From contig JBAXRR010000003.1 in the NCBI GenBank assembly GCA_037131125.1, positions 3,682 to 67,681 of the forward strand: a DNA stretch of 64,000 nucleotides, read 5' to 3'. Below the pieces are notes generated by a model, which saw nothing but the letters and a program-made list of their open reading frames with translations, was not told the DNA's origin and searched no databases. How positions within the stretch are numbered: position 1 is the first letter of the stretch; the number at the start of each line of letters is the position of its first letter. Below, piece by piece: positions 1-64,000 of this stretch. A program made the position numbers and the translations under genes. The stretch is from a bacterium (GTDB lineage Bacteria; Patescibacteriota; Dojkabacteria; GCA-016699595; JBAXKR01).

Positions 1-286
1 TGCAATGAAGTTACTTCAAATAGATAACTTAGGGCTTGATGAGAACGACCGAAAGATTCTTCAAGTTATCATTACTAACTTTGAAGGAGGTCCAGTTGGA
101 CTTGGTACAATTGCAGCATCTTTGTCTGAAGAAGAAGACACAATTGCTGATGTATATGAGCCATACTTAATACAAATTGGCTTTTTACAAAGGACTCCAA
201 AGGGAAGAGTTGCAACTAAGAAGGCGTATGAGTATCTTGGGCTAGATTACACTGCTGACTCACTTGATCAGTCAAGTTTGCTATAA
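1..286 (+). CDS. ruvB: Holliday junction helicase RuvB, C-terminal winged-helix part (5' end of gene lies upstream of the window)
   Basis: Motifs GGPVGL..TIA, EPYLIQ.GFLQRTPRGR match the RuvB C-terminal domain. The ORF is open from the window edge. Confidence 0.7.
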
Positions 287-303
287 TTTGTTAGAGAAAA
301 TAA

Positions 304-1140
304 ATGCAAATATCTACAAGAATAAAAACAATTTTAGCAACTATAGTAACTTCACTTGTGTATGTCGCGTTTGAATTTGGTATTTTTAGATTGGACTTTC
401 AAGGAATTACAGAACTCGGAAGAAGAGTAGGGGTGTCGTTAATTATTGCTGTTGTTCTCTACTTCAGTATTATGTGGGTAGTTTCTTTCAGGCTTAATTT
501 CATTAGGATATTAATAATTCCACTTTTTCCTGCATTATTCATGTTCCTATTCTCTCTTTTTGTTGGATTAACTTTCTACCAGGGAATATTTGGAGTTACA
601 GCTATTACACTTTCCTTCATAACAACTATAATTATTGTTCTTCTTACATATGGACTTGTTCTTAATGTAAATATTCTTAATGTTGCAAGTTTTAACGATA
701 CTTTACCACTTGCAAGAGCTGCCAAAACTGCACAGTACATATTCTCATTAATATGTAATTATCTCTTCTTTACGATCATCTACAACGTCAATATTAGTAA
801 CGTTCTTAGAACAATACTAACTCTTCTTTTCATGTTCTATTTAAGTTTTCAGCTTCTTTGGGTTATGTCCTTGTCTTCAAGAATAAATATAAGGTTAACA
901 TTACCAATAGGGTTAGTTCTTTTCGTTATTACACTTGCATTTAATCTTTGGCCAATATCTTCAGAATTTATAGCACTTCTTCTTACAACTTGTTTCTACG
1001 TCATTTTTGGTGTTGCATTAGAGTCCTCTCCTAAATTCTCTCGAGAAGTTATTTTTGAGTATTCCATAATTACATTCTTAGTGTTATTCTTCTGTTTTCT
1101 AGTAACCGACTGGGGAATTAATGGAAGAATGATTGGGTAA
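304..1140 (+). CDS. polytopic integral membrane protein, unknown function
   Basis: 278 aa, about 8 hydrophobic segments, no recognisable motif. Confidence 0.5.
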   Translation: MQISTRIKTILATIVTSLVYVAFEFGIFRLDFQGITELGRRVGVSLIIAVVLYFSIMWVVSFRLNFIRILIIPLFPALFMFLFSLFVGLTFYQGIFGVTAITLSFITTIIIVLLTYGLVLNVNILNVASFNDTLPLARAAKTAQYIFSLICNYLFFTIIYNVNISNVLRTILTLLFMFYLSFQLLWVMSLSSRINIRLTLPIGLVLFVITLAFNLWPISSEFIALLLTTCFYVIFGVALESSPKFSREVIFEYSIITFLVLFFCFLVTDWGINGRMIG

Positions 1141-1262
1141 TGTTGTAATAATACATGACTTTCCCACGATTCGTAGACTTAACGAAACAAATACTCGCAG
1201 ACTAGGTATTATTGAACAAAGTATCCTATAATGATATAATATAACTCTATTAATATTGATAA

Positions 1263-3622
1263 ATGGTATCAACAGAAGGTCAAAAAACTACAGAGACAAC
1301 ATTTAGAAATGCACTTCATATAAGTGCTTTTAGAGGTGCAATACTCCAAAACTTATCTGTAGGTACTTACATTGAAAGAGTCAAACCCTTACAAACCTGG
1401 TTTACCCTATATGGTAGGCTAAATCACTACATAGGTAATTCAGTTGAAAGGGGAATTCTAAAGCCTGCTCAGCTAAAGGTAGTTGAGAACCTCAGAGATT
1501 TTCTTTTTGAAAGAAAGGTGGTTCCAGTAAAGTCCGAAGAAGAGAGACCAACTAGCAAAATGGATGTTAGGGGATTTATTGAACTCCCAACAGGTTTTGG
1601 TAAAACTGTGATATTTTCACAGGTAATTAAGGCTTTGTTTGACAAATCCGACCTAGAGGTTACACATAAGATAAATGGGAAGGATTTAAGAGTAGTAATA
1701 GTAGTGCCAACTGTTTTGTTAGTTACTCAGACTAGAGAAAGATTAAATCAATTTGCACCAGAATTGGAAGACAAAATAGGTGTTGTATATTCAGGTGAAA
1801 AAAGGGAACCTAATAAAAGTATTACTATAACTACTTATGATTCTTTCGATACTTTGCGAGCAGATTCTTACGACCTAATGATCCTTGATGAAGTTCATGA
1901 AGCATTAACAGAAAGAAGAAAAAAAACTATAGATTCTTATAAAAATGCAGTTAAGATTGGATTTACAGCTACTCCAGATTACTCAGATTACCAAAAAACT
2001 GCAGATCTATTAAAAACTCAAATCTCAGAAGTTAGTATCCTATCTGCAATTATGGCAGGTTATCTTTGTCCAGTCCGAACTTATATAGTTAAAACCGACT
2101 TTGACTTGAGTTCAGTTAAGGTTAGTGAATCTGGAGATTACAATCCAGGAGAACTAAATAGAGCTGTGAATATAGAAGTAAGAAATAGTGCAGCGGTACA
2201 AATATATAAGGAGTATCTAAATGGGCAACAAGGATTAGCTTTTTGTACTTCAATTGATCATGCTGAAAAAGTTGCAAAGCGCTTTCAAGATGAAGGTATT
2301 ACCTCTGTTGCGGTACATTCTCTAATGAGTCCTGAATTAAGAGATCAAATTAATGAGAGGTTTAACAAGGGGGAAATTAAGGTTTTATGTGTAATGTTAA
2401 TACTCTGACAAGAGGTGCAGACTTTCCTAGTGCACAGTTTGTATTGAATTTAGCCCCTACCAGATCTATTGTAAAAGAAACACAGGCAGCTGGAAGAGCT
2501 CTTCGAAATGATCCAAATTTCCCCAATAAAGTAGCTACAGTAGTGGATTTCATGGATAGTGGGGCAGAAAATAATCCACCAATTATATTTGGAGATATTC
2601 TTCTGGGTCAGGCTGAATTTCAAAGTTATCGAAATTGGTTAGTAGAGAAGCTCCAAGATACAGATGAACAAGTAATTCATGGTGATGGCTTAGGTGAAAG
2701 GGTTCATATAGAAGGAGTAGTTGATGTTCTTACTTCTATAGATAAGGTACTTGAAGTATCTAAAGGGAGAGATATAAACCCTTTTCAAAATTGGGTTTCC
2801 ATTAACAGAATGCAAGATATACTAAAAGCTAAATTACAATTAAGTAGTACGGTTGGTTTAACATACTTAAAAAGGGCAGTTGATGAAATTTTGGCCATTC
2901 CAGAAAACAAAGATTTGTTAGAGACAGAAGTTAACAGAATGTTGAGATCTAATACCGAGTTTGGAGAAAGGTATCTTACAAGATTTTCTCCAGTGATTTT
3001 GCAAAAAGTATTAGATTATTTTAAAGAAATAAAAGATAGATCAGATGCTTTGTATTTAAGTGGTTGGAGAACTCTACGTGAGTGTTCATATTTTTATGGA
3101 ATACCAAGAAAGGTCTTAGATCCAGTGATTGCATCCGAACTAGGTAAAGTAAATGAGTCAGACCATATAGTGAGAAAGTTTTTTGATGAAAATACTATCT
3201 ATGATGAAATAGAATTGTGCTCACCTCAAATAATAGATGCAGCTCTAGATAGTATTTATAAAGCACAGTTTAGTGCAACTGATTCTAAAGCTTCCGACAA
3301 ATTTTTTGGACTCACCAATTATGCCCTTGATAATAGGCTTAGGTATGGAGATATGATTAATTATTACACTTTTCTTAATATAAGAGGTAAATATAGTTTT
3401 GCAACACAACATGATTTTGATTTACTGATAGTCAATCCACTTAAGATAGAAATTGATGCGGCATTGGCTGGTGCAATAAATGATGGTGATGAAAAAAAAC
3501 AAAATCTGCTAAAAAGCATTATAGTTCAAAGAGTTAATCCTAAAGGAGAAAAAGTAACTCTTTACAGAAGAAAACAAATAGATCGCGCATTAAAAGTGTA
3601 TTACGATCAGAGAAAAAAATGA
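1263..3622 (+). pseudogene. SF2 DEAD/DEAH-type helicase (res-subunit-like ATPase core plus ~400 aa C-terminal extension), split by a frameshift near 2392
   Basis: ORFs 1263..2408 and 2387..3622 carry consecutive helicase motifs. Motif I PTGFGKT, motif II DEVH and motif III TATP are in the first ORF. Motif V (NVNTLTRGADFP) and motif VI (QAAGRALR) are in the second. Restoring one A in gtaatg (gtaaatg) fuses them into ...IKVLCVNVNTLTRGADFP... Confidence 0.6.
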
Positions 3623-3936
3623 TTTATTTGCTCTACAAATCAGCAGGGGAGAGGGGAGTTGTTACTTTCTAATAATCCAAGTTAAACATAAATATATAAC
3701 TATAGGTCATTATCTTATAGTTATTCTTGTATTGATGTAATAATTACAACATGTGAAACATCTCAAATTGTGGATAACTAGGCAATCGGTGGGGAAGTAG
3801 TACCTTTTTACTTCACTCCTGCATAACTATCTGTAACTAATCCCTATGAAAGTAGAAGTATTTGAATAAATGTACTGAATAATACTGTTATTAAAGGATA
3901 ATTGAATATATGCTCTTTTAGCAAAAGAGAGAGGTA

Positions 3937-3964
3937 TTGACAGGAATATATTATCGAGTATAAT
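3937..3964 (+). promoter_or_regulatory. near-consensus sigma70-type promoter (TTGACA, 16 nt spacer, TATAAT) about 245 nt upstream of the recombinase gene
   Basis: Sequence ttgacaggaatatattatcgagtataat read directly. Confidence 0.35.
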
Positions 3965-4209
3965 CACTCTTATATGCCGTTTGCGGTATAAGAAGCGAAG
4001 GGTATATGGCTTTTGTCATATATTTATAATATTCTATTAATACTGTTTTAAGGTTCTTTTTTATATTATTTATTTAATTATTAAGTTATTTTTGACTAAT
4101 ATTTTCTCTCAATATTCTATTTATTTCTCTTAGCCTGAGATTTCAATAAAATGGCTAAATATAGGTAAATTGGGGGTTTTGTCAAAATTAGCACTCACCT
4201 ACTTAAATC

Positions 4210-5268
4210 ATGTCAAATATACTTAATAACAAAGAAGAGTTTTATAATAGTCTTTTAAGCAATAATTATAGCGAAAAGACCTTATCTAGCTATAAAAGAG
4301 ACATTAATGCCTTTGAAAGATTCCTAATGTTAAACAAGCTTGATTTTATGACAATAAATCGACTTACTATCAATAACTTTAAGGCAATCCTTATGGGGCC
4401 TGGGCATTTGAAGCTTTTTGAAGATGAAGTTAATGGGACGATAAGAGTTCATACAATATCTAACTCAAAGCCAGGTTTATCAAGCAAATCCGTGAATAGA
4501 ATGTTATCAGCTATAAGGTCATATCTAAGGTTCTTAGTTATCAATGATCTGGAAAGCCCATTACCACCTGATAAAATAGACTTTGTTAAGAAAGAAAAGA
4601 AAGTTTCTTTACTTGCAGATGAGGCAGATATCTTCAGATTAGTTGAGTATCCAACGATATTCGAAAAGGATGAATTTATTAAGTGCCGTAACAGATTATT
4701 CTTAGAACTGTTATTCTCAACTGGTATGAGAATATCTGAGGCTTGTAGTCTCAACATGGATCAGATTGGATATATGGATAAGGCTTCAGGTAAGTTCATT
4801 GTCAATGACAAGATATATATAAGTGGTAAGGGAAAGAAGCAAAGATATATATACATACTACCTAGATGTAAAGAACATATTGAGAAATACTTGGAAATAA
4901 GAAATTCGGAACTACCTGCATTGTTCATACCTAAAACAGGCACTAGAAAGGTCTTAAAAGAGCCTTTGAATATACGAGTATCTAATAACTACTTCCAAAT
5001 GAAGATAGTTCAATATAGAAGACTTCTAGGTATCAATGTAAGAACATCAGCACATAGTCTAAGGCATGGATTTGCAACTTTTCTAGCAGAAAAAGGCGCT
5101 AATGTTGTGGCACTACAAACACTACTAGGCCATGAATCTCTAACTACTACAACTAAGTACTTACATTCTTCAGATAAACTGGCTGAAAAAGTTGTTAGAG
5201 AGCTAGGGGGGACTGACAATCCTTCTGGCACAGCACTTTCTAGTGAATCGAGTTTAAATGAGTTATAA
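4210..5268 (+). CDS. tyrosine-type site-specific recombinase/integrase (XerC/XerD-like)
   Basis: C-terminal catalytic signature HSLRHGFAT ... LLGHESLTTTTKYLH (R-H-R-Y family). N-terminal SAM-like domain. Confidence 0.85.
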   Translation: MSNILNNKEEFYNSLLSNNYSEKTLSSYKRDINAFERFLMLNKLDFMTINRLTINNFKAILMGPGHLKLFEDEVNGTIRVHTISNSKPGLSSKSVNRMLSAIRSYLRFLVINDLESPLPPDKIDFVKKEKKVSLLADEADIFRLVEYPTIFEKDEFIKCRNRLFLELLFSTGMRISEACSLNMDQIGYMDKASGKFIVNDKIYISGKGKKQRYIYILPRCKEHIEKYLEIRNSELPALFIPKTGTRKVLKEPLNIRVSNNYFQMKIVQYRRLLGINVRTSAHSLRHGFATFLAEKGANVVALQTLLGHESLTTTTKYLHSSDKLAEKVVRELGGTDNPSGTALSSESSLNEL

Positions 5269-5778
5269 GCAAGCTTAACTTATTTAAGGTAACTTATCTC
5301 ATCTATTTGAATAAAAAAATATAATTTACGATTAAGAATGATATTTCAACCAATTTTAATTGAAAAATGTCTATTAAAATATAATCTGCTTTTTAATCCT
5401 AATATCGTTTTATTTTTTCTTATAATAAATTAAACTACTTTTACTAACCAGACTATTCAAAAGTAATATAATTTGTTTACTAATTTAAACTAGATAGGTA
5501 GAAATCACCTTCATACATAAAATGCACTCCTAAAATTACTTGTAAGAAAATTAAAAGTACTGAGTATAATCTTTTTGTCACTCTCTTAATCAATTTTAAA
5601 AACATATTTAATGAAGTTTACCTTACTAACATGCTATTAGTTAAAATCTATATTTTATAATTTAGTATTAGAGTATATTTATTAACATGTCTGTAAAGTT
5701 AGTTAATATTTCCCTGTCTCTTACTCTGGCAATGTTAAATATGTTTTTCAGGATAAATAATGCGTAAATAGTAATTTG

Positions 5779-5787
5779 TGCTATAAT
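5779..5787 (+). promoter_or_regulatory. extended -10 element TGcTATAAT about 60 nt upstream of ORF 5849
   Basis: tttgtgctataatcg read directly. Confidence 0.3.
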
Positions 5788-5848
5788 CGCTCCAATTTAT
5801 AAAGTTAGGATTACTATTAACAAATATTTAATTCTTAATATCAATCAT

Positions 5849-6892
5849 ATGGTTACTCCACTTATGGAAGCTGAAGCTACTGCAATAGATACTACTCTTA
5901 AAAATCTTATTATAACTCCCAGACCAGAGGAAAGGATGCTTGAAACATCCTTACTAGCTATTATTGTGACTTCGGAAAATTACGGGAGGCTAACTACTTT
6001 TTATGATGGTGATTATGTAATTAAAGCTAGTGAATTTTCTAAGCTTTCACTTCGTAATGACGAAGATCCAAATTACGATATCTCTGGACTAAAAGCGTTT
6101 ATTTGTAGAATTGATAAAATCACAACTTTAAATGGGGATCCTATTGAGTATTGTTATACTGACCCTAATGGTAAATCAATTACGAAACGTGCCGATTTTT
6201 TGCGTTCGAATTTTTATAATCTTTCATCCATTGGAGATTACAATCCAACTAGCTCTGCTATCACTTATAATGCTGAAATAGTAAGTATAAGAGCTCGTGA
6301 CAAAGTAAATTCGGAATACAAAGCGCAAGTATTAGCAAGACGCCGAGCTCTATATTCTTTGGGGATATCTGAAGTTAGAATATTAATAAGCAATAAATAC
6401 AATTATGAGCCACTTTTTCAATTTCCTGGTGATGATTTTCTACACTTTAATGAAAAGGCAAGTGATGTAGAGTTCAGGGTTTTAAAAGATGTTTTAAAAG
6501 ATACTGAAGAATTTGATGGAGCTAGATTAGTACCAAACGATATATTAGTTATGCATTATGGTAATTCAAATACCCCATACAAGTTGCTTAGATTTGTTGG
6601 ATATCCAGATAGGGAATCTCCAGATCCTTTAAGGAGATTGTATCGTACTGTTGAAGTACGAAAAGATGAGAGTGGATTATCATCCCATGTTTTTGAGTAT
6701 GGGACAGTACTATTTGAAGCACAGATTTATTCGAGAAATGCAAGAGTAAGGATTTTCAAAACTAATAAAGATTTCGTAGAATTTTACAATGAACTCTCGG
6801 AAGTTAAGAATGCTTCAAGTGATCAAATTAAAGCATTGTTATGTACTAAGGCAGGAATAACTATTAAGGAATTAGAAGAAGCAAAAAAATAA
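5849..6892 (+). CDS. hypothetical protein
   Basis: 347 aa ORF with clean coding statistics and no motif I can name. Followed by a strong terminator. Confidence 0.5.
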   Translation: MVTPLMEAEATAIDTTLKNLIITPRPEERMLETSLLAIIVTSENYGRLTTFYDGDYVIKASEFSKLSLRNDEDPNYDISGLKAFICRIDKITTLNGDPIEYCYTDPNGKSITKRADFLRSNFYNLSSIGDYNPTSSAITYNAEIVSIRARDKVNSEYKAQVLARRRALYSLGISEVRILISNKYNYEPLFQFPGDDFLHFNEKASDVEFRVLKDVLKDTEEFDGARLVPNDILVMHYGNSNTPYKLLRFVGYPDRESPDPLRRLYRTVEVRKDESGLSSHVFEYGTVLFEAQIYSRNARVRIFKTNKDFVEFYNELSEVKNASSDQIKALLCTKAGITIKELEEAKK

Positions 6893-6908
6893 CTTTTGAT
6901 ACCATAAA

Positions 6909-6939
6909 GGGGAGTCTTTATGACTCCCCTTTTATTTTT
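6909..6939. terminator. bidirectional intrinsic terminator between convergent genes (ORF 5849 and gyrA)
   Basis: GGGGAGTC-tttat-GACTCCCC hairpin followed by TTTTATTTTT. A-run on the other side. Confidence 0.6.
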
Positions 6940-6956
6940 CATCTATGTTTACATAT

Positions 6957-9584
6957 CTAGATAAGTGCCATTGCAGCAACCTTATCCTCTGGATCATTAA
7001 ATCTTATTAAATGTACTCCACTTGTTTGTCTGTTTCTTTCTGGTAGATCTTTTACCGCTAATCTAATTGATTGACCTTTTTCACTCATAATTAGTATCTC
7101 AAGATCTGGGTGATCCATCACTCTAGCGACGACTAATTCTCCAGTTTTCTTGTTAATCTCATGAGCATAAATTCCACTACCTCCACGACCTTGAATTCCA
7201 AATTGTGCAATTTTTGTTGCCTTACCAAAGCCAAGTTCCGTGATTGTGAGTAAATAATTTTCTTTATTTCTAACTACATCCATTGATATGACTTGGTCGT
7301 TTTCTTTAGCAAATTTGATACCTCTAACTCCCATAGTTGACCTTCCAGTTTCTCTTACATCGTCTTCATGGAAGTGAATAGATTTTGCCATTTGAGTTAC
7401 GATCAATATCTCATCTTTTCCTGTTGTTGGTTTTACCCAAACAAGCTCATCATTTTGTTCTAGCTTAATTGCAATTAATCCATTATTCCTAATGTTTTGG
7501 TAATCCTCAATTAAGGTTTTCTTTACAGTTCCCTTCTTAGTTGCCATGAATAGGAACTTGTAATCTCTACCTTCATGCTCAGTTTTTTCTTCACCTTCTT
7601 GAATTACTTCCTCATCTAGGAATTTACCATTAGAGTGAGTAAGTATTGAGGTTATTCTTTCTCCTTGTTCAACATTAACTATGTTAACAATTGCTTGGCC
7701 TTTAGCTTGTCTGCCAAATTCTGGGATATCATAGACTTTACTTTCAAAAACTCTTCCTTTGTTAGTAAAGAACATAATACTGTCATGAGTTGAGCAGGTG
7801 AATACATGTGCTACGGCATCATCTTCCTTTGTAGTCATCCCTATTTTCCCCTTTCCTCCCCTATTTTGTACTGTATATACATCCTGCTTCATTCTCTTAA
7901 TATATCCCTGTTCACTTACAGTAATTATTACATCTTCTTTAGCTACTAGGTCTTCTTCTGCAACTTCTCCAAGTGCACCCTTATGTAGCTTTGTTCGTCT
8001 TGGGTCATCTACTTTTTCGAGTACTGCTTCAAGCTCAGACTTGATAAAGCCAATAATTTTAAGAGGATCTGAAAGAAGAGCTATTAAGAAGTCTACCTTC
8101 TTTTTAAGTTCTTTATACTCTTCTTCAATTCTCTTTCTTTCAAGTGCAGCAAGTTTTCTAAGTTGCATATCTAGGATAGCTGTTGCTTGTATCTCACTTA
8201 ATTTAAACTTCTTCATAAGTCCGAGTTTTGCAACTTCACTATCTGCAGATTCTCTAATAAGCTTAATAACTGCATCTAGATTATCTAGAGCTATCATTAG
8301 ACCTTCTAAAATGTGTATTCTTTCTTGTGCTTTTGCTAACTCATACTCATTCTTTCTTACTACTATTTCTTGTCTATGCTCAACGAATAGTTCTAATAGC
8401 TTCTTTAAACTCAATACTTTTGGTTCACCTCTTACAAGACAAAGCATATTTGCATTAAATGCTTTTTGAAGTTCAGTGTATTTGAATAAGTTGTTAAGTA
8501 TTACATTTGGCTTACCTTCTCTTTTTATTTCAATAACTATTCTAATACCGAGTTTATTAGATTCATCTCTAATATCTGAAATACCTTCAACCTTTTTGTC
8601 TTTAACAAGTTCAGCAATCTTTGCAACAAGTCTAGCCTTATTCACTTGGTATGGAAGCTCTGAGATTATGATTTCAAATCTTCCACCCTTTGTTTCCTCA
8701 ATCTTTGCAACACCTCTCATGAGTACTCTTCCTCTTCCTGTTGCGTACATGTTCTTAATCTCTTTCTGATCATAGATTACTCCATATGTTGGGAAGTCTG
8801 GTCCTGGAATAAACTTCATAAGATCATCTAGTTCTACATTGGATTCAAATTTAGGATATCTGTCAGGGGCGAGTGTAGCAAGATCTGCAATTGTCTTAAT
8901 ATTCTTTGCATAATTACTATTTCTTGTTAACCACTCCTTTTCAGGCTCCCAACCACTTCCACGAGATAGCATATCTATTAAGGCTTTTACTACCTCTCCA
9001 GCATTATGTGGTGGTATTTTTGTTGCCATACCTACAGCAATACCTTCTGCTCCATTTAAAATTACGTTTGGAAGTAATGATGGCATAACTAATGGCTCTT
9101 TGTAATTACCATCGTAGTTTGGACCATATTCCACTGTTTGGTATTCAAGTTCCTCAATTATGTTCATTGCAAACTTTGTAAGCTTTGCCTCTGTATACCT
9201 CATAGCAGCAGCACTATCTCCATCAATAGATCCAAAGTTTCCTTGTCCATCTATGAGAGGATATCTGTAGCTAAACTCTTGTGCCATACGAACTAACGTA
9301 TCATATACGGCAACATCTCCATGTGGATGATACTTACCAATAACGTCTCCAACGATTCTAGCTGACTTTTTATATCCCTTAGAAGGAATAATCCCCTGCT
9401 TATACATAGAATATAGGATTCTACGTTGAACAGGTTTTAATCCATCTCTAACATCTGGAAGTGCACGAGCAACAATAACGCTCATGGCATAGTTGATGTA
9501 GCTGGTTTTCATCTCCCCTACAACATCTGCATTTCTGATGTTAGTACTAGTATCTGTTGAGTTTGTTATTCTTTTGTCATCCAT
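6957..9584 (-). CDS. gyrA: DNA gyrase subunit A
   Basis: [15 protein letters not shown], catalytic Tyr region [10 protein letters not shown] and C-terminal beta-pinwheel repeats. 875 aa. Confidence 0.95.
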
Positions 9585-9607
9585 GGTTACTATAAATTAG
9601 TTAATCT

Positions 9608-9901
9608 TTAAATTGGTTTAATTGTTGTTTTAACAACAGGTCTTTGAGCTCTTTCCAATGCTATTTGTCTTGCCTCAATTACTTCTTTAGGTATATCCAT
9701 AGCAGTTGCTCTGTCATGAATTGGCCTTTCCCAAATAGGATTTACCTCTTTTCCCTTTTTTAATTCATTTGTTGCCAAAGCATGGTGTCTGTGAAGCCCA
9801 AACCCTTTTAATATTTTGTGAAATAATCCTCTCTCAAAACTATTCAGTCCATCTAGTGCAGATTTTGCTTTCATTTCTTCTCCTATACCTGTAGTTTCCA
9901 T
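9608..9901 (-). CDS. hypothetical small basic protein
   Basis: 97 aa ORF between gyrB and gyrA. Confidence 0.45.
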   Translation of the reverse strand: METTGIGEEMKAKSALDGLNSFERGLFHKILKGFGLHRHHALATNELKKGKEVNPIWERPIHDRATAMDIPKEVIEARQIALERAQRPVVKTTIKPI

Positions 9902-9912
9902 ATTATTTATAA

Positions 9913-10404
9913 TTACATTTTTTTATATTTAAATTCCTGCATGTTTTTCCATGCTTTTTCTAAGAAAGCCTCTGACTTCTTAATGTCTCTGTTATATACC
10001 TCGTTTTGCACTTTGTTAATAAATCCTGCCCACATTGTTGCTGTCATTTCTTCTGCACTTTTAAAGTAGCTTGCCAAAATATCCATATCCTTTTTACTTA
10101 CTTTGGTAATATCAAAATCGTAGCTTAAGAATGATCTATAAATATCATAAGATAGACCTTTAGGAAACTTAGATTTGGTATATCTTTCAACAACTTCTTT
10201 AATCTCTTCAATCGTGTATGTTTTAAGTTCTTCTTTGTTAAAATTCCAAGGAGCTTTGCCTTGGAAAATATTTTTTACTTCAAGTCCAGTTAATATCCCA
10301 GTACTTGCTAAATTAAGTAATGGTTCAGGTGTTCCATCACTTAAACTAAAACCGTATTTATCAAATACTGCCTTCTGTTTTTGACTTTTAATAGTACTAA
10401 TTAT
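9913..10404 (-). CDS. hypothetical protein; reading frame open 9913..10416 but has no ATG/GTG/TTG near its 5' end
   Basis: Manual minus-strand translation gives a protein-like ~160 aa sequence (..KAPWNFNKEELKTYTIEEIKEVVERYTKSKFPKGLSYDIYRSF..MDILASYFKSAEEM..). The first ATG is only 57 codons from the stop. Candidate ATA/ATT starts lie at 10399-10404. Confidence 0.4.
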   Translation of the reverse strand: MISTIKSQKQKAVFDKYGFSLSDGTPEPLLNLASTGILTGLEVKNIFQGKAPWNFNKEELKTYTIEEIKEVVERYTKSKFPKGLSYDIYRSFLSYDFDITKVSKKDMDILASYFKSAEEMTATMWAGFINKVQNEVYNRDIKKSEAFLEKAWKNMQEFKYKKM

Positions 10405-10426
10405 ATTTCTAAATCGTTATATTTAA

Positions 10427-12400
<1,974 letters not shown>

Positions 12401-12470
12401 TTATATTAACTTTAATTATACCATATTTGACTCATTCTTGAAGTCAAAAAGGCTTATTTATCAAGCCTAC

Positions 12471-12989
12471 TCATGAGTTTTTCGCTGATTTTGAGGCTTC
12501 TATTTTTCTATTGCCAGCGATAAGCATATACTCCTTTTCTAGCAAAATTGGAAGGTAAAAAGCAACTACTCCTGCTAGGAATGATCCTAAAGCTAGAATT
12601 AGTGCCTCTTTATAGCTAGAGTAAAATACGCCTATTTCGATTCTGACAAGGGATAGGATTGCTCCTATGAAGCTAGATGCAAGGATTGCAGTTATACCTG
12701 TAAAAAATTCAATTAATCTAACGAATTCATAATCCTCGTGTTTTTCTCTTAATGAGTGCCAATGAGCTAGCTTTTCAACCTTAACTTTTAGGAATACTAT
12801 TATTGTTCTATATATAAGTAGTGTAAGAATTGCATACCCAAGCATGTAGGATACTTTCTCTCCAAGGATGATTAAATCGTTCATTGTTCTATCAGTGTTA
12901 ACTGTCAATGAAACAACTATGAGGAGTACAAGCCATAGTATTGTGGATGTAATACTGTAGATAAAAAACACCTTTTGTTTAGTGTTCAT
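12471..12989 (-). CDS. membrane protein, unknown function
   Basis: 172 aa, 4 hydrophobic segments. Confidence 0.5.
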   Translation of the reverse strand: MNTKQKVFFIYSITSTILWLVLLIVVSLTVNTDRTMNDLIILGEKVSYMLGYAILTLLIYRTIIVFLKVKVEKLAHWHSLREKHEDYEFVRLIEFFTGITAILASSFIGAILSLVRIEIGVFYSSYKEALILALGSFLAGVVAFYLPILLEKEYMLIAGNRKIEASKSAKNS

Positions 12990-12992
12990 GAG

Positions 12993-13715
12993 TTAGTATT
13001 TCAAAATATTAAACAATGATATCATAAGGTTTTCAAGGGTTAAACGCAAGTTGACTTCTGATTTAAAGTATTCTTGATACTTAAAAATGTTTTCAAGTAT
13101 TAAGTATTTATTCTTATTGGAAATGTTTGTAGGGTTTTCTCTAAGTTCGATAAACATCTGGTTAAATAAACTATCTACATTTTCTCTTCTTTCTCTTGGA
13201 TCCTTAATTGCAAGTAAATCTTTTACTATCTTTAATCTTTCGTCTAATTTGCAATTTAAAATATCCTTAAACGTTTTAGAATCATTTCTTTTACCATTTA
13301 GATTCACAATGTCACATCTAGATTTAATTGTACTTAGTAAACTATTGATATTAGTAGTCTTGAGAATAATGAAGCTCCCCTTTTGAGGTTCTTCTATTGT
13401 TTTTAAAAGTCCTGCTTGTGCATCTGGAGTTAACTTCTCACTATCTGATATTACCAGCACCTTATACTTGCTCTTTAAAGGCTTTAAAAAAAACTTTGGA
13501 AGTACATTTTTAATTTCTTCTATTCCAATTGAGAGTTTATCTAAATCTTTCATTGAGAGTTCAACTATGTCCGGATTGTTAATAATCTCATCCTCATTCT
13601 TTGTCTCATAGATTACGTTTAATATTTCAAAAGTCGTCGAAGATAAAATATTCTTATCTTGAGAATATACAATGATTGATGCGGAGTCTCTTTTTGTTAA
13701 GTAGTTGAAGTACAT
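12993..13715 (-). CDS. holB: DNA polymerase III delta-prime-like clamp-loader subunit
   Basis: LLKTIEEPQ...TIKSRC matches the clamp-loader sensor/SRC motifs. There is no intact Walker A, as in delta-prime. Confidence 0.55.
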   Translation of the reverse strand: MYFNYLTKRDSASIIVYSQDKNILSSTTFEILNVIYETKNEDEIINNPDIVELSMKDLDKLSIGIEEIKNVLPKFFLKPLKSKYKVLVISDSEKLTPDAQAGLLKTIEEPQKGSFIILKTTNINSLLSTIKSRCDIVNLNGKRNDSKTFKDILNCKLDERLKIVKDLLAIKDPRERRENVDSLFNQMFIELRENPTNISNKNKYLILENIFKYQEYFKSEVNLRLTLENLMISLFNILKY

Positions 13716-13764
13716 ACTTATATATTATATAGTTTTAAATACTAGAATAGTATAGAATATACTA

Positions 13765-15984
13765 ATGCCCCAACAGGATAACACTGCACAAAACAAACAG
13801 ACAAGTATACAAGGAGTTAAGCCTATTCAGACTGGTCTACCACCTATTGATCCAGCTTTAATAAAAACAGATAATGTTAGTATAAATTCACTTCCCAAAG
13901 GTCCTGCAATTAATATCCTAAAGCCAGCAGAAGTCAAAGCACCAGTTCCTGAAGTTAAGGTTACTGTACCGGAAGTTAAACCTGAAGTTTCCCCAGTTCC
14001 CGTTGTTTCTGTAGTGCCAAAGAATCCAGTAGTAACTCCTAACCCTATTCTAAGTAAACCCGTCAATCCAGTATTGGATCCACTCCCGCAAAGTAAAAAC
14101 TTAGGAAGTTCTGATCTAGGCAATCCTTTATCTGGTGTAATACTTCCCAAAAATGAGGTGCCAGAACCACTTGCCAATGGTGCGAAGAGACGATCTCTAT
14201 TAGATATTCTCTTTTCACAAGGTAAGATAACAAAAGACTTTTTCGAATCTGCAAAATTTGAAATTCTTTCTAAAAATATTAATGAAGAAGATTATATTAA
14301 TTCAAAAGCAATTATTAGCCCTGTAGATTTACTCAAGGCTAAGTCTGAAGCATATGGAGTTCCATTTGTAGATTTGAATAGAGAGGAATTAAAGAAAGAG
14401 GTTCTTTACAAAATTCCTTATGAGACTGCAAAGAATAACTCTGTTATTGCCTTTGATGAAACTCCTAAAGGTGTAAAGATTGCTTTAGTAGATCCACTTG
14501 ATATTCAGAAGGTTAAGTTTATTCAAACATTTCTTTCCCAAAACGTTATTCCATATTTTGCTGAAGAAGATGCAATAAAGAAAATAATTGATACTAAATA
14601 TAATGCGCAATTTGATACTGAAGTTAGTCAGGCTGTTGAGTCTGTTAAAGGTTCAGGGCTTGTTCTTGAAGAGGAGTTAAGCTCTCTTAATGAGCTTAAT
14701 ATGAATATTCAAAATGCCCCAGTGTCTAGAATTGTTAACATGATTCTTGAGTATGGGATTAAATTTAAAGCTTCAGATATTCATATTGAACCTAAGGAAG
14801 GAAGAGTCTCTGTAAGATATAGAATCCATGGTATTTTATCTGAGAAGGTTACTCTCCCCCACCAGCTTGCAGCTTCGGTTGTATCTAGAATTAAAATTCT
14901 TTCTGAACTTAAAATAGATGAGCATAGAATACCTCAAGATGGTAGATTTGAAATTCAAGTTGGAAAAACTAAGGTTGACCTTCGTATCTCAATAATGCCA
15001 GTCATTCATGGTGAAAAAATAGTTATTAGAATCTTGGATAAAACTTCAGGTATTTTGCCACTTGAGAAAACGGGTATGCATGGTTCAGCATTTAAAACAT
15101 ATAGTGATTCACTTCACTCCACTCAAGGAATTATTTTAATTACTGGTCCTACAGGTTCTGGTAAAACTGTTACATTAGCATCTTCTCTCTCTATTCTTAA
15201 CAAACAAGAAGTAAATATAGTTACTCTTGAGGATCCTGTTGAAATCAGAATTGATGGAGTTAATCAAGTGCAAGTTAATCCAGATGTGGGGTTAACATTT
15301 GCAACAGGTTTGAGATCTTTTCTTAGACAAGATCCAGATGTAATCATGGTCGGTGAGATTCGTGATCAGGAAACTGCTCAGCTAGCAGTTCAGGCAGCTC
15401 TTGTTGGTAGACTTGTGTTAGCTACCTTGCATACAAATAGTGCATCTGCTGCAATACCTAGACTTCTAGATATGGGAGTGGAATCTTTTCTTTTAGCGTC
15501 TGTTATTAATGTGATCATTGCTCAACGTTTACCTAGAAAACTTTGTTTAAATTGTAGGCAAAAAGTTAAAGCAAGTGATGAAATTGTTACCAAATTTCAT
15601 GAAGTATTAGATGGACTTCAAGGTTTTGACATGTTCTCTTTCCCAAAGAGAGATTTCCCTCAAGTAGCACCAGGAGTTGTCCCAAGTACTGAAGCAATTA
15701 AAGCTGCTGAAACTACACCTAAAGGTAAACCAGAAGAAATTTTTATATATAAAGCAGTTGGTTGTGAAAAGTGTAATGGCACTGGATATTCTGGACGTAT
15801 TGGAATATTTGAAGTTCTTAAAATGAATGAAAAAATTGCAAAGATGTTAGTTGAGCATAGGTCATCTCAATCCATTCAAGAACAAGCATGTCAGGATGGA
15901 ATGATCACTATGCTTCAAGATGGATTTATGAAGGTTTTAAGTGGAGATACTACTTTTGAAGAAGTTATTAGAGTTCAAAACTAG
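13765..15984 (+). CDS. pilB: type IV pilus assembly ATPase PilB/GspE family, with a Pro/Val/Lys-rich N-terminal extension
   Basis: Walker A GPTGSGKT, Asp and His boxes, and the tetracysteine motif CLNC...CEKCNGTGY. Confidence 0.85.
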   Translation: MPQQDNTAQNKQTSIQGVKPIQTGLPPIDPALIKTDNVSINSLPKGPAINILKPAEVKAPVPEVKVTVPEVKPEVSPVPVVSVVPKNPVVTPNPILSKPVNPVLDPLPQSKNLGSSDLGNPLSGVILPKNEVPEPLANGAKRRSLLDILFSQGKITKDFFESAKFEILSKNINEEDYINSKAIISPVDLLKAKSEAYGVPFVDLNREELKKEVLYKIPYETAKNNSVIAFDETPKGVKIALVDPLDIQKVKFIQTFLSQNVIPYFAEEDAIKKIIDTKYNAQFDTEVSQAVESVKGSGLVLEEELSSLNELNMNIQNAPVSRIVNMILEYGIKFKASDIHIEPKEGRVSVRYRIHGILSEKVTLPHQLAASVVSRIKILSELKIDEHRIPQDGRFEIQVGKTKVDLRISIMPVIHGEKIVIRILDKTSGILPLEKTGMHGSAFKTYSDSLHSTQGIILITGPTGSGKTVTLASSLSILNKQEVNIVTLEDPVEIRIDGVNQVQVNPDVGLTFATGLRSFLRQDPDVIMVGEIRDQETAQLAVQAALVGRLVLATLHTNSASAAIPRLLDMGVESFLLASVINVIIAQRLPRKLCLNCRQKVKASDEIVTKFHEVLDGLQGFDMFSFPKRDFPQVAPGVVPSTEAIKAAETTPKGKPEEIFIYKAVGCEKCNGTGYSGRIGIFEVLKMNEKIAKMLVEHRSSQSIQEQACQDGMITMLQDGFMKVLSGDTTFEEVIRVQN

Positions 15985-16055
15985 TAATCATATAACATAT
16001 TTGATATTTTTATTTTAGGAAAATAAAGAAATAATTAATTATTAACTTTTGAAAA

Positions 16056-17702
16056 TTGGCACTGCCCAGCTTATCAGCATTGTATTCTGATGATCAAAGT
16101 ACAACTAAAGAGGAACCCAAAGTAACAACTGAAAAAGTTGATTCTAAACCTGAGGTAAAACCCGAGGTTAAAGCTGAACCAGCTAAGGTAGAAGCCGTTA
16201 CTTCATCAACCAATTTAGATGAACCTGTTAAAGATGAAATTGTAAAATCATCACCAATATCTTCAGAAAATATAACTGAGCCAGCTGTAGTGTTGCCAAA
16301 ATTAATTGAAAATAATCTGACTCCTGAAGATATTAAAAAGAAAATAGATAAAGAAAGTAATAGTAGTGATCCACTTCCTACACCTGAAAGAGCTAATCCT
16401 GAATCTGTTACTCCAGTTAAAATTCCTGTTACACCTCTCTCACCTACTGAAGTTGTAAAGGAAACCGTACCTGTAGAAAATAAAGTTACTTCTGAGGTGC
16501 CTGAGTTACCTGCTAGTCCACTTCAAGGTGTTGAATTTAGAAAACCAAGTGCAGATGCACCAGAAGATAAACCTAAAGAAGTTGTAGATACATCAATACA
16601 ATTTGGTGTAAGCGATGATAAATCTCCAGAGTCTAAAGATGAACCATATAAAATATTCGAATTACTAGATAAGGTTATTGCACTTAATGCTTCAGACTTA
16701 CATCTGACAGTTGGATATCCTCCATATATTAGAGTAGATGGAAAATTAAACATGTTAGGTAGTGTTCCAATAAACCCAAAGCAAATGGAATCTCTTCTTG
16801 CTCCTGTTCTTGGAACAAAGAATCAGGAACAATTGGAAATTAATAAAGAAGTAGACTTCTCATATGGTTATGGAGAGTTTGCTAGATTTAGAGTTAATGC
16901 TTTTAATCAGAGAAATACAATTGCTGCAGCATTTAGATTAATTCCTACAAAAATTCCAACGCTTGAGGAATTACATATTCCTAAAACAATGGAAGATTTT
17001 ACAAAACTTCCACAAGGATTTGTCTTAATAGTTGGACCTACTGGATCAGGGAAGAGTACGACACTTGCATCTATGCTTAATATTATTAATATGAGAGATG
17101 CAAGGCATATACTTACTGTAGAGGATCCTATTGAATATGTTTATCCAATTGCAAAAAGTATTGTTGAACAAAGAGAGGTTTCTCAAGATACTCACTCTTG
17201 GGATATTGCGCTTCGTTCTGCACTTCGTGAAGATCCTAATGTGGTGTTAGTTGGAGAAATGAGAGATTTTGAAACAATTGCTGCAGCTCTTACAGTTGCC
17301 GAAACTGGACATCTTGTGTTTGCAACACTTCATACTAATAGTGCTTCACAAGCTGTAGACAGAATTATTCATGTATTTCCTGCAGATCAACAAGCACAAA
17401 TTAGGATTATGTTGGCAAATGTGGTTACTGCTATTGTGTCTCAAAGACTTATTCCAACAATTGGAGGAGGAAGACGCGCAGCATTTGAAATCCTTATTGG
17501 TACATCTGCTGTTTCGAATATGATTCGTGAAGCTAAAGAACATTTAATAGATAACGTTATTCAAACTAGTGCAGATGTTGGAATGGTAACAATGGAAAAA
17601 TCACTTGTGGATTTAATTAGAGAGGGAAAGATAACTGTAGAGGATGCTCAGAATTTCACGACTAAACCTGAAGAATTAATGAGGTTAATTAATAAAGAGT
17701 AA
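16056..17702 (+). CDS. pilT: twitching-motility ATPase PilT family, with a ~200 aa low-complexity N-terminal extension (TTG start as called; true start uncertain)
   Basis: ASDLHLTVGYPPYIRVDG, GPTGSGKSTTLA and LVGEMRDFETIAAALTVAETGHLVFATLHT. Confidence 0.8.
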   Translation: MALPSLSALYSDDQSTTKEEPKVTTEKVDSKPEVKPEVKAEPAKVEAVTSSTNLDEPVKDEIVKSSPISSENITEPAVVLPKLIENNLTPEDIKKKIDKESNSSDPLPTPERANPESVTPVKIPVTPLSPTEVVKETVPVENKVTSEVPELPASPLQGVEFRKPSADAPEDKPKEVVDTSIQFGVSDDKSPESKDEPYKIFELLDKVIALNASDLHLTVGYPPYIRVDGKLNMLGSVPINPKQMESLLAPVLGTKNQEQLEINKEVDFSYGYGEFARFRVNAFNQRNTIAAAFRLIPTKIPTLEELHIPKTMEDFTKLPQGFVLIVGPTGSGKSTTLASMLNIINMRDARHILTVEDPIEYVYPIAKSIVEQREVSQDTHSWDIALRSALREDPNVVLVGEMRDFETIAAALTVAETGHLVFATLHTNSASQAVDRIIHVFPADQQAQIRIMLANVVTAIVSQRLIPTIGGGRRAAFEILIGTSAVSNMIREAKEHLIDNVIQTSADVGMVTMEKSLVDLIREGKITVEDAQNFTTKPEELMRLINKE

Positions 17703-17706
17703 ATAC

Positions 17707-18930
17707 ATGAAAGTATATAACTACGAAGCGTATACAAAAACTGGAGAAAAAGTTTCAGGTGAACTTGAAGCAGGATCTAAACAAGATGTTGTAACAATAC
17801 TTCAAAACCAAAGCCTTATTATTGTCCATGTTGCAGAGGGACAAAAATTTTCTTTAAGTAAGCTTACTAGTTTTAGCTTCGGAGGTATTGGGCTTAGTGA
17901 TAGAGTCATTTTTATGAAGCAGTTCTCTACTATGGTTAGCGCTGGTCTTCCAATTACAGAAGCACTTGAAACTTTATCTTCACAAATTAAATCTTCAACT
18001 TTAAAGTCTATTTTATCAAGGATATTAAAAGAAGTTAAAAGTGGTAGTTCACTTACTAATGCATTTAAGAAAAATGCTGGAATATTTGATCCTATTCAAA
18101 TTAACTTGATTGAAGCTGGAGAAAAATCTGGAAAACTTATTGAGATCATCGCAAAGATATCAAAAGATCTTGATCAAAGAAAAAACTTTGTTGGTAAAGT
18201 TAAAGGTGCCATGATTTATCCAATAATTATTTTCATCTTAATTATTGTGATCATGGTTGTTCTTATGGTCACAATGGTCCCTGCTGTTGAAACACTTTTC
18301 AAAGGATTTAAAGCTGAAGTTCCTTGGATTACTAAAGCAATGATCGCTGTTTCTAATTTCTTAAATCCAACAAGATCGATTGGAAGTATCCTGATAATAA
18401 TATTTGTAGTAGCTTTTATAATTGGATTTAGATATTACCGTGCAACTCCATCTGGTAGAAAAATAACTGATAAAATTATTTTAAGAGTTCCAGTATTTGG
18501 GAAAATTACTTCACTTCTTAATACTGAAGAGTTTTGTAGAATCTTATCCATGCTTATGCAAAGTGGTGTCCCAATAATTGAAAGTTTAAGAATTGTTGCT
18601 GGAGCTATGAATAATGTCATATTTAGAGAATCTGTTATGAACATGATTCCACAAATTGAAAAAGGTTTTCCACTAGCAGCTCCAATGTTAAGAGATGGTG
18701 TATTTCCTCAAATATTAACTAGAATGGTTGGAACAGGAGAACAAACTGGTAAGTTAGATAAAGTTCTAACAGATATGGGAAAGTATTATGAGGATGAACT
18801 TGATGCTATTACAAGTAATCTTACGAAACTTATGGAACCTGTTATTCTTTTAGTAGTTGGTTTCTTTGTAGGACTTATGGCGATTGCAATTTATCTCCCT
18901 ATTTACCAATTGGCAACTGTAGTTAAATAA
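17707..18930 (+). CDS. pilC: type IV pilus platform protein PilC (GspF family)
   Basis: Two T2SS-F repeats and three TM segments. 407 aa. Confidence 0.8.
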   Translation: MKVYNYEAYTKTGEKVSGELEAGSKQDVVTILQNQSLIIVHVAEGQKFSLSKLTSFSFGGIGLSDRVIFMKQFSTMVSAGLPITEALETLSSQIKSSTLKSILSRILKEVKSGSSLTNAFKKNAGIFDPIQINLIEAGEKSGKLIEIIAKISKDLDQRKNFVGKVKGAMIYPIIIFILIIVIMVVLMVTMVPAVETLFKGFKAEVPWITKAMIAVSNFLNPTRSIGSILIIIFVVAFIIGFRYYRATPSGRKITDKIILRVPVFGKITSLLNTEEFCRILSMLMQSGVPIIESLRIVAGAMNNVIFRESVMNMIPQIEKGFPLAAPMLRDGVFPQILTRMVGTGEQTGKLDKVLTDMGKYYEDELDAITSNLTKLMEPVILLVVGFFVGLMAIAIYLPIYQLATVVK

Positions 18931-19065
18931 ATATTTGACAAATATTTTGTTAAATTGTATTTATTTAAGTAATTAAATTCCGAAGTAAATATACTTTACA
19001 TCATCATTAAAAAGAGTATATTTGAAGAAAGTATTTTTTTAGTTTATTTTTTATAAGGTTCAGCT

Positions 19066-19548
19066 ATGAACAACAAAAAAGCATTCACAATCGTTGAACT
19101 TCTGGTTGTGATGGCAGTTATCGGAGTATTGCTATCTCTTGCAGTATTCGGTATACAAGCATTACAAAAGAATCAAAGAGAGACTCAAAGATTAAATGAC
19201 CTGAGAAATGTCCAAGGTACATTAGAATCTTTTTATTCTAAGAACAAAAGATATCCTTTAGATACTGAACTTACAATCCCAGCAGGAACATCAAATTTTG
19301 TAGTTACAACTGGAGTTGGAAATGGAGCTCCAACATTTGCAACAATTCCTATACAGTCTTTGACTCCAACAATTGATGGTAGTAAAGCATATTCTGGTAC
19401 ACTAGCAAATGCACCATGTACAACTCCTGCAACAGCAGATACATGGGTATTAAATTATAGAATTGCAACAACTAGTCCACAAGAGTATGCATTATTTGGA
19501 TGTACTGAAAATGGTACAACAACTAACTTAGGAAGCAAGAACGACTAA
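19066..19548 (+). CDS. type IV major pilin paralog 1
   Basis: Class III signal MNNKKA|FTIVELLVVMAVIGVLLSLAVFG with Glu at +5. Conserved C-terminus ...YALFGCTENG..TNLGSKND. Confidence 0.85.
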   Translation: MNNKKAFTIVELLVVMAVIGVLLSLAVFGIQALQKNQRETQRLNDLRNVQGTLESFYSKNKRYPLDTELTIPAGTSNFVVTTGVGNGAPTFATIPIQSLTPTIDGSKAYSGTLANAPCTTPATADTWVLNYRIATTSPQEYALFGCTENGTTTNLGSKND

Positions 19549-19574
19549 GTTAAATCTTAATAAGATTATTAATA

Positions 19575-19603
19575 CCCCTAGAGAAATTTAGGGGTATTTT
19601 TTA
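19575..19603 (+). terminator. intrinsic terminator after pilin paralog 1
   Basis: CCCCTAGA-gaaa-TTTAGGGG then TATTTTTTA. Confidence 0.6.
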
Positions 19604-19698
19604 TCTATATTATTATATTTCGATAATCTTTTTACATCCTACCGAAAAAGAGTACACTAGTGATCAGTCTCATAAATTTTATTTATTATCTAGAATGT

Positions 19699-20172
19699 AT
19701 GGCAAGCAAAAAAGCCTTCACAATCGTAGAACTTCTCGTTGTGATGGCAGTGATTGGAGTACTGCTCTCCTTAGCAGTTTTCGGTATTCAGGCTTTACAA
19801 AAGAGTCAAAGAGAGACTCAGAGATTAAATGACTTGAGAAATATTCAAGGAACATTAGAATCTTTTTATTCTAAGAATAAAAGATATCCTCTAAATACTG
19901 AACTTCCAACTCCAGATACTACTAATTTTGTTATAACTGCAACTGGAGCAGCTACACCATTTGCAACAATTCCAATACAGTCACTAACTCCATCAATCTC
20001 AACAGACTATACTGCAACAAGTGCATATAAGACACCTCCTACTTGTCCAGCAACATCAGCAGATACATGGACAATATTCTACAGAGTATCAACAGATAGT
20101 CCTCAAGAATATGCATTATTTGCATGTACTGAGAATGGTTTATCAACTAACTTAGGAAGTAAAGTAGACTAA
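19699..20172 (+). CDS. type IV major pilin paralog 2 (start moved to MASKKAFTIVE)
   Basis: Same N-terminal prepilin segment and C-terminal module. The ORF-track start at 19660 adds an unlikely 13-aa leader. Confidence 0.8.
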   Translation: MASKKAFTIVELLVVMAVIGVLLSLAVFGIQALQKSQRETQRLNDLRNIQGTLESFYSKNKRYPLNTELPTPDTTNFVITATGAATPFATIPIQSLTPSISTDYTATSAYKTPPTCPATSADTWTIFYRVSTDSPQEYALFACTENGLSTNLGSKVD

Positions 20173-20198
20173 GTTAAATCTTAATAAGATTATTAATA

Positions 20199-20226
20199 CC
20201 CTGGAAGAAATTCTGGGGTATTTTTT
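20199..20226 (+). terminator. intrinsic terminator after pilin paralog 2
   Basis: CCCTGGAA-gaaa-TTCTGGGG (with G-U pairs) then TATTTTTT. The ~50 nt upstream are identical to the region after paralog 1. Confidence 0.55.
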
Positions 20227-20283
20227 GTTTCTTTCAAATATAGTATATTTATAATATATATATTATTTTTTACTTTCACAGGA

Positions 20284-20763
20284 ATGAAAAGTTTCAAAGC
20301 TTTCACAATTGTAGAACTTCTCGTTGTGATGGCAGTTATTGGAGTTCTATTATCTCTCGCAGTCTTTGGAATACAAGCACTTCAAAAGAATCAAAGAGAA
20401 ACTCAAAGACTAAGTGATTTGAGAAATATTCAAGGATCTTTAGAATCATATTATTCTAAATATAGGAGATATCCTAATGGAGAACAGATATATATTGAAA
20501 ATAATAATTATTCATTATTAGAAACAGATACAAATGGCGCAAGATTTGTATCTATTCCTATTCAATCATTAACTCCAACGATAATGACTCGAGAATATAT
20601 GTATGTTACATGCGATGCAAACGAAGGAGAGAATGCAAGTGCTGATTCATGGTGGGTTGGGTACGGAACATCAGTGCAAAACAATCCACAACAGTACGAA
20701 CTATATGCGTGTACAGAAAATGGAAAGTCTGTTAATTTGGGAACCGCTGGTAATCCACAATAA
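20284..20763 (+). CDS. type IV major pilin paralog 3
   Basis: MKSFKAFTIVELLVVMAVIG... and C-terminal ..YELYACTENGKSVNLG. Confidence 0.85.
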   Translation: MKSFKAFTIVELLVVMAVIGVLLSLAVFGIQALQKNQRETQRLSDLRNIQGSLESYYSKYRRYPNGEQIYIENNNYSLLETDTNGARFVSIPIQSLTPTIMTREYMYVTCDANEGENASADSWWVGYGTSVQNNPQQYELYACTENGKSVNLGTAGNPQ

Positions 20764-20798
20764 ATTAATGACAGTATTCTAATTTTACTATTAATAAA

Positions 20799-21398
20799 AT
20801 GAGATTAAATAACAAAGCATTTACTATTGTTGAACTTCTTGTTGTTATGGCAGTTATTGGAGTTCTATTATCTCTCGCAGTCTTTGGAATACAAGCACTT
20901 CAGAAAAATCAGAGGGAGACACAAAGATTAAATGATCTTAGAAATATTCAAGGATCTTTAGAATCCTATTACTCAAAGTATAGGAGATATCCAACTGAAA
21001 ATGAATTGAAAGATACATATGTTGCAACTGCTCCAAAATTACTAAATGGTAGTTTGTTAAATGAAATAAATGCTCAAAGACAAGTAGGTGGATTTGTACC
21101 TAGAGATCCTAACGTTTTTGTTCTATATTATGGAAATGTGGTTTATGCTACCATTCCAATCCAATCACTTACCCCTACTGTTATGAATGTTGGCTATATG
21201 TATGCAACCTGTTCAGATAATGGAATTAATTCAGATCAGCATGTAGCAACCGCAGATACATGGTGGGTTGGATATAGTACAGCTTTAGTTGATAACCCTC
21301 AAGAATATGGTCTATACGGTTGCACAGAAAACGGATTATCCACTAATTTAGGTAGCAAGAATGATGGTGAAGGAAATGGAAGAGTGTTTATAAATTAG
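20799..21398 (+). CDS. type IV major pilin paralog 4
   Basis: MRLNNKAFTIVELLVVMAVIG... and C-terminal ..YGLYGCTENGLSTNLGSKND. Confidence 0.85.
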   Translation: MRLNNKAFTIVELLVVMAVIGVLLSLAVFGIQALQKNQRETQRLNDLRNIQGSLESYYSKYRRYPTENELKDTYVATAPKLLNGSLLNEINAQRQVGGFVPRDPNVFVLYYGNVVYATIPIQSLTPTVMNVGYMYATCSDNGINSDQHVATADTWWVGYSTALVDNPQEYGLYGCTENGLSTNLGSKNDGEGNGRVFIN

Positions 21399-21479
21399 TC
21401 TGTTTTACTTATGATGACAAGTAAGATATATTTGAACAGAAATATAGTGAAAGTAATATAATATTTTATAGTTATCTTT

Positions 21480-22139
21480 ATGAAAAAAGCATTTACAATT
21501 GTAGAGCTGTTAGTGGTTATGGCAGTAATCGGTGTTTTGATTTCCTTATCCATTGTTGGAGTTCAAGCTGTTCAAAAAGCACAAAGAGAAACATCTCGGT
21601 TAACTGATTTAAGCAATATTCAAGGAGCTCTAGAATCATATTTCCAAAAATATGAAAGATATCCACTACAGCAAGAACTCGGTACAACATACGTTGCAGC
21701 ATATTCACCTACTTCTCCTTCAAATTTATTAAGTAAAAATTTATTGGGTGAGGTAAATGCAGTATTTGATATTCCTGGCAATGGTGGTCCACAACCACAA
21801 ATACCACCAGGCGGTCAAGATCCACAAAATCCAGGTCAACAGCAAAACCCAGGTGTAGGTCAACATCAATATAATCCTCCAAATGCTTTTGCTATATATA
21901 ATGGAGAAACTCAAATTTCCACTCTTCCAATGCAATCTCTTGGGTCAACAATTATGAATTCTGCATACTCAACTGAAACATGTGAATTTTCACCCGTATC
22001 AGCACATTTTGGAAAAGCAGATACATGGTGGATTGGATATACTGCTACTGGACCAACACCACAAAAATATGGGCTATATGCTTGCACAGAAAGTGGTAAG
22101 ACTAAAAATTTTGGAGTTAAAAATGATGCAGGAAATTGA
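21480..22139 (+). CDS. type IV pilin paralog 5 (divergent, with a Pro/Gln-rich insert)
   Basis: MKKAFTIVELLVVMAVIG... and C-terminal ..YGLYACTESGKTKNFG. Confidence 0.8.
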   Translation: MKKAFTIVELLVVMAVIGVLISLSIVGVQAVQKAQRETSRLTDLSNIQGALESYFQKYERYPLQQELGTTYVAAYSPTSPSNLLSKNLLGEVNAVFDIPGNGGPQPQIPPGGQDPQNPGQQQNPGVGQHQYNPPNAFAIYNGETQISTLPMQSLGSTIMNSAYSTETCEFSPVSAHFGKADTWWIGYTATGPTPQKYGLYACTESGKTKNFGVKNDAGN

Positions 22140-22172
22140 ATAATTTAAGCCAATATTTTGCTTTGTATATTT

Positions 22173-22706
22173 ATGAGAAAAGAAAACGACTCATTCACAA
22201 TTATTGAGCTTCTTGTAGTTATGGCAATTATAGGTATTCTTGTTACCTTAAGTATTGTTGGTATACAACAGGCACAAAAATCTACGAGAGTTACTAGAAT
22301 CAATAATACGACATTGTTACTTAAAGCTGAACTAACCAAGTACTATAACGAATTTAGACAATATCCGGTAAGTTTATGGGGAGATACTACAAACAGTGTT
22401 GTATTTATGTGTAATCCAAAATTCCCAGAGTGTGGAGCAAATAATGCACCGTATACAAGTTCAAATGTATATTCCTATGTTAAAGCAGATCAGGCAGGCT
22501 TCGGAGGTATGCAACAATATTTATCAGAAGATGGAGCACATTCTGAATCTTCTCAATGTATTAACGGAGGATCTGTAAACGAAGAAAATTGGTTGATATA
22601 CTATTCTGCGAACTCCTTAAATAGACCTCAAAGTTTTTATCTTGCATCTTGTAGTGAGAATGGTTGGAAGGAGTTTTCAGAAACTCCTCTTCCTGCTTCG
22701 AATTGA
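22173..22706 (+). CDS. type IV pilin paralog 6 (divergent; start at MRKENDSFTIIEL)
   Basis: Prepilin N-terminus S|FTIIELLVVMAIIG. C-terminal YLASCSENGWKEF. Confidence 0.75.
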   Translation: MRKENDSFTIIELLVVMAIIGILVTLSIVGIQQAQKSTRVTRINNTTLLLKAELTKYYNEFRQYPVSLWGDTTNSVVFMCNPKFPECGANNAPYTSSNVYSYVKADQAGFGGMQQYLSEDGAHSESSQCINGGSVNEENWLIYYSANSLNRPQSFYLASCSENGWKEFSETPLPASN

Positions 22707-22731
22707 TTTAGATATTTTAGATATTTATTCT

Positions 22732-23499
22732 ATGAAAAGAAATAACAATAGTTTTACAATTGTAGAAATTCTTGTAGTACTTGCTATTGTTGGCGTGTTA
22801 ATTGGGCTAAGCGTTGTTGGTATTCAACAGATTCAAAAATCAACAAGATCTTCAAAAGAAAATTCGTCTGTAGTGCAAATTAAAACCCATCTTGAAAGTT
22901 ACTATAATGAGTACAGACATTATCCAACTCCTAGCATGATTAAATTTGATAGTGATGCAAATGCAATATATATATGTACAGAATCTGCAACAAGTTGTAC
23001 CTCATCTACATCTACTGGTGTTTTTTCAGTGGTAAAAATTGAACAAGCTGGTGTAACTTCCATAGACAACTATGCTCAATCCAATGGAACCTATTCTGAA
23101 GCTCCTGTATGTAACCAAGATTTATCTTTGGGAGTAATTAATGAAGAGGTTTGGAGAGTATTCTATGGAGTAGTAAATTCAAGTTCAACAAAACCTCAAG
23201 GGTACTATTTAGCAACTTGTACTGAGATTGGTTGGAAAGATTTTTCAGAAAATCCTTTAGGAGATGGTGAAGTTATTCCCACGAATTCAGGAGACACTAG
23301 TGCAGTTGTAAATATATCTTTTCCATCTGTATCCTCATCATCTTTATCGTCAAAGCCAAACATTTTTTCAGTAACCTCATCAACATATACTAAGCCCATC
23401 TCAAACTCGTCAGCTACTTCGTCATCATGTGTATGTCTTCCTAAACAACAGTGTTTCTGTGTATACAGTTCCGCTGAGTATAGTACCTCACCTTTTTAA
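22732..23499 (+). CDS. type IV pilin paralog 7 (divergent, with a Ser-rich C-terminal tail; start at MKRNNNSFTIVEIL)
   Basis: Prepilin N-terminus. YYLATCTEIGWKDF, then a ~70 aa Ser/Thr-rich tail. Confidence 0.75.
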   Translation: MKRNNNSFTIVEILVVLAIVGVLIGLSVVGIQQIQKSTRSSKENSSVVQIKTHLESYYNEYRHYPTPSMIKFDSDANAIYICTESATSCTSSTSTGVFSVVKIEQAGVTSIDNYAQSNGTYSEAPVCNQDLSLGVINEEVWRVFYGVVNSSSTKPQGYYLATCTEIGWKDFSENPLGDGEVIPTNSGDTSAVVNISFPSVSSSSLSSKPNIFSVTSSTYTKPISNSSATSSSCVCLPKQQCFCVYSSAEYSTSPF

Positions 23500-23508
23500 A
23501 AGTATATT

Positions 23509-24369
23509 ATGAATAATATTGAAATAATAATAAGTATAGTTTTAGTTATATTTATTTTTGTTTTTGGTCTCATCTGGGGAAGTTTTATGAATGCTTTCTT
23601 ATATAGAACAAAGAATAATATTAGTTTAGTAAACAAAAGATCATTTTGTCCTAACTGTAAAGGAAAGATAAGTTGGTATGATAATATCCCTTTACTTTCA
23701 TATATTCTTCTCAGAGGAAAATGTAGACATTGTAAGAAAAAAATATCTATTCAATATCCAATTGTGGAATTATTTCTTGGTTTGATTTCTATTCTTGTAG
23801 CTTACATTACCCTTCCACATCCATTTTCAAATATATACACAGTAAGTAATCCACTTGTAAATATTTTAAGTTATTTGTTTATATTTTTCTTAGCATTTTT
23901 TATCATATATTTTTGTATATATGACATTCTTTATCTTGAAATTAATGACAAAGTAGCTTTTCTTGTGATTGGATTATTATTGGCTACAAATCTAGTTGCT
24001 ATTAAATTCCCTTTTGTAATTCACACACTTATTTTTAACATGCATTTTGGACTAGGTAATATTATTACAGGAATAATTGGACTAGCACTAATTGCTATAG
24101 TTATTTTACTTTCAAAGGGAAAGATGGGAGGAGGAGATTTGAGATTTATTGTTATCGTGGGATTAATTTGTGGACTTCAAAACTTCTATTTCACTTTTTT
24201 AAGTAGTGTAGTAATTGGAAGTGTTATTGGAATAATTTTAGGGTTAATAAAAGGAAAGATAAAGGGATTAGCACTCCCGTTTATCCCCTTCCTATCTTTG
24301 GGTTTACTATGTGGACTCATCTGGGGACAATTAATCTGGAGTAAACTATTCTTCTTCTGGGGGACTTAA
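23509..24369 (+). CDS. pilD: prepilin peptidase (A24 family)
   Basis: N-terminal CPNC...CRHC zinc motif and polytopic membrane domain with catalytic Asp regions (DILYLEIND). 286 aa. Confidence 0.8.
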
Positions 24370-24454
24370 AATACTTGATATTCAAGGTTTTTTCATCATA
24401 AATATTTCTTGATTCAATTGTAATTAATCCCGATTTATATTAGATTATACGCAT

Positions 24455-25069
24455 ATGATAAAGCTTTTTTCTGCCCAAAAAGCATATAGTTTGATTGAAC
24501 TTACTGTCAGTCTTGCAATTATTTCTATCCTACTTACCATGTCTACTATTGGTTTGATATCTTTAAGGGAAGGTCTTCTATTAAATTCAGCAACACAAGG
24601 TGTTTATGATGCAGTACAACTTGCAAGATCATATGCAATTAATAATGTAACATATTGGAATACAGACTCTGCTACACCAGAAATTCCAACGATGTATGTA
24701 ATTACACTAGGAAGTCCAATAAGCCTGATGTATTGTAATCTGCCAACGAATACAGCTATTTCTGATATTAATGTTGGAAGTGATTGTGCATTAACTACAG
24801 GAAGTATTTTTGATAGTGATATTGGTTCTGTAAGTATTAATAACAACCTAACAAATGGGTGTGAAGCAGTAGGTTTCTTAACTGGCACTGGAGAGATGTA
24901 TGTAAAACAACTAGGTTCTTCTAATAAATTTTATAACTCATCTAATCTGAATGGTGCTACTCAGGACAAAGCAATTTGTGACTTTGCTATTCAAAACGTA
25001 GATTCAATTAATCCAAGAACAGTTTATATAGAATCTGATGGTAATCGTCAAACAATTAAGAAAAAATAA
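24455..25069 (+). CDS. minor pilin / pseudopilin
   Basis: N-terminal QKA|YSLIELTVSLAIISILL class III signal with Glu +5. Confidence 0.65.
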   Translation: MIKLFSAQKAYSLIELTVSLAIISILLTMSTIGLISLREGLLLNSATQGVYDAVQLARSYAINNVTYWNTDSATPEIPTMYVITLGSPISLMYCNLPTNTAISDINVGSDCALTTGSIFDSDIGSVSINNNLTNGCEAVGFLTGTGEMYVKQLGSSNKFYNSSNLNGATQDKAICDFAIQNVDSINPRTVYIESDGNRQTIKKK

Positions 25070-25616
25070 AGCATTTAGTATTATTGAAATAATTATAGCT
25101 CTGGTATTTAGCTCAGTTATTTTAACTACATTTGTTTCCTTGTCCGCATGGGGACTTAATAATGCAAAAGATAATGAAGTTGAAGATACCGCAACTCAAA
25201 GTATGGTTGAAGTTAATGATTTATTAAGATCCTCAAGTGATATTTCTGTAGATACTGCGCCTACAATTCTATATGGATTTTATACTCTGAACTATGCTCA
25301 ACAAAATGCAACAGCGGCTGAGAGGAATAAGTTAATTAAGTTTTACACTGACTCAGGAATTTTTACTTTAGATGATTTAACACTAGATTTTTGCAGGAAT
25401 AATCCTTCCCTTCAGGTTAAATTTTCTGATGCGAGTTCTAATTTAATTACATCAAATGTTATTTGTGTAATGGCTAAGATCACAAAGATGCATGATAATC
25501 CTCTAGATAACAGATATACGTATACTATCAAGGTTGTTGCAGAAAAGTCTGGTGACCAATCCTATGAAGAAACAATAGATGGACTTAGAGTTGGAAATTT
25601 TATTGCTTCAAACTAA
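25038..25616 (+). CDS. minor pilin / pseudopilin
   Basis: N-terminal KNKA|FSIIEIIIALVF class III signal. Overlaps the previous gene by 32 nt. Confidence 0.6.
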   Translation: MVIVKQLRKNKAFSIIEIIIALVFSSVILTTFVSLSAWGLNNAKDNEVEDTATQSMVEVNDLLRSSSDISVDTAPTILYGFYTLNYAQQNATAAERNKLIKFYTDSGIFTLDDLTLDFCRNNPSLQVKFSDASSNLITSNVICVMAKITKMHDNPLDNRYTYTIKVVAEKSGDQSYEETIDGLRVGNFIASN

Positions 25617-25618
25617 TA

Positions 25619-26281
25619 ATGAAAAAGTTACTCTTAACACTTAAAAAAAGAATAAAGAATAGAAGATCAGTAAGTTTACTTGAACTTCTTATAACTCTTG
25701 GAATAATGGTTATTCTCCTTACTATGATTTCTAACGTGTTTGTTGAGGTTATGAGAATAAATATTTTAAATAAAGAAAGAACATTTGTAAGAGAAGAATC
25801 TGCAATATTACTTGCTCAAATGAAAAAAGATATTCGAAATGCAGATAGTTTAGATAATTGTGTAGATATTGTATTAAATGCTGGAGTAGGACAATCCAGT
25901 AATGATTGCACTTTTAATACTGGTGGAAAAAAATATGAATGGAAGTTTGAAGCAGCAGCATCCCCTTTTGATCAAGATGGATATGTTGCCAATAAATATT
26001 TGGTAACAAGAGATCCAATAACAGGACAAGATAATGTATTTACATTAATATACACAAGTCCAGATGGGATTCTTTTTGACTTGGATCCAACACCTGGAAA
26101 TACTAGCAGTACAAATAAAATATTTACTATTCTTTCAGATCCACTTAGTCAAGATGGAGAGTTGACTGTTTTAATAAAGTTAGTTGCAAAATCTTTCCCA
26201 GGAGAGCCACTTTCTGAGCCTGCTGTAAAGAACGTTATAAAGCAAACTATTGTCTCTGCTAGAAATTTTAGTAGCAATTAG
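25619..26281 (+). CDS. minor pilin / pseudopilin
   Basis: N-terminal NRRS|VSLLELLITLGIMVIL class III signal. Confidence 0.6.
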   Translation: MKKLLLTLKKRIKNRRSVSLLELLITLGIMVILLTMISNVFVEVMRINILNKERTFVREESAILLAQMKKDIRNADSLDNCVDIVLNAGVGQSSNDCTFNTGGKKYEWKFEAAASPFDQDGYVANKYLVTRDPITGQDNVFTLIYTSPDGILFDLDPTPGNTSSTNKIFTILSDPLSQDGELTVLIKLVAKSFPGEPLSEPAVKNVIKQTIVSARNFSSN

Positions 26282-26345
26282 TTCTTAGTAATATTAAGAT
26301 AGTATACTGATGATGTAATAAAAATTAGATGTAATAACAAATAAT

Positions 26346-27392
26346 ATGAAACTGCCCGAATTCTTTGGATTAGACATTGGTAATCACACAATTAAAGTGT
26401 GTGAGACTAGATGGGAAGGAGATACTCCTGTTCTAGTTGCACTTGGAAGTTACGAAACTCCTTTTGGAGTTATTGGTTCTGAGAATACAGAACATAAAAG
26501 GCAATTAGCTGAGAATATAAAGAAAGCTGTAGCTGCATCAGGAATTAAGACTAAAAATGCAGTCGTTGCACTTCCTGAAGGAGCAATATTCACAAGACTT
26601 GTTCCAGGTTTTCCAAAAGTGTCTGACGATAAACTAGCTGAAGCAATTCTCTACGAAGCAAAAAAATATATTCCTATTCCTCCAGAAGAAACAAATATTG
26701 ATCATATGGTTGTAGGAGAGAGAACACAAGATGGGAAGGTCTTAATCGATGTTCTAATTGTTGCAGCTCCAAAAAGTCTAGTTGAAAGATATATGGAAAT
26801 ATTAAAACTATCTGGCCTTGAAGGATTAGCACTAGAAACAGAAGCAATTGCAACAACAAGATCGATTTCTTCACAAAAGAATTTTGATAAAACCAAAGCG
26901 GCTATTGTTTTAGACTTTGGTGCAAATGGAACTGATCTTAGTGTTATTAAAGGTGAGAGTTTATTATTCTCTCAGAGTTTAGGAACAGGTTCAGATGCAT
27001 TTACAAGGGCTATTGCTGTAGATTTTGGACTTACAACTCCTCAAGCTGAACAATACAAAAGAGTATATGGATTAGACGAAACAAAGGCAGAAGGAAAGAT
27101 TGCAAAGTCCCTCTACCCTATTATTCAGATTATCGCTATTGAAATAACTAAAACTATGGACTTTTTTAAGACTAGATTTGTAAATATGGTTCCTCAGAAG
27201 ATATACATAGTTGGAGATGGTGGAAAACTTCCTGGTTTGGCTGCATATTTAAGTAAAATATATAACATAGATTGTGAACTTGCTAAGCCATTTCAAGACT
27301 TTAAGATAGATGAGAAACTTAAGAAAGATATGGCTCAATTATCTGACGTAGGGTTTACAGTAGCCACAGGTTTAGCTTTAAAGAAAGAATAA
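26346..27392 (+). CDS. pilM: type IV pilus assembly protein PilM (actin-like ATPase fold)
   Basis: FGLDIGNHTIKV N-terminus, 348 aa, and position just upstream of PilN/O-like genes. Confidence 0.7.
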   Translation: MKLPEFFGLDIGNHTIKVCETRWEGDTPVLVALGSYETPFGVIGSENTEHKRQLAENIKKAVAASGIKTKNAVVALPEGAIFTRLVPGFPKVSDDKLAEAILYEAKKYIPIPPEETNIDHMVVGERTQDGKVLIDVLIVAAPKSLVERYMEILKLSGLEGLALETEAIATTRSISSQKNFDKTKAAIVLDFGANGTDLSVIKGESLLFSQSLGTGSDAFTRAIAVDFGLTTPQAEQYKRVYGLDETKAEGKIAKSLYPIIQIIAIEITKTMDFFKTRFVNMVPQKIYIVGDGGKLPGLAAYLSKIYNIDCELAKPFQDFKIDEKLKKDMAQLSDVGFTVATGLALKKE

Positions 27393-27393
27393 C

Positions 27394-27945
27394 TTGCCTA
27401 AGAACTATATAAACTTACTTACAAAAAAGACTCAAGGAGAACTTAAGGATGCAAAGAATATAGAGTTCTCTTCTATCTATTCAGCATTCCTTCCAATTCT
27501 TGCATGTGTTGTATGGATAGGACTTGTTATTGCAAATGGTGCAGTCTCTCAGAATGTAAAGATTGAAAAAGTGAATATAGAGACACAAAAGACAATGGAA
27601 AATGATATGTCTGTTTACCAAAAGAACAATGGACAACTTGTACAAAAAGTAGATATTCTTAAACCAATTATTCAGAAAGATGTAGATCCAAATAAAGTAT
27701 TTGATCAGATAAGAAAGAATCTTTCTACATATAGCGAAATATTAAGTATAGATGGATATACAAGAAAATCTGATGGACAATTTAGCTTTAGTGGAAAATC
27801 TAAAACATATTTAGATTTATCAAGGGTTATTAAAAAATTTGAGCAAAATACTGAACTTAAAAATGTCAATTTGAAGTCAATTGCATATAACAAAGATGCT
27901 GATATTGTTACCTTTTCAGTTACATTTTATTACGTAACGCTTTAA
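27394..27945 (+). CDS. pilN: PilN-like bitopic pilus alignment protein
   Basis: N-terminal YINLL motif, single TM, 183 aa, and follows pilM by 1 nt. Confidence 0.55.
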   Translation: MPKNYINLLTKKTQGELKDAKNIEFSSIYSAFLPILACVVWIGLVIANGAVSQNVKIEKVNIETQKTMENDMSVYQKNNGQLVQKVDILKPIIQKDVDPNKVFDQIRKNLSTYSEILSIDGYTRKSDGQFSFSGKSKTYLDLSRVIKKFEQNTELKNVNLKSIAYNKDADIVTFSVTFYYVTL

Positions 27946-27949
27946 GATT

Positions 27950-28759
27950 ATGGAACTTGCAGATAGAGATTTAAAAATAGCTGATGATGTTTCTGGGAGT
28001 ATTAAGAAGTCTACTAAAAAAGACTTTGTAGATGTCCTTAAACAATATTCAATTCCTTTGATAAGTGTTTCCCTATTCTTAGGAGTAGCTATAATTAGTA
28101 TCTTTCCAACAGCAACAAGTATTTTTGATAACTACAAGCAATTGGATAAGCTTAAGGCAAGTGAGAAGACTAATCAGGATACATTAGATAAGCTTACAAC
28201 TTTGAAGGAAAGAGATGCTCAAACAATTAGTGATCTTGCAACGATTGATCAAATAGTTCCTTCTGAAAAAACTAAAATAGTTGGTCTTCAACAGTTTATT
28301 CAAGATAAAACAAAACAATATAATCTTGATCTTAAGGAAATGACTATCGGTGAACAGTTACAAAAGGTTTCAGATGGGACATCTACAACAAAGACTTCAA
28401 AGGTTGCTACTGTAGATGCGCAAGGTAATCCTATTAAAAATACGGAAGATAGCTTACGCGTTGCTCCTACTACCGCAAAGATTGAAGGAAAGTTTGCAGA
28501 TATTCAGAGTTTCTTTTCCGACTTCTATAAAGTTAATGATTTGTACATAATAACTACTATGAATCTTAAATCTTCAACATCTATTTCTCCTAATCAGATA
28601 ACTACGAGTGATGCAAAGTGGTCATTAGATATTACATTTTCTAAATATGCATTTTCGGAAGATTTCTTAACTAACTCAGTTGCATTTACAAAGATTCCTA
28701 TTTCTTCTGTCCCGGATTCTACAGTTCTTAAATATTTGAGAGATAGGTATACGAAATAA
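27950..28759 (+). CDS. PilO-like bitopic coiled-coil protein
   Basis: Single TM then a coiled-coil region. Position after pilM/pilN. Confidence 0.4.
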   Translation: MELADRDLKIADDVSGSIKKSTKKDFVDVLKQYSIPLISVSLFLGVAIISIFPTATSIFDNYKQLDKLKASEKTNQDTLDKLTTLKERDAQTISDLATIDQIVPSEKTKIVGLQQFIQDKTKQYNLDLKEMTIGEQLQKVSDGTSTTKTSKVATVDAQGNPIKNTEDSLRVAPTTAKIEGKFADIQSFFSDFYKVNDLYIITTMNLKSSTSISPNQITTSDAKWSLDITFSKYAFSEDFLTNSVAFTKIPISSVPDSTVLKYLRDRYTK

Positions 28760-28762
28760 AAA

Positions 28763-28788
28763 AGGAACTATTTCTAGTTCCTTTTTAT
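28763..28788. terminator. bidirectional intrinsic terminator between the PilO-like gene and the KH-domain gene
   Basis: AGGAACTA-tttc-TAGTTCCT, with A-run before and T-run after. Confidence 0.6.
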
Positions 28789-28810
28789 AACTTCAAATGT
28801 TTTGTTTTTC

Positions 28811-29041
28811 TTAGTCTAATACCTTTATGTAAACTCTTTTCCCTTCTCTTACTGCTATTAAAGCAACAGTATCTCTTATTGCTTTAATATTTCTACCAAG
28901 TTTACCAATTATTAGGGGTTTATCTTCGTTATTAAGTGTAAGATTAAGTGTGATGTTTGTACCATCTGCTACCTCTTCTACTTTAACGTCATCAGGGAAT
29001 TTAGTCACTGATTTAGCGATATATTCTAATAACTCTTTCAT
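28811..29041 (-). CDS. KH-domain RNA-binding protein (YlqC/UPF0109-like)
   Basis: GKLGRNIKAIRDTV KH signature. 76 aa. Lies next to rpsP as in many bacteria. Confidence 0.65.
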   Translation of the reverse strand: MKELLEYIAKSVTKFPDDVKVEEVADGTNITLNLTLNNEDKPLIIGKLGRNIKAIRDTVALIAVREGKRVYIKVLD

Positions 29042-29085
29042 AGAAATAAAGTTATAAGTAAAATACTAAAATTCCTTATTTCTAA

Positions 29086-29391
29086 CTATTTTTTCTTTGC
29101 TGCCTTCATCTCAGCTTTAGATTTTCTTTCTACTCTAACTCTTTTTCTAGCTTCTAAAAGACCTTCTTTTGCAAAGATATCGTGAACAGTTTCTGTAGGT
29201 TTTACACCTTTAGATAACCAATCTTTTATTTTATCTTTTTCTAATTTAATAACGGCTGGTTTTTCAAGTGGGTCGTAAGTACCTACTAAATCTACATATT
29301 CACCTTGTCTTTTATCTCGAGCTTCATTTACAACAATTCTGTAATGAGGTTCTCTTTTCTTTCCAAATCTCATTAATTTAAACTTAAGCAT
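29086..29391 (-). CDS. rpsP: 30S ribosomal protein S16 (start moved to internal MLKFKLMRFGKK)
   Basis: MLKFKLMRFGKKREPHYRIVV.. matches the S16 N-terminus. Confidence 0.8.
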   Translation of the reverse strand: MLKFKLMRFGKKREPHYRIVVNEARDKRQGEYVDLVGTYDPLEKPAVIKLEKDKIKDWLSKGVKPTETVHDIFAKEGLLEARKRVRVERKSKAEMKAAKKK

Positions 29392-29443
29392 GTAATCCAA
29401 ATAATAAATTAAAATCACTAACTTCCCGATTATATCATAGCAA

Positions 29444-30199
29444 TTAAGGCTTTTGTAGCACTTTTAGTGCTTCTAGAGCTGCATTTTGCTCTGCATCTTG
29501 CTTACTTTTGCCTTTTCCACTTCCATATACCTTGTCTTGTATCTTTATACACATGGTAAATATCTTACTGTGGTCTGGTCCTTCTTCGTTAATAAGCTCA
29601 TAATATGGAGTAGATTTGAATGTTAATTGAGCTATCTCTTGTAATCTAGATTTTGGGTCAATATCTGACCTTGAAGCAACTATAGCATCTAGTTTTCCAT
29701 AGAGTTCTCTTTTGAGAAATTTTTCTACAACATCTAAACCACTGTCTAGGTATATAGATCCAAGTATTGCTTCGAATGTGTTAGCAAGCACATATGTTCT
29801 ACTTCTTCCACCAGTTGTTTCTTCTCCTCTACTCATATATATGTACTTACCTACTCCTAATCTAGTGCTAATTTCAGACAAGGATTCGGTTTTAACAAGC
29901 GCTGCTCTAAAACTTGTCAAATCACCCTCAGGTCTACCTGGAAGCTTTTTAAAAAGGAAATCTGATGTTAGAAGTTCAAGTACTGCATCTCCTAAAAATT
30001 CTAATCTTTCGTTATTTTCGAATTCTGTATTTTTAACTTCATTTAAGAAAGATCTATGTATTAATGCAGATTTTAGAAGTACAGCATCGTTGAATTTAAC
30101 TCCCAATATTTTTTCAAGTTCATCGAATTTTTCTCTCTCATCGCTTGTTATATTCTTACTCATTTGATTTATCTGTGATATCTTTTTTTGATTCAACAA
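29444..30199 (-). CDS. rnc: ribonuclease III
   Basis: ERLEFLGDAVLELL signature and a C-terminal dsRBD (..GSGKGKSKQDAEQNAA..). Confidence 0.9.
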   Translation of the reverse strand: MLNQKKISQINQMSKNITSDEREKFDELEKILGVKFNDAVLLKSALIHRSFLNEVKNTEFENNERLEFLGDAVLELLTSDFLFKKLPGRPEGDLTSFRAALVKTESLSEISTRLGVGKYIYMSRGEETTGGRSRTYVLANTFEAILGSIYLDSGLDVVEKFLKRELYGKLDAIVASRSDIDPKSRLQEIAQLTFKSTPYYELINEEGPDHSKIFTMCIKIQDKVYGSGKGKSKQDAEQNAALEALKVLQKP

Positions 30200-30617
30200 C
30201 GGAGGAGTCCTTATTATCTAAAGCCTTATCTAGTACTCCATTTACAAAAGAAGAATCTGAATCACTACCAAACTCTTTTGCAAGCTCAATGGATTCATCA
30301 ATGACAACCTTTCTAGGAGTTATTTTCAATATATTATATTCCAGTATTGCCATTTGCATAATGATTAAGGATGTTTTGGAGATTTGATCAAGTGGTCTTT
30401 CTATTGCATATTTACTAATTATTGCAGATATTACTTCTTCGTTGGATTTAAAATTTGTAGTTAACTTGGAAAATAGAGATTCATCAAATCTTGTTATATC
30501 ACTCATCTCACTCATATCCTCCATACTAATATGGATAAGATCAGGGAAGTAGCTTTGATAGATTTGTTCGATGGCTAAAATTCTTGCGCTATGTCTAGGG
30601 TCAGTATATTTTTTCAC
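30156..30617 (-). CDS. nusB: transcription antitermination factor NusB-like
   Basis: N-terminal RHSARILAIEQIYQ resembles the NusB R..AR..A.Q.LYQ motif. 153 aa. Confidence 0.55.
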   Translation of the reverse strand: MKKYTDPRHSARILAIEQIYQSYFPDLIHISMEDMSEMSDITRFDESLFSKLTTNFKSNEEVISAIISKYAIERPLDQISKTSLIIMQMAILEYNILKITPRKVVIDESIELAKEFGSDSDSSFVNGVLDKALDNKDSSVVESKKDITDKSNE

Positions 30618-30645
30618 AAGTAGTTTTCTCTAAGATAGATTAAAC

Positions 30646-30825
30646 CTATTTTACTTCTAATATTTTCTTACCTCTGTAGATTCCACTAAATGGACTTACT
30701 CTATGAGGAAGTGTTGATTTTTTACTTACGGATTCTACTGCTAATTGAGGCTTCTTAAGTCTATCCATAGACCTTCTTTTTAAGCTTCTAGCCTTCGAAT
30801 TCTTTCTTTTTGGTAATGCACCCAT
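30646..30825 (-). CDS. rpmF: 50S ribosomal protein L32 (not in the ORF track; 59 aa)
   Basis: Manual translation gives MGALPKRKNSKARSLKRRSMDRLKKPQLAVESVSKKSTLPHRVSPFSGIYRGKKILEVK. The L32 hallmarks are PKRK.SKSR..RR and HR....G.Y.G. Confidence 0.8.
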   Translation of the reverse strand: MGALPKRKNSKARSLKRRSMDRLKKPQLAVESVSKKSTLPHRVSPFSGIYRGKKILEVK

Positions 30826-30914
30826 ATCAGTATATAAATATATTAAACTAAGATATTATACAGGAAGAAGCCTAAATTCCCAAGGAATATTTAATATCTC
30901 TCTAAAAATGTACT

Positions 30915-31406
30915 TTAATCGTTTATTGTTCCATCGTTTTTGCTACCTAGATTGTTACTTTTCCCATTCTCTGTGCATGCAAATAGACCATATTCTTGAG
31001 GGCTCTGAGGGTTTGTACCATAGAAAATAGTCCATGTGTCTGCTGTTGCTGGATGATCAGCACATACAGTTGGATTATTGTATATATCAGGAAAGAATGA
31101 AGGGGTTAAAGATTGTATAGGAATTGTTGCAAAAATAATTGTACCTCCTTGTCCATGTTGCCCGTAATCAATGTAGAAATTGGTTCCTTCTGCTACAACT
31201 TCCATAGTGTTAATTGGATATCTTCTGTATTTTGAGTAAAAAGATTCCAGAGATCCTTGAATATTTCTCAAATCGTTTAATCTTTGTGTTTCTCTTTGGT
31301 TCTTTTGAAGTGCTTGAATTCCAAATACTGCAAGCGATAAGAGTACACCTATTACTGCCATTACAACAAGAAGTTCTACAATAGTGAACGCTTTTTTATT
31401 ATGCAT
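30915..31406 (-). CDS. type IV major pilin paralog 8 (start at MHNKKAFTIVEL)
   Basis: Same conserved N-terminal ~60 aa and C-terminal ..YGLFACTENGKSNNLGSKND as the plus-strand tandem array. Confidence 0.8.
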   Translation of the reverse strand: MHNKKAFTIVELLVVMAVIGVLLSLAVFGIQALQKNQRETQRLNDLRNIQGSLESFYSKYRRYPINTMEVVAEGTNFYIDYGQHGQGGTIIFATIPIQSLTPSFFPDIYNNPTVCADHPATADTWTIFYGTNPQSPQEYGLFACTENGKSNNLGSKNDGTIND

Positions 31407-31571
31407 ACTAAGTAAAATTAATTTATTCTTACAAAATATATCATAAACGTTAAATGAAAAGATTATGGTCATTGTTTAGGGCATGTTTAATAGTGAATGA
31501 CCCATTATTTTTAAGCGTTTTATATACGGTACTTATAAACAATTGACCGGATTTCTGGAGTTGCTACACTA

Positions 31572-32060
31572 TTAATCAGTATTCTTACTTCCCAAGTTAG
31601 TAGTTTTACCATTTTCTGTACATGCGAATAAAGCATACTCTTGTGGGTTAACTGCTCCAAATGCTGCAGAAGTGTGGTATTGAACCCACCAAGTATCTGC
31701 TGTTGCTATATGTCCATCGTCGTCAGAGCAGGTTGCAGAATTATATCCATCGTTAAATTCTGTTGGTGTTAATGATTGGATAGGAATAGTAGCAAAATTT
31801 ATAGCCCCTACACCAACTCCGTATGTGATTTCAAAATTGGTATCAACTACATTAAATTCAGTTTGAAGCGGATATCTCCTATACTTTGAATAGTAAGATT
31901 CTAATGATCCTTGAATGTTTCTCAAATCGTTTAATCTTTGTGTCTCTCTTTGATTCTTTTGTAATGCTTGTATTCCAAAGACTGCGAGAGATAATAGTAC
32001 CCCTATGACTGCCATCACAACCAATAGTTCTACTATTGTGAAAGCTTTAAGTTTTTTCAT
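31572..32060 (-). CDS. type IV major pilin paralog 9 (start at MKKLKAFTIVEL)
   Basis: Conserved N- and C-terminal pilin modules. Confidence 0.8.
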   Translation of the reverse strand: MKKLKAFTIVELLVVMAVIGVLLSLAVFGIQALQKNQRETQRLNDLRNIQGSLESYYSKYRRYPLQTEFNVVDTNFEITYGVGVGAINFATIPIQSLTPTEFNDGYNSATCSDDDGHIATADTWWVQYHTSAAFGAVNPQEYALFACTENGKTTNLGSKNTD

Positions 32061-32103
32061 TTGAATATTTTGTAAATTTAATAATTTCTCTATTTTGTTC
32101 AGA

Positions 32104-32580
32104 TTAGAAATCGTTTTTCGCTCCAAAGTTTTGTGTTTTTTCGTTTTCTGTACATGCAAAGAGAGCATAAGTTTGAGGATTTGGGTTTAGAGCTCCCACA
32201 TGATACATAACCCACCAAGTATCTGCTGTAGCTCCAAGACCATTAGTCTCGCAATTTGTAATGTCGTCATAGCCCTCGTCAGAAAATTTAGGAGTCAAAG
32301 ATTGTATTGGAATTGTTACGAATTCTGGACCACTATTTCCAATCGTTATTTTAAAATTACTCCCATCTATGATAAGTTCATTTACGACTGGATATCTTCT
32401 GTACTTTGAGTAATATGATTCCAATGAACCTTGTATGTTCTTGAGATCTTGAAGTCTCTGAGTTTCTCTTTGATTCTTCTGAAGAGCTTGTATACCAAAT
32501 ACAGCTAAAGAGAGAAGTACACCTATCACTGCCATCACAACTAGTAGTTCTACTATTGTGAAAGCTTTGAAATTTTTCAT
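32104..32580 (-). CDS. type IV major pilin paralog 10
   Basis: MKNFKAFTIVELLVVMAVIG... and C-terminal ..YALFACTENEKTQNFGAKND. Confidence 0.85.
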   Translation of the reverse strand: MKNFKAFTIVELLVVMAVIGVLLSLAVFGIQALQKNQRETQRLQDLKNIQGSLESYYSKYRRYPVVNELIIDGSNFKITIGNSGPEFVTIPIQSLTPKFSDEGYDDITNCETNGLGATADTWWVMYHVGALNPNPQTYALFACTENEKTQNFGAKNDF

Positions 32581-32719
32581 TTCTGTGAAAGTAATAAATA
32601 AGATAAGCTTTCTGTACTTATCAATATACTATTTTCCAATATCTATTTGAAGTGACAATAAAAAACACCCCTGATTTCTCAGAGGTGTTAAATTTAAAAT
32701 CAAGAAAAGTTAATTAAAC

Positions 32720-33634
32720 CTATTCTCTATTTTTATTAACTTCTCCACTTACGATCATTGCATCTCTAATCTGATTAGCAATATCTGTCATTCCTGCAGG
32801 AGAATGTGGAAGAAGTATTGTATTTGTATGTGATGACTGCCCTATTTCTTTTAATGTATCAAAGTATTGTGTAAGGAGGACTAAGTTCATTACATCTTGT
32901 GGAGTTGATCCCTGAATACTTTTTTGGAATTCATCAACAGATTCCCTAAGTCCTTCGATAATTGCTTTTCTTTGATCAGCAATACCTTTTCCTTGAAGTG
33001 CTTTAGACATTGCTTCAGCTTCTGCCGATTTAACCTTTAAGATTTTTTCAGCTTCTCCTTTCTCATTTGCAGCAATTCTTAATCTTTGTGCTGAGTTAAT
33101 TTCATTCATAGATTCTTTTACTTTAGCATCGGGTTCAATATCTGTAACAAGTGCGTTAAGAATTTCAAAACCAAAGTTCTTCATTGTCTCATTTAATTCG
33201 TTCTTTACTGCATATGCAATTTCATCTTTTTTCTCGAATAAGTCATCTAGGTTTATCTTTGGAACACGTGATCTAATAACATCGAAAACATATGAGTTTA
33301 TTTGGATAGATGGATCGTTAAGTCTGTAGAAAGCATCATATACTTTTTCTGGTAATGCATAATACTGAACTGAAACTACAACATGAACAAATACATTATC
33401 TAATGTCTTTGTCTCTGCTCTAACATCAAGTTGTTGAACTCTTAAAGATACATAACCTCGAATATTATCTACGAAAGGCATCTTTAAATTAAGTCCAGAT
33501 GATGCAACTCGAACAAATTTACCAAATCTTTCAACAATAGCAACTGTTTGTTGCTTAACTGTGAAGAAAGAGGTAGCAAGTATTATAACTGCTGCAAATA
33601 GGACTACGCATACTATTATTATTGCAAATTCCAT
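32720..33634 (-). CDS. SPFH/band-7 (stomatin/prohibitin-like) membrane protein
   Basis: N-terminal TM, then VKQQTVAIVERFGKF...GLNLKMPFVD SPFH core. Confidence 0.75.
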   Translation of the reverse strand: MEFAIIIVCVVLFAAVIILATSFFTVKQQTVAIVERFGKFVRVASSGLNLKMPFVDNIRGYVSLRVQQLDVRAETKTLDNVFVHVVVSVQYYALPEKVYDAFYRLNDPSIQINSYVFDVIRSRVPKINLDDLFEKKDEIAYAVKNELNETMKNFGFEILNALVTDIEPDAKVKESMNEINSAQRLRIAANEKGEAEKILKVKSAEAEAMSKALQGKGIADQRKAIIEGLRESVDEFQKSIQGSTPQDVMNLVLLTQYFDTLKEIGQSSHTNTILLPHSPAGMTDIANQIRDAMIVSGEVNKNRE

Positions 33635-33706
33635 GAATTAAAGATGTAATAACTAGATGAATAATTATATCACCAATATTGGCTTGGTAAAAGGAATACT
33701 CTATGT

Positions 33707-34894
33707 ATGTATTCGTCATATTTGCTTATAGCTTATGGCAGGATATATAATTCCGGCATGTTTATCCCAGATCAAAATTTGGAAGGGCCAGCTCTATTTG
33801 TTGCATTTGCCGATGCGGTCAGTAATTACGGTGAATATCTGGAACATTTTAAACCAGATACCTTCGTTTATGCGAGAGATGGTGGTGGTGTTGAGTTATT
33901 TGCTAAAGAATTAGGCTCTTGCCCCATTGTATTTTTTAACGGATTTCTTGACCTGAGTCACCTATCTTTTACCTCTGATGGAGATAAGATAGAAACTCAG
34001 GATAGAATCAATTTTCTTGTTGATGTTTGCCAGAGACTAACAGAATTTGATGAAGTTGATTGGGATGTCATGACTAGAGAAGTTTTTCCTAAATTAATTA
34101 AAGTATATAGATGGGATGCACTAGCTGAGAATTCTAGATATGGGCATTCGAATGCAGGATATAGGGAAGGTGATTTTGTTCATTCATTAGGTGCTCTTGT
34201 TATTGCAATTGATGTTTTTAGAAAGATTACTCATGAATATATTCAGAATGAAGAGGATGTATCAAGATATAAACAATTACAAGTTGCATTAGCTAGAATG
34301 GTGCTATTACATGATTGGGGAGAAATTGTTACGGGAGATACATCTCAACTTAATCCGGGTCATTCTAATAGAGATAAGAGTGACGAAGTTAGATTACTGG
34401 GAGAGTATATAGATCAGCTCCCTTTCACTGAGGGATTTAAGACAGAGAGTAAATTCTTAGTAGGTCTTTTTGAAGGGACTAATATTCCAGCAACTCCAGA
34501 AAATAATCTAATAAAATGGATTGCAAAATTTGCAGATAAGTATTCGGGAACCTATGTATATTTCAAGCTTTCTACCAAGTTTGTATCACGAAATCATGGA
34601 ACGAACGTACTCGATTTAGCAGGATTTAATATTGGTACGAGTGGATTATCTTGGGAAACGGTTACAAAGTCTTTTGACGAACTGGGTAAAACATCTCATT
34701 CACTTATGGATTCCGTAAAGGGAATGGGATTTATTGATCAAGGATACTTAAGTAGCTTATATACATTGTTTAGTAGTGAATATATTGCAAACCTACTTGG
34801 ATATATACCTCCTCCTCCTCCAACTCCCATAACTCCTCATGATCCCAATGATGGAAACTACTATAGAGACAATTCTGTTTTCTCTGATCTCTGA
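33707..34894 (+). CDS. HD-domain phosphohydrolase (YfbR-like 5'-deoxynucleotidase family), with a Pro-rich C-terminus
   Basis: VHSLGALVIA ... LLHDWGEIVTGDT matches the H..HD...D pattern of HD hydrolases. Confidence 0.45.
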   Translation: MYSSYLLIAYGRIYNSGMFIPDQNLEGPALFVAFADAVSNYGEYLEHFKPDTFVYARDGGGVELFAKELGSCPIVFFNGFLDLSHLSFTSDGDKIETQDRINFLVDVCQRLTEFDEVDWDVMTREVFPKLIKVYRWDALAENSRYGHSNAGYREGDFVHSLGALVIAIDVFRKITHEYIQNEEDVSRYKQLQVALARMVLLHDWGEIVTGDTSQLNPGHSNRDKSDEVRLLGEYIDQLPFTEGFKTESKFLVGLFEGTNIPATPENNLIKWIAKFADKYSGTYVYFKLSTKFVSRNHGTNVLDLAGFNIGTSGLSWETVTKSFDELGKTSHSLMDSVKGMGFIDQGYLSSLYTLFSSEYIANLLGYIPPPPPTPITPHDPNDGNYYRDNSVFSDL

Positions 34895-35004
34895 TATAAA
34901 TTATTAATGTTCTAAAGGAGAACTTGTGTAATGAACCTGATCTAAGAAGAACACAATCAATGTTGAGATTGTAAAAGAAGTGTGCGTAATTGAATGAAAT
35001 GGAT

Positions 35005-35619
35005 CTATTCCAAGCTATCTGAATATTCCTTATGAAGATAGAAGTAAAGATCAAATTTCCCATATTGTCTTTTCTCAACCATTACAAGTGGTCCAATTTC
35101 ATTTGGAAGTGTTTCTTGAATAGGACAATCTGTTATTAGGATTCCATCAGGCTTTAAGATTCTTGATGCCAATCTAATTGTTTCTTCGTTAATTTCTTTA
35201 TATGGAGGAGTTATGAAAATAAGGTCAAAGAACTTAAGTTCAAACTTACCCTTTTCTATGGATTCCCCATTTTTGAGTTTATGAGCTTTCTTTGCAAGTT
35301 TAACAAGATAGTCTATTGCATCCATTTTGAATATTTCGTATCTATCATGGGTGAATTCACATGTTTTAATGTTTGCTTCAATACAATCTATAGATTCTTT
35401 TGCTATATCTAGAAATACAGCTTTTTTAGCTCCCCTACTTAAGGATTCAAGTCCAAGAGCACCTGAACCAGCAAAAAGATCTAGAACTTCTGAATCTTTC
35501 ATCTTTGAGTTGAGCATACTAAATAGAGAGCTTTTTGCCCTATCCGTCATAGGTCTTGTTCCCTCTACTGGTACCTTAAGTTCTTTGTTTTTAGCTGTTC
35601 CTGTAATTATTCTAAGCAT
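35005..35619 (-). CDS. rsmD: 16S rRNA (guanine966-N2)-methyltransferase RsmD
   Basis: DLFAGSGALGLESLSRGA and the FITPPY (DPPY-like) motif. Confidence 0.8.
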   Translation of the reverse strand: MLRIITGTAKNKELKVPVEGTRPMTDRAKSSLFSMLNSKMKDSEVLDLFAGSGALGLESLSRGAKKAVFLDIAKESIDCIEANIKTCEFTHDRYEIFKMDAIDYLVKLAKKAHKLKNGESIEKGKFELKFFDLIFITPPYKEINEETIRLASRILKPDGILITDCPIQETLPNEIGPLVMVEKRQYGKFDLYFYLHKEYSDSLE

Positions 35620-35638
35620 ACCTGATTATATCATCTCC

Positions 35639-36835
35639 TTACTTATTATCTGAAAATATCCTTGTATCTTCATCTCCAAGTCTCCAGTAGAATATCTTTC
35701 CTATACCTATACTCATAAGGAGATCTCTTCTTTTCTTGTCTACCTCATAATCTGTGTACCAAGCTTCATATGTTTTTCCGTTCTCTTTGTATGTAAGTAA
35801 TTTCTCTCCTGTTTCAGAATCTAACACATCTGAAACAAGTCCACTTTTCTTTCTGTAAGCCAATATGTCTGTATATGTAATTGGAGTTTTATTTCCATCT
35901 TGGTCATATCTATATCCATATTCAGGTAAACCTATACTTATCTTTTCTTTAGGTATTTTAGATTCAGCATATCTTGCTACATCTTCCATCCAGAATATTG
36001 GGGTAACTGCGTAACTTTTCTTAATTGGAGTTGTGTAGTCATAGACCATGATTCTAATTGTATCTGCAAGTGTGGATAGAAATACCCAATCCTGATTACG
36101 TCTTGTTGGTGTTGAGTTTTCTGTTATGAAGTCTTTTGAAAGGACTGTAATAACTAACTTTTTATTTTCTTTCTTTAATCTTCCTGAAAGATCTGTCATA
36201 AATGCTTCATATTGATCCTTCATCCCCTCTTCTACATTTTCATAATCCATATCTATTCCTGCATAGCTATTCTTAACAGCATAATTAACAATAGCAGATG
36301 TATGTGCTTCAAGTTTAGTAGGATCATTAAGAATTTTAGAAAAATCTTCATACACGAAGGAAGAAATTGAAGGAATGAGGTCTATGTTGTTTGTTTTACA
36401 ATATGCAATTAAGGTTTTGTCATTTGTAGCAGCTTTAGTAGCAAGTCCATCTTTTTGTTTTGGATCTAGTGTAAACCATACAGGAGTTATTGTTTTAAAT
36501 GAGGATGAATACTTTTTGAAAACATCAAATCCTTTTTTGAAAGCAAAATCTGCAATATATGCATCTACATCTTGGTGGGTAACAGCTACTTCTGAAGAAA
36601 CACTTTCAGAACTTGAAACTTGAGATGAAGCTATGCTCGATGTATTAGGACTGATTACTGTAGATATATCCACAGGCTTATTGTTTACAAGTTGTGAGAT
36701 TAAATTTGGTATTGCAGAAAAGTCTAAACTCCCATATTTGTTACTAGAAAATGTTAAAGCAAATGTGGCAAATAGGAACACAAGACTTCCTAAAAATAGA
36801 AAAAAGATTACTTTTAATACACTTGGTGGTTTCAT
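35639..36835 (-). CDS. membrane-anchored glycoside hydrolase family 18-like protein
   Basis: N-terminal TM plus Ser-rich linker. The GH18 catalytic DxDxE motif is present as AGIDMDYE. Confidence 0.5.
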   Translation of the reverse strand: MKPPSVLKVIFFLFLGSLVFLFATFALTFSSNKYGSLDFSAIPNLISQLVNNKPVDISTVISPNTSSIASSQVSSSESVSSEVAVTHQDVDAYIADFAFKKGFDVFKKYSSSFKTITPVWFTLDPKQKDGLATKAATNDKTLIAYCKTNNIDLIPSISSFVYEDFSKILNDPTKLEAHTSAIVNYAVKNSYAGIDMDYENVEEGMKDQYEAFMTDLSGRLKKENKKLVITVLSKDFITENSTPTRRNQDWVFLSTLADTIRIMVYDYTTPIKKSYAVTPIFWMEDVARYAESKIPKEKISIGLPEYGYRYDQDGNKTPITYTDILAYRKKSGLVSDVLDSETGEKLLTYKENGKTYEAWYTDYEVDKKRRDLLMSIGIGKIFYWRLGDEDTRIFSDNK

Positions 36836-36885
36836 GACTATATTCTTGCAGAACTAATCTATTAATGCAAAGAAGTTAATAATCA

Positions 36886-39800
36886 CTAGAAATTAAAGAG
36901 GTTCTTCAAGGTATTAAGTATGAGAGTAGTGACATCTTTCGACACACTTGCAGTAATAGCTACTGTATTTGATGAGTATCCAGTATTGTTTGCCTTATCA
37001 TTAGATATTGCTCTAAAGTGATATACCTTAGAAGGCTCTAATCCTGAGATAACTACTTGATGATTTAGCGTAAGGTTAAAATCAGTAGTAGTCTTAGTAT
37101 TGTATGTATCCGAATATCCATCTCCATACTCTACACTTGTTGTAGCAGGCTCATCCGTATTCCAATTAAGAACCACTTGAGACTTCTGGTTATTGGTATT
37201 CTCATTAGTAACTGGGTTAGTATCTATTGTAAGTTCACTAATAGCTGGAGGTCTTGTATCTGTAGATGTAGTAAATTTAATTGATTCACTTACTGCTTCG
37301 TTACCTACCTTATCTCTTCCTTTAACTATTAATATATATGGAGTATCTGGATTAAGTTGGTTCATAGTCATCTTGTGATCACCTTTGACTAAAGTCAAAT
37401 TAACAAGATCTCTAGAACTTGTAGGTAAACCTTCTGGATAGTATGTGACAATAGATGACTCCTCTGTATTCGTGATCCACGAAACGATTAAAGTAGTTTC
37501 AGCTGTATTCTTTACTTGTTGTAACTTAATGTTTGTTACAGTTGGTCTTGGTAATGTTGTGAAGTCTAGAATTAAATTATCATACTCGTTTCCTTCTGTG
37601 TCTATAGTGTTAATTTTGTAATAGTATTTTGTTCCATCTTGAAGACCGTCTAAAGTGAGCGAATAATTTGTTTCTGAAACTGATGTTGCCAATTCTTTTG
37701 CACCTCCAAAGGAAGTGGAAATACCATAGTATAGTTTTACTTTTGATGCTTTGATAGAGGTAAAATCTATTTGTGCACTGCTAATGCTCACATATCTGGT
37801 AACAGTGTTTTTAACAATTGGAGCAGAATCGGTAGTAAATATTTTTTCATCAGACTGTCCTGTGTTTCCATCTTCGTCAGTCCAGCTCACTTTGAAAAAA
37901 TAACTTGTTGAGGGTTTAAGATTTGTTAGGTTAACAATATGATCCGTATTTTGTGCTGAATTCCCAACCTCATCTTTAAAGTATTCTCCGGAAGCTAATC
38001 CATATGATACTTTTGAATCACTTGATCTATCTGTTGTCCAAGATATTTCACCTGTTCGAATACCTGAGATAACATTAGGTCCGGAATTTAATTTAGCGGG
38101 ATTTTTAAATTTACCTTTAGGAGTTAATGTAACTGCGTTTGTATATGAAGGACTTGCTTTAGATTCATCTGAATTATCTGTTGTTCCAACTCTCCAGTAA
38201 TATGGTTTAGATTCAGCAACAGTATCTATGTACGAATTGCCTGTAGTTGTGTCTACATCAGTCCATGTTGTTCCGTTTTCTGATCTTTGTATTTTATATG
38301 TTAGTGTTCCTGTTCCTTGATATGCAGGATTTTCCCATACTAAAGAACCTCTCCAAAGTAATGCCTCCTTAATTGAAGCGTCACTTACCAATAGGTTAAG
38401 TGCAGGATCTGGGAGAGATGAGTTAAGTACAAATTTTCCTTTAAGACAGCTAGAACCAGAATAATTGTTCACATTATCTACGGACACTACATATACTGTA
38501 TTATCTCCTTTAACAGCTCCAATGAGTTTTTGTATTGGTACACTGTTTGTGAGTACTGGAATATATGTAGCAGAATTTGAAAGAATGGAAGAATACGAAT
38601 TAGGTGGGTTCGTATTAACCATATAGTAGTATGATTTTATTGTTTTACCTAATGCAGGTACTGCTGCATCCCAAGAAAGTGCAAAAAGATTTGAGTTTAA
38701 TGCTGATGGAGTAAGAGTAATTCCAGTTTCATCTAAACAAGATTTTGAAAATGTAGGTGCTTCTCCACCATATGAAATATTTGCGGTTCTATATGTTCCT
38801 TGAATTGAAGTGTTTCCTATACTATCTATAGTTCGAAAGTAAATTACATTATTGCCAACAATAATATCTGATCCATCTCTTACAGGATCTAAATAATATG
38901 GTTGCGCTTCCCCAACTGGAATGTATTTAACTCCAAGTGTAGGGTCATTGAAAGATCCATTCCAACTTCCACTGGTCCCATTGATTTTGTATTGCCATCC
39001 AATGACTTGTGACTCGTTATCTATTGAAGCTGTTCCACCAGTTGTTGGCCATGTGAAAAACATATCTGAAATATTGAAAAAACTTCCATTTGTTGAAGAG
39101 ATGTAAGTTACATTTGTTGGAGGTGTATTATCAAATCTAAATTGAAAACTTGTTGAAGCACCTTGATATATATTATTACCAACATCTATTGCTTTTATAC
39201 TTAAGTAGTATGGTGATGTAGAAGATGTTAATGCACTTGCTAAATATCCACTAGTTGATAAATCTAATGAAGTCCCAGCCACAATGAACTGACAAGTTGA
39301 ACCAACTGTTGATACTGGAGATGTTCCAAGAATTCCCTTAACAGTTGCTGGATCTCCAGCTGTAGTTATATTTAGGTTTAAACAATATCCCTTAATGCCC
39401 TTTCCACCTACATTATCTATACCCGCTGTCCAAGTAAAATATGGTGTAGAAGAGTTTGTCCAAGCATTTGAGGATATTCCAGTCCCCCCATTACTCGTAT
39501 ACATTAATATACTGCTCGCATTTGTTGGAGGAGGTGTAACATCAGACTCTGTTTTATTGATAGTAATATCTGAAAATACAGGAGTCGTATTATCTGCTGT
39601 ATTTAAAGTCACTTCATATTGAACATACCTTTGATTGTTTGTTACACACCCACCAGTTGATATATTTGCACCAGATGCAATAGCAGTACATGAGGAGAAT
39701 GCAGTTGCACCAGACATAGTAGATGAATTACTTGATCTTACTTTTACAGAAACACTTCCGGAACTATTATATCCGAGTGTAGTCCAATCTTGTCCAACAG

Positions 39801-41241
39801 TTGAATCAAAAATATTTGAGGTTACACTTCCTGTTGTAACATATGTGTTTAAACTTATATTATCTATGTATACTGTTTTGTTTCCTTTAAACTGTACACC
39901 ATAAGTTCTTACTGCATTTGCACCTACTACTGTTCCTGTTAACTGATACCAACCACTTCCAACAGAATTATATGTTGTTGTGATAGTTGAACCATTTGAA
40001 AAGAGTTCAATATCAGAAGATGTTACTGCTGAGCCATTGGTGTATGCATATGTTGAAATATTATATGTATTTGTATCTCCAAGATTGATTGACTGTGTAA
40101 ATTCCCCTTTCCTTGTTCCCGTTGAAACTAACTTTGCACTTCCTGTACTTCCACCATATTTAGTAACAGTATCTCTTGTAGCAGAAGTTATTCCTGTTGT
40201 AATAGCTATATTATATTTATCCCTTAGATAATTTTCGATTCTTCCTCTATTATCACTTGAAAGTCCTGTGTTATATACGATTACTTCAGCAATATCTTCA
40301 TTTTGATAATGCCCACCTGCGTTAAATCTACCAAGATCTATGTTGGCAAGATTAGTTGCAGTGAAATCACCACCAACCAAAGTGTATGAAGTTTCGTTTC
40401 CGTTTACTCCATATTTTGAAGCATTTGTACCTTGATCAACTCCAAAGTAATTTCTAATGATTCCGAAGTTATTTAATGCAAAAGCTTGTGAAGTATAATT
40501 TACGCCGTTTGATTTAATTCCCCCTATGTTTCCACTTGCTAGTCCATATGTACCTATGTGGTAACCATTTTGAGGACTACTAAACCCTATTCCTAAACTA
40601 CTGTGTGTTCTGTTTCTAATTACTAAGAAGACCTCTGGCGCTAGTCCTGCAGTTGTAGCTGTTGTTGAAAGATAATCATCTGATCCATCAAATCTAACAG
40701 CAGGTAGGCTGTTAATAGAGTTTGTTATGTAAAGAGGTTTATATGATGCTGTTGATTGAGTGGCATTTGCATTACCACTTGAATCAGTCCAAGTTGTAAC
40801 CGGATCATTGTTGTTAAGTCCAACAATAGCATCTGCTTTAAGCCATAATTTAAGCCCAGTAATAGAGCTTGGCTGAATAGTTGTATTCCAACTAGCTAAA
40901 TCAGATTCAAAACCAGTATTGGATAATTTCTCAACTTTATTTAATGTTATTTGCCCAGGAGTTCCAGTTGTGTCTACATTGGAAGATGACGAGTATGTGT
41001 TTACAGTTGTATTAACTGTTCCTCCAACAACACCTCCGCTCCAATCTGTTTGCGTCCAAGGAGCATCAACAGCAAATATTTTACCAACTCCACTTAGGGT
41101 TATGTAAGCACCAGCAACAATACCAATTGAGATCCAAATGAGAGCAAATATATTTAATTGCCACTTAATAAAATATACCTTCTTCGTAAAGAGTTGATAA
41201 TTAAGATTCTTAAGGTTATTCTTAATTTTATTTAAGAGCAT
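36886..41241 (-). CDS. giant (1451 aa) Thr/Ser/Asn/Gly-rich cell-surface protein with repeated beta-rich (fibronectin-III / Ig-like) modules
   Basis: N-terminal membrane anchor. Long low-charge T/S/N/G-rich repeats. Confidence 0.55.
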   Translation of the reverse strand: MLLNKIKNNLKNLNYQLFTKKVYFIKWQLNIFALIWISIGIVAGAYITLSGVGKIFAVDAPWTQTDWSGGVVGGTVNTTVNTYSSSSNVDTTGTPGQITLNKVEKLSNTGFESDLASWNTTIQPSSITGLKLWLKADAIVGLNNNDPVTTWTDSSGNANATQSTASYKPLYITNSINSLPAVRFDGSDDYLSTTATTAGLAPEVFLVIRNRTHSSLGIGFSSPQNGYHIGTYGLASGNIGGIKSNGVNYTSQAFALNNFGIIRNYFGVDQGTNASKYGVNGNETSYTLVGGDFTATNLANIDLGRFNAGGHYQNEDIAEVIVYNTGLSSDNRGRIENYLRDKYNIAITTGITSATRDTVTKYGGSTGSAKLVSTGTRKGEFTQSINLGDTNTYNISTYAYTNGSAVTSSDIELFSNGSTITTTYNSVGSGWYQLTGTVVGANAVRTYGVQFKGNKTVYIDNISLNTYVTTGSVTSNIFDSTVGQDWTTLGYNSSGSVSVKVRSSNSSTMSGATAFSSCTAIASGANISTGGCVTNNQRYVQYEVTLNTADNTTPVFSDITINKTESDVTPPPTNASSILMYTSNGGTGISSNAWTNSSTPYFTWTAGIDNVGGKGIKGYCLNLNITTAGDPATVKGILGTSPVSTVGSTCQFIVAGTSLDLSTSGYLASALTSSTSPYYLSIKAIDVGNNIYQGASTSFQFRFDNTPPTNVTYISSTNGSFFNISDMFFTWPTTGGTASIDNESQVIGWQYKINGTSGSWNGSFNDPTLGVKYIPVGEAQPYYLDPVRDGSDIIVGNNVIYFRTIDSIGNTSIQGTYRTANISYGGEAPTFSKSCLDETGITLTPSALNSNLFALSWDAAVPALGKTIKSYYYMVNTNPPNSYSSILSNSATYIPVLTNSVPIQKLIGAVKGDNTVYVVSVDNVNNYSGSSCLKGKFVLNSSLPDPALNLLVSDASIKEALLWRGSLVWENPAYQGTGTLTYKIQRSENGTTWTDVDTTTGNSYIDTVAESKPYYWRVGTTDNSDESKASPSYTNAVTLTPKGKFKNPAKLNSGPNVISGIRTGEISWTTDRSSDSKVSYGLASGEYFKDEVGNSAQNTDHIVNLTNLKPSTSYFFKVSWTDEDGNTGQSDEKIFTTDSAPIVKNTVTRYVSISSAQIDFTSIKASKVKLYYGISTSFGGAKELATSVSETNYSLTLDGLQDGTKYYYKINTIDTEGNEYDNLILDFTTLPRPTVTNIKLQQVKNTAETTLIVSWITNTEESSIVTYYPEGLPTSSRDLVNLTLVKGDHKMTMNQLNPDTPYILIVKGRDKVGNEAVSESIKFTTSTDTRPPAISELTIDTNPVTNENTNNQKSQVVLNWNTDEPATTSVEYGDGYSDTYNTKTTTDFNLTLNHQVVISGLEPSKVYHFRAISNDKANNTGYSSNTVAITASVSKDVTTLILNTLKNLFNF

Positions 41242-41313
41242 AAATATACAAACCTAATCCATAAATATGAACTAAGTATATAATATATGAATTCAGGAAT
41301 AATTCAAGGATGA

Positions 41314-41790
41314 TTATTTTCTGTAGGATTTTGTAGATTCATACGCAACTATTCCAAAACTTGTAGCAACATTAAGAGATTCTTTAATTCCATTCATTGG
41401 GATTTCAACTATTTTGTCAGATATTTTAAGTATTTCTTTGTCTACTCCGTTTATTTCATTTCCCATAACTAAAACAGTTTTCTCTGGGTATTCGATCTTG
41501 TCGTACTGAACTGCTACTGGGGATAGTTCAACTGAATATATGGTATATCCTTGTTCTTTTAATTCTTTTACTTTTTCAATAGAGTCTTTTGAGTACTCCC
41601 ATTCAACTGATTCCAAAGATCCTAGAGCTGTTTTTTGAAGTTTAGGATTTGGTGGATATGCTGTTATTCCACAAATGAATATTTTAGATATTCCAGACGC
41701 ATCTGAAGTTCTAAAAATAGATCCAACATTAAAGGTGGACCTTATGTTATCTAGAAGTACATATATTGGATATTTTATCTTTGGTACCAT
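41314..41790 (-). CDS. SpoU/TrmH-family RNA 2'-O-methyltransferase (TrmL-sized)
   Basis: SPOUT motifs SIFRTSDASG and LVMGNEINGV. 158 aa. Confidence 0.65.
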   Translation of the reverse strand: MVPKIKYPIYVLLDNIRSTFNVGSIFRTSDASGISKIFICGITAYPPNPKLQKTALGSLESVEWEYSKDSIEKVKELKEQGYTIYSVELSPVAVQYDKIEYPEKTVLVMGNEINGVDKEILKISDKIVEIPMNGIKESLNVATSFGIVAYESTKSYRK

Positions 41791-42374
41791 TTTTTCTTTA
41801 TATCTATGAAAGTAAGTTTTTCCATATCCATATTATACTTCTTCTCTACCCTTTCTAGTAAGTCTAAGTCCTCATAATGCTTATGTATGTCTTGAGATGC
41901 AATGTAGAATACTCTGTCAAAGTTAGTTAAAGCTTTTAAAATAATTGTCTCAGCATGTTCTGTTCTTTTGGATGCGTTATAAAATACTGCTCTATTTGGG
42001 GAATATTGGGATATGTTTTGATCAACTTCTTTTTTGTTATTAAGTATCTCTAAATGCTCAAGTGGTATTTTGGAATCTTTAACAAATACTTCGAATAGTT
42101 GTTTTTCTAAAGGTTTGAAGATTATCATGGGTCTATCTGTAAAAATCCATGAAGATGAATTCCATATTATATTCCTGAATGCTCGAAGTTTTGTTTCTCT
42201 AATTCTAAATAGAAAGGTGTGTATACTAAATGGCCACATAAGAAGTACACCATCAAGATCGAATATGACTAAGTCTTTATCTGTAAGCTCTTTCCATCTC
42301 GGAGTATTGTTTTCGTAAACTTCTTCAATACTTGTATATGATTCTATTTTAAATTTTTGATTATTCTCTTGCAT
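41775..42374 (-). CDS. hypothetical protein, possibly HAD-like
   Basis: VIFDLDGVLL resembles HAD motif I. Remainder unassigned. Confidence 0.3.
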   Translation of the reverse strand: MQENNQKFKIESYTSIEEVYENNTPRWKELTDKDLVIFDLDGVLLMWPFSIHTFLFRIRETKLRAFRNIIWNSSSWIFTDRPMIIFKPLEKQLFEVFVKDSKIPLEHLEILNNKKEVDQNISQYSPNRAVFYNASKRTEHAETIILKALTNFDRVFYIASQDIHKHYEDLDLLERVEKKYNMDMEKLTFIDIKKKWYQR

Positions 42375-42390
42375 AAGAGATTTTGAAATT

Positions 42391-43215
42391 CTATCTAGTT
42401 ATGCTAAGTATGAAAAATAGTATTCCAGCTATTATTCTGTATAGAGAAAATACTTCGAGGGAGTGAGTTTTCACAAAATTAATTAGTATTCTTATTGCAA
42501 TTGTTCCAGAGATAAATGATGCCAAGAATCCACAAAATAGTGGAAAGTAAGCTGACATTGGAACTCCTTCTTTAAAGAATTCAAAAAGTCCCAAAATACT
42601 TGAGCCTATTAATGCTGGCATTCCAATAAGGAAAGACATGTTTACAGCTTCTTCTCTTGTGTAACCTAATATTATTCCTGTTGAAATTGTGACACCAGAT
42701 CTTGATGTTCCTCTTACTAATGCAAACATTTGTGAAACTCCAATAACAATAATATCTTTAATACTTAACTTGCTTCTTGTTTTCTGCTTCTTTCCTACTC
42801 TTTCAGCAATTATCATATATACTCCAACTACTACCATCATTATAGAGACAAGAGCAATAGATTGTGACTTAGCTTCCAAAATAGATTTGAATAATACTGC
42901 AGCTATTACTACTGGAATAGATCCAAGTATTACTAAAGTTGCTCTTTTTGAAAATGTGAATTTCCCGAATTTGAAATATGATTCAGCTGTTAATAATTCT
43001 GGGTGAAGTACTTCTTTAATTATTTTAATAATTTCATGTCTTGTGAAAAAGATTAGGGCAATAAGAGTTCCTATATCCATAACTAATTCCTCTGGAAGGG
43101 AAAGTTTGTATTTCATTATATACTCAAATATTGCAATATGACCTGATGAAGATACAGGAAGGAATTCTGTAAGACCTTGTACAATACCCAGAATGATAGA
43201 ATTGATTATACTCAT
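42391..43215 (-). CDS. uppP: undecaprenyl-diphosphate phosphatase
   Basis: N-terminal GIVQGLTEFLPVSSSGH signature. 8 TM, 274 aa. Confidence 0.85.
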   Translation of the reverse strand: MSIINSIILGIVQGLTEFLPVSSSGHIAIFEYIMKYKLSLPEELVMDIGTLIALIFFTRHEIIKIIKEVLHPELLTAESYFKFGKFTFSKRATLVILGSIPVVIAAVLFKSILEAKSQSIALVSIMMVVVGVYMIIAERVGKKQKTRSKLSIKDIIVIGVSQMFALVRGTSRSGVTISTGIILGYTREEAVNMSFLIGMPALIGSSILGLFEFFKEGVPMSAYFPLFCGFLASFISGTIAIRILINFVKTHSLEVFSLYRIIAGILFFILSITR

Positions 43216-43227
43216 GATTTTATATGA

Positions 43228-45291
43228 TTATTTATTATGTAACATTATATAGACTTTTTGGCACTTTTGTATAAGTTCTCGATCTACAATACTAGCTAAC
43301 TTAAACTTAGGTATACCAGATTGCATCGTACCATATACCTCTCCTGGACCTCTAAGTTTTAGATCAAATTCAGAAAGTTCAAAACCATCTGTATGTGTTG
43401 AGAAGTATTTTAGTCTTTCAAGAGATTTCTCACTTAAACCTTTCTCCTCACCTTCTAAAACTATCTGACCATTAATGTTATTAACTTCAGAGTTTTCTTT
43501 TGAATTTTCAGAACTTGGGAAAAGTAAACAGAATGATTGCTTATCTCCTCTTCCTACTCTTCCCCTTAATTGATGAAGTTGTGCAAGACCAAATCTTTCT
43601 GCTGACTCTATAACCATAACTGTTGCATTTGGATTATCTATCCCAACTTCAATAACTTGTGTTGTAACAAGAATATCTACACTTCCCTTCTTGAAGTTAT
43701 CTAGGATATTATTCTTCTCTACTTCTTTTAACTTTCCATGTACTAATTCAACCTTAGCTTTATTAAATATTTTCTTTATTCTTTCATACTCTTCTTTTAC
43801 ATTCTTAAGTTTGTTATCTTCATTTTGTTCAATTAAAGGACAGACAATATATATTTGTTCTTTCTTTTTAAGTCTCTCTTTAATCCAGTCATACCCTTCT
43901 TTTCTCTTCTCCTCAGGAACAATATATGTCCTTATGCTTTTCCTATTCGTAGGTTTTGTTTTAATAATTGAAACAGTTAAATCTGAGAAGAATGTTTCTG
44001 CAACAGTTCTAGGAATTGGAGTGGCTGACATCATTAGAAGATGGGGTTTAAGTCCTTTCATTTCTTTAAATATCTGCTCTCTTTGCTCTACCCCAAATTT
44101 ATGTTGTTCATCTACTATGACAAGTCCAACATTACTTAAGATCTTAGGGTCTTTGTAAAGAATAGAGTGTGTGGTTATATATATCTTCGGTTTACATTTT
44201 TCATCCTTTTCTAAAACTCTATTAATTTCTTTTTTAAGTGATTTCTTTTTAACAATTTTTTCTTTTGTTCCACCAAGCATGAGTACCACTTCGTAATTAG
44301 ATCTTGAAAGCATTTCGTCTATTGTTTTTTTATGTTGAGATGCTAGGACTGTCGTAGGACAAAGAAGTACTACATCAAATCCATTCCCAAGTACAACGTT
44401 TGCTGCAATTACAGATACCGCTGTCTTTCCACTTCCTACATCTCCCATAAGTAATCTATCCATTGGAATATCTTTTGAAATGTCTTCGAGTATTTCACTC
44501 ACTGAACTTTTTTGATCCTTAGTTAATTCAAAATCAAGTTTCATTTTAGATGCCTTAATGATAGACATAGCATGCGCTTTATATTTCACTGCATTTTCTT
44601 TCTTCTTTTGAATCTTTTCAACTACTTCATACATTTCATCAAAAGCAAGTCTGGATATTGATCTTTCTAAATCAGGAAAATCTTTTGGGAAATGAATGTT
44701 TTGAATTGAGTATAAAAATGGAGAAAGGTTAAATTCCTTTAATACATTATCAGGTAAATCTTTAAATCCTGAAAATATTTGATTAACATTATGACTTACG
44801 AGTCTCTGCCTCGCTCTAATCCATTTTTGTGTTATTCCTCTTGTGGAGGGATATACAGGAACAATGTGGCCTAATGTTTGTGGTGATGTGTAACTTTCTA
44901 ATTCAACTGGACTGAAGTTATATGTTTTAAGAAATTTAAGTTTCCCGTACATAAGGTAAGTATCTCCTTCCTTAAGTTGAGTAATAATATATTCCTGATT
45001 AAACCAAAGTATTTGAGCAGACATACTTTCATCTGAGATTTTTGTAATTACAAGCTTCTTGTAACCTTTAAGTTTCTTAACGAAGTGAAAATCTATCCTG
45101 ACCTTAACAGTATGGTACTCTCCATCTAAACATTCCTTTAATGTAGATATCTTTCTTGTGTCTATATATCTTCTTGGAAAGTGGAAAATTAAATCCTTGA
45201 TAGTCAATATACCAAGTCTTTCTAGTACTTCAGAGTACTTTGGACCAACAGATGGAAGGAATCTAACTGGATCATTTAATGAAAACCCCAT
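43228..45291 (-). CDS. recG: ATP-dependent DNA helicase RecG
   Basis: Wedge domain, GDVGSGKT Walker A, DEQHKFG and motif VI QLRGRVGRG. Confidence 0.85.
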   Translation of the reverse strand: MGFSLNDPVRFLPSVGPKYSEVLERLGILTIKDLIFHFPRRYIDTRKISTLKECLDGEYHTVKVRIDFHFVKKLKGYKKLVITKISDESMSAQILWFNQEYIITQLKEGDTYLMYGKLKFLKTYNFSPVELESYTSPQTLGHIVPVYPSTRGITQKWIRARQRLVSHNVNQIFSGFKDLPDNVLKEFNLSPFLYSIQNIHFPKDFPDLERSISRLAFDEMYEVVEKIQKKKENAVKYKAHAMSIIKASKMKLDFELTKDQKSSVSEILEDISKDIPMDRLLMGDVGSGKTAVSVIAANVVLGNGFDVVLLCPTTVLASQHKKTIDEMLSRSNYEVVLMLGGTKEKIVKKKSLKKEINRVLEKDEKCKPKIYITTHSILYKDPKILSNVGLVIVDEQHKFGVEQREQIFKEMKGLKPHLLMMSATPIPRTVAETFFSDLTVSIIKTKPTNRKSIRTYIVPEEKRKEGYDWIKERLKKKEQIYIVCPLIEQNEDNKLKNVKEEYERIKKIFNKAKVELVHGKLKEVEKNNILDNFKKGSVDILVTTQVIEVGIDNPNATVMVIESAERFGLAQLHQLRGRVGRGDKQSFCLLFPSSENSKENSEVNNINGQIVLEGEEKGLSEKSLERLKYFSTHTDGFELSEFDLKLRGPGEVYGTMQSGIPKFKLASIVDRELIQKCQKVYIMLHNK

Positions 45292-45410
45292 TATTTAGTT
45301 ATTATAAATGGTAGTACGGATGCAGCTATTGGAAAGAATACTAATCCAAATATTGCTGCAATTGCAAGAACCCAAATCAAGATTTTTCTGAGTAATTTTT
45401 TGTTATTCAT
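45291..45410 (-). CDS. possible 39-aa small membrane protein whose stop overlaps the recG start (TAATG)
   Basis: Manual translation MNNKKLLRKILIWVLAIAAIFGLVFFPIAASVLPFIITK. Single hydrophobic helix. Confidence 0.3.
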   Translation of the reverse strand: MNNKKLLRKILIWVLAIAAIFGLVFFPIAASVLPFIITK

Positions 45411-45415
45411 TATTA

Positions 45416-46534
45416 TTATCTGCTAACTTTATTCTTCACCATTTCAGATAACTCTTTTATCTTTGGATTGTCAAGATATTTAGTAGCAGGTGCAAGAATA
45501 TTAATTAAAGATCTTGCTACAGCATCCTTAAGATCCATAGGATGTAGTTTCTTTTCAACGAAGTCTTTTTCTAGTTCTTCATATGTTGTATATGTCTTAT
45601 CTCCACCCCACTCTGTTTTTCTTTTTATCTCTATAGTCTTAGTTCCAAGTTTAAAACAAACATGTTTAGACCAGTCAAGAACTGGATTAAGCTTAACTTG
45701 TCCTTCTGGACAGAATGCTTTCATAATCTTTTCTTTAATTAATTCTGGAGAATCACTTAAGAATACTGCACTCATAGGTTTACTTTTGCTCATCTTTGCC
45801 TCAGCTAGATCTTCTCTAGTAAGTTCACCTTTAGCTTGTACTTCTTTAGATGGTGGAGTTAGTCCTCCAAGTAAGTGATGATGGATTGCAATTGGAGAAA
45901 TTCTTTCATCTCCTGCCATCATGGGTTTAATTTTTACTGACTTAGCTACATCAAGAGCTATTACGTGAGCTTTTCTTTGATCCATTCCTGCATGCATTAT
46001 TTGTGTTTGCATGTAGTAAATATCTGCAACTTGCATTGCAGGGTAGATTAGTTTTGCAAAGTCAGTACTTTCTCCTTCTTTTCTTCCCATAATATCTATA
46101 CTTCTTTCAATTCGAGCAAGGGAAGTGTTCTTGGCAATATCTATTACACATGCCCAGTAATCTGATGAATCCACAATATCTGATGCCTTTACAAACTCTA
46201 TTTCATCATATTTAGCACCAACCATTAATGCAGATGCTTTGAATAGCTCTTTGAATAGAGGTATTCCTACTTCATCCATGAATTTAAGATCGCCACCTAA
46301 TTTGTCATTAATCCATGCGTGCCAATCTGCTAAAAATATTGTGCAGTGAACTCCAAGATCTTGAAGTTCTTTTATTACAAGCATTGCACTTACAGCGTGT
46401 CCTATATGGAGATTACCTGAAATTTCAAGACCTATATAGTGCTTGAGAGGGACTTTCTTATCTAAAAGTCTTACTAAAGTATCTTCTCCAATGATTTCTT
46501 CCGTAACGCTTTTTAGTTTTGTTATGTCTGTCAT
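45416..46534 (-). CDS. tyrS: tyrosyl-tRNA synthetase, archaeal/eukaryotic type (class I; no bacterial S4-like C-domain)
   Basis: HIGH and KMSKS motifs. Collinear similarity to archaeal TyrRS (YIG.E.SG..H.GH, LAD.HA..N, YP.MQV.DI.Y, HPMDLK.AVA), with the Tyr-recognising Tyr and Asp positions conserved. Confidence 0.7.
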   Translation of the reverse strand: MTDITKLKSVTEEIIGEDTLVRLLDKKVPLKHYIGLEISGNLHIGHAVSAMLVIKELQDLGVHCTIFLADWHAWINDKLGGDLKFMDEVGIPLFKELFKASALMVGAKYDEIEFVKASDIVDSSDYWACVIDIAKNTSLARIERSIDIMGRKEGESTDFAKLIYPAMQVADIYYMQTQIMHAGMDQRKAHVIALDVAKSVKIKPMMAGDERISPIAIHHHLLGGLTPPSKEVQAKGELTREDLAEAKMSKSKPMSAVFLSDSPELIKEKIMKAFCPEGQVKLNPVLDWSKHVCFKLGTKTIEIKRKTEWGGDKTYTTYEELEKDFVEKKLHPMDLKDAVARSLINILAPATKYLDNPKIKELSEMVKNKVSR

Positions 46535-46599
46535 GCTTGTATTTTAGCAGATTAGAAAAATAAAATGGAAAGAGAAATAATATTAATTATTTTTCCTCT

Positions 46600-46845
46600 T
46601 TATATTGTTGTTTCACTTTCTTTCTGAGAGTTATCATTACTTGCCTGCACAGTTTTTAGTTGTATATTTTGAGATCCAACCATAACTGGAACTGGTTTTA
46701 ATAATACAGATGAAATTTTTTTATGAAAACGAACTGTAACTGGTGCTTCTCCTTCCACATAGAGAATCCCTTTTACACCTTTGGGTAAAGTTGTATCTTC
46801 GTGTACAAATGCACTTTCTGGGTTTGCATGAATTGTGTCTGGCAT
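46600..46845 (-). CDS. hypothetical small protein
   Basis: 81 aa ORF between tyrS and tRNA-Tyr. Confidence 0.4.
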   Translation of the reverse strand: MPDTIHANPESAFVHEDTTLPKGVKGILYVEGEAPVTVRFHKKISSVLLKPVPVMVGSQNIQLKTVQASNDNSQKESETTI

Positions 46846-46882
46846 ATTAATAAAAATAATAAATTATATATAAAAATTTGTA

Positions 46883-47089
46883 TTACATATTGTATTCAGC
46901 TCTTTGTGAATGTACGTTATCTACTCTTGCATCAATAGGGAGTTGCTTGCCTCTCTCATTTACTATAACTATGCTAGTGACTCGGTTAAGAGCATCTCTT
47001 AATTCGCTATTTGCTTCCAATGCTCCTGGTAACCTTAATTCGTCACCAACTAACATCTCGTTGCTTTGTTCTCCTACTACTGTTGCCAT
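46883..47089 (-). CDS. hypothetical small protein
   Basis: 68 aa ORF. Confidence 0.4.
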   Translation of the reverse strand: MATVVGEQSNEMLVGDELRLPGALEANSELRDALNRVTSIVIVNERGKQLPIDARVDNVHSQRAEYNM

Positions 47090-47118
47090 GATGTATAAAA
47101 TAAAAAATAAATATAAAA

Positions 47119-47150
47119 ATAGAAAATAAAAAATCCCACTTGTGTGGGAT
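47119..47150 (-). terminator. intrinsic terminator (second of two in tandem)
   Basis: Minus strand AATCCCAC-acaa-GTGGGATT followed by TTTTTATTTT. Confidence 0.55.
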
Positions 47151-47175
47151 TCTTATTTTCTTACTAATTTCTTAG

Positions 47176-47202
47176 TACAAACAAAAATCCCGCCTATGGG
47201 AT
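47176..47202 (-). terminator. intrinsic terminator (first of two)
   Basis: Minus strand ATCCC-ataggc-GGGAT followed by TTTTGTTTG. Confidence 0.5.
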
Positions 47203-47253
47203 GACTAGTCGAATAAAATAAATTTTGTTTGTTCTTTGAGTTTTCACGAGATG

Positions 47254-47281
47254 ATTATAATACTCTTGGGATGATTGTCAA
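47254..47281 (-). promoter_or_regulatory. consensus sigma70-type promoter (TTGACA, 16 nt spacer, TATAAT) 14 nt downstream of the tRNA-Tyr 3' end, reading into the two terminators
   Basis: Minus strand ttgacaatcatcccaagagtattataat read directly. Confidence 0.4.
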
Positions 47282-47295
47282 TATATTTAAACATT

Positions 47296-47369
47296 TCCGC
47301 AGGGAAGGATTCGAACCTTCGAATACTGGATTTACAGTCCAGGGTCTTAAACCACTTGACGACCTGCGG
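47296..47369 (-). tRNA. tRNA-Tyr (anticodon GTA), class-I-like with a 5-nt variable loop, C1:G72 and A73; CCA not encoded
   Basis: Manual fold. Acceptor CCGCAGG/CCTGCGG, U8, D-arm with A14 and G18G19. Anticodon stem CTGGA/TCCAG with loop CT-GTA-AA. T-arm GAAGG-TTCGAAT-CCTTC. Confidence 0.85.
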
Positions 47370-47391
47370 ATAGGTATATTAAGTAGTCCTA

Positions 47392-47421
47392 ATTCTAAAG
47401 GATTGCATACCCACTAGTCAA
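47392..47421 (-). promoter_or_regulatory. candidate promoter of tRNA-Tyr (TTGACT, 18 nt spacer, TAGAAT)
   Basis: Minus strand ttgactagtgggtatgcaatcctttagaat, about 20 nt upstream of the mature tRNA 5' end. Confidence 0.35.
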
Positions 47422-47439
47422 AGGAAAAGCCCAATATTC

Positions 47440-48450
47440 TTAATCTCTTGAGCTAACTGCACTTGATGCTCTTGATGAGGTGCTTAGTCTGGATTCAGTG
47501 TTATCACTGGATTCACTACTAGTTCTTTTATCTATTAATGCACCTATTTGTTTTAAGTATGATTTGATTTTAGCAATGCTTTGTTTTGCTTTAGCAAGAT
47601 CGTCTCTTCCTAAGTTTCCTTCATCTTTTGCAGGTTTTGTGTCCTTTGCAGCAACCATAGCATTAAACTTTGTTTCTGCATCTGTTACATAAGTTTTTGC
47701 AGTATTCAATTCTGTTTTAGAATTTGTAAGGTATTCGTTTATTGAAGTATAGTTAGGAATTGTATCTTGGTTTTCCTGTATTGTTGCATCTACTCTTGTA
47801 AGTGTTGTTTCTAATTTCCCAAGGAGGAATTCAAGCCTGTATGAAGCCAATAGACCATATATCTTAGGTCCAAACGTTGCATATATTCTATGCCCCTCAT
47901 AAACGTTTCTTACTTCTGCTTTTAGGTCATCTAGATTTGTTAATCCTTGAATTTTAGCTTTCTCAGTTTGAAGATCTGAAATCTGTTCACTTATTAGATT
48001 GATAAGCTTTGTCTTATTTGCACTTGAGATGTTTGTCTCACTTGTAACCTTTGAGGTAAGTCTATTGGATAAGAAGCTGATTCTTTCATCTATTATTTTA
48101 GTTCCTAGTTCAATAAGCTTAGCTACTTTGTCTGCTGTTTTTGCAGCTTTGTAGGAAGTAAGAGCTGAGTTCGCATCCTTAAGAGTCTCTTCTACACTTT
48201 TAACGCTAGTTTCTTTTGAAGTTGTAGTAAGACTTCTTGAGGTTTCACTGGCTCTACTTTCTGAAGTTCTTGTAGCACTTATAGGTCTAATAGAAGTAGT
48301 TTTAGATGAACTTGATGATGACCTACTAGATTCAGATGCTCTGGAACTACTAGTAGAACTAATAGCGTTAACAGATGTAAGTAGAACACTTGATCCAAGT
48401 GTAAAGTACATTATTAAGGAGATTATGAAGATATTTTTAATAGTTTTCAT
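47440..48450 (-). CDS. secreted Ser/Thr/Arg-rich coiled-coil protein, unknown function
   Basis: Signal peptide, S/T-rich ends and a central heptad-like region. Confidence 0.45.
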   Translation of the reverse strand: MKTIKNIFIISLIMYFTLGSSVLLTSVNAISSTSSSRASESSRSSSSSSKTTSIRPISATRTSESRASETSRSLTTTSKETSVKSVEETLKDANSALTSYKAAKTADKVAKLIELGTKIIDERISFLSNRLTSKVTSETNISSANKTKLINLISEQISDLQTEKAKIQGLTNLDDLKAEVRNVYEGHRIYATFGPKIYGLLASYRLEFLLGKLETTLTRVDATIQENQDTIPNYTSINEYLTNSKTELNTAKTYVTDAETKFNAMVAAKDTKPAKDEGNLGRDDLAKAKQSIAKIKSYLKQIGALIDKRTSSESSDNTESRLSTSSRASSAVSSRD

Positions 48451-48473
48451 TTTATTATCTTAATAATTAATAT

Positions 48474-48791
48474 TTAAAGTGCAGGTGCAGTATCTCTTGC
48501 TGTATCTATACTGTCTGCTTCTTTTAATGTTGCATCTATTTGATTAATTATTGTATCTGTTTCTCCTTGTACGCTATTAAGTCCACTTTGGTTAATTGAT
48601 TCTACAGAAGAACTAGCAGAACTGTCCGATGATGTAGTAAGACTTCCTATTGAAGTTGCTTTACTTGTTGTGCTTGCACTTGTAGATTTCTGATTAAGAA
48701 AGTAGAGTCCTGCAACTATTAGGACAATTAAAACTACTATGATTACTGCCAATATTACCAATATATTAGCTTCTTTTTTTTCACCTTCCAT
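48474..48791 (-). CDS. small membrane-anchored Ser/Thr-rich protein
   Basis: N-terminal TM and S/T-rich ectodomain. 105 aa. Confidence 0.4.
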   Translation of the reverse strand: MEGEKKEANILVILAVIIVVLIVLIVAGLYFLNQKSTSASTTSKATSIGSLTTSSDSSASSSVESINQSGLNSVQGETDTIINQIDATLKEADSIDTARDTAPAL

Positions 48792-48824
48792 TATATGAGC
48801 AGTAATATTTAATTTAAGTAGCTT

Positions 48825-49232
48825 CTATACTATTGTATTTTTTTTCTCTAGTAAAGCCCTTATTTCTTTTGTTTCTTTCTTCAACTCTTCCACTTCTTTA
48901 AAGATCTTGGATACATATTCTTCAGATTTCATATCTGCTTCGTAGTCTGCGTCGTCTCTTATTCTATCTCTCTCCTCTTCTCTGTTCTGGCTCATTAGTA
49001 TAAATGGCATTGTTAGAACACTTATGAATGCGAGCATAAGGTTAAGGAATACAAATGGATATGGATCAACTTTAAAATCTACTTGGTAGGTATTGATAAA
49101 TATCCAAAAGATAATTAGACAAGATTCAGCTATGATGAACTTCCAACTACCTACAAACTGTGTTGCTGTATCTGAAATCTTATCTAGTGTCGACCTATTG
49201 TCGTTCATTTGTTTTAATGTTTTTCTGGACAT
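48825..49232 (-). CDS. DUF1003-like small membrane protein
   Basis: Two TM segments with a GSWKF motif before TM1, then a charged coiled C-terminus. Confidence 0.4.
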   Translation of the reverse strand: MSRKTLKQMNDNRSTLDKISDTATQFVGSWKFIIAESCLIIFWIFINTYQVDFKVDPYPFVFLNLMLAFISVLTMPFILMSQNREEERDRIRDDADYEADMKSEEYVSKIFKEVEELKKETKEIRALLEKKNTIV

Positions 49233-49292
49233 ACGTAATGAGGTTATTTAAACAAGTTTAGTATATATGAAATGAAAATTAAGGTACAGGGT

Positions 49293-50108
49293 CTATATTT
49301 CTTCTAATCTGTGTGTACCTGTGATTTGAATTATGGAGTTAGTCTTTCTTCTTTTAAGATAGTTACCTTTTGTAAGCATAGTAAGTCTATCTGAGTCTAT
49401 TGGTAAAGGGAGAATATTTCCAATTAAAGCAATTGCTTTTGAAAGAAATGTTGGAATGTTAATGAGTAAAGCTTTTGTTTTCTTACTTTTCTTTATTGCT
49501 TTGATCATCTCTTTGTACATATATGTTTTAGGTCCTGCAATCTCGATTATTCTATTTGCGTATCTAGAACTTCCTATGACATTTGTGACTAAACTAGTTA
49601 GATCGTCAATATGTAAAGGTTGAATTAAATACTTTCCTCCACTAAAAATTGGAAGTATATGGAGTGTTTTCATAATCTTTAAAAAGAAACTTAGAGATTT
49701 ATCTCCTTTTCCAAACAACATACAAGGTCGGATTATTGTATATGGAATACCAGATGATTTTATTATTTCTTCAGCTTTTTCTTTGGATTTATAATATTCA
49801 GTTTGTATATTCTCTCCAACTCCAAGAGCACTTATTTGTACAAAGAGTTTTAAGTTATTCTTTTTTCCTGCTTCAAGAAGTTTATTAACATATTCAACAT
49901 GTGCAGATTCAAAAGTGTTGGTTTTGGTTTCCTTAATTATTCCAACTGCATTAATAATACAATCTATTTTGTTTGTTTTAATTACTTCTGAAATTTCATC
50001 AACGTTTAAGTTTCTTTCTAAACTAACAACGGTATGTTTAGTTTTTTTAAATTCGCTTATTATATTTTTCCCAACATATCCATTGGAACCTGCAATACCT
50101 ATATTCAT
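49293..50108 (-). CDS. NAD(P)-binding Rossmann-fold protein (atypical SDR / NAD-dependent epimerase-dehydratase family)
   Basis: N-terminal MNIGIAGSNGYVGKNI dinucleotide-binding motif. 271 aa. Confidence 0.6.
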   Translation of the reverse strand: MNIGIAGSNGYVGKNIISEFKKTKHTVVSLERNLNVDEISEVIKTNKIDCIINAVGIIKETKTNTFESAHVEYVNKLLEAGKKNNLKLFVQISALGVGENIQTEYYKSKEKAEEIIKSSGIPYTIIRPCMLFGKGDKSLSFFLKIMKTLHILPIFSGGKYLIQPLHIDDLTSLVTNVIGSSRYANRIIEIAGPKTYMYKEMIKAIKKSKKTKALLINIPTFLSKAIALIGNILPLPIDSDRLTMLTKGNYLKRRKTNSIIQITGTHRLEEI

Positions 50109-50194
50109 ATCTAGGATTATATCACTCTCAGTAGTTACAAAATACGGGTACAGAATTAATTGACTATATAATACTTGGGGGTATAATTTGGGGC

Positions 50195-50956
50195 ATGCAA
50201 AGTGAAACGGACAAATTTACCAAAGAAGACGCACTATCAGAAGTTTATAGCATTCTATCTGCAAGGCGAAATATCCCAACTGAAACTAATCCAACGCTTG
50301 AACCAGATGTCGCTTTTGAACCAAATGCACCCGAGTGGCTTACATATCTCGGACTTATGAAGGTAAAGATATTTAGAGAACAAGCCAAAACGGGTATAAA
50401 TATTGTTTGCCATGAAATTGGTCCACAAGTTTTGGATGAATATACTTGGTCAAACTACACTCTTTTAGAACTTAGTTGTGCTAAGTATTTAGCAATAGAG
50501 GAAAATGAATGGATTATAGGGGAAATAGAGAAGTACCGAAAAAGTTTAAAGAGTCCGTTAGCATTTTTAATAACATTCTTTGTTCGTAGAAAGCTAGCTG
50601 TTTATAAAGAAGAATTTTTTATGAATGTAAGAGCTTGGGAACTATTGGATGTAATTATTAATGATCAAAAATTAGAAGATAGAATATATAATTGTTGTGA
50701 TCAGTCTCAAATTGAAATTAATGAATTGGAAAGAAAAGTAAGAGAATCTGTTATAGACATGGGGAAGCTTTTAGCTGATGCAATAACAAGTGATTATTCT
50801 TTAGAGAGTAAAGGTCACTTTATCAATGAAAGCCTTACAAATTATAATGTAATACGAAGATATTTAGATGATGTTCTATCGGACGAGGAAGATGATCAAA
50901 ATGGAGATTTAGATAGTGATCCGACTAATGATGATCCAGATCCACTCCCACAATAA
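50195..50956 (+). CDS. hypothetical protein with an acidic C-terminal tail
   Basis: 253 aa ORF. Confidence 0.4.
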   Translation: MQSETDKFTKEDALSEVYSILSARRNIPTETNPTLEPDVAFEPNAPEWLTYLGLMKVKIFREQAKTGINIVCHEIGPQVLDEYTWSNYTLLELSCAKYLAIEENEWIIGEIEKYRKSLKSPLAFLITFFVRRKLAVYKEEFFMNVRAWELLDVIINDQKLEDRIYNCCDQSQIEINELERKVRESVIDMGKLLADAITSDYSLESKGHFINESLTNYNVIRRYLDDVLSDEEDDQNGDLDSDPTNDDPDPLPQ

Positions 50957-51053
50957 GTTTAAATAAAAGTCTTTTTAAATTTTGGATTAATATATATAAT
51001 TTTCTTAATAGATATTAATTTTGTGTAATAAGCGACTTATAGTATAATTAGTA

Positions 51054-51518
51054 ATGCAAGCAGAGCTATGTTCAGAAAGAACAAATCATAGAAGTCCAGA
51101 AATGTCAGGTGTTGTTAATTGGGTGAGAACCAATATCTTATCTCCAATGCTTTCCCCATATTCAAGCGAGACATTTATGAAATCTTTTGATAAAGCTGCA
51201 AAAGATATTCTTTTCGATGAGATGTACAAATTGGAAGGAAGGTTCTTAAAAAGCAGAGAAAGATTTGGAAGTCGTAATTTGCAAGATTTTAGGCAAAGGG
51301 AATTGTATCTACTTCCAATAGCAAAACAAACGCTAAACGATGAATTATTTAAAACGCAAGAAATTAGAGCATTGTATGACATTCTAAATCTTAGAATACA
51401 TTTTCTACCATTAAAACTTCTAGTTCCAATATTTTTTCGGAGGTATAATGAAAAAATTGGGAAATTGAAAATAGCAATCTCCAAAGCAGAGGAAGAAATA
51501 AAAAGTATGGAGATATAA
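51054..51518 (+). CDS. hypothetical protein
   Basis: The plus-strand ORF is more protein-like than the fully overlapping minus-strand ORF 51086..51529. Confidence 0.35.
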   Translation: MQAELCSERTNHRSPEMSGVVNWVRTNILSPMLSPYSSETFMKSFDKAAKDILFDEMYKLEGRFLKSRERFGSRNLQDFRQRELYLLPIAKQTLNDELFKTQEIRALYDILNLRIHFLPLKLLVPIFFRRYNEKIGKLKIAISKAEEEIKSMEI

Positions 51519-51579
51519 CCCTCTTGCAATCTTTATATAGAAAATTCATAATTTAATATATATTTATAAAGAAAATCAG

Positions 51580-51762
51580 ATGGATATTATTAACATCATT
51601 ATTTACGTTGCTATAGCTATTTTCATATTCTGGCTTCTTCTTAAGGTTATTAAGATTACATTCAAAGTTGCCATATTTGTTGCTGTAGTTGTTTTTGTAG
51701 TTAATTTTCTTCTACAGTTTGACCTCATTGGATTCATTACTAAACTTATTAGTGGAAAGTAG
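51580..51762 (+). CDS. small hydrophobic protein (2 TM)
   Basis: 60 aa. Two hydrophobic helices. Confidence 0.35.
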   Translation: MDIINIIIYVAIAIFIFWLLLKVIKITFKVAIFVAVVVFVVNFLLQFDLIGFITKLISGK

Positions 51763-51763
51763 T

Positions 51764-53392
51764 TTAGCCGAGGAACTCTAGTAATAGCTTTTTAATCATT
51801 GTTCTTCTATCTTTATGCATACACTCAGGTGATTTTCTATCCCTTTTTCTGTTTATATCATGACCAAATAGTTTGTCTATGTAGTTTCTACCTTTAAAAG
51901 TTTTGAATAAAAATTCATATCTCATTGGAACATCATTTAATACTCTCAATATTTTATGCACTCTTATTAGCTGTTCTTCTGAGATAACTATGCTTGGATA
52001 TTTTGCACCTGTTTTCTCAAAGCTTTTGCATAATCCTTTTGTTCTTTCCGTAATCTTTTTAGCAGAGAGGTGTATTCCTCTTTCGTCCATTATTCTTGTA
52101 TAGATTCCTTTTGCAGTAGATACTGGTACTTTTCCATTTAAATCATCTCTATGTTCTAAGTAATATTCAATTAATTGTTTTCGAAATAACATTGGAATTG
52201 TAAGATCTTTGGAATTGTCCGAAGTATTTGGATATTCTCTGAAAGATGGCTCTACTATAAGTGCAATTCTTTTTGTTAAAACAAAATTATCCCCTATAAC
52301 TCTTCCTACTATTCCATCCTTTGAATTTATGAGTTCTTTTTCACTTTCGAAATTCACAACTTGAAACATTTCTTTGAAATAATCTCTCCCTGTTAGTTCG
52401 ACTATTTTTCTTTTACTCACTCGATCTATTTCGGCAAAGGGGATTCCAAGAGGATACCTATCTTGTAGTTCAACTATTGAATGTAGTGCAATGCTTCTAA
52501 AGTTAGGCTTCCCATTATTCCGAATTACACTTTTTGTCATGAGTAATCTTGCCTTAGGTTCAGAGTCAAAATAGCCGTTTTCTTTAAGTATCTGATATTC
52601 CTTAATATTTTTCTCAGATATAATCAAGAAGCCTTCACTTCCAGGGTTAGTTTCAAATAATTTAGGATTGCCATCTTTAAATACAATATTTGAAGTTAGC
52701 GTTTTTAGAAATGCTGCGGTTAGTTGTCTTGAAAAGGATCTTTTCGGAAGTAAGTCAGTTACTAAGTACTCACCTGGACCATCAAGGTTACTTAATATAT
52801 TAAGAAGCATATAAGGATTAAGTTTTCCAATCTTTTCACCTCTTGCAAAACTTCCACCAACTATCAACTGATTAAGTCTAATTCCATATTGTTCCCATAA
52901 GTAATTATGTGCTTCAGCTATGGCAACTGCTCCTGCTAGTCTGTTTCCTTTTCTATCTGGGATATCTATGACGTTAACTCTTCTTTCTACTACTTTGTAA
53001 CCATTAAACATTCCGGTATGGAAGACAGGTAAGGCAATGAAAGGAAAGACTGAACATATTACCTTTTTAATTTCAAAAGCGAATTTGTATTTAATACCTT
53101 TGTTCTCACTCATCTTTGTTCCACTTTCTTCTTTATTAATCTGATCGAGTGTTAACATTAAAGCTTGAGTAGTGATTGGCAGAGATCCCATTGTGAGATA
53201 AGCTATTAATCTTTCTATATGAGTAGTTCCAGCCGATGGCCATGGGATATGGAAGAAGGAATCATATGTTAATCTTTTTACTTTAATTGGAGGGAAATTG
53301 GGAACCTGCTCTTCAGAATTTTGCAATCCAAAGAATCCAATTCCTTGTTTAAGAGTTCTGCTTTTTGGTGGACATTTACGCTCAGATTCCAA
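51764..53392 (-). CDS. unknown-function protein, paralog A of a pair (542 aa)
   Basis: Shares blocks with ORF 54531..56198 (PWP.AG.THIER, IP.(R/N)KGN.LA.A.AIAEA..LW..YG.RLN, GKL.PYM, GEYLV.D, NGYFD, IVELTG). No P-loop. Confidence 0.6.
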   Translation of the reverse strand: MESERKCPPKSRTLKQGIGFFGLQNSEEQVPNFPPIKVKRLTYDSFFHIPWPSAGTTHIERLIAYLTMGSLPITTQALMLTLDQINKEESGTKMSENKGIKYKFAFEIKKVICSVFPFIALPVFHTGMFNGYKVVERRVNVIDIPDRKGNRLAGAVAIAEAHNYLWEQYGIRLNQLIVGGSFARGEKIGKLNPYMLLNILSNLDGPGEYLVTDLLPKRSFSRQLTAAFLKTLTSNIVFKDGNPKLFETNPGSEGFLIISEKNIKEYQILKENGYFDSEPKARLLMTKSVIRNNGKPNFRSIALHSIVELQDRYPLGIPFAEIDRVSKRKIVELTGRDYFKEMFQVVNFESEKELINSKDGIVGRVIGDNFVLTKRIALIVEPSFREYPNTSDNSKDLTIPMLFRKQLIEYYLEHRDDLNGKVPVSTAKGIYTRIMDERGIHLSAKKITERTKGLCKSFEKTGAKYPSIVISEEQLIRVHKILRVLNDVPMRYEFLFKTFKGRNYIDKLFGHDINRKRDRKSPECMHKDRRTMIKKLLLEFLG

Positions 53393-53905
53393 ATGTATAT
53401 TGATAAATATTATGAGTCACATTGTCTCACCATGAAATCGTTCCTTGCAAAATATTATAAATATGTTCATTATTTACATAATAGCTACTGATAATGCCTA
53501 TACTGCTATTGTTGTTATGAAAATACCAGTAACTGCCTCCTGTAAAGGATTATTTAGTGGTTTGGGTCAAAGAACCTGCGTAATTGACCATATTGGCGTA
53601 ACATGGATATCAGAATATTCTGATATAGGTGTCACATAGTGATTTCAATTCAAGAATTCCCATTAGTAGTTTTTTAATCATTCTTTTTCTATCTTAATCC
53701 AAGGTAATATGTTGGGATATACAATCGCTGTATATCTAATACCAAAGAATCCTGGTCCTTGGCATACGACTATTGGTTTGTAATTTACCTCTGTTTCCAT
53801 AGACCTACATTATCTCATGTTATGGGATATTCTCTCAAGCTACTCTTTACAAATTAACTTTCAATTTGGGGTATAATCCTAGGTAAATAACAATTAAAAG
53901 TATGT

Positions 53906-54550
53906 ATGAAAATCACCTTTGTAAGACACGGAAAAACAGAAGCTCATGAGTTAAATAGGAGGCAAACTTCAGAAGCTTCTCTTGGTGAGGTTGGTAAAGA
54001 CCAAGCGAAGAAAGTTGCTAAGCATTTAAAGAACAAGTTGTCAGATAAGGATTATGCCCATATTGTTTCTAGTCCATATAAAAGAGCTAGAGAAACTGCA
54101 GAATTTATCTCATCCGAAGTAGGTTTAGAAATAATAGAAAATGAATTAATCCATGAAATACTTCCCCATCCTGATCTTGATGGACAAGCATTTGATAGTG
54201 AAATTGCTCAAAGATTTTTAAGAGAAGTAGAAAAGTTTGGGTATGACATTAATTGGAAATTTGAAAATGGTGGTGAATCTATTAGAGATGTAATAAATAG
54301 AGCAAAGAAGTTTAAGCATCACTTGATGAAGAATTATAAAGGAAAAAATTTAATTGTTGTTTCTCATGGTACATTTCTTAGAATATTTATTACATATATT
54401 CTTTTAGGAGATAAATATGAGGCTCAGACATTTAAGAAAGTAATGGAATCTTTTAAGCTTGAGAATACTTCTCTTACTGAGATGGAATACAATGAAGAGA
54501 AGGGTTTATGGTATGTATACTGTATTAATTCTACACCTCATCTAGTTTAG
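53906..54550 (+). CDS. histidine phosphatase superfamily protein (phosphoglycerate-mutase-like)
   Basis: N-terminal ITFVRHGKTEAH (RHG motif). 214 aa. Confidence 0.7.
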   Translation: MKITFVRHGKTEAHELNRRQTSEASLGEVGKDQAKKVAKHLKNKLSDKDYAHIVSSPYKRARETAEFISSEVGLEIIENELIHEILPHPDLDGQAFDSEIAQRFLREVEKFGYDINWKFENGGESIRDVINRAKKFKHHLMKNYKGKNLIVVSHGTFLRIFITYILLGDKYEAQTFKKVMESFKLENTSLTEMEYNEEKGLWYVYCINSTPHLV

Positions 54551-56198
54551 TTGAGTTATATATTCTGAGACTTGCATACATTCTGAAAAGAGTTTTAAGC
54601 ATTTCTTTTCTAACTGCAGGAATATCTTTAATTGGCATTCGGTTACCCTCATGGTCTATATCATTCCCAAAAAGATTGATAATATATTGTCTCCCTATTT
54701 CTGTCCCTATTAATTGTCTATACCTTTTAGGAACATTTTCTAATATTGTAAATATATGTTTAACAATGGCAAGTTGTTTTTCTGATATCCTAATTCTTGG
54801 TTCTTTTTCAGGAAATAGTTTAAATCCAAGAGCTAATCTTCTTGTTCCAGTTGTAATATCCTTTAATGATAATTTTTTACCTCTTTCCTCCATAAGTTTT
54901 GAATATATATATCCAAGCTTAGACAATGGAATTCTCGTGTCAGGCTTTCCTCCTATCTCTTTCCAGTATTTTACAACTCTTTTTCTGAATTCAACTGTGT
55001 GATGAAGTGGCTTCTCCGGATTAGAATAAGATGGATAACTTGCTAATGGAGTATCTTCAATAATTGCAATTGGAGCTGTTAGTACTAATTTCCCATCTAT
55101 TACGTTGCCAACTTCATCAGGATTTCCTTTTCCATTCGAATACTCATATTTAAAGAAGTTGAAATCTAGTGCTTTTCCCGAATATTTTTTGCCAGTTAAT
55201 TCTACTATTCTTTCTCTTGCTACTCTATCAAGTTCACCAACTGGTATCCCATCTGGGTATTCATTTTGTAATTTAGCAATTGAATGTACCATTATGCTTC
55301 TAATATTTAACTTTCCATTCTTCCTAACTTCCCCTTTTAATATTAGTAATATAGTCGTTGGTTTGCCATCAAAGTATCCGTTGTCTTGTAAAATCTTGTA
55401 TTCTGCTAAGTTTCTTGGAGTTATCAGTATATAGCCTTCTTCTGCTGGTAGGTACTCAGCAATTTGAGAGCCATCTTCAAGTTTAGTATAACTAAGATGG
55501 CGAACGATTGAAGCAGCTGTTCCATCATTTGTAAATTTTTCTATTGGAAATATATCTCTAACCAGATACTCTCCAGCTTTTTCTAGCTTACTTAATGTTT
55601 CTGTTATCATATATGGGGATAGTTTCCCAAATGTTGTTTTTCTACCATGCTCACCACCTAATATAAAGTTGTTAAGTCGTACACCATAATGTTTCCAAAG
55701 TGAAAGGTATGCTTCTGCAATTGCAATAGCTTTTGCTAACTCGTTTCCTTTATTTTCTGGAATATCGTAAATTCCAGTTTTTTGTGAATTGAAATAGTCT
55801 TCATGAACTATTCCTGACTTCAAAAATCTTTTATAAATAGGAAGAATATTACTTGCTGTATACATTAGCTCTTTTTTAAGGTTTACTCTTACCCAGTCAG
55901 TTCTCTCTACATGTATTACTTCTTTCTTAAATATTCCTTTTAGCATATTTGCTAAATATTGAATTGTTACAGGTCCCCCTCCCATCCCTATTATTGCCAA
56001 GATTCTTTCAATATGAGTAACTCCAGCTTGTGGCCAAGGGAAGTCACATTTTTCCTGATCAAATGTAATTTTTCTAGTAGTTATTCTTGGTAACTCTAAA
56101 AGCGCAACTATATTAATATGTGGACAACTTTTGTTGTCTACACCAAAGAATAACTTATTCTGCTCTACCGTTATTTCCCCTGAGCTTCCCTCTTCCAT
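54531..56198 (-). CDS. unknown-function protein, paralog B of the pair (555 aa)
   Basis: See paralog A. 3' end overlaps the phosphatase gene convergently by 20 nt. Confidence 0.6.
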   Translation of the reverse strand: MEEGSSGEITVEQNKLFFGVDNKSCPHINIVALLELPRITTRKITFDQEKCDFPWPQAGVTHIERILAIIGMGGGPVTIQYLANMLKGIFKKEVIHVERTDWVRVNLKKELMYTASNILPIYKRFLKSGIVHEDYFNSQKTGIYDIPENKGNELAKAIAIAEAYLSLWKHYGVRLNNFILGGEHGRKTTFGKLSPYMITETLSKLEKAGEYLVRDIFPIEKFTNDGTAASIVRHLSYTKLEDGSQIAEYLPAEEGYILITPRNLAEYKILQDNGYFDGKPTTILLILKGEVRKNGKLNIRSIMVHSIAKLQNEYPDGIPVGELDRVARERIVELTGKKYSGKALDFNFFKYEYSNGKGNPDEVGNVIDGKLVLTAPIAIIEDTPLASYPSYSNPEKPLHHTVEFRKRVVKYWKEIGGKPDTRIPLSKLGYIYSKLMEERGKKLSLKDITTGTRRLALGFKLFPEKEPRIRISEKQLAIVKHIFTILENVPKRYRQLIGTEIGRQYIINLFGNDIDHEGNRMPIKDIPAVRKEMLKTLFRMYASLRIYNSTKLDEV

Positions 56199-56314
56199 TC
56201 ATTTGTAACCTAAAATTAGTATAGGATAGATTATCTCATCCAAATCTAATTATTCAATATATTTATAGGGGAAAAGGTAATAAAATGGACCTGATATAGG
56301 GTATAATCCTACCT

Positions 56315-57517
56315 ATGTACATTCCAGATAAAACAATACTAAAAAGATATGCAGATGTAGTTATTAAGTTTGCTCTTAATGACTGTAAGGGTATTAAAAA
56401 GGGAGACATAGTCTATGTAAGAATGCCTGAATCTGCTAAACCAATACTTCCTCATCTTCAAAGATCTATCCTTGAAGCAGGAGGTAATATGATCTTAGAT
56501 TATCTTCCAGATGGAATTGAAAGAGAGTTCTATGAACTTGCAGATGATGACCAGCTTATCTTCTATCCAAAAAGATATTCTAAAGCATTAATAGATTCAG
56601 TAGATCATGTTGTAAGAGTCCTTTCAGAATATGATCCAAAAGAACTAGATACAATTAATCCACATAAGTTAATGCAAAGACAAAGTAAAGCAGGTGGTGT
56701 ATTTAGAAATCTTATGCAAGATAAAGAAAAGAAAGGAAAACTTACTTGGAATATATTCCTCTACCCTACTGAAGCTATGGCTCATGAAGCTAATATGACA
56801 TTAGAAGAATATTGGAAAGAGATCATACAAGCTTGTTATCTTAATGAGGAAGATCCAATACAAAAGTGGAAAGAGGTAACTGAAATAGTAGAAAAACAAA
56901 AAGCTTTCTTAAGTAACTTAAATATTGAGTATCTTGAAATTAAAGGAGACCAAGTAGATCTGAGAGTAAAGATAGGATCTAATAGATCATGGCAAGGTGG
57001 TGGTGGAAGAAATATCCCATCCTTTGAGATATTTACATCTCCAGATAATTCTGAAGCAGAAGGATATATTAAATTCTCAGAACCCCTCTTTATCTATTCA
57101 AACTTAGTAGAAGATGTTGAACTATGGTTTAAAGATGGAAAAGTAATTAAATCTAAAGCATCTAAAGGAGAATCCCTTCTCAAAAAGATGATATCCACCA
57201 AGGGTGCAAATAGACTTGGTGAAATTAGTCTTACAGATAAGAAACTTAGTAGAATACATAAGTTTATGGCAGAAACTCTTTATGATGAGAACGCAGGTGG
57301 AACTTATGGCAATATGCACTTAGCATTAGGTCAAGCATTCTTTGAATGTCTTAAAGGAGACTTTTCAAAAACATCTAAACAAGAATTTACTAAATTAGGA
57401 TTCAATAATAGTAAAGTACATACAGATATTGTTACTAGACTCAATAGAACTGTTACAGCGATCTTAAAAGATAACAAAACAGTTGTTATCTACAAGGATG
57501 GTGAGTTTCAGATTTAA
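56315..57517 (+). CDS. M29-family aminopeptidase (AmpS/PepS-like)
   Basis: Collinear with thermophilic aminopeptidase T/II (..KLTWNIFLYPTEAMAHEA.., ..GGGRNIPSFEIFTSP..). 400 aa. Confidence 0.6.
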   Translation: MYIPDKTILKRYADVVIKFALNDCKGIKKGDIVYVRMPESAKPILPHLQRSILEAGGNMILDYLPDGIEREFYELADDDQLIFYPKRYSKALIDSVDHVVRVLSEYDPKELDTINPHKLMQRQSKAGGVFRNLMQDKEKKGKLTWNIFLYPTEAMAHEANMTLEEYWKEIIQACYLNEEDPIQKWKEVTEIVEKQKAFLSNLNIEYLEIKGDQVDLRVKIGSNRSWQGGGGRNIPSFEIFTSPDNSEAEGYIKFSEPLFIYSNLVEDVELWFKDGKVIKSKASKGESLLKKMISTKGANRLGEISLTDKKLSRIHKFMAETLYDENAGGTYGNMHLALGQAFFECLKGDFSKTSKQEFTKLGFNNSKVHTDIVTRLNRTVTAILKDNKTVVIYKDGEFQI

Positions 57518-57564
57518 TTCCAACTGTTGCATTTTTTGCAACAGTTCAAATAGACCTTTTTAGA

Positions 57565-57999
57565 TTATAGTATCTTCTCAAAGTAATATGATTTCTTGTC
57601 AAAGCCATTATTTTCATAGAATCTGTGTGCATCTAATCTTTTCATGTTTGAATGAAGTTCAATTGAATAACAATTCTTTTCTTTAGCAATCTGAGTTATA
57701 TATTCTAATAACTTCTTACCTAATCCTTTTCCTCTGAAGTCTTTATCTACAACTAGTTCCTCTATTGACGCTATGTTTCCATCCCATATATCTTCTCTAT
57801 ATGTCATAGCACAAACTCCTATTACTTTTTCATTTAGAATTGCTAAATAGTAGTCTTTTCTTCTAGTATCTAGATCTCTTTTGAATCTTTCTTTAACTAC
57901 ATCCAAGTCAAATTTAAAATTTTCCCATAGTTGACCATAAAGTCTTAATACTTCTTGTAAATCCTCTTCTTTAGCAAGTTTTATATTAATATCTTCCAT
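57565..57999 (-). CDS. GNAT-family N-acetyltransferase
   Basis: VDKDFRGKGLGKKLLEYI acetyl-CoA-binding motif. Confidence 0.8.
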   Translation of the reverse strand: MEDINIKLAKEEDLQEVLRLYGQLWENFKFDLDVVKERFKRDLDTRRKDYYLAILNEKVIGVCAMTYREDIWDGNIASIEELVVDKDFRGKGLGKKLLEYITQIAKEKNCYSIELHSNMKRLDAHRFYENNGFDKKSYYFEKIL

Positions 58000-58103
58000 A
58001 TACCTAGTTATTATCTTAATAAAGAATTATATACCAAATTAAGGAAAGCAGGATATTAATAGATATTTACCTACTTAATTTAGTACAATGTTATTACCCT
58101 TAT

Positions 58104-58193
58104 GGAGAGATGGCCGAGTGGTTTAAGGCGACAGTCTTGAAAACTGTTGTGGCAGCAATGTCACCGGGGGTTCGAATCCCTCTCTCTCCGCCA
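58104..58193 (+). tRNA. tRNA-Ser (anticodon TGA), class II with long variable arm; 3' CCA encoded
   Basis: Manual fold. Acceptor GGAGAGA/TCTCTCC. Anticodon stem ACAGT/ACTGT with loop CT-TGA-AA. T-arm GGGGG-TTCGAAT-CCCTC, then G-CCA. Confidence 0.85.
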
Positions 58194-58240
58194 GATCTTT
58201 ACTTGAATATTCCAAATTTGTAGTTGTGTAATTGTAAATT

Positions 58241-60019
58241 TTACTCAGACTTCAATACTTTTTTGGCATCCTCCAGATTTATTCGTGCCTTCTTTCCATA
58301 TTTATCTAATAATGAGAGTAAATTGTTTCCGTTGATTAGTGTAATTGGTTTTCCTTGTGCAAATTTATATGCATCGGGACCATAATCCGATGTAGTAACG
58401 ATTATTCCTTTCATTGCTCCCTCATCCTGCATTATTCCATACAATGCTCTAACAGATTCTACTTTGACTGTGTTTGTGTATCGCTTTGCTTGAATAATTA
58501 TCTTTCCTCCTCTTAGTGGATCGGGGTCAAAAGCTACTGCATCTACTCCAAGATCACGACTAGATTGGGTGATTTTTACCTCCATTCCAGATTGTGCAAA
58601 TTCTTTTTCAAAGACTTCTCTTACTAAGTGCTCAAAATCCTCCCAATCCATTGCTGCAATATTAAGTTGATCTTCCATTTCACCAATTACTTCTCTTGCT
58701 TCAATAAAACGTTTATCACTTTTGTCTATACTCATTATTGGCGCAATAGGTGCAAGACTTGTCAACTTACTGCTACAAATTCCCTTTAAACCACGTAAGC
58801 AAAGTTTAGGGTCAATTTTAAGAAGATTGAGTTGAAGGAAATCTTGTTTTTTTACAAACACAGATAGTATATATATGATTTTATGATTTCCCGTAGATTT
58901 ATCGAGTATATCTACAAAACCATTAAAGGCAATGGCATCAATCGAATTAGTTTCATCATTACTAAAGACCTCGTTTATTGTTCTTATAGGTATTGAGTAA
59001 AGGACTTTGTCATAGATTTTTTCTTTTTCATTCTCAGAAAGTAATATCTGCTCGCTACTCCCAGTTGTTTTATTGAATTTTTCTCCTCTATATTGGGGAA
59101 TAACATCTTGTGTAGGTAATTCGTAGTCTATCAATAGTAATTTTTCATCTTTTTTATATTGTAAGAATACATTCTCAGGGAAATCTTGTGGATAAACTGA
59201 ATCGATAAGAATCTTAGTGAAATACTTTGTTATCATTTCTGGATCACCTTCTTCAAAAAGTTTTTTCTCTCTTTCAATTCCACTGTTAAATTCTTCCTGT
59301 TCTTTAATAAACTTTTCTTTGCTTTGCTCCCAATCCGAAACTGACTTGTCATAGATAGATTTTTTCTCATTCCACTCACTTATTTGTTTTTCAAAGTTTT
59401 CTTTCCTAAGTTTTTTGTTCTTTTCGCTCCCAAAAAGTATTTCCCATAAATCTTCTTTTGGTTCGCAGTTTTGAATCTCTGGTTTCAACGAAGTAAATTG
59501 TGGTCTAGGTTCATTAAAATTTTCGTGATTTTTGTAATCTTCCCATTTAAATTTAATTGGGTTCTCAACTGAATCAATTAAGATATTATCCAAGGATTTT
59601 ATTTCATTTTCTGCTTTTTCGGAGAAACTGACGGCTTTAGACCCATTAAATTCTTTAATTTTGTAATCTTGCCACTTATGTTTGTAAGATAATGCTTGTT
59701 CATTAAGTCTTTTTTGAATATAGTTAATGTCTGGATTTGTTGGTGTACTGAACGCTTTATTTAAACCCGAATGTGATATATATCCTTTATACCCTCTAAA
59801 TTTTCCTTTTGTTGTGTAAAGAATTTCTATGTTTTGCTTTATTAAATTGAAATCATCAGTTGTTTGTCCAAATTGAATAGGACAAAGAGCTGAACTCATC
59901 TCGAATTTATTTTGGCAAACAGGGCATAAAATTACTTGTGAGATTCTGTCATTATTGTCAAATTTTAATGTTGCCTTACAATTGGGACATTGTCCTTCAG
60001 CTAATATTGTTTTTGTCAT
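58241..60019 (-). CDS. Mrr-like restriction endonuclease domain protein with an N-terminal zinc ribbon
   Basis: C-terminal Mrr_cat-like region (..DLGVDAVAF...GGKIIIQAKRY...GAMKGIIVTTSDYGPDA). N-terminal CPNC...CPVC. Confidence 0.65.
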   Translation of the reverse strand: MTKTILAEGQCPNCKATLKFDNNDRISQVILCPVCQNKFEMSSALCPIQFGQTTDDFNLIKQNIEILYTTKGKFRGYKGYISHSGLNKAFSTPTNPDINYIQKRLNEQALSYKHKWQDYKIKEFNGSKAVSFSEKAENEIKSLDNILIDSVENPIKFKWEDYKNHENFNEPRPQFTSLKPEIQNCEPKEDLWEILFGSEKNKKLRKENFEKQISEWNEKKSIYDKSVSDWEQSKEKFIKEQEEFNSGIEREKKLFEEGDPEMITKYFTKILIDSVYPQDFPENVFLQYKKDEKLLLIDYELPTQDVIPQYRGEKFNKTTGSSEQILLSENEKEKIYDKVLYSIPIRTINEVFSNDETNSIDAIAFNGFVDILDKSTGNHKIIYILSVFVKKQDFLQLNLLKIDPKLCLRGLKGICSSKLTSLAPIAPIMSIDKSDKRFIEAREVIGEMEDQLNIAAMDWEDFEHLVREVFEKEFAQSGMEVKITQSSRDLGVDAVAFDPDPLRGGKIIIQAKRYTNTVKVESVRALYGIMQDEGAMKGIIVTTSDYGPDAYKFAQGKPITLINGNNLLSLLDKYGKKARINLEDAKKVLKSE

Positions 60020-60167
60020 ACTTGATTTTATCCCTGTAAGAATATAGATTCAACTGATTCACTATATTCAGTTCGTCTTATAAATTATGATTTTCAACGG
60101 ACATACTCAGTTGAGGTTATTGTGATTTATTTTTGATAACATTGGGAATAGTTATTATTTTATAAAT

Positions 60168-61151
60168 ATGTATACCTATTCCTCCAAACTACTCCCAGGT
60201 TCTCACATTAGAATAGTCTCCCCTTCTTCTTCTTTAGGAATTATTAGTAAGGAGGCTATAGATATTGCAAGTGAAAGATTAAAGTCTTTAGGATTTGAAC
60301 TTAGTTTTGGTAAACATGTAAAAGAATGTGATGAATACAATTCTTCTAGTATTGAATCTAGAGTAGAAGATTTTATGTCTGCTTTTTTGGATAAGGACGT
60401 AGATTGTGTTATGTCTGTAATAGGAGGACATAATTGTAATCAGATACTTCCATATTTAGATTATGAAGTTATTAAGAATAATCCTAAATGTTTTATTGGG
60501 TTCTCAGATATAACAGCTTTGAATAATGCAATATATTCTATGACTGGATTAGTAACATATTCTGGTCCTGCATATTCTAGTTTTGGAAAGAAGTTAGATT
60601 TTGAATATACAATGGACTATTTCAAGAAGTGTTTAATGGAAGAATCTTCTTATGATATTCTCCCAAGTACTAAATGGTCCGATGATAAATGGTATGTTGA
60701 TCAAAACGTAAGTAATCTTATTAATAATCCGGGATATCTTAAAGTTAACAATGGATCATGTAAGGGTACAATTGTTGGAGGTAACTTATGTACTTTAAAT
60801 TTACTTCAAGGTACAAAATACTTCCCTTCTCTTAAAGATACTATTTTGTTTATAGAAGATGATCATGAAAGTAGTTATCTTAACTTTGATAGAGATCTTG
60901 AATCTCTAACTCAAGTAGAAGGTTTTGAAGGTGTTAAAGGAGTTGTTATAGGAAGATTCCAACAAGCAAGTCATGTAAGTAATGAAGAGATATTAAGAAT
61001 GGTAAAGAATAAAAAAGTATTAAGAGATATACCTATTGTTGCTAATGTAGATTTTGGACATACAGATCCTAAGATTACATTTCCAATTGGAGGGGAAGCT
61101 AGTTTAAGTGTGACTAATGAAGGGGTAAAATTAAGTATATTAAAGCATTAA
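60168..61151 (+). CDS. LD-carboxypeptidase (S66 family)
   Basis: VIGGHNCNQILPYLD ... GFSDITALNNAIY nucleophile region. Confidence 0.75.
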   Translation: MYTYSSKLLPGSHIRIVSPSSSLGIISKEAIDIASERLKSLGFELSFGKHVKECDEYNSSSIESRVEDFMSAFLDKDVDCVMSVIGGHNCNQILPYLDYEVIKNNPKCFIGFSDITALNNAIYSMTGLVTYSGPAYSSFGKKLDFEYTMDYFKKCLMEESSYDILPSTKWSDDKWYVDQNVSNLINNPGYLKVNNGSCKGTIVGGNLCTLNLLQGTKYFPSLKDTILFIEDDHESSYLNFDRDLESLTQVEGFEGVKGVVIGRFQQASHVSNEEILRMVKNKKVLRDIPIVANVDFGHTDPKITFPIGGEASLSVTNEGVKLSILKH

Positions 61152-61170
61152 TTTGTTAATTTAATCTAGT

Positions 61171-62067
61171 ATGTCTGTAATAACTGAAAGTAATTATTCA
61201 TCCGATATGGTTTCTCCTCGCGAACTAGTTCCTGACGTCAACGATAAAGCAGAGTTAGAAGCATTATTGGAAGGAAGGGGTATCTCAGGAAAAAATGAAG
61301 TACAAAGATCTAATATGTATAGGATACCTGTTCAAGTAGATTTCTTGAGAGATTACGTGAAAGGACTTCCTGCGGATGCCCCTCTAAGTGTTTTAAATAT
61401 AGGTCCAGCGAATGCAGAAGAAGCTAGTGTTATCGCATCTGTTGCTAAAAATGGTAATGTTCTGGATAGAACTTCAATCTCATATGTCGATTTAGTTCCT
61501 CTGGATATGGTTGTACCAGTTACTAGTTATGGAAAGAATTTCTTAGGTGAAGCTAGAGTCCCACCTAGAGCTGATATAAATTGTTATGTCATGGAATCTG
61601 GAACGTGGAATTTGATTCCCGAAATACAAACATTTATTAGTGATTCATTGAAAGGACCGGATAATCATTTTAAGACTGCTGTTGAGAGCTACTGTAAGTT
61701 ACCAGATACAAAGAAATATATGGTTGTAACTTTTAACAACGTTGCCCAGTACTTGGGTCGTGGACTTACTCAATATGATAATCCTTTCTATAAAACTGAG
61801 GGAGATTTCTCTAAATTTCAAGCTACACTTCTTTCAGTTGCGGAAAAAACTGATGTTGGTGGGGTCTTGTTAACTCAGATTACCACGAAAGGTTTAGATA
61901 GTAGAAGTTCAGAAAATCGTGGAACAAAGCTTGCAGTAGATAAATACCTACATGAAGGTACAAATTTTGACGATGTTTTTGACACAATTAATCATAAAGA
62001 GGGAATCTATAAAAGAAAAAGCAATATCCCATTAGTAATGAAAAAACCTATTGCACAAATTTCTTAA
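61171..62067 (+). CDS. hypothetical protein
   Basis: 298 aa ORF with no motif recognised. Confidence 0.4.
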   Translation: MSVITESNYSSDMVSPRELVPDVNDKAELEALLEGRGISGKNEVQRSNMYRIPVQVDFLRDYVKGLPADAPLSVLNIGPANAEEASVIASVAKNGNVLDRTSISYVDLVPLDMVVPVTSYGKNFLGEARVPPRADINCYVMESGTWNLIPEIQTFISDSLKGPDNHFKTAVESYCKLPDTKKYMVVTFNNVAQYLGRGLTQYDNPFYKTEGDFSKFQATLLSVAEKTDVGGVLLTQITTKGLDSRSSENRGTKLAVDKYLHEGTNFDDVFDTINHKEGIYKRKSNIPLVMKKPIAQIS

Positions 62068-62083
62068 TTGTTAAGTAACTTTT

Positions 62084-62578
62084 ATGGACAAATTAAGAGA
62101 TGCAACCTTAATATTTCTTGTTAAAAAAACAGATGGAGTAATTTGTGAAGTCTGTTTAGCTATGAAAAAGAGAGGCTTTGGAAAAGGAAGATTTAATGGA
62201 GTTGGAGGTAAGGTTGAGGAAGGAAAAGAAACAATTGAGGAGTGTGCTATCCGAGAAACCAAAGAAGAGATCAATGTAACTGTAAGTAATCTTATTAAAG
62301 TTTCTGAACTTGAATTTAGATTTAAGAATAATCCTGCATGGGATCAGATGGTACATGTGTATCTAACTGAGAAATGGACTGGTGAACCAAAAGAAAGTGA
62401 AGAAGTAAGTCCTAAATGGTTTATGGTTAATGAAATTCCTTTTGAAACTAGTATGTGGCCAGATGACAAATTCTGGTTACCAGAAGTATTAAAAGGAAAC
62501 TTAATTAAAGCTTCTTTTGTGTTTGGAGATAATGATGTAATTTTATCTAAGGAAGTTAATAAGACAGATAATCTTTAA
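62084..62578 (+). CDS. NUDIX hydrolase (MutT-like)
   Basis: Nudix box GGKVEEGKETIEECAIRETKEEINV. Confidence 0.8.
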   Translation: MDKLRDATLIFLVKKTDGVICEVCLAMKKRGFGKGRFNGVGGKVEEGKETIEECAIRETKEEINVTVSNLIKVSELEFRFKNNPAWDQMVHVYLTEKWTGEPKESEEVSPKWFMVNEIPFETSMWPDDKFWLPEVLKGNLIKASFVFGDNDVILSKEVNKTDNL

Positions 62579-62589
62579 TTGAATATATC

Positions 62590-63072
62590 ATGATGTTAGT
62601 CCCCTTCTTAGAAAAACAAACTAAAGATAAAGGATTAGGAGTATTTGCTAAGTCATTTATTCCCAAAGGAACTGTTGTCTGGAGGCTTACAAATCCAGTT
62701 AGAGTAAGTAAGGATGAATATTCGAAATTACCTAAAAATATTAAAAATCAGGCGTATCCTGAAGGAGATCACTTTGTATATTCGCTTTGTAGTGGTGAGG
62801 CATGGAATCATAGCTGTGATGCGAATACTTGGTGGACAAAGGATAATGAATTATCTGCAAGAAGAGATATTAAAGAAGATGAAGAAATAACATATGACTA
62901 CGCAACTACAGATATTGATCCAGATGTAACAAGAACTTGGCAATGTAAGTGTGGATCTATAAAATGTAGACACAATATTAATTGGAATGACATTCTATTA
63001 CCTGAATTATATGAGGAATATAAAGGACATTTGCCAAGCTTTGTAGAAAAGATGGTGAGAAAATATAACTAA
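62590..63072 (+). CDS. SET-domain protein (putative protein-lysine methyltransferase) with a Cys-rich post-SET-like tail
   Basis: NHSCDANTWW (NHSC.PN-type) and ITYDY motifs, then CKCGSIKCRH. Confidence 0.65.
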   Translation: MMLVPFLEKQTKDKGLGVFAKSFIPKGTVVWRLTNPVRVSKDEYSKLPKNIKNQAYPEGDHFVYSLCSGEAWNHSCDANTWWTKDNELSARRDIKEDEEITYDYATTDIDPDVTRTWQCKCGSIKCRHNINWNDILLPELYEEYKGHLPSFVEKMVRKYN

Positions 63073-63166
63073 TCTCCATTTAATTTGTATTTAATATTCA
63101 TTCTGCTACAACCTTCCTGAAAGTGTTTCAGTATATATTCATAACTTATTTATTACCATCACTCAC

Positions 63167-64000
63167 ATGGATAAAGAAAACTCGGAAGTTCTATTTAATC
63201 AAAAGACCGTAAGAAAGTATTGGGATAAAGAGAATGAAAAGTGGTATTTCTCAGTGATTAATATAATTCAGGCTTTGACAGATCAATCTGATTATCAAGT
63301 AGCTAGAAACTACTGGAAGGTTTTGAAAAGCAATCTAGTTAAGGAAGGAAGTGAGGTGGTTACAAAACTTAACCAACTGAAAATGATAGCTTCTGATGGA
63401 AAGTCATATCTTACAGATTGTGGTGATGTAGAAACTATTTTACGGCTAATACAATCAGTTCCAAGTAGAAAAGCTGAACCAATTAAAGTATGGCTTGCCA
63501 AAGTTGGGTATGAAAGAATGCAAGAAATGAGAGATCCTGAGATTGCATTTAATAGAACGAGAGAATACTGGAAGAGAATGGGAAGAAGTGAAAAGTGGAT
63601 ACAACAAAGAATGTTTGGGCAGGAAGTTAGAAGCAATCTAACTGACTATTGGAGTAATCATGAAGTAAATGAAATAGATGAATTTGCATCTCTTACGAAT
63701 ATTATCCATAAAGAATGGACTGACTTAAGTATAAATGAACATAAAGATTTAAAAGGACTTAATAAAGAAAATTTAAGAGATCATATGAGCGATACAGAAT
63801 TAATATTTACATCTCTTGCTGAGTTATCAACAAAACAAATTGCAGAATCAAAGGGTGCAACTGGTTTTGAAGAAAATATAGATCCTGCAAAAAGTGGAGG
63901 TAAGATTGCTAGAAATGCAAGACTTGAGCTTGAATCTAAAACTGGTAAAAGTGTATTAACTAAATCTAATTTCTTACCAAAAGGTAAAACGGATAAGGAT
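63167..64000 (+). CDS. DinD/Bro-N (KilA-N-like) family DNA-damage-inducible-type protein; 3' end runs beyond the window
   Basis: Manual translation from ATG 63167, open to the window end. N-terminal Bro-N-like region (KWYFSVINIIQAL). The C-terminal half is collinear with DinD (KGLNKENLRDHMSDTELIFTSLAELST...). Confidence 0.6.
   Translation, partial: MDKENSEVLFNQKTVRKYWDKENEKWYFSVINIIQALTDQSDYQVARNYWKVLKSNLVKEGSEVVTKLNQLKMIASDGKSYLTDCGDVETILRLIQSVPSRKAEPIKVWLAKVGYERMQEMRDPEIAFNRTREYWKRMGRSEKWIQQRMFGQEVRSNLTDYWSNHEVNEIDEFASLTNIIHKEWTDLSINEHKDLKGLNKENLRDHMSDTELIFTSLAELSTKQIAESKGATGFEENIDPAKSGGKIARNARLELESKTGKSVLTKSNFLPKGKTDKD

Follow-up and report, generated by a model that had tools for sequence, protein, structure and literature searches.

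The window, a 64-kb stretch of DNA from an uncultured Dojkabacteria-like (CPR) bacterium, contains only one type IV pilus locus, in which the pilin genes surround the pilus assembly genes (Table 1). A single set of machinery genes adjoins the pilin genes in the window, comprising pilB, pilT, pilC, pilD, pilM, pilN, pilO, and three minor pilin genes. As described in the earlier note, there are ten pilin genes, all of them full-length open reading frames, and they are arranged in two opposed blocks that bracket pilD, the minor pilin genes, pilM/N/O, and KH-rpsP-rnc-nusB-rpmF, an arrangement confirmed by open reading frames and Pfam. The KH-rpsP-rnc-nusB-rpmF genes are intervening housekeeping genes outside the pilus system. 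In this genome, the main array is composed of five A-type and two B-type pilin genes, and three A-type genes lie beside rpmF. The pilT-like ATPase has a low-complexity N-terminal extension of ~200 aa. The minor pilins are 62-67% identical to their orthologues in the sister species ELA406, and matching genes are also present in a distant relative; the PF07963 match is above the cut-off in the first minor pilin and sub-threshold in the third (18.2 bits versus a cut-off of 21.2, E 0.0018).

Table 1. Genes and transcription signals of the type IV pilus locus (positions in the window)
Feature	Position	Strand	Basis
pilB-type assembly ATPase, 739 aa	13765..15984	+	Pfam T2SSE 1.2e-128, MshEN domain
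pilT-like ATPase, 548 aa	16056..17702	+	Pfam T2SSE 2.7e-42, residues 310-468
pilC platform protein	17707..18930	+	Pfam T2SSF 1.3e-54, two repeats
promoter-like site ahead of p1	18995-19022		promoter/terminator scan
p1, A-type, 160 aa, first gene after pilC	19066..19548	+	PF07963 1.7e-7, alignment
terminator-like hairpin after p1, 12-bp stem and T-run	19571..19607	+	promoter/terminator scan
p2, A-type, 157 aa	19699..20172	+	alignment, repeats
terminator-like hairpin after p2	20195..20231	+	promoter/terminator scan
p3, A-type, 159 aa	20284..20763	+	alignment
p4, A-type, 199 aa, ~40-aa insertion after helix	20799..21398	+	PF07963 1.4e-6, alignment
p5, divergent A-type, 219 aa, Pro/Gln-rich insertion	21480..22139	+	PF07963 1.3e-4, alignment
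p6, B-type, 177 aa	22173..22706	+	PF07963 3.2e-6; ~31% identical to p1
p7, B-type, 255 aa	22732..23499	+	PF07963 1.2e-5, alignment
pilD prepilin peptidase	23509..24369	+	Pfam A24_N_bact 1.7e-31, Peptidase_A24 1.8e-6
three minor pilin genes	24455-25069, 25038-25616, 25619-26281	+	PF07963, ELA406 orthologues
pilM	26346-27392	+	Pfam PilM_2 1.8e-44
pilN	27394-27945	+	Pfam PilN 7.6e-5
pilO-position gene	27950-28759	+	named by position alone, without Pfam match
KH-domain gene, rpsP, rnc, nusB, rpmF	28811..30825	-	ORFs; gene calls and Pfam marks on identical contig L001
p8, A-type, 163 aa, adjoins rpmF	30915..31406	-	alignment
p9, A-type, 162 aa; copy modelled	31572..32060	-	
p10, A-type, 158 aa	32104..32580	-	PF07963 1.5e-6, alignment
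terminator of SPFH gene, preceding p10	32689-32664		

The prepilin cleavage/methylation motif PF07963 is present in every pilin gene scanned with Pfam (p1, p4-p7, and p10), and NCBIfam TIGR02532 also matches p1 and p6. By alignment, p2, p3, p8, and p9 have the same N terminus as the copies that carry PF07963, and Phe+1 and Glu+5 are found in all ten pilins. The eight A-type pilins (p1-p5 and p8-p10) have in common a near-identical N-terminal helix (α1), a central FATIPIQSLTP motif, a Cys pair, and an ADTW…PQEY…CTENG tail. The B-type pilins, p6 and p7, are a separate, older pilin class, ~30% identical overall to the A-type and with a C-terminal module that is merely degenerate; the family is therefore one of eight plus two members rather than ten. 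The conserved C-terminal module previously ascribed to all ten genes holds in full only for the eight A-type copies. In the window, p6 is the best match to R_b, the B-type pilin of the distant relative, and p7 ends in a Ser/Thr-rich, Cys-containing tail. Nor do the centers of the pilins differ completely, as had been thought, given that the eight A-type copies retain the 11-residue (F)ATIPIQSLTP segment and a central conserved Cys. The A-type pilins vary in three segments (mean pairwise identity 7-27%), which are set between three conserved β-core segments (60-71%).

The opposed layout is kept in ELA406 with fewer copies. One pilin gene, E_rpmF, is oriented as in the window and located between the SPFH gene and rpmF, the position occupied in the window by p8, and at least five pilin genes (at least four A-type and one B-type) are located upstream of pilD. 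In the distant relative (L036/L037), the gene order is gyrB-holB-pilB-pilT-pilC, one A-type and one B-type pilin gene, pilD, and the rest. Single-copy orthologues of the window and ELA406 differ with a dS of 0.57-1.7, and the synonymous divergence of the pilin paralogues within the window is that of orthologues between the sister species. The pilin paralogues are old and stable.

The nucleotide identity of the shared 5′ segments, first estimated at ~80-90%, is 76-89% for p1-p4 and p8-p10, 64-72% for p5, and 49-55% for p6 and p7. Repeats are far above chance: the direct families measure 218-238 nt, and the 17 inverted pairs reach 216 nt. In the N-part (58 codons), dN is 0.01-0.10, and dS is 0.64-0.76 in the three closest pairs and >1 or saturated elsewhere; dN/dS of the helix is ~0.02-0.05. 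Identity at third codon positions is 38-74% versus 91-97% at first and second positions. In the seven closest copies, just 10 of the 60 third positions never vary, and nucleotide runs without variation are at most 8 nt long. What is conserved in the shared 5′ segment is the protein rather than the DNA, through purifying selection and not homogenization, and the suggestion that these segments serve as tracts for gene conversion or inversion is not borne out.

The locus probably represents a lineage-specific tandem expansion of a major pilin, in which the assembly helix is invariant and the surface loops have diversified, and not a switch. Two readings had been offered for the layout: a variation system, which is not supported, and a repertoire of pili for different hosts or surfaces, a putative function that fits the data. 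In such an expansion, the major-pilin gene would have multiplied through tandem duplication, and the helix, as filament core and contact to the assembly platform, would be under strong purifying selection in every copy. Because of this selection on the helix, all eight A-type pilins are probably made as protein, passed on by PilD to one common PilB/PilC machine, and assembled. The filaments could be mixed (mosaic) or alternative, according to which promoters are active, and the variable segments would create fibers with different binding or antigenic surfaces, which, if true, would be useful to an episymbiont for host recognition or evasion of pilus-specific phages. The diversity would stem from duplication and divergence over evolutionary time rather than programmed recombination, with exchange of 5′ segments being at most rare and old.

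This organization is reminiscent of the adhesion pilins PilA1-PilA6 of Haloferax volcanii, which are likewise full-length paralogues with an almost invariant N-terminal hydrophobic domain and differing C-terminal parts. These six pilins have a common H-domain, each alone can form a pilus, and which subset is used is thought to vary with conditions (Esquivel et al. 2013, as reviewed in PMC4371748). Unlike the present pilins, those of H. volcanii are archaeal PibD substrates, their genes are scattered and away from the biosynthesis genes, and only the ~30-aa H-domain is conserved. Here, the genes lie in two arrays within the pil locus, conservation covers the whole ~58-residue helix plus the C-terminal module, and the function is putative. 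Similar to the locus described here, that of Streptococcus sanguinis PilE1/PilE2 is a monoderm-type T4P locus without PilQ (PMC10628169, PMC6497953). Its adjacent major-pilin paralogues interact equally with themselves and with each other and co-polymerize to give a mosaic surface (PMC10628169, PMC6497953), with stochastic polymerization into one filament (PMC10628169). S. sanguinis has two highly similar paralogues, whereas the eight found here have globular parts that are only ~25-50% identical, and co-assembly is proven in S. sanguinis and only inferred here. Pilin families are enriched in CPR (PMC6744442). N. lyticus TM7x (Saccharibacteria), also a CPR bacterium, has pilB/T/C/D/M/N/O, no PilQ, many pilin genes, and the combination of fast-diverging C-terminal domains with conserved machinery (PMC11623550, PMC6744442). 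Its 12 predicted pilins (8 by TXSScan and 4 by structure prediction) are structurally diverse and are distributed over four loci and two systems with one major pilin each (PMC11623550), whereas here a single pilin type is amplified eight-fold in one locus.

It is possible, if somewhat doubtful, that birth-and-death evolution was accompanied by occasional unprogrammed gene conversion of 5′ segments, a slow concerted evolution that would help purifying selection to keep the helices similar and would yield occasional mosaic pilins, again without a switch. When identical recombination tracts were sought by nucleotide alignment, only the adjacent pair p3/p4 had a nominally long one (56 nt, p=0.003, but 0.09 after Bonferroni correction). 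Since p3 and p4 share this tract, some past exchange of 5′ segments is possible, and dS for this pair is 0.68 in the N-part and saturated in the mid and C parts. Similarly, dS between E_a and E_b of ELA406 is 0.28 in the N-part versus 0.69 in the mid part and 0.93 in the C part; for p1-p2, it is 0.49-0.78 across all three gene parts. The N-parts cluster by species, with bootstrap values of 85% for p1/p2 and 78% for E_a/E_b, but recent independent duplications in each species would also explain these clusters. In addition, the N- and C-part trees conflict: p5 and E_d of ELA406 group with 99% bootstrap in the former and 0% in the latter, and p8 and E_rpmF with 0.3% and 60-65%, respectively. This conflict may be noise, given how short the segments are (171 nt) and that the C-parts have reached saturation.

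Strong terminator hairpins and matched promoter-like sites are observed at p1 and p2 alone. From their 3′ ends through the downstream regions with the hairpins, these two genes are 82% identical, and the p2 hairpin fits a pattern derived from that of p1. The p2 gene is a tandem duplicate of the p1 unit, including the promoter-like site and terminator, and the two genes look like separate monocistronic units. These signals would suit an arrangement with one major pilin, most likely p1, which directly follows pilC and has its own terminator; the remaining A-type copies would then be accessory or tip pilins present in small amounts, or decaying duplicates that do little. In each system of N. lyticus TM7x, a small pilin with high expression is taken as the major subunit, accompanied by many minor pilins (PMC11623550). 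Such an arrangement is unlikely here. Open reading frames, Cys pair, and core motifs are intact in all eight A-type copies, which match the distant relative's single-copy A-type pilin in size and shape, and dedicated minor pilins are already present downstream of pilD. Decaying duplicates are ruled out because the low dN/dS of the helix is maintained across saturated synonymous distances.

Programmed variation would entail RecA-mediated conversion or inter-block inversion via the 5′ segments, switching the variable domain behind an active promoter, and would resemble Neisseria pilE/pilS, Moraxella Piv, or the R64 shufflon. The silent copies of Neisseria lack a promoter and 5′ end. In the systems that invert pilin genes site-specifically, Moraxella tfpQ/tfpI (Piv) and the R64 shufflon (Rci/pilV), a single constant 5′ segment is combined with alternative 3′ segments that have no starts of their own, the crossover sites are short and identical, and a recombinase gene is adjacent. 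The locus shares with these systems opposed pilin sequences, a constant N-terminal region, and alternative C-terminal regions, but it lacks their single 5′ segment, startless 3′ segments, crossover sites, and adjacent recombinase gene. Piv-mediated pilin inversion is mentioned in PMC4073114. As in the present case, a single N. gonorrhoeae genome carries many sequences related to pilin, made up of conserved and variable segments (PMC3547852, PMC13463697). In pilE/pilS, however, one gene is expressed and many copies are silent (PMC3547852), and high-frequency RecA-dependent conversion is begun by a G4 and sRNA element (PMC3547852, PMC13463697), whereas here the copies are complete, G4 is absent, synonymous sites have reached saturation, and the population is uniform.

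The block-to-block inverted repeats (180-216 nt, 73-87% identity, longest exact match 33 nt), the exact tracts of 32-33 nt between blocks (p1/p9, p3/p9, and p4/p9), the likeness of p3 and p10 in the leader and ~25 nt upstream of the start codon, and a RecG helicase gene in the window would be in keeping with such a system. However, none of the inter-block identical tracts is significant after correction, synonymous sites in the shared segments are near saturation, and no invariant nucleotide site could act as a crossover site. No silent or truncated pilin cassettes and no G4 motif are found in the window, where every copy is a complete gene that has its leader; near the pilin blocks, neither an invertase nor a Piv or Rci gene was found, and the sole recombinase in the window is Xer-like and 14 kb away. 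The block orientation is kept in ELA406, and the convergent KH/rpsP join is also present in the distant relative. Same-strain contigs were collected by exact protein look-up, in which the neighbors of unchanged genes are compared and chimeric pilins are not directly findable. The 17 same-strain loci, which represent 13 distinct contigs from ten assemblies (nine samples and MAG GCA_964617495.1), match the window over their whole length at 99.7-100%. Every contig is collinear, with no alternative junctions or inversions at the consensus level; rare subpopulation variants would be missed because assemblies report consensus sequence. Programmed variation is thus largely refuted at the consensus level and highly improbable; nothing points to programmed rearrangement, and the antigenic or phase-variation-like layout with inversion of ~8 kb, as proposed in the earlier note, is not supported. 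One odd contig end among the same-strain sequences is a Nextera adapter, and a SNP at 31195 (V71A in p8) is the sole difference between the window and five contigs of four other assemblies.

A single set of assembly machinery is encoded in the window, within a complete, monoderm-style type IV pilus locus. The pilin genes adjoin pilB, pilT, pilC, pilD, pilM, and pilN, and their products are predicted to be processed and assembled by PilD, PilB, and PilC. The prepilin genes are termed p1–p7, the main array on the plus strand, and p8–p10, the block beside rpmF on the minus strand. The repeats formed by these genes are real and comprise direct families of 218–238 nt and 17 pairs in inverted orientation, the longest 216 nt, at 73–87% identity. 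A matched promoter-like site precedes each of p1 and p2, and a strong terminator with a 12-bp stem follows each, so that they look like independent monocistronic units. The genes p3–p7 are separated by short spacers and lead into pilD, and p10, p9, and p8 come after the terminator of the SPFH gene. The hairpin before p10 resembled the p1 and p2 hairpins at first sight but gave no match to the p1-hairpin pattern within three mismatches. The closest named relatives of GyrB are from Candidatus Dojkabacteria/WS6 (62–66% identity), which places the organism among the CPR/Patescibacteria.

Coordinates and content of the features discussed (window positions unless a contig is named)
Feature	Position	Strand	Content
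Xer-like tyrosine recombinase gene	4210-5268	+	Phage_integrase and SAM-like N domain
Type IV pilus locus	13.7-28.8 kb	+	pilB, pilT-like ATPase gene, pilC, seven prepilin genes, pilD, three minor pilin genes, pilM, pilN, pilO-position gene
PilT-like ATPase gene	16056-17702	+	Pro/Glu/Lys/Val/Ser-rich low-complexity N-terminal extension of ~200 residues before the T2SSE domain (residues 310-468)
p1-p7	19066-23499	+	Main array
Prepilins with Ala or Ser at -1	19066-32580; 24455-26281		Every prepilin of the locus
p5 insertion	about 21770-21880		Pro/Gln/Gly-rich, ~35 residues
p7	22732-23499	+	Extended C-terminus at ~23200-23499
Contig ends in three independent assemblies	23590-23635		5' end of pilD, very AT-rich
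Block converging on the pil locus		-	KH-domain gene, rpsP, rnc, nusB, rpmF, then three prepilin genes and an SPFH/Band-7 gene
p8-p10	30915-32580	-	Prepilin genes beside rpmF
SNP in p8	31195		Non-synonymous, Val71 to Ala
1451-aa protein gene	35639-41241	-	fn3/PhoD_N/purple-acid-phosphatase-N-like repeats
tRNA-Ser	58104-58193
592-aa protein gene	58241-60019	-	C-terminal Mrr_cat restriction-endonuclease domain, long uncharacterised N-terminal part
Contig L008 (ENA metagenome)	1-16		Untrimmed Nextera transposase adapter
Contig L039 (GCA_964430225.1)	10001-11767		Family pilin P0053 of a more distant relative

The prepilin genes number ten, as the earlier note had it, but they fall into two classes rather than one family: eight A-type genes (p1–p5 and p8–p10) and two B-type genes (p6 and p7). 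The A-type products have in common the helix, a central (F)ATIPIQSLTP motif, a pair of cysteines, and an ADTW…PQEY.LF.CTENG…GSKND tail. The p6 and p7 products match the A-type at about 30% identity and retain no more than a degenerate tail. In a more distant relative (contigs L036 and L037), which has the same gene order (gyrA-gyrB-holB-pilB-pilT-pilC-…-pilD-minor pilins-pilMNO), the equivalent slot holds just two pilins, one nearest the A-type (48% identical to p2) and the other nearest the B-type (36% to p6), indicating that A and B are old, separate lineages. The 80–90% nucleotide identity ascribed to the shared N-terminal segment holds, as 76–89%, for seven genes and does not extend to the rest. 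Nor do the centers differ completely: among the eight A-type copies, mean pairwise identity is 89% in the helix, 60–71% in three core segments, and 7–27% in the three variable segments that separate them. These eight copies are full-length paralogues with a near-identical helix and differing heads, a feature of multi-major-pilin repertoires.

The encoded proteins pass as type IV pilins (class III signal peptide, T4aP-like). PF07963 scores above cut-off in all seven pilins scanned (p1, p4–p7, p10, and the first minor pilin) and TIGR02532 in p1 and p6; p2, p3, p8, and p9 carry the same prepilin motif by alignment. All ten begin with a short basic leader of 4–7 residues followed by F-T-I-(V/I)-E (Phe+1, Glu+5). 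In place of the canonical Gly at position -1, the contexts are K-A|F in the A-type, (D/N)-S|F in the B-type, and A|Y, A|F, and S|V in the minor pilins; the pilin E_e of ELA406, a sister-species MAG, has Gly. The use of Ala or Ser throughout the locus suggests that the PilD of this lineage may have a relaxed or shifted -1 specificity. An AF2 model of p9 (pLDDT 89.7) has the "lollipop" fold, with a helix spanning residues 9–60 and six strands. A Foldseek search of the model against the PDB gave no significant match, and the p9 head is thus distant from solved pilins. Two cysteines (Cys111 and Cys147 in p9), which could form a putative disulfide, are kept in all eight A-type sequences and across the wider family. 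The C-terminus of p7 comprises a Ser/Thr-rich tail of ~80 residues and then a Cys-rich motif (…SSSCVCLPKQQCFCVYS…), which may be a glycosylated or cross-linked extension.

The shared 5' segment is conserved as protein and not as DNA. Over 58 codons, beginning at Phe+1 and closing with the Tyr-Pro at the helix end, the seven close copies (p1–p4 and p8–p10) are 91–97% identical at first and second codon positions and 38–74% identical at third positions, with 10 of 60 third positions invariant. By the Nei-Gojobori method, dN in this segment is 0.01–0.10, dS is 0.64 for p1/p2, 0.68 for p3/p4, and 0.76 for p3/p9, exceeding 1 or being saturated in all other pairs, and dN/dS in the helix is about 0.02–0.05 for every copy. 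Set against the dS of 0.57–1.7 for single-copy genes of the window and ELA406, these values indicate that most of the paralogues are at least as old as the split from ELA406. The longest exact matches are a 56-nt tract in the adjacent genes p3 and p4 and pair-specific matches of 32–33 nt between the two blocks (p1/p9, p3/p9, and p4/p9). In a codon-shuffling test, only the p3/p4 tract stands out (p = 0.003, ~0.09 corrected for 28 pairs). The dN/dS of about 0.5–1 in the variable center is unreadable as positive selection because dS is saturated there.

Comparison with relatives places the layout in an evolutionary order. ELA406 (contig L010) has the same opposed arrangement, one pilin being flanked by the SPFH gene and rpmF and a group of at least five preceding pilD; the distant relative (L037) retains the convergent join between the pil operon and the KH/rpsP block. 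The arrangement is therefore ancestral and stable, copy number having risen by duplication, with one, at least five, and eight A-type copies in the three related genomes. Scans of genome and metagenome contigs with p9 returned only the ELA406 type as a relative, the rest being unrelated pilins matching at the N-terminus alone, so the comparison spans these three genomes rather than a broad set. Exact-protein look-up of PilD and of P0011 returned no record, and homologues of PilD (next best 58% identical, on a 1.4-kb contig; others <40%) are too divergent for synteny to be anchored on them. The PilT-like ATPase of the distant relative (L036) has just 444 residues.

The earlier note described the locus largely correctly, and of the two readings it offered, a repertoire of pili is probably the best explanation. 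An A-type pilin, single-copy in the distant relative, would have been amplified to eight copies. The helix would form the filament core and would have to fit PilD and the PilC/PilM-N-O platform; its near-invariance in every copy, despite saturated dS, is expected only where every copy is translated and has a use. Differences in the outer surfaces of the fibers would come from the three variable segments. The low dN/dS of every copy and the single machinery set in the window point indirectly to paralogues that may each be expressed and built into pili by one apparatus, jointly or as substitutes for one another, with the copies either sharing a filament or serving in turn. In S. sanguinis, PilE1 and PilE2 are mixed within one filament (PMC10628169), and for the six PilA pilins of H. 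volcanii, which have a common H-domain, alternate use has been proposed (PMC4371748). More speculatively, and as a rather unlikely reading, the eight A-type pilins with their one invariant core helix could be co-expressed or expressed host-dependently and polymerized by the single PilB/PilC into mosaic or alternative filaments, through which a CPR episymbiont would broaden its range of hosts or evade phages that target pili, with rare 5'-anchored conversion generating new mosaics over evolutionary time. If so, the heteropolymeric S. sanguinis pilus, built from two subunits, would have an eight-subunit counterpart here. CPR bacteria, in which type IV pili are regarded as the principal organ of host contact, are already known to carry numerous pilins per genome, with heads that diverge quickly (PMC6744442, PMC11623550). 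The present case stands out because one pilin type has expanded eight-fold within the assembly locus and because the three relatives form a clean series of copy numbers, which is natural material on how pilin repertoires grow. That a genome with few spare genes keeps eight versions of a major pilin under strong selection suggests that diversity of the fiber surface matters to the lifestyle, and the locus is a good candidate for asking whether one machine builds mixed filaments.

Occasional past conversion of the 5' segments, as an evolutionary process and not a switch, is a rather unlikely contributor, although several traces are consistent with it. Trees of the N-part join p1 with p2 (85% bootstrap) and the ELA406 pilins E_a with E_b (78%). 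The pairing of p5 with E_d has 99% bootstrap in the N-part and 0% in the C-part, and p8 joins its positional counterpart, E_rpmF, in the C-part only (60–65%, versus 0.3% in the N-part). The dS of E_a/E_b is 0.28 in the N-part versus 0.69 and 0.93 elsewhere, and the identical p3/p4 tract is of the same kind. The segments are short, however, and the C-parts saturated, and conversion is for that reason regarded as a graded possibility rather than a finding.

A variation system working by gene conversion or inversion through the 5' segments, the other reading in the earlier note, is unsupported in view of the protein-level conservation, the absent hallmarks, and the uniform consensus assemblies. 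None of the tested defining features of Neisseria pilE/pilS, or of inversion systems based on Piv or Rci, is seen in the locus. Neisseria-type systems have one expression locus and promoterless, 5'-truncated silent cassettes. Here, in contrast, 10 of 10 genes have a start codon, a leader, and a complete helix, and with all copies complete, neither pilS-like cassettes nor shufflon-like 3' segments occur. The cis-acting G4-forming sequence found near the expressed Neisseria gene has no counterpart, a search for G3+N1-7 x4 on both strands of the whole 64-kb window being negative, and the frequent pilin change of Neisseria populations is not seen at the consensus level. Piv/tfpQI and the Rci shufflon have a dedicated recombinase gene beside the invertible DNA, whereas Pfam searches found no recombinase domain in ORFs of at least 100–120 aa at 10–62 kb (those at 34.9–41.8 kb being covered by precomputed Pfam marks on the identical contig L001) and, close to the locus, no gene of the invertase, Piv/IS110, or Rci-like kind. 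The sole recombinase found in the window, the Xer-like enzyme, lies 14 kb from the locus, beyond gyrA and gyrB; its top NCBIfam matches are XerC, XerD, and XerA, all under equivalog cut-offs. The short inverted crossover sites of Piv and Rci are nucleotide-identical, whereas the longest run invariant across the seven close copies is 8 nt, leaving no common crossover site for a site-specific recombinase. Both orientations occur in populations or relatives of those systems, and here contigs crossing the block boundary have one orientation only. A 2026 preprint on a "novel pilus system in CPR" is not a match, as it deals with donor-strand-exchange Pam pili and not type IV pilins. The locus adds no new recombination mechanism; as a negative example, it illustrates that conserved ends, a variable middle, and inverted copies can come from protein-level selection alone.

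The same strain was retrieved by exact-protein look-up in ten independent assemblies of lake metagenomes (five ENA samples, one extra contig from a sixth ENA sample, three JGI samples, and one NCBI MAG). Lake metagenomes that contain the strain include ENA ERZ27299977, ERZ27300010, ERZ27300065, ERZ27300082, and ERZ27300127 and JGI 3300020158, 3300020163, and 3300020228. All 17 loci (13 different contigs) match the window along their full length at 99.7–100%, including contigs spanning pilC-p1…p7-pilD and SPFH-p10-p9-p8-rpmF…pilD; those covering the main array match it at 100%, and every contig across the block boundary is in the window's orientation. The rearrangement envisaged for population data is thus not seen in these collinear contigs, which are consensus assemblies reached by exact-match look-up, an approach that rare subpopulation variants could escape. 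Base-by-base comparison of five contigs from four other assemblies (18 kb, window 23.6–42 kb) turned up a single SNP, located where the first variable segment of p8 begins; the only other differences were a run of N and leftover adapter sequence. The contig ends near the start of pilD, which fall within ~40 nt of each other, look like a coverage drop rather than a structural breakpoint, contig L015 reading through them. Likewise, the 16 non-matching end bases of L008 are not an alternative junction; they are adapter sequence, TGTGTATAAGAGACAG, left in a public assembly.

Other genes were noted around the locus and in relatives. The 1451-aa protein gene adjoins a GH18 chitinase-like gene, and as the pair also lies next to the pilin block in ELA406, a further cell-surface or host-interaction module is possible. 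The gene for the Mrr_cat protein adjoins tRNA-Ser. The pilin P0053 is 38% identical to p9 and is encoded alone, apart from any pilus machinery; its gene is flanked on one side by that of a 762-aa S8 peptidase containing Big_13 repeats and on the other by that of a cohesin-like protein of 396 aa.

Follow-up and report, generated by a model that had tools for sequence, protein, structure and literature searches.

The first base pair of tRNA-Tyr, C1:G72 as opposed to G1:C72, is a textbook domain-specific identity rule and the basis of the most-used orthogonal pair in genetic code expansion. The canonical bacterial enzymes, TyrS and TyrZ, require G1:C72, and at the C-terminus they carry an S4-like domain by which they bind their tRNA at its long variable arm (V-arm). 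The M. jannaschii pair shows neither binding of a variable arm nor cross-reaction with the bacterial G1:C72 system, and residues R132, R174 and K175 of its TyrRS act at the acceptor end, on C1 and G72 (PMC1934993). The combination of a C1-G72 tRNA-Tyr with an archaea/eukarya-type TyrRS was described in Parcubacteria, Microgenomates, Dojkabacteria (WS6) and Katanobacteria by Mukai, Reynolds, Crnkovic and Soll (2017, Life 7:8; PMC5370408), who mention both V-arm-containing and V-arm-lacking variants and propose an origin by lateral transfer from (DPANN) archaea. The text of that paper describes operons for Trp only and no linkage of tRNA-Tyr to tyrS, and it gives no cases outside the Candidate Phyla Radiation (CPR). 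An archaeal-type Tyr pair in CPR bacteria, Dojkabacteria included, has been in print since 2017, and the locus described here, from a 64-kb stretch of DNA (the window), is a further example. Beyond the published text, we report a count of linked bacterial loci, a split of short and long tRNA-Tyr forms that follows TyrRS subclades, and a variable insert of 0.76–1.9 kb between the two genes.

The two genes of the pair are as follows:

45416..46534, minus strand: tyrS, archaeal-type tyrosyl-tRNA synthetase, 372 aa (open reading frame, profile and structure matches)
47296..47369, minus strand: tRNA-Tyr(GUA), 74 nt, class I shape (ARAGORN, Rfam covariance model and RNAfold)

A first reading made from the sequence alone had placed the synthetase with TyrRS, and had described it as collinear with archaeal TyrRS, equipped with HIGH and KMSKS and devoid of the bacterial S4-like domain. 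All of this is borne out. First, in profile searches the tyrS product scores 384.8 bits with NCBIfam NF006330 (tyrosine--tRNA ligase, PRK08560; cutoff 220), and only 95.6 bits with the bacterial tyrS model TIGR00234, below its cutoff of 113.8; a TrpRS identity is rejected, the trpS model TIGR00233 giving 79.7, far below its cutoff of 176.75. Second, the best solved structure is PDB 2cyc (E = 1.7e-116), which we take to be Pyrococcus horikoshii TyrRS and which is collinear with the product over query residues 7–367. Third, a Rossmann catalytic domain is followed by a C-terminal anticodon-binding domain, and the class I motifs are present, HIGH as H43-I-G-H46 and KMSKS at K247–S251. Fourth, the sole Pfam match is tRNA-synt_1b, at residues 27–347 of 372, and no S4 domain is found either by Pfam or in the C-terminus, which follows 2cyc to its end. 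Finally, outside its own clade the closest TyrRS relatives (50–54% identity) are mostly archaeal, from Thermococcales, Pacearchaeota, Woesearchaeota and Nanoarchaeota.

The same reading had proposed a tRNA-Tyr(GUA) with C1:G72, A73 and a 5-nt variable loop, on the strand of tyrS and about 750 nt upstream of it, and this description also stands. The Rfam tRNA covariance model matches 47369..47296 over its full length (1–71); the score is 65 bits, where the gathering score is 29, and E = 7.5e-12. The sequence is CCGCAGG-UC-GUCA-AGUGGUUUA-AGAC-C-CUGGA-CUGUAAA-UCCAG-UAUUC-GAAGG-UUCGAAU-CCUUC-CCUGCGG-A, and the model alignment gives it C1:G72, C2:G71, A73 and the anticodon GUA; the 5-nt variable loop reads UAUUC, with no long arm, and RNAfold recovers the acceptor, anticodon and T stems. 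ARAGORN calls a tRNA-Tyr(gta) at 47295..47370 on the minus strand, with one additional outer pair (U:A). The 7-bp acceptor register is settled because the homologues at loci L036, L071 and L078 encode CCA right after ...GG-A; CCA is not encoded in the window gene. From the 3′ end of the tRNA (47296) to the ATG of tyrS (46534) is 761 nt, on the same strand.

Kobayashi and colleagues are said to have reported in 2003 that D286 of M. jannaschii TyrRS reads G34. In an alignment of the two enzymes this residue corresponds to D334 of the window TyrRS, and H283 and K288 of the same region correspond to H331 and K336. The readers of C1 and G72, R132, R174 and K175, correspond to R144, R187 and K188, and in the tyrosine pocket Y32, Q155 and D158 correspond to Y33, Q168 and D171. 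All of the mapped contact and pocket residues are invariant across a 16-sequence alignment of the clade. Since the amino acids that recognise C1, G72 and G34 in the M. jannaschii complex are retained by the enzyme, and the tRNA offers C1:G72 and A73, the two look like a pair co-adapted to the archaeal recognition mode, in support of what the sequence-only reading had claimed; the conserved residues and identity nucleotides together predict the charging specificity of the enzyme.

We consider it highly probable that Tyr-tRNA(Tyr) is formed in the archaeal manner in this member of the Dojkabacteria (WS6), by an anciently acquired enzyme whose gene is linked to that of its tRNA. A TyrRS of Pyrococcus/DPANN-like type, without the bacterial S4-like domain for binding a variable arm, would read the acceptor end (C1, G72) by its Arg/Arg/Lys set and G34 by a conserved His-Pro-Met-Asp-Leu-Lys motif, and its substrate would be the tRNA-Tyr(GUA) with C1:G72 and A73 and without a long variable arm. 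An early ancestor of the Dojkabacteria would have acquired tyrS from a source of archaeal type, with vertical inheritance since, and the gene would form a two-gene module with the tRNA-Tyr gene just upstream; in the sublineage of the window, variable DNA would later have come in between the two. What the data show are the identities of both genes, the bacterial host, the tRNA identity elements, the conservation of the contact residues, the linkage and the structure of the clade; we infer the charging specificity, the standing of the archaeal-type pair as the only Tyr system of the cell, and when and in which direction the transfer took place.

The region around and between the two genes contains the following:

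47392..47421, minus strand: promoter-like TTGACT-18-TAGAAT upstream of the tRNA gene, 10/12 matches (consensus match only)
47081..47281, minus strand: conserved non-coding module between tRNA and tyrS (promoter and two hairpins)
47281..47254, minus strand: perfect TTGACA-16-TATAAT promoter within the module (consensus match)
47202..47187 and 47154..47129, minus strand: hairpins with U-tracts, downstream of the module promoter
46600..47089, minus strand: lineage-variable stretch with two small ORFs (ORF list and comparison with relatives)
46883..47089, minus strand: small ORF, 68 aa
46600..46845, minus strand: small ORF, 81 aa

With two hairpins that resemble terminators, and a strong promoter separate from that of the tRNA, lying between them, tRNA-Tyr and tyrS are not an operon in the window. 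The module at 47081..47281 is 87% identical at locus L084, although a 1.2-kb insertion parts it from the tRNA there, and its second hairpin shows a compensatory change at L004 and L086; it may be a leader or attenuator of the tyrS operon, or a small RNA. The leader upstream of tyrS is only about 120 nt. A T-box leader is the usual regulator of tyrS in Firmicutes, and the T-box model (Rfam RF00230) has no match in 46400..47450, even at E ≤ 5; between tRNA and tyrS, Rfam families give only sub-threshold terminator-like matches, the best being Phe_leader, at 29.6 bits where the gathering score is 55. In the lineage of the window the insert that parts tRNA-Tyr from tyrS varies from 0.76 to 1.9 kb, and other ORFs occupy the position of the two small ones in relatives. 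Neither the 68-aa and 81-aa ORFs nor a 361-aa gene inserted at L084 has a match in Pfam.

The TyrRS trees are neighbour-joining trees with a distant outgroup, and in them the Dojkabacteria enzymes form a well-separated, fast-evolving branch with 100% bootstrap. At least two of the close relatives came from a metagenome scan, and the clade was widened by exact-protein look-ups. CPR clades branch basally, a placing that possibly results from long-branch attraction. Two forms of tRNA-Tyr are distributed by subclade. Subclade A (L006 and L169; 99% bootstrap) has the orthologous tyrS beside a long-arm tRNA-Tyr of bacterial design with C1:G72; in subclade B (82% bootstrap) every sampled member with a linked tRNA, namely the window, L084, L004, L086, L170 and L171, has the short-loop form. 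The same alternation of long and short forms occurs in at least two further bacterial TyrRS groups, between close relatives (L071 versus L036; L062 and L073 versus L019, L022, L025 and L077), and L036 and L071 have acceptor stems in common.

These distributions bear on where the tRNA came from, and they speak for the remodelling of a native gene: a bacterial long-arm tRNA-Tyr would first have changed from G1:C72 to C1:G72 for the incoming enzyme, and once no S4 domain bound the variable arm, a deletion basal to the subclade of the window would have removed it. We hold this to be a serious possibility, somewhat short of an even one; it concerns the origin of the tRNA only and is compatible with charging in the archaeal way. 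Against it, the window and L006 tRNAs differ at many positions of their acceptor and D stems (70% identity), and no intermediate arm lengths are seen among the sampled tRNAs. Outside the variable region, identity of the window tRNA-Tyr to every comparator lies between 0.62 and 0.77, an even spread that is uninformative about its descent. The D-arm of the short form, GYCA-AGUGGNNNA-AGRC with an A13:A22 mismatch, shares its 4+9+4 layout with the long-arm forms, but this is not diagnostic, and a class-II-like D-arm was dropped as proof of bacterial descent, as yeast tRNA-Tyr has the same A13:A22 D-arm. Mukai et al., for their part, take C1-G72 tRNAs that have a V-arm to descend from bacterial ones (PMC5370408).

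A survey of archaeal-type tyrS loci places a tRNA-Tyr within about 1.3 kb upstream of the gene at 11 of 23 bacterial-labelled loci, some of them outside CPR, and near tyrS at none of 57 archaeal-labelled loci, intron-aware scanning included (Fisher p = 1.3e-7); the labels are those of the submitters, and some 'bacterial' MAG contigs (small 'Gammaproteobacteria', 'Planctomycetota') may be binning errors. At L171 the short tRNA-Tyr is only 83 nt upstream of tyrS. Every one of the 16 distinct linked tRNA-Tyr sequences has C1:G72, C2:G71 and A73. Beyond CPR, linked genes occur in Omnitrophota-like genomes, Anaerolineae and Dormibacterota, and closed Chloroflexota chromosomes contain an archaeal-type tyrS without an adjacent tRNA-Tyr. 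We offer tentatively a broader reading, in which linked tyrS and C1:G72 tRNA-Tyr would make up a bacteria-specific, self-sufficient orthogonal module, missing from the archaeal-labelled loci of the presumed donor type, that moves between bacteria and displaces the resident Tyr system; the variable arm would then be lost repeatedly, because no enzyme binds it any more, and the element at 47081..47281 would be a new attenuator.

The sequence-only reading had also raised the possibility that enzyme and tRNA were transferred as a pair. Spelled out, both would have come jointly from an archaeon, the V-arm-less tRNA-Tyr being itself archaeal and arriving with tyrS on one DNA fragment. The tRNA is indeed of class I shape, its C1:G72, C2:G71 and A73 are what archaeal tRNA-Tyr typically has, and its gene does share a strand with tyrS and lie upstream of it. 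However, no donor arrangement is in evidence, because not one of the 57 archaeal-labelled loci links tRNA-Tyr to tyrS; the sister subclade (L006, L169) couples the orthologous enzyme with a long-arm C1:G72 tRNA-Tyr; and short and long forms alternate among close TyrRS relatives, with the acceptor stems shared between L036 and L071 and the 4+9+4 D-arm layout common to both forms. The suggestion gains no support from these comparisons, and we regard it as doubtful.

CPR genomes rarely retain duplicate synthetases. They are also small (a related genome, AP024679.1, is 862 kb), and it is quite improbable that the genome holds a canonical bacterial TyrRS/tRNA-Tyr as well, with the archaeal-type pair as a second orthogonal system serving, for example, stress or antibiotic resistance. 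Such a role was proposed by Mukai et al. for TrpRS-A, and coexistence is documented for the Trp system in Beckwithbacteria (PMC5370408); moreover, our view of the genome is 64 kb, within which there is no second tRNA-Tyr and no second class Ic synthetase. For Tyr, however, the same paper gives C1-G72 tRNA-Tyr and reports no coexisting bacterial pair (PMC5370408). In the sister subclade even the long-arm tRNA of native design now has C1:G72, a conversion that would be intelligible only after loss of the bacterial enzyme.

The bacterial setting of the pair, as the sequence-only reading had it, is confirmed by the flanking genes and by GyrA, and the neighbour of tyrS serves as a synteny anchor:

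43228..45291, minus strand: recG, conserved bacterial downstream neighbour of tyrS in the subclade

RecG and BacA/UppP (Pfam) are encoded directly downstream of tyrS, and elsewhere in the window are GyrA, GyrB, Pol III delta', a type IV pilus operon and an LD-carboxypeptidase; the best named matches of GyrA are all WS6/Dojkabacteria (62–65% identity). GC is even along the window, at about 0.32, and the tyrS region does not deviate. Independent assemblies of three samples gave this contig, each with the same junctions in the order S-rich protein/tRNA-Tyr/tyrS/recG/bacA, and these junctions are syntenic in relatives whose TyrRS are 90%, 67% and 54% identical to that of the window. Although CPR and DPANN co-occur and MAG cross-contamination is known, as Mukai et al. 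also note (PMC5370408), the idea that the tyrS–tRNA segment is archaeal DNA misjoined to a bacterial contig, by chimeric assembly or binning error, is rejected on the three independent assemblies, the synteny in relatives and the uniform GC. Indeed, because recG synteny is conserved in the subclade, tyrS is a resident of the bacterial chromosome. That it is old and vertically inherited, as archaeal-way charging with an anciently acquired enzyme would have it, is indicated by its unexceptional GC, the 100%-bootstrap clade, the recG synteny and identities within the clade of 54–67% for TyrRS versus 62–69% for GyrA.

That bacteria can live by the archaeal Tyr rule means that domain and rule are not tied to each other, as was already pointed out in 2017. 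With the window comes a clean, well-assembled case from the Dojkabacteria in which the enzyme is unfused and the tRNA lacks the V-arm. The survey suggests that linkage of the Tyr pair is a bacterial feature, which could permit its transfer as a unit, and that loss of the variable arm comes after loss of the S4-domain enzyme. Natural Tyr pairs of this kind are candidate parts for synthetic biology.

Set beside known systems, the window TyrRS shares with the canonical bacterial enzyme the reaction, the class Ic Rossmann fold and a tRNA with a GUA anticodon and A73, but unlike it falls short of the TIGR00234 cutoff and lacks an S4 domain. The M. jannaschii TyrRS is a minimal form of 306 aa, 37% identical to that of the window, and its readers of C1:G72, R174, K175 and R132, all have equivalents in the window enzyme (PMC1934993); whereas the M. 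jannaschii pair is added to E. coli for genetic code expansion, the window pair seems to serve its organism as a natural Tyr system of its own. Nearer in sequence is the 'long' archaeal TyrRS of 2cyc, with about 53% identity, 375 versus 372 aa, and both the motifs and the insertion relative to M. jannaschii TyrRS in common, although the host of the window enzyme is bacterial and its clade well separated and fast-evolving. A further likeness is to the CPR cases of Mukai et al. 2017 (PMC5370408), with which the window shares a TyrRS without an S4 domain, a tRNA-Tyr bearing C1:G72 and a CPR host; in their WS6 example, GW2011_GWA2_37_6, an N-terminal PheRS-beta B2 domain is fused to TyrRS, whereas the window enzyme is a plain protein of 372 aa.

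An archaeal-type tyrosyl-tRNA synthetase (TyrRS) gene and a tRNA-Tyr lie on the same strand of the window.

45416..46534 (minus strand): tyrS, an open reading frame of 372 aa
47296..47369 (minus strand): tRNA-Tyr(GUA)

The sole Pfam domain of the TyrRS is tRNA-synt_1b, and Pfam detects no S4 domain, the C-terminal domain with which bacterial TyrS binds the long variable arm of its tRNA. On NCBIfam NF006330, an equivalog model of archaeal-type TyrRS whose cutoff is 220, the protein reaches 384.8 bits; it is under the cutoff in the bacterial tyrS model and in every TrpRS model. Its best solved relative is 2cyc (E 1.7e-116, residues 7–367 collinear), and the HIGH and KMSKS motifs are at positions 43–46 and 247–251. 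The sequence-only reading, which had called an archaeal-type enzyme with both motifs and without an S4 domain, is thus upheld; the distance to the tRNA, put there at about 750 nt upstream on the same strand, is 761 nt from the tRNA 3′ end to the tyrS start codon.

Of the two tRNAs that ARAGORN predicts in the window, one is tRNA-Tyr(GTA) at 47295..47370 (minus strand). The extra outer pair of this call is a register artefact, as homologues that encode CCA end in ...GG-A-CCA. The segment 47369..47296 matches the Rfam tRNA covariance model from end to end (65 bits, E 7.5e-12), and RNAfold reproduces the acceptor, anticodon and T stems of the sequence CCGCAGG UC GUCA AGUGGUUUA AGAC C CUGGA CUGUAAA UCCAG UAUUC GAAGG UUCGAAU CCUUC CCUGCGG A. 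Sequence and covariance fold agree with the proposed C1:G72 pair, A73 and 5-nt variable loop, and add C2:G71.

The window belongs to a Dojkabacteria (WS6) bacterium, in keeping with the earlier placement of the pair in a bacterial genome. Directly downstream of tyrS are recG and bacA/uppP, and the window also holds gyrA, gyrB, the Pol III delta′ subunit, a prepilin peptidase, an LD-carboxypeptidase and a complete type IV pilus operon. All of the best named relatives of GyrA are "candidate division WS6" or "Candidatus Dojkabacteria" (62–65% identity), GC is about 0.32 throughout with no step at tyrS, and the contig was recovered in assemblies of three independent datasets. Searched with a profile of the TyrRS clade, the 64 kb yielded no class Ic synthetase other than this one. 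Several other features of the window were recorded.

1263..5268: a 381-aa ResIII/DEAD helicase, an unannotated 411-aa open reading frame overlapping its end, and a 352-aa tyrosine recombinase of the phage-integrase family; these may be mobile-element remnants or a defence island
13765..28759 (plus strand): type IV pilus cluster with PilB-like and PilT-like ATPases, PilC, prepilin peptidase, PilM and several prepilin-type proteins with N-terminal methylation motifs, typical of CPR bacteria
35639..36835 (minus strand): GH18 (chitinase-like) protein
36886..41241 (minus strand): 1451-aa protein with Fn3 and purple-acid-phosphatase N-terminal-like domains, with its GH18 neighbor probably cell-surface or host-interaction machinery
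47440..48450 (minus strand): Ser/Thr-rich secreted coiled-coil protein, 336 aa, upstream of tRNA-Tyr
48474..48791 (minus strand): small membrane protein upstream of tRNA-Tyr; neither this nor the preceding protein has a Pfam match, and both keep their position at the homologous loci L004, L084 and L086, serving as synteny anchors
58104..60019: 592-aa protein with an Mrr-type restriction endonuclease domain, adjoined on the opposite strand by a tRNA-Ser(TGA) with a long variable arm and encoded CCA; possibly a small island at a tRNA gene

The nearest homologues of the TyrRS (54–90% identity) are from Patescibacteria and Dojkabacteria MAGs; next, at 47–54%, come sequences from Thermococcales, Pacearchaeota, Woesearchaeota, Nanoarchaeota and Asgard archaea and from several more groups of bacteria. 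In neighbour-joining trees the Dojkabacteria enzymes are a single clade (100% bootstrap) with two halves.

Subclade A (99% bootstrap): L006, L169, L167, L168
Subclade B (82% bootstrap): the window, L084, L004, L086, L170, L171 and others

Identity within the clade is 54–67%, a divergence similar to that of GyrA among Dojkabacteria (62–69%), and subclade B retains the order S-rich protein, tRNA-Tyr, tyrS, recG. Because the two divergences are similar and the neighborhood is conserved, sequence comparison points to an old acquisition of the archaeal-type tyrS followed by vertical descent.

According to Tsunoda et al. 2007 (PMC1934993), in the Methanocaldococcus jannaschii TyrRS-tRNA complex Arg174 reads C1, Lys175 reads G72 and Arg132 makes a water-mediated contact to C1, and it is the contrast of C1-G72 with G1-C72 that prevents cross-reaction with the bacterial systems. 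In a pairwise alignment with the M. jannaschii TyrRS, whose match pattern is consistent with the PDB hits, R174, R132 and K175 correspond to R187, R144 and K188 in the window TyrRS; Y32, Q155 and D158 of the tyrosine pocket correspond to Y33, Q168 and D171; and the anticodon-binding motif H283-P-M-D286-L-K288 corresponds to H331...D334...K336. None of these residues varies across a 16-sequence alignment of the clade. With its contact residues conserved, the window TyrRS is equipped for the archaeal mode of reading tRNA-Tyr, and the adjacent tRNA supplies exactly matching determinants; we infer a charging specificity for C1:G72 tRNA-Tyr, and the suggestion that enzyme and substrate look co-adapted holds at the level of sequence.

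All 16 distinct tRNA-Tyr sequences adjoining archaeal-type tyrS in a bacterial context have C1:G72, C2:G71 and A73. The variable region differs among them, being a 5–6 nt loop in seven and a 13–15 nt arm in nine. We lean toward a native origin of the short tRNA-Tyr, its arm having been lost when there was no longer an S4 domain to bind it. First, the arm is retained in sister subclade A (L006 and L169), while every subclade B member in which a linked tRNA-Tyr was seen has the short form. Second, long and short forms alternate among close TyrRS relatives elsewhere too. Third, the archaeal-labelled loci surveyed show no donor-like linkage of tRNA-Tyr and tyrS (0/57), which also counts against the alternative that the short tRNA may have been imported from an archaeon; outside the variable region, sequence identity does not discriminate between the two origins. 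At L036 (5836..5921) and L071 (65..140), both labelled "Gammaproteobacteria" and probably mis-binned, the TyrRSs are closely related and the tRNA-Tyr acceptor stems near-identical (CCGAGGA and CCGAGGG), yet the variable region is a 14-nt arm in one tRNA and a 5-nt loop in the other, apparently an independent second switch between long and short forms.

In L171 just 83 nt separate a short tRNA-Tyr from the tyrS downstream of it. Close spacing thus seems to be the ancestral state in subclade B, and the larger gap of the window is secondary. The interval contains two kinds of sequence.

Conserved non-coding promoter/double-hairpin module, about 200 nt: window 47081..47281 (minus strand); L084 4397..4600; L004 5427..5586; L086 3229..3374
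Variable islet, tRNA-Tyr to tyrS: window 46600..47089 (minus strand); L084 3207..4780; L004 4815..5857; L086 2572..4351; L170 3364..3972

Directly 3′ of tRNA-Tyr is a perfect promoter of the sigma70 type, TTGACA-16-TATAAT, followed by two hairpins with U-tracts. Identity of the module is 87% in L084, as against 73–83% for flanking coding DNA, and about 70% in L004 and L086, where the second hairpin has a compensatory change. Its fold is much more stable than those of shuffled controls (z = −5.6). It holds a 17–23 codon open reading frame with a conserved Tyr-Phe pair, and matches no Rfam family at threshold. Alternative pairing, as in an attenuator, is possible between the 3′ arm of hairpin 1 and the 5′ one of hairpin 2, and the module may be a tyrS leader/attenuator or a small RNA. 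Downstream of it, small open reading frames differ from relative to relative, and in L084 an oppositely oriented gene encoding 361 aa is inserted between tRNA-Tyr and the module; neither these frames nor the 361-aa gene has a Pfam match. The interval thus behaves as a variable islet, which fits repeated insertion next to the tRNA-Tyr 3′ end.

Among species-representative genomes, a tRNA-Tyr within about 1.3 kb upstream of archaeal-type tyrS was found at 11 of 23 bacterial-labelled and at none of 57 archaeal-labelled loci, intron-aware scanning included (Fisher p 1.3e-7), the labels being those of submitters, which can be wrong on small MAG contigs. Among the linked loci are contigs with the labels Omnitrophota, Anaerolineae, Dormibacteria and WWE3. 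Another lies on a 1.85-Mb contig, where the gene for methionyl-tRNA formyltransferase (fmt), a bacterial hallmark, precedes tyrS by about 1.8 kb. An archaeal-type tyrS with no tRNA-Tyr beside it is present on two closed Chloroflexota chromosomes of 4.2 Mb.

C1:G72 tRNA-Tyr directly upstream of tyrS: L019, L022, L025, L062, L073, L077
Chloroflexota tyrS without adjacent tRNA-Tyr: L054, L059, L079

Mukai, Reynolds, Crnkovic and Soll described the phenomenon itself in 2017 (PMC5370408), and the window is thus a correct and well-supported further instance, not the first. The text of that paper notes tRNAs both with and without the variable arm, proposes lateral transfer involving DPANN archaea, and describes operons for the Trp system only and Tyr cases in CPR only. 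No later primary study came up in a further search of the literature. Archaeal-type TyrRS is also encoded in genomes carrying the labels Omnitrophota, Anaerolineae, Dormibacterota and Chloroflexota, outside the CPR groups of the 2017 paper, and any tRNA-Tyr adjacent to its gene there has C1:G72 and A73. The linkage and the distribution beyond CPR may exceed the published record, as far as that text extends. The remaining interest is in the bacterial-specific linkage, the spread outside CPR and the pattern of arm loss. The WS6 example highlighted in the same text is a B2-domain fusion, from which the window TyrRS differs.

Follow-up and report, generated by a model that had tools for sequence, protein, structure and literature searches.

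A conserved promoter-leader-terminator module between tRNA-Tyr and tyrS in Patescibacteria: a candidate attenuating leader or short RNA

The window analysed here, a stretch of DNA of 64,000 nucleotides, comes from an uncultivated CPR bacterium with a small genome. On its minus strand, between the genes for tRNA-Tyr and tyrosyl-tRNA synthetase (tyrS), lies a compact module that consists of a promoter, a leader carrying a mini-ORF and the helices P1, H1 and P2, and the intrinsic terminator P3, and that is followed by two small ORFs (Table 1). A search of the whole window against Rfam at the gathering threshold returned two tRNAs and nothing else. The elements pointed out in the earlier note are all present, including its two hairpins, ATCCC/GGGAT at 47202..47187 and a second one at 47151..47132 on the minus strand.

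Table 1. Features of the module and its surroundings, in window coordinates
Feature	Position	Strand	Remarks
tRNA-Tyr(GTA)	47369..47296 (Rfam); 47370..47295 (ARAGORN)	minus	
-35 hexamer TTGACA	47276..47281	minus	invariant in 12/12 distinct module sequences and in L097
-10 hexamer TATAAT	47254..47259	minus	3' of a 16-nt spacer
Predicted transcript start	47247	minus	G, 7th base past the -10 hexamer; putative
Mini-ORF, GUG..UAG	47194..47247	minus	encodes VKTQRTNKIYFIRLVIP and a stop; predicted to be leaderless; stop codon within the H1 loop
P1, 5' strand ACAAACAAAA	47223..47232	minus	pairs with 47186..47177; inverted repeat
J1, containing UUAUUUUAUUC	47203..47222	minus	unpaired 5'-side loop of P1
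H1 hairpin ATCCC-ATAGGC-GGGAT	47187..47202	minus	followed by TTTTTGTTTGT
P1, 3' strand UUUUGUUUGU	47177..47186	minus	doubles as the U-run after H1
P2 hairpin ACUAA-GAAA-UUAGU	47163..47176	minus	abuts P1 with zero spacer
A-rich linker AAGAAAAUAAG	47152..47162	minus	
P3 intrinsic terminator AAUCCCAC-ACAA-GUGGGAUU plus U-run	47120..47151	minus	conserved in every locus
P3 hairpin AATCCCAC/GTGGGATT	47151..47132	minus	"hairpin 2" of the earlier note; followed by TTTTATTTT
AT-rich spacer, P3 to ORF1 ATG	47090..47119	minus	
ORF1, 68 aa	46883..47089	minus	hypervariable orphan; first gene past the module
ORF2, 81 aa	46845..46600	minus	
tyrS extended -10 promoter TGCTAAAAT	46541..46549	minus	6 nt 5' of the tyrS ATG; outside the module
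tyrS, class-I W/Y synthetase, archaeal TyrRS type	46534..45416	minus	

The promoter had been described as TTGACA-16-TATAAT, 14 nt past tRNA-Tyr, and was recovered at 47281..47254 (minus strand) as a 12/12 match. Its -10 hexamer is TATAAT in the window and in the related loci L001 and L097; a sister lineage (lineage B) has TAGTAT or TAATAT there. The sequence between the hexamers drifts: the window and L001 agree at 6/16 spacer positions, and in L090 and L095 the spacer has been rewritten. Hexamers that are kept, a spacing of 16-18 nt and a drifting spacer are what characterizes a promoter of the sigma-70 type and, judged by its conserved hexamers and a spacer free to vary, this promoter is real. 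Matches of 12/12 occur twice in the window, with 0.17 expected, and at least two were found in 1/100 shuffles; such chance statistics are a weak argument for the element, and its conservation is the decisive one.

L001/L084, L097 and about 16 lineage-B loci carry the same module in the same place. Scans of genomes and metagenomes, together with protein searches, led to three sub-lineages only, all of them Patescibacteria/Saccharibacteria-like MAGs, with the extra lineage-B contigs nearly identical to one another. Model R1 detects a single copy at each locus and no second one in the window, and it finds no copy in the TyrRS-related loci L003-L010, L016, L018, L020, L021, L038 and L080; L098-L103, scanned for the module, likewise contain no copy. 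The conserved block runs from approximately the -35 hexamer to the ATG of ORF1, and the genes flanking it have been swapped on both sides while the module was retained. The order tRNA-Tyr, module, tyrS holds at every locus, with other genes standing between the tRNA and the module in L001, L097 and lineage B, and where the tRNA side changes in this way the module stays with the ORF1 side. Between the window and L001 the RNA is identical at 116/127 positions (91%), whereas fourfold sites in tyrS reach 57% and the beginning of ORF1 matches at 26/60. Between the window and L097, the 3' 71 nt are identical at 69/71 positions, and the single-stranded 5' third, the least conserved part, at 28/48. 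Conservation continues beyond the terminator: the spacer from P3 to ORF1 is 82% identical between the window and L001 and about 90% identical within lineage B, and the ATG of ORF1 lies at a fixed distance of about 35 nt past P3 in all loci.

The 141-nt region folds at z = -5.7 relative to shuffles. Comparison of the leader among relatives, which the earlier note had suggested, uncovered compensatory changes in P1, P2 and P3. In P1 these are C-G/U.G/U-A and A-U/G-C. P2 reads ACUGA/UCAGU in L001; lineage B has GUUAAG/CUUAAC, with both partners altered in 5/6 pairs. Per lineage, 3-6% of shuffles produce a perfect hairpin at the P2 position. P3 becomes AAUCCCGC/GCGGGAUU followed by U8 in lineage B, with one compensatory pair. 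Counted from explicit strand strings, double-sided changes that preserve pairing number two in P1, five between lineages plus one within lineage A in P2, and one in P3; the pair count on a model-fitted alignment is weak, lineage A being one column out of register there. In lineage B, 10/11 variable columns are unpaired (p ~0.03). Covariation statistics are thin because only three sub-lineages are known. These changes support a single fold in which P1 encloses H1 and is followed by P2 and then P3. The loop J1 is conserved among the window, L001 and lineage B and becomes UUAUUGUAGAC.. in L097.

The earlier description of two tandem terminators holds for P3, which has the features of an intrinsic terminator in every locus, but only in part for H1, which is a canonical terminator in the window's own lineage (lineage A) alone. 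In lineage B only the CCC/GGG core of H1 is kept, with no adjacent U-run; AAC and a short UUUUGCUU come next, and the hairpin is not called as a terminator. What had been taken for the U-run of a terminator is really the 3' strand of the covarying helix P1. Terminator-like sites number 5 in 6 kb, with 2.6 expected, again a weak argument from chance.

Several other structures can be drawn in the same RNA. The A-rich linker can pair with the U-tail of P3 or, alternatively, with the 3' strand of P1, and every lineage can form a 13-bp 2:3 pairing, nearly isoenergetic while the RNA is nascent; the compensatory changes favour P1 and P3 and not the 2:3 or 1:4 pairings. A pseudoknot between the loop (UUAUUUU) and the linker (AAAAUAA) was rejected, the linker variants of L090 and L092 being uncompensated, and a boxA-like GGUCUUAACAA in lineage B was discounted as absent from lineage A and lying inside P2. 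The seg1-seg4 region can also form a single long hairpin tipped by GAAA, which prompted a check for SRP RNA, 6S RNA and an integron attC-like palindrome; no model matched and no integrase is nearby. In lineage B that loop reads AGGU in place of GAAA, and the three hairpins are better supported by covariation than the long one.

The predicted RNA begins with a start codon. A GUG lies 6 nt past the -10 hexamer in the three lineage-A variants (window, L001 and L097), and an AUG lies 9 nt past it in lineage B; the spacing between GUG and TATAAT is the same as at tyrS and other genes of the genome. Shine-Dalgarno sequences were found at 0/55 genes, with none preceding ORF1 either, and TATAAT stands 4-8 nt 5' of the ATG at 11/55 genes, indicating that leaderless genes are frequent (for the leaderless RUG rule, see PMC4633059). 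Because the RNA starts with a start codon and leaderless genes appear to be frequent, the mini-ORF is probably translated; we infer both its translation and its start site from the position of the start codon near the -10 hexamer and from this frequency. The mini-ORF is open and in frame in all lineages, across a 3-nt change in length, and comprises 17 codons in the window and in L001, 18 in L097 (+3 nt) and 23 in lineage B. It contains a single Tyr codon, an invariant UAU directly 3' of the 5' strand of P1, and a single Phe codon (Cys in L097), with no run of any codon, and its stop codon falls at one point of the structure in lineage A and at another in lineage B.

Directly downstream of the module lies ORF1, which in a search of 1.8 billion representatives matched only itself. 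Its termini, M-x-T-V at the N end and ..Y-x-M before the stop codon at the C end, also occur in other lineages, and the middle is unrelated. The neighbouring ORFs matched no family in Pfam, PADLOC or PHROG, and signs of a mobile-element origin were sought with blastn against a phage collection, which gave no match, and with a viral-contig pattern scan, which came back empty. No promoter-like site of at least 9/12 was found in the spacer between P3 and ORF1; a weak AT-rich promoter for ORF1 may nonetheless reside there, in which case the RNA would be a gene in its own right. Past ORF1, lineage B has a hairpin that resembles a terminator. The tyrS gene has a promoter of its own: an equivalent of its extended -10 element, TGNTA(A/C)AAT, was found in L001, L002, L003 and L004 and lies 6-13 nt 5' of the ATG across five lineages. 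With ORF1 as the gene directly downstream and tyrS carrying its own conserved extended -10 element, the proposal that the hairpins form the leader of a Tyr-charging operon is not borne out.

Any interpretation has to start from firm points, namely the elements themselves, their conservation, the fold and the compensatory changes behind it, the constant linkage to ORF1 and the separate promoter of tyrS. Overall, the region is a conserved, self-contained promoter-leader-terminator module, for which a cis-acting, transcription-attenuating leader is the most likely reading, although one that we hold only tentatively. Transcription from the consensus sigma-70-type promoter would start at the G of the GUG, or at the AUG in the sister lineage, and would yield an RNA of about 125 nt that opens with a leaderless mini-ORF of 17-23 codons and folds into P1/J1/H1, P2 and P3. 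Most transcripts would end at P3, which looks, as modelled, like a very efficient terminator, and would accumulate as a short structured RNA, and ORF1 and the genes beyond it would be expressed from read-through transcripts only. We infer the efficiency of termination, and the expression of ORF1 by read-through, from the arrangement of these elements. The earlier suggestion of an sRNA or a leader is thus a reasonable one, because the promoter is predicted to drive a short conserved transcript that ends at an intrinsic terminator.

A different reading of the same data, which we regard as rather unlikely, is that the module is an independent gene for a trans-acting sRNA of about 125 nt, abundant and working through base pairing or protein binding, whose proximity to ORF1 and tyrS is incidental. 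The strong promoter and strong terminator that such a gene would have for itself, the stable fold, the constraint that also extends to unpaired positions between the window and L001, and the retention of the module while genes on either side are swapped all fit this reading, as does the constitutive termination that folding predicts. However, the single-stranded 5' third, where the seed of an sRNA is usually located, is the least conserved part of the RNA, and the conservation that extends past the terminator to the ATG of ORF1 at a fixed distance would not be expected. Furthermore, no target was identified, tRNA-Tyr being the one candidate examined, and an RNA with a start codon at its beginning is probably translated in this genome, where leaderless genes appear to be frequent.

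If the module is a cis-acting leader, the question arises of whether it senses tyrosine. It is conceivable, albeit improbable in our judgement, that occupancy of the mini-ORF, possibly with stalling at the invariant Tyr codon, chooses between P1/H1 and an antiterminator and so gates a hypervariable small-protein locus inserted between horizontally acquired archaeal-type tRNA-Tyr and TyrRS genes. Were such gating to operate, expression of the variable genes and part of the transcription of tyrS would be coupled to the charging of tyrosine by a foreign tRNA/synthetase pair. The full tyrosine attenuator, in which a ribosome stalled at UAU during a shortage of Tyr-tRNA keeps P1 open and the 3' arm of H1 and 3' strand of P1 pair with the linker and the 5' arm of P3 as the proposed antiterminator, with read-through into ORF1, ORF2 and tyrS, must be considered a distinctly poor prospect. 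In its favour are the reading frame kept across a 3-nt change, the invariant UAU, the 13-bp alternative pairing found in all lineages, the position of every locus between tRNA-Tyr and tyrS, and the precedent of documented mycobacterial leaderless short-ORF attenuators (doi 10.1101/834739). In both lineages the best sub-threshold Rfam matches are also amino-acid operon leaders, Phe_leader at 29.6 and 23.9 bits (GA 55), Trp_leader at 20.7 and 23.7 bits (GA 41) and Thr_leader at 21.3 bits (GA 55), a weak hint only, both for this reading and for an attenuating leader in general; permissive scans in both lineages gave nothing beyond leader and sRNA look-alikes below threshold, with the terminator accounting for the matches.

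Against tyrosine sensing, the mini-ORF has a single Tyr codon, its stop codon differs in structural position between lineages A and B, and compensation is seen for P1 and P3 and not for the 2:3 or 1:4 pairings. In ribosome-masked folding, the 3' arm of P3 stays paired in almost every state: with the ribosome on UAU it is still paired, to the 5' arm of H1, in all lineages, and it is freed only at codons 13-14 in the window and codon 13 in L001, which are non-conserved, and never in L097 or lineage B. Because the P3 3' arm remains paired in this way, no mechanism for regulated read-through is visible, which counts against the attenuating-leader reading as well. Moreover, tyrS has its own promoter, lineage B carries a terminator-like hairpin past ORF1, and nothing ties ORF1, the immediate target, to tyrosine. 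The module is not a T-box or tyrS leader, and neither folding nor covariation backs attenuation through a Tyr codon.

That the module is simply a gene for a micropeptide of 17-23 aa, with hairpins that merely terminate its transcript, is very improbable. The start codon at the predicted transcript start and an ORF that is open in all lineages fit such a gene, as do the common motif K-x-Y-(F/C) and an I-I-S-K-N-Y-like stretch common to L097 and lineage B. Peptide length and C terminus nevertheless vary between lineages, every observed substitution in the ORF is non-synonymous, I to D included, and third positions have diverged far less than neutral sites; on account of these last two features, the constraint acts on the RNA rather than on a protein.

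A T-box or a small-molecule riboswitch controlling tyrS is suggested by the location upstream of an aminoacyl-tRNA synthetase gene, the terminator at the end of the leader and the UAU codons in an unpaired loop, and is scarcely credible all the same. The T-box check proposed earlier gave neither a T-box nor a riboswitch match even at E<=10 (window positions 46500..47450, and L002), the leader is only about 125 nt long, and complementarity between the RNA and tRNA-Tyr is no better than in shuffles, 28% and 43% of which equal it. In addition, J1, the candidate ligand loop, is not conserved in L097, and tyrS is separately promoted. Finally, the window has no terminator between tRNA-Tyr and the module, and its tRNA-Tyr transcripts must therefore end at H1 or P3, but the idea that the hairpins are passive tRNA-Tyr terminators, with a promoter that is fortuitous or an ordinary constitutive one for the downstream genes, has a negligible chance of being right and is contradicted by the comparative data: in L001, L097 and lineage B the tRNA and the module are not adjacent but have other genes between them, L001 has a different hairpin and T-run 3' of the tRNA, the promoter hexamers are conserved across lineages, and P1 and P2, which are not terminators, are kept by compensation.

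The best reading of these results is that the module encodes a new candidate regulatory RNA, either an attenuating leader or a short RNA, that matches no Rfam family. Patescibacteria are uncultivated or epibiotic organisms with tiny genomes. To our knowledge, almost nothing is known of RNA-based regulation in Patescibacteria (CPR), and a search of the literature on sRNAs and leaders in CPR or Saccharibacteria found nothing relevant. The locus offers a clean candidate: it combines a textbook promoter and terminator with covarying helices and a mini-ORF predicted at the very 5' end, it stands right before an orphan gene that is hypervariable among strains, and the genome around it apparently starts translation without Shine-Dalgarno sequences. 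Its analysis corrects the tempting interpretation of a tyrS or T-box-like switch. Should it turn out to be a regulated attenuator, it would reveal how leaderless translation and termination are coupled in such organisms and suggest that a fast-evolving small-protein locus is under control; as no more than an sRNA or a leaky terminator that works constitutively, it would be an ordinary addition to the catalogue.

Among known systems, the trp, phe, thr and his leaders (RF00513, RF01859, RF00506) resemble the module in having a promoter, a short ORF that overlaps the helices, a pair of similar hairpins able to exchange arms (1:2, 2:3, 3:4) and a terminator directly 5' of the first structural gene. 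The module differs from them in offering one candidate sensor codon instead of a run, in a mini-ORF that is predicted to be leaderless and has no Shine-Dalgarno sequence, in an alternative pairing unsupported by covariation or masked folding, and in a downstream gene that is a hypervariable orphan rather than a biosynthetic or charging gene. Mycobacterial polycysteine LL-sORFs sense cysteine through poly-Cys tracts and unmask a ribosome-binding site for translation (doi 10.1101/834739). As is predicted for the mini-ORF described here, they open the transcript and form the first cistron of an operon, with RNA structure past the sORF, in organisms in which leaderless mRNAs are widely used; unlike them, the module has no codon tract and no Shine-Dalgarno sequence to unmask, and it ends in an intrinsic terminator. 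The Bacillus-type tyrS T-box (RF00230) shares with the module proximity to tyrS and a terminator. In contrast to that T-box, the module has no Stem I, specifier or T-box sequence and is about half the usual length, and ORF1 and ORF2 intervene before tyrS; UAU does occur in J1, but no UGGU to pair with the ACCA end of the tRNA was seen by eye in the module sequence.

The combination of a strong promoter, a short terminated RNA and a gene reached by read-through is known from lambda PR'-6S RNA-tR', from toxI-terminator-toxN and from riboswitch-terminated leaders that double as sRNAs. Affiliation with a type III toxin-antitoxin system was rejected, as the RNA has no tandem repeats, the sole one found being a low-complexity AAAATAA in the spacer, and PADLOC, Pfam and PHROG contain no family that the downstream ORFs match. 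The module also differs from the architectures just named in showing no phage similarity and in having no known antiterminator protein. What it is predicted to have in common with the lambda PR', type III toxin-antitoxin and riboswitch-leader architectures is a strong promoter, an abundant short RNA and a gene whose expression would depend on read-through.

On the minus strand between tRNA-Tyr and tyrS, the promoter proposed in the earlier note is present and matches the consensus at 12 of 12 positions, and two hairpins with U-runs lie downstream of it. Such perfect promoters number two in the window against 0.17 expected, and the 141-nt stretch folds with a z score of -5.7 relative to shuffles. 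The block from promoter to terminator, here called the module, lies between tRNA-Tyr and tyrS wherever it recurs, in a single copy per locus. The hairpins, on whose retention in relatives the earlier note had made its proposal depend, recur with the module in L001/L084 (TyrRS 90% identical to that of the window), in L097 (a Logan contig reached through its Ser-rich neighbour protein, 62% identity) and in about 16 loci of a sister lineage, lineage B (TyrRS ~65-67% identical); L097 and L001 are grouped with the window as lineage A. The evidence covers these three sub-lineages only, and the E-values of our home-made module model are rough; the module was not found in L003 and L004 (TyrRS 61-63%) or in farther relatives.

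Positions of features at the tRNA-Tyr-tyrS locus and elsewhere in the window
Feature	Position	Strand	Detail
105-aa protein gene	window 48791..48474	minus	5' of tRNA-Tyr
336-aa protein gene	window 48450..47440	minus	5' of tRNA-Tyr
tRNA-Tyr(GTA)	window 47369..47296	minus	3' end 47296
tRNA-Tyr-to-module interval	window 47295..47282		empty
Same interval	L001:2207-3292		361-aa ORF, opposite strand
Same interval	L090:91-1077		328-aa ORF, same strand, homologous to the 361-aa ORF
Same interval	L097:4504-5260		two ORFs, 132 and 115 aa
Same interval	L002:2815-3304; L081		two small ORFs, opposite strand
-35 TTGACA	window 47281..47276	minus	14 bases past tRNA-Tyr end
8-nt repeat TCATCCCA	window 47274..47267; 47204..47197	minus	promoter spacer; H1 5' arm
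-10 TATAAT	window 47259..47254	minus	after 16-nt spacer
H1 hairpin ATCCC-ATAGGC-GGGAT	window 47202..47187	minus	then U-run TTTTTGTTTGT
P3 hairpin AATCCCAC-ACAA-GTGGGATT	window 47151..47132	minus	then U-run TTTTATTTT
P2 3' arm and linker	L002:3485-3500		GGUCUUAACAAAA
ORF1	window 47089..46883	minus	68 aa, first gene 3' of hairpins
ORF1 in other loci	L001:3592-3780; L002:3576-3857; L081:2018-2272; others
Second ORF			81 aa
Weak AU-rich hairpin with U-run	window 46600..46560		5' of tyrS promoter
tyrS promoter through ATG	window 46549..46532	minus	TGCTAAAAT, 6 nt before ATG
tyrS	window 46534..45416	minus	class-I W/Y synthetase
Region without genes	window 3623..4209		590 nt
12/12 promoter	window 3937..3964	plus	in that region
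11/12 promoter	window 4185..4158	minus	in that region

The -35 hexamer is identical in all module loci and the -10 reads TATAAT, TAGTAT or TAATAT; in L090 and L095 the spacer has been rewritten. Between the window and L001 the RNA is identical at 116 of 127 positions, against 57% of fourfold-degenerate tyrS sites, 6 of 16 spacer positions and 26 of the first 60 nt of ORF1. Retained hexamers, rewritten spacers and an RNA conserved beside diverged neutral sites are the mark of a promoter that functions and of strong purifying selection on the RNA. An exact 8-nt repeat shared by spacer and H1 5' arm, absent as such from L001, is probably chance. The only other 12/12 promoter of the window lies in a 590-nt region without genes and without an Rfam match at E<=0.5, possibly the site of a further unannotated RNA or of two divergent promoters.

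One fold, obtained at equilibrium, is common to all module sequences. A long-range helix, P1 (ACAAACAAAA:UUUUGUUUGU in the window), encloses J1, an unpaired loop on its 5' side, together with the small hairpin H1; P2, a hairpin of 5-6 bp, adjoins P1 without a spacer, and P3 is the terminator hairpin. The comparison of relatives that the earlier note had suggested revealed double-sided changes in all three helices across the three sub-lineages, the pairs being recounted from explicit strand strings. In P1, one pair passes from C-G through U.G to U-A and another from A-U to G-C; P3 shows A-U to G-C; and P2 reads ACUAA/UUAGU in the window, ACUGA/UCAGU in L001 and GUUAAG/CUUAAC in lineage B, with five of six pairs changed on both sides (for each lineage, only 3-6% of shuffles give a perfect hairpin there). 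Of the 11 columns that vary inside lineage B, 10 are unpaired (p ~0.03). Automatic counting of pairs on the model-fitted alignment gave a weak result; lineage A stands one column out of register there, and we treat this result as an alignment artefact. These comparisons establish that the promoter is real and that the RNA, about 125 nt long and carrying a terminator, is conserved and structured. In L002 the P2 3' arm and linker resemble the boxA (NusB/NusE) consensus, GCUCUUUAACAA; the likeness is probably coincidental, being missing from lineage A and overlapping P2.

The description of two tandem terminators holds for the window's own lineage, where H1 with its U-run satisfies terminator criteria, but not for lineage B, where the H1 stem contains an A.C mismatch, only UUUUGCUU comes after an intervening AAC, and a terminator scan did not report the hairpin. 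Since the conserved role of the U-rich strand after H1 is pairing with the A-rich 5' strand of P1, that description is limited to lineage A; P3 is the universal terminator.

The stretch separating tRNA-Tyr from the module is a hot spot for insertions, and its ORFs have no Pfam, PADLOC or PHROG matches. Many metagenome and Logan contigs (L098-L103, L106-L108) break inside or beside the tRNA-Tyr-tyrS interval, several beginning 18 nt 5' of tyrS or stopping soon past the Ser-rich gene, consistent with strain heterogeneity confounding assembly. The 336-aa protein (signal-like N-terminus, Ser/Thr-rich tract, no Pfam family, about 10 homologues in a search of 5.8 billion proteins) and the membrane-anchored, Ser-rich 105-aa protein (sub-threshold Pfam matches only) are syntenic in all lineages.

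The distance from the module to the start of ORF1 is the same in every locus, and the AT-rich spacer between them is conserved and has no promoter-like site of at least 9/12. Between strains with near-identical RNA, ORF1 is hypervariable, forming seven mutually unrelated BLASTP groups in 11 loci; the window's ORF1 is an orphan in a library of 1.8 billion representative proteins. The proteins are acidic, match no family and share two short recurring motifs, an N-terminal M-x-T-V/E-D and a C-terminal T/E-Y-x-M before the stop. tyrS has an extended -10 of its own, conserved in five lineages (TGCTAAAAT; TGTTAAAAT; TGCTACAAT), of the form TGNTA(A/C)AAT in L001-L004, and its mRNA is predicted to be leaderless. 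Fixed linkage to an ORF1 that has no detectable promoter, and independence of the tyrS promoter, are established. In lineage B a terminator-like hairpin also follows ORF1. On this layout, and contrary to the suggested leader of the Tyr-charging operon, the module would not primarily be a tyrS leader.

In the window (~33% G+C), none of 55 ORFs of at least 110 aa has an upstream GGAG/GAGG Shine-Dalgarno sequence and in 11 of the 55 a TATAAT match of at least 5/6 stands 4-8 nt before ATG (~2.5 expected), which suggests that leaderless mRNAs are frequent and initiation Shine-Dalgarno independent. A 5'-end ATG or GTG is necessary and sufficient for leaderless initiation in mycobacteria (PMC4633059). 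In the window, L001 and L097, a GUG begins at the seventh base past the module's -10, and this 6-nt gap matches the one that separates -10 from ATG at tyrS; lineage B has AUG 9 nt past the -10. The mini-ORFs would encode VKTQRTNKIYFIRLVIP (window), VNTQRTNKTYFTRLAIP (L001), VKIISLNKNYCRQFITIP (L097) and MRQIISKNYFILITHFKRELLLS (lineage B), each ending at a stop. Although window and L097 differ at 20 of 48 aligned positions and by a net 3 nt in length, both keep the frame. The product of tyrS is a TyrRS of archaeal type, with its nearest relatives (90%, 65%, 63% and 61% identity) coming from three Patescibacteria/"Saccharibacteria" MAGs and a MAG contig labelled Gammaproteobacteria, followed by DPANN and other archaea at ~50%. 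With the nearby class I tRNA-Tyr (74 nt, short variable arm, C1-G72, A73, CCA not encoded) it forms a pair of archaeal identity within a CPR bacterium, a phenomenon that earlier work describes for CPR bacteria (PMC5370408); L018 and L020 carry 84-86 nt tRNA-Tyr genes directly 5' of archaeal-type tyrS.

The reading we favor, tentatively and at somewhat below even odds, is that the module is an attenuating cis leader that is also the source of an abundant short RNA. Transcripts would start at the GUG, the mini-ORF would be translated, most transcripts would end at P3, and ORF1 expression would depend on read-through. Of the earlier alternatives, sRNA or attenuator, a short conserved RNA with promoter and terminator stands, and an independent trans-acting sRNA has perhaps half the likelihood of the cis leader. 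H1 and P3 share a 16-nt direct repeat (81% identical), so every lineage could also adopt a second fold: the H1 3' arm and P1 3' strand pair with the linker and P3 5' arm, over 13 bp in the window, at almost the same energy as P1/H1 in nascent RNA. This second fold leaves the P3 3' arm paired to the H1 5' arm, and a stem still precedes the U-run. With a ribosome footprint placed on each codon, the P3 3' arm was freed only at codons 13-14 in the window and codon 13 in L001, codons that are not conserved, and at none in L097 or lineage B. U-to-C changes in the P3 3' arm and the P1 3' strand are compensated in the P3 5' arm and P1 5' strand, not in H1 or the linker. The stem kept before the U-run, the rarely freed arm and the compensation favoring P1 and P3 together argue against a working switch.

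A Tyr-responsive leader-peptide attenuator is therefore unlikely, given that the P3 3' arm is never freed in L097 or lineage B; one UAU codon is invariant in the mini-ORF. Still less probable is a micropeptide gene: substitutions in the mini-ORF are all non-synonymous and its third positions far more conserved than neutral sites, so selection acts on the RNA, perhaps also on the ORF staying open, and not on the peptide sequence. A T-box or riboswitch is very improbable, as J1 is not conserved in L097, which disfavors a small-molecule aptamer, complementarity to tRNA-Tyr is no greater than chance and there is no matching Rfam family (below threshold, the Phe, Trp and Thr leaders come out best, at about half their gathering scores). 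Passive terminators of tRNA-Tyr are equally improbable.

Among known systems, leader-peptide attenuators are closest to the module in their working, but it has neither a codon run nor a demonstrated switch, and its model scores are sub-threshold. The leaderless short-ORF attenuators of mycobacteria (doi 10.1101/834739) work similarly, yet the module fails their defining tests, e.g., it has no codon run. The covariance search suggested in the earlier note shows that it is not a T-box. The most fitting place for the module is among the terminator-containing leaders and short RNAs, as a new member of narrow distribution; such elements are essentially uncharacterised in this phylum.
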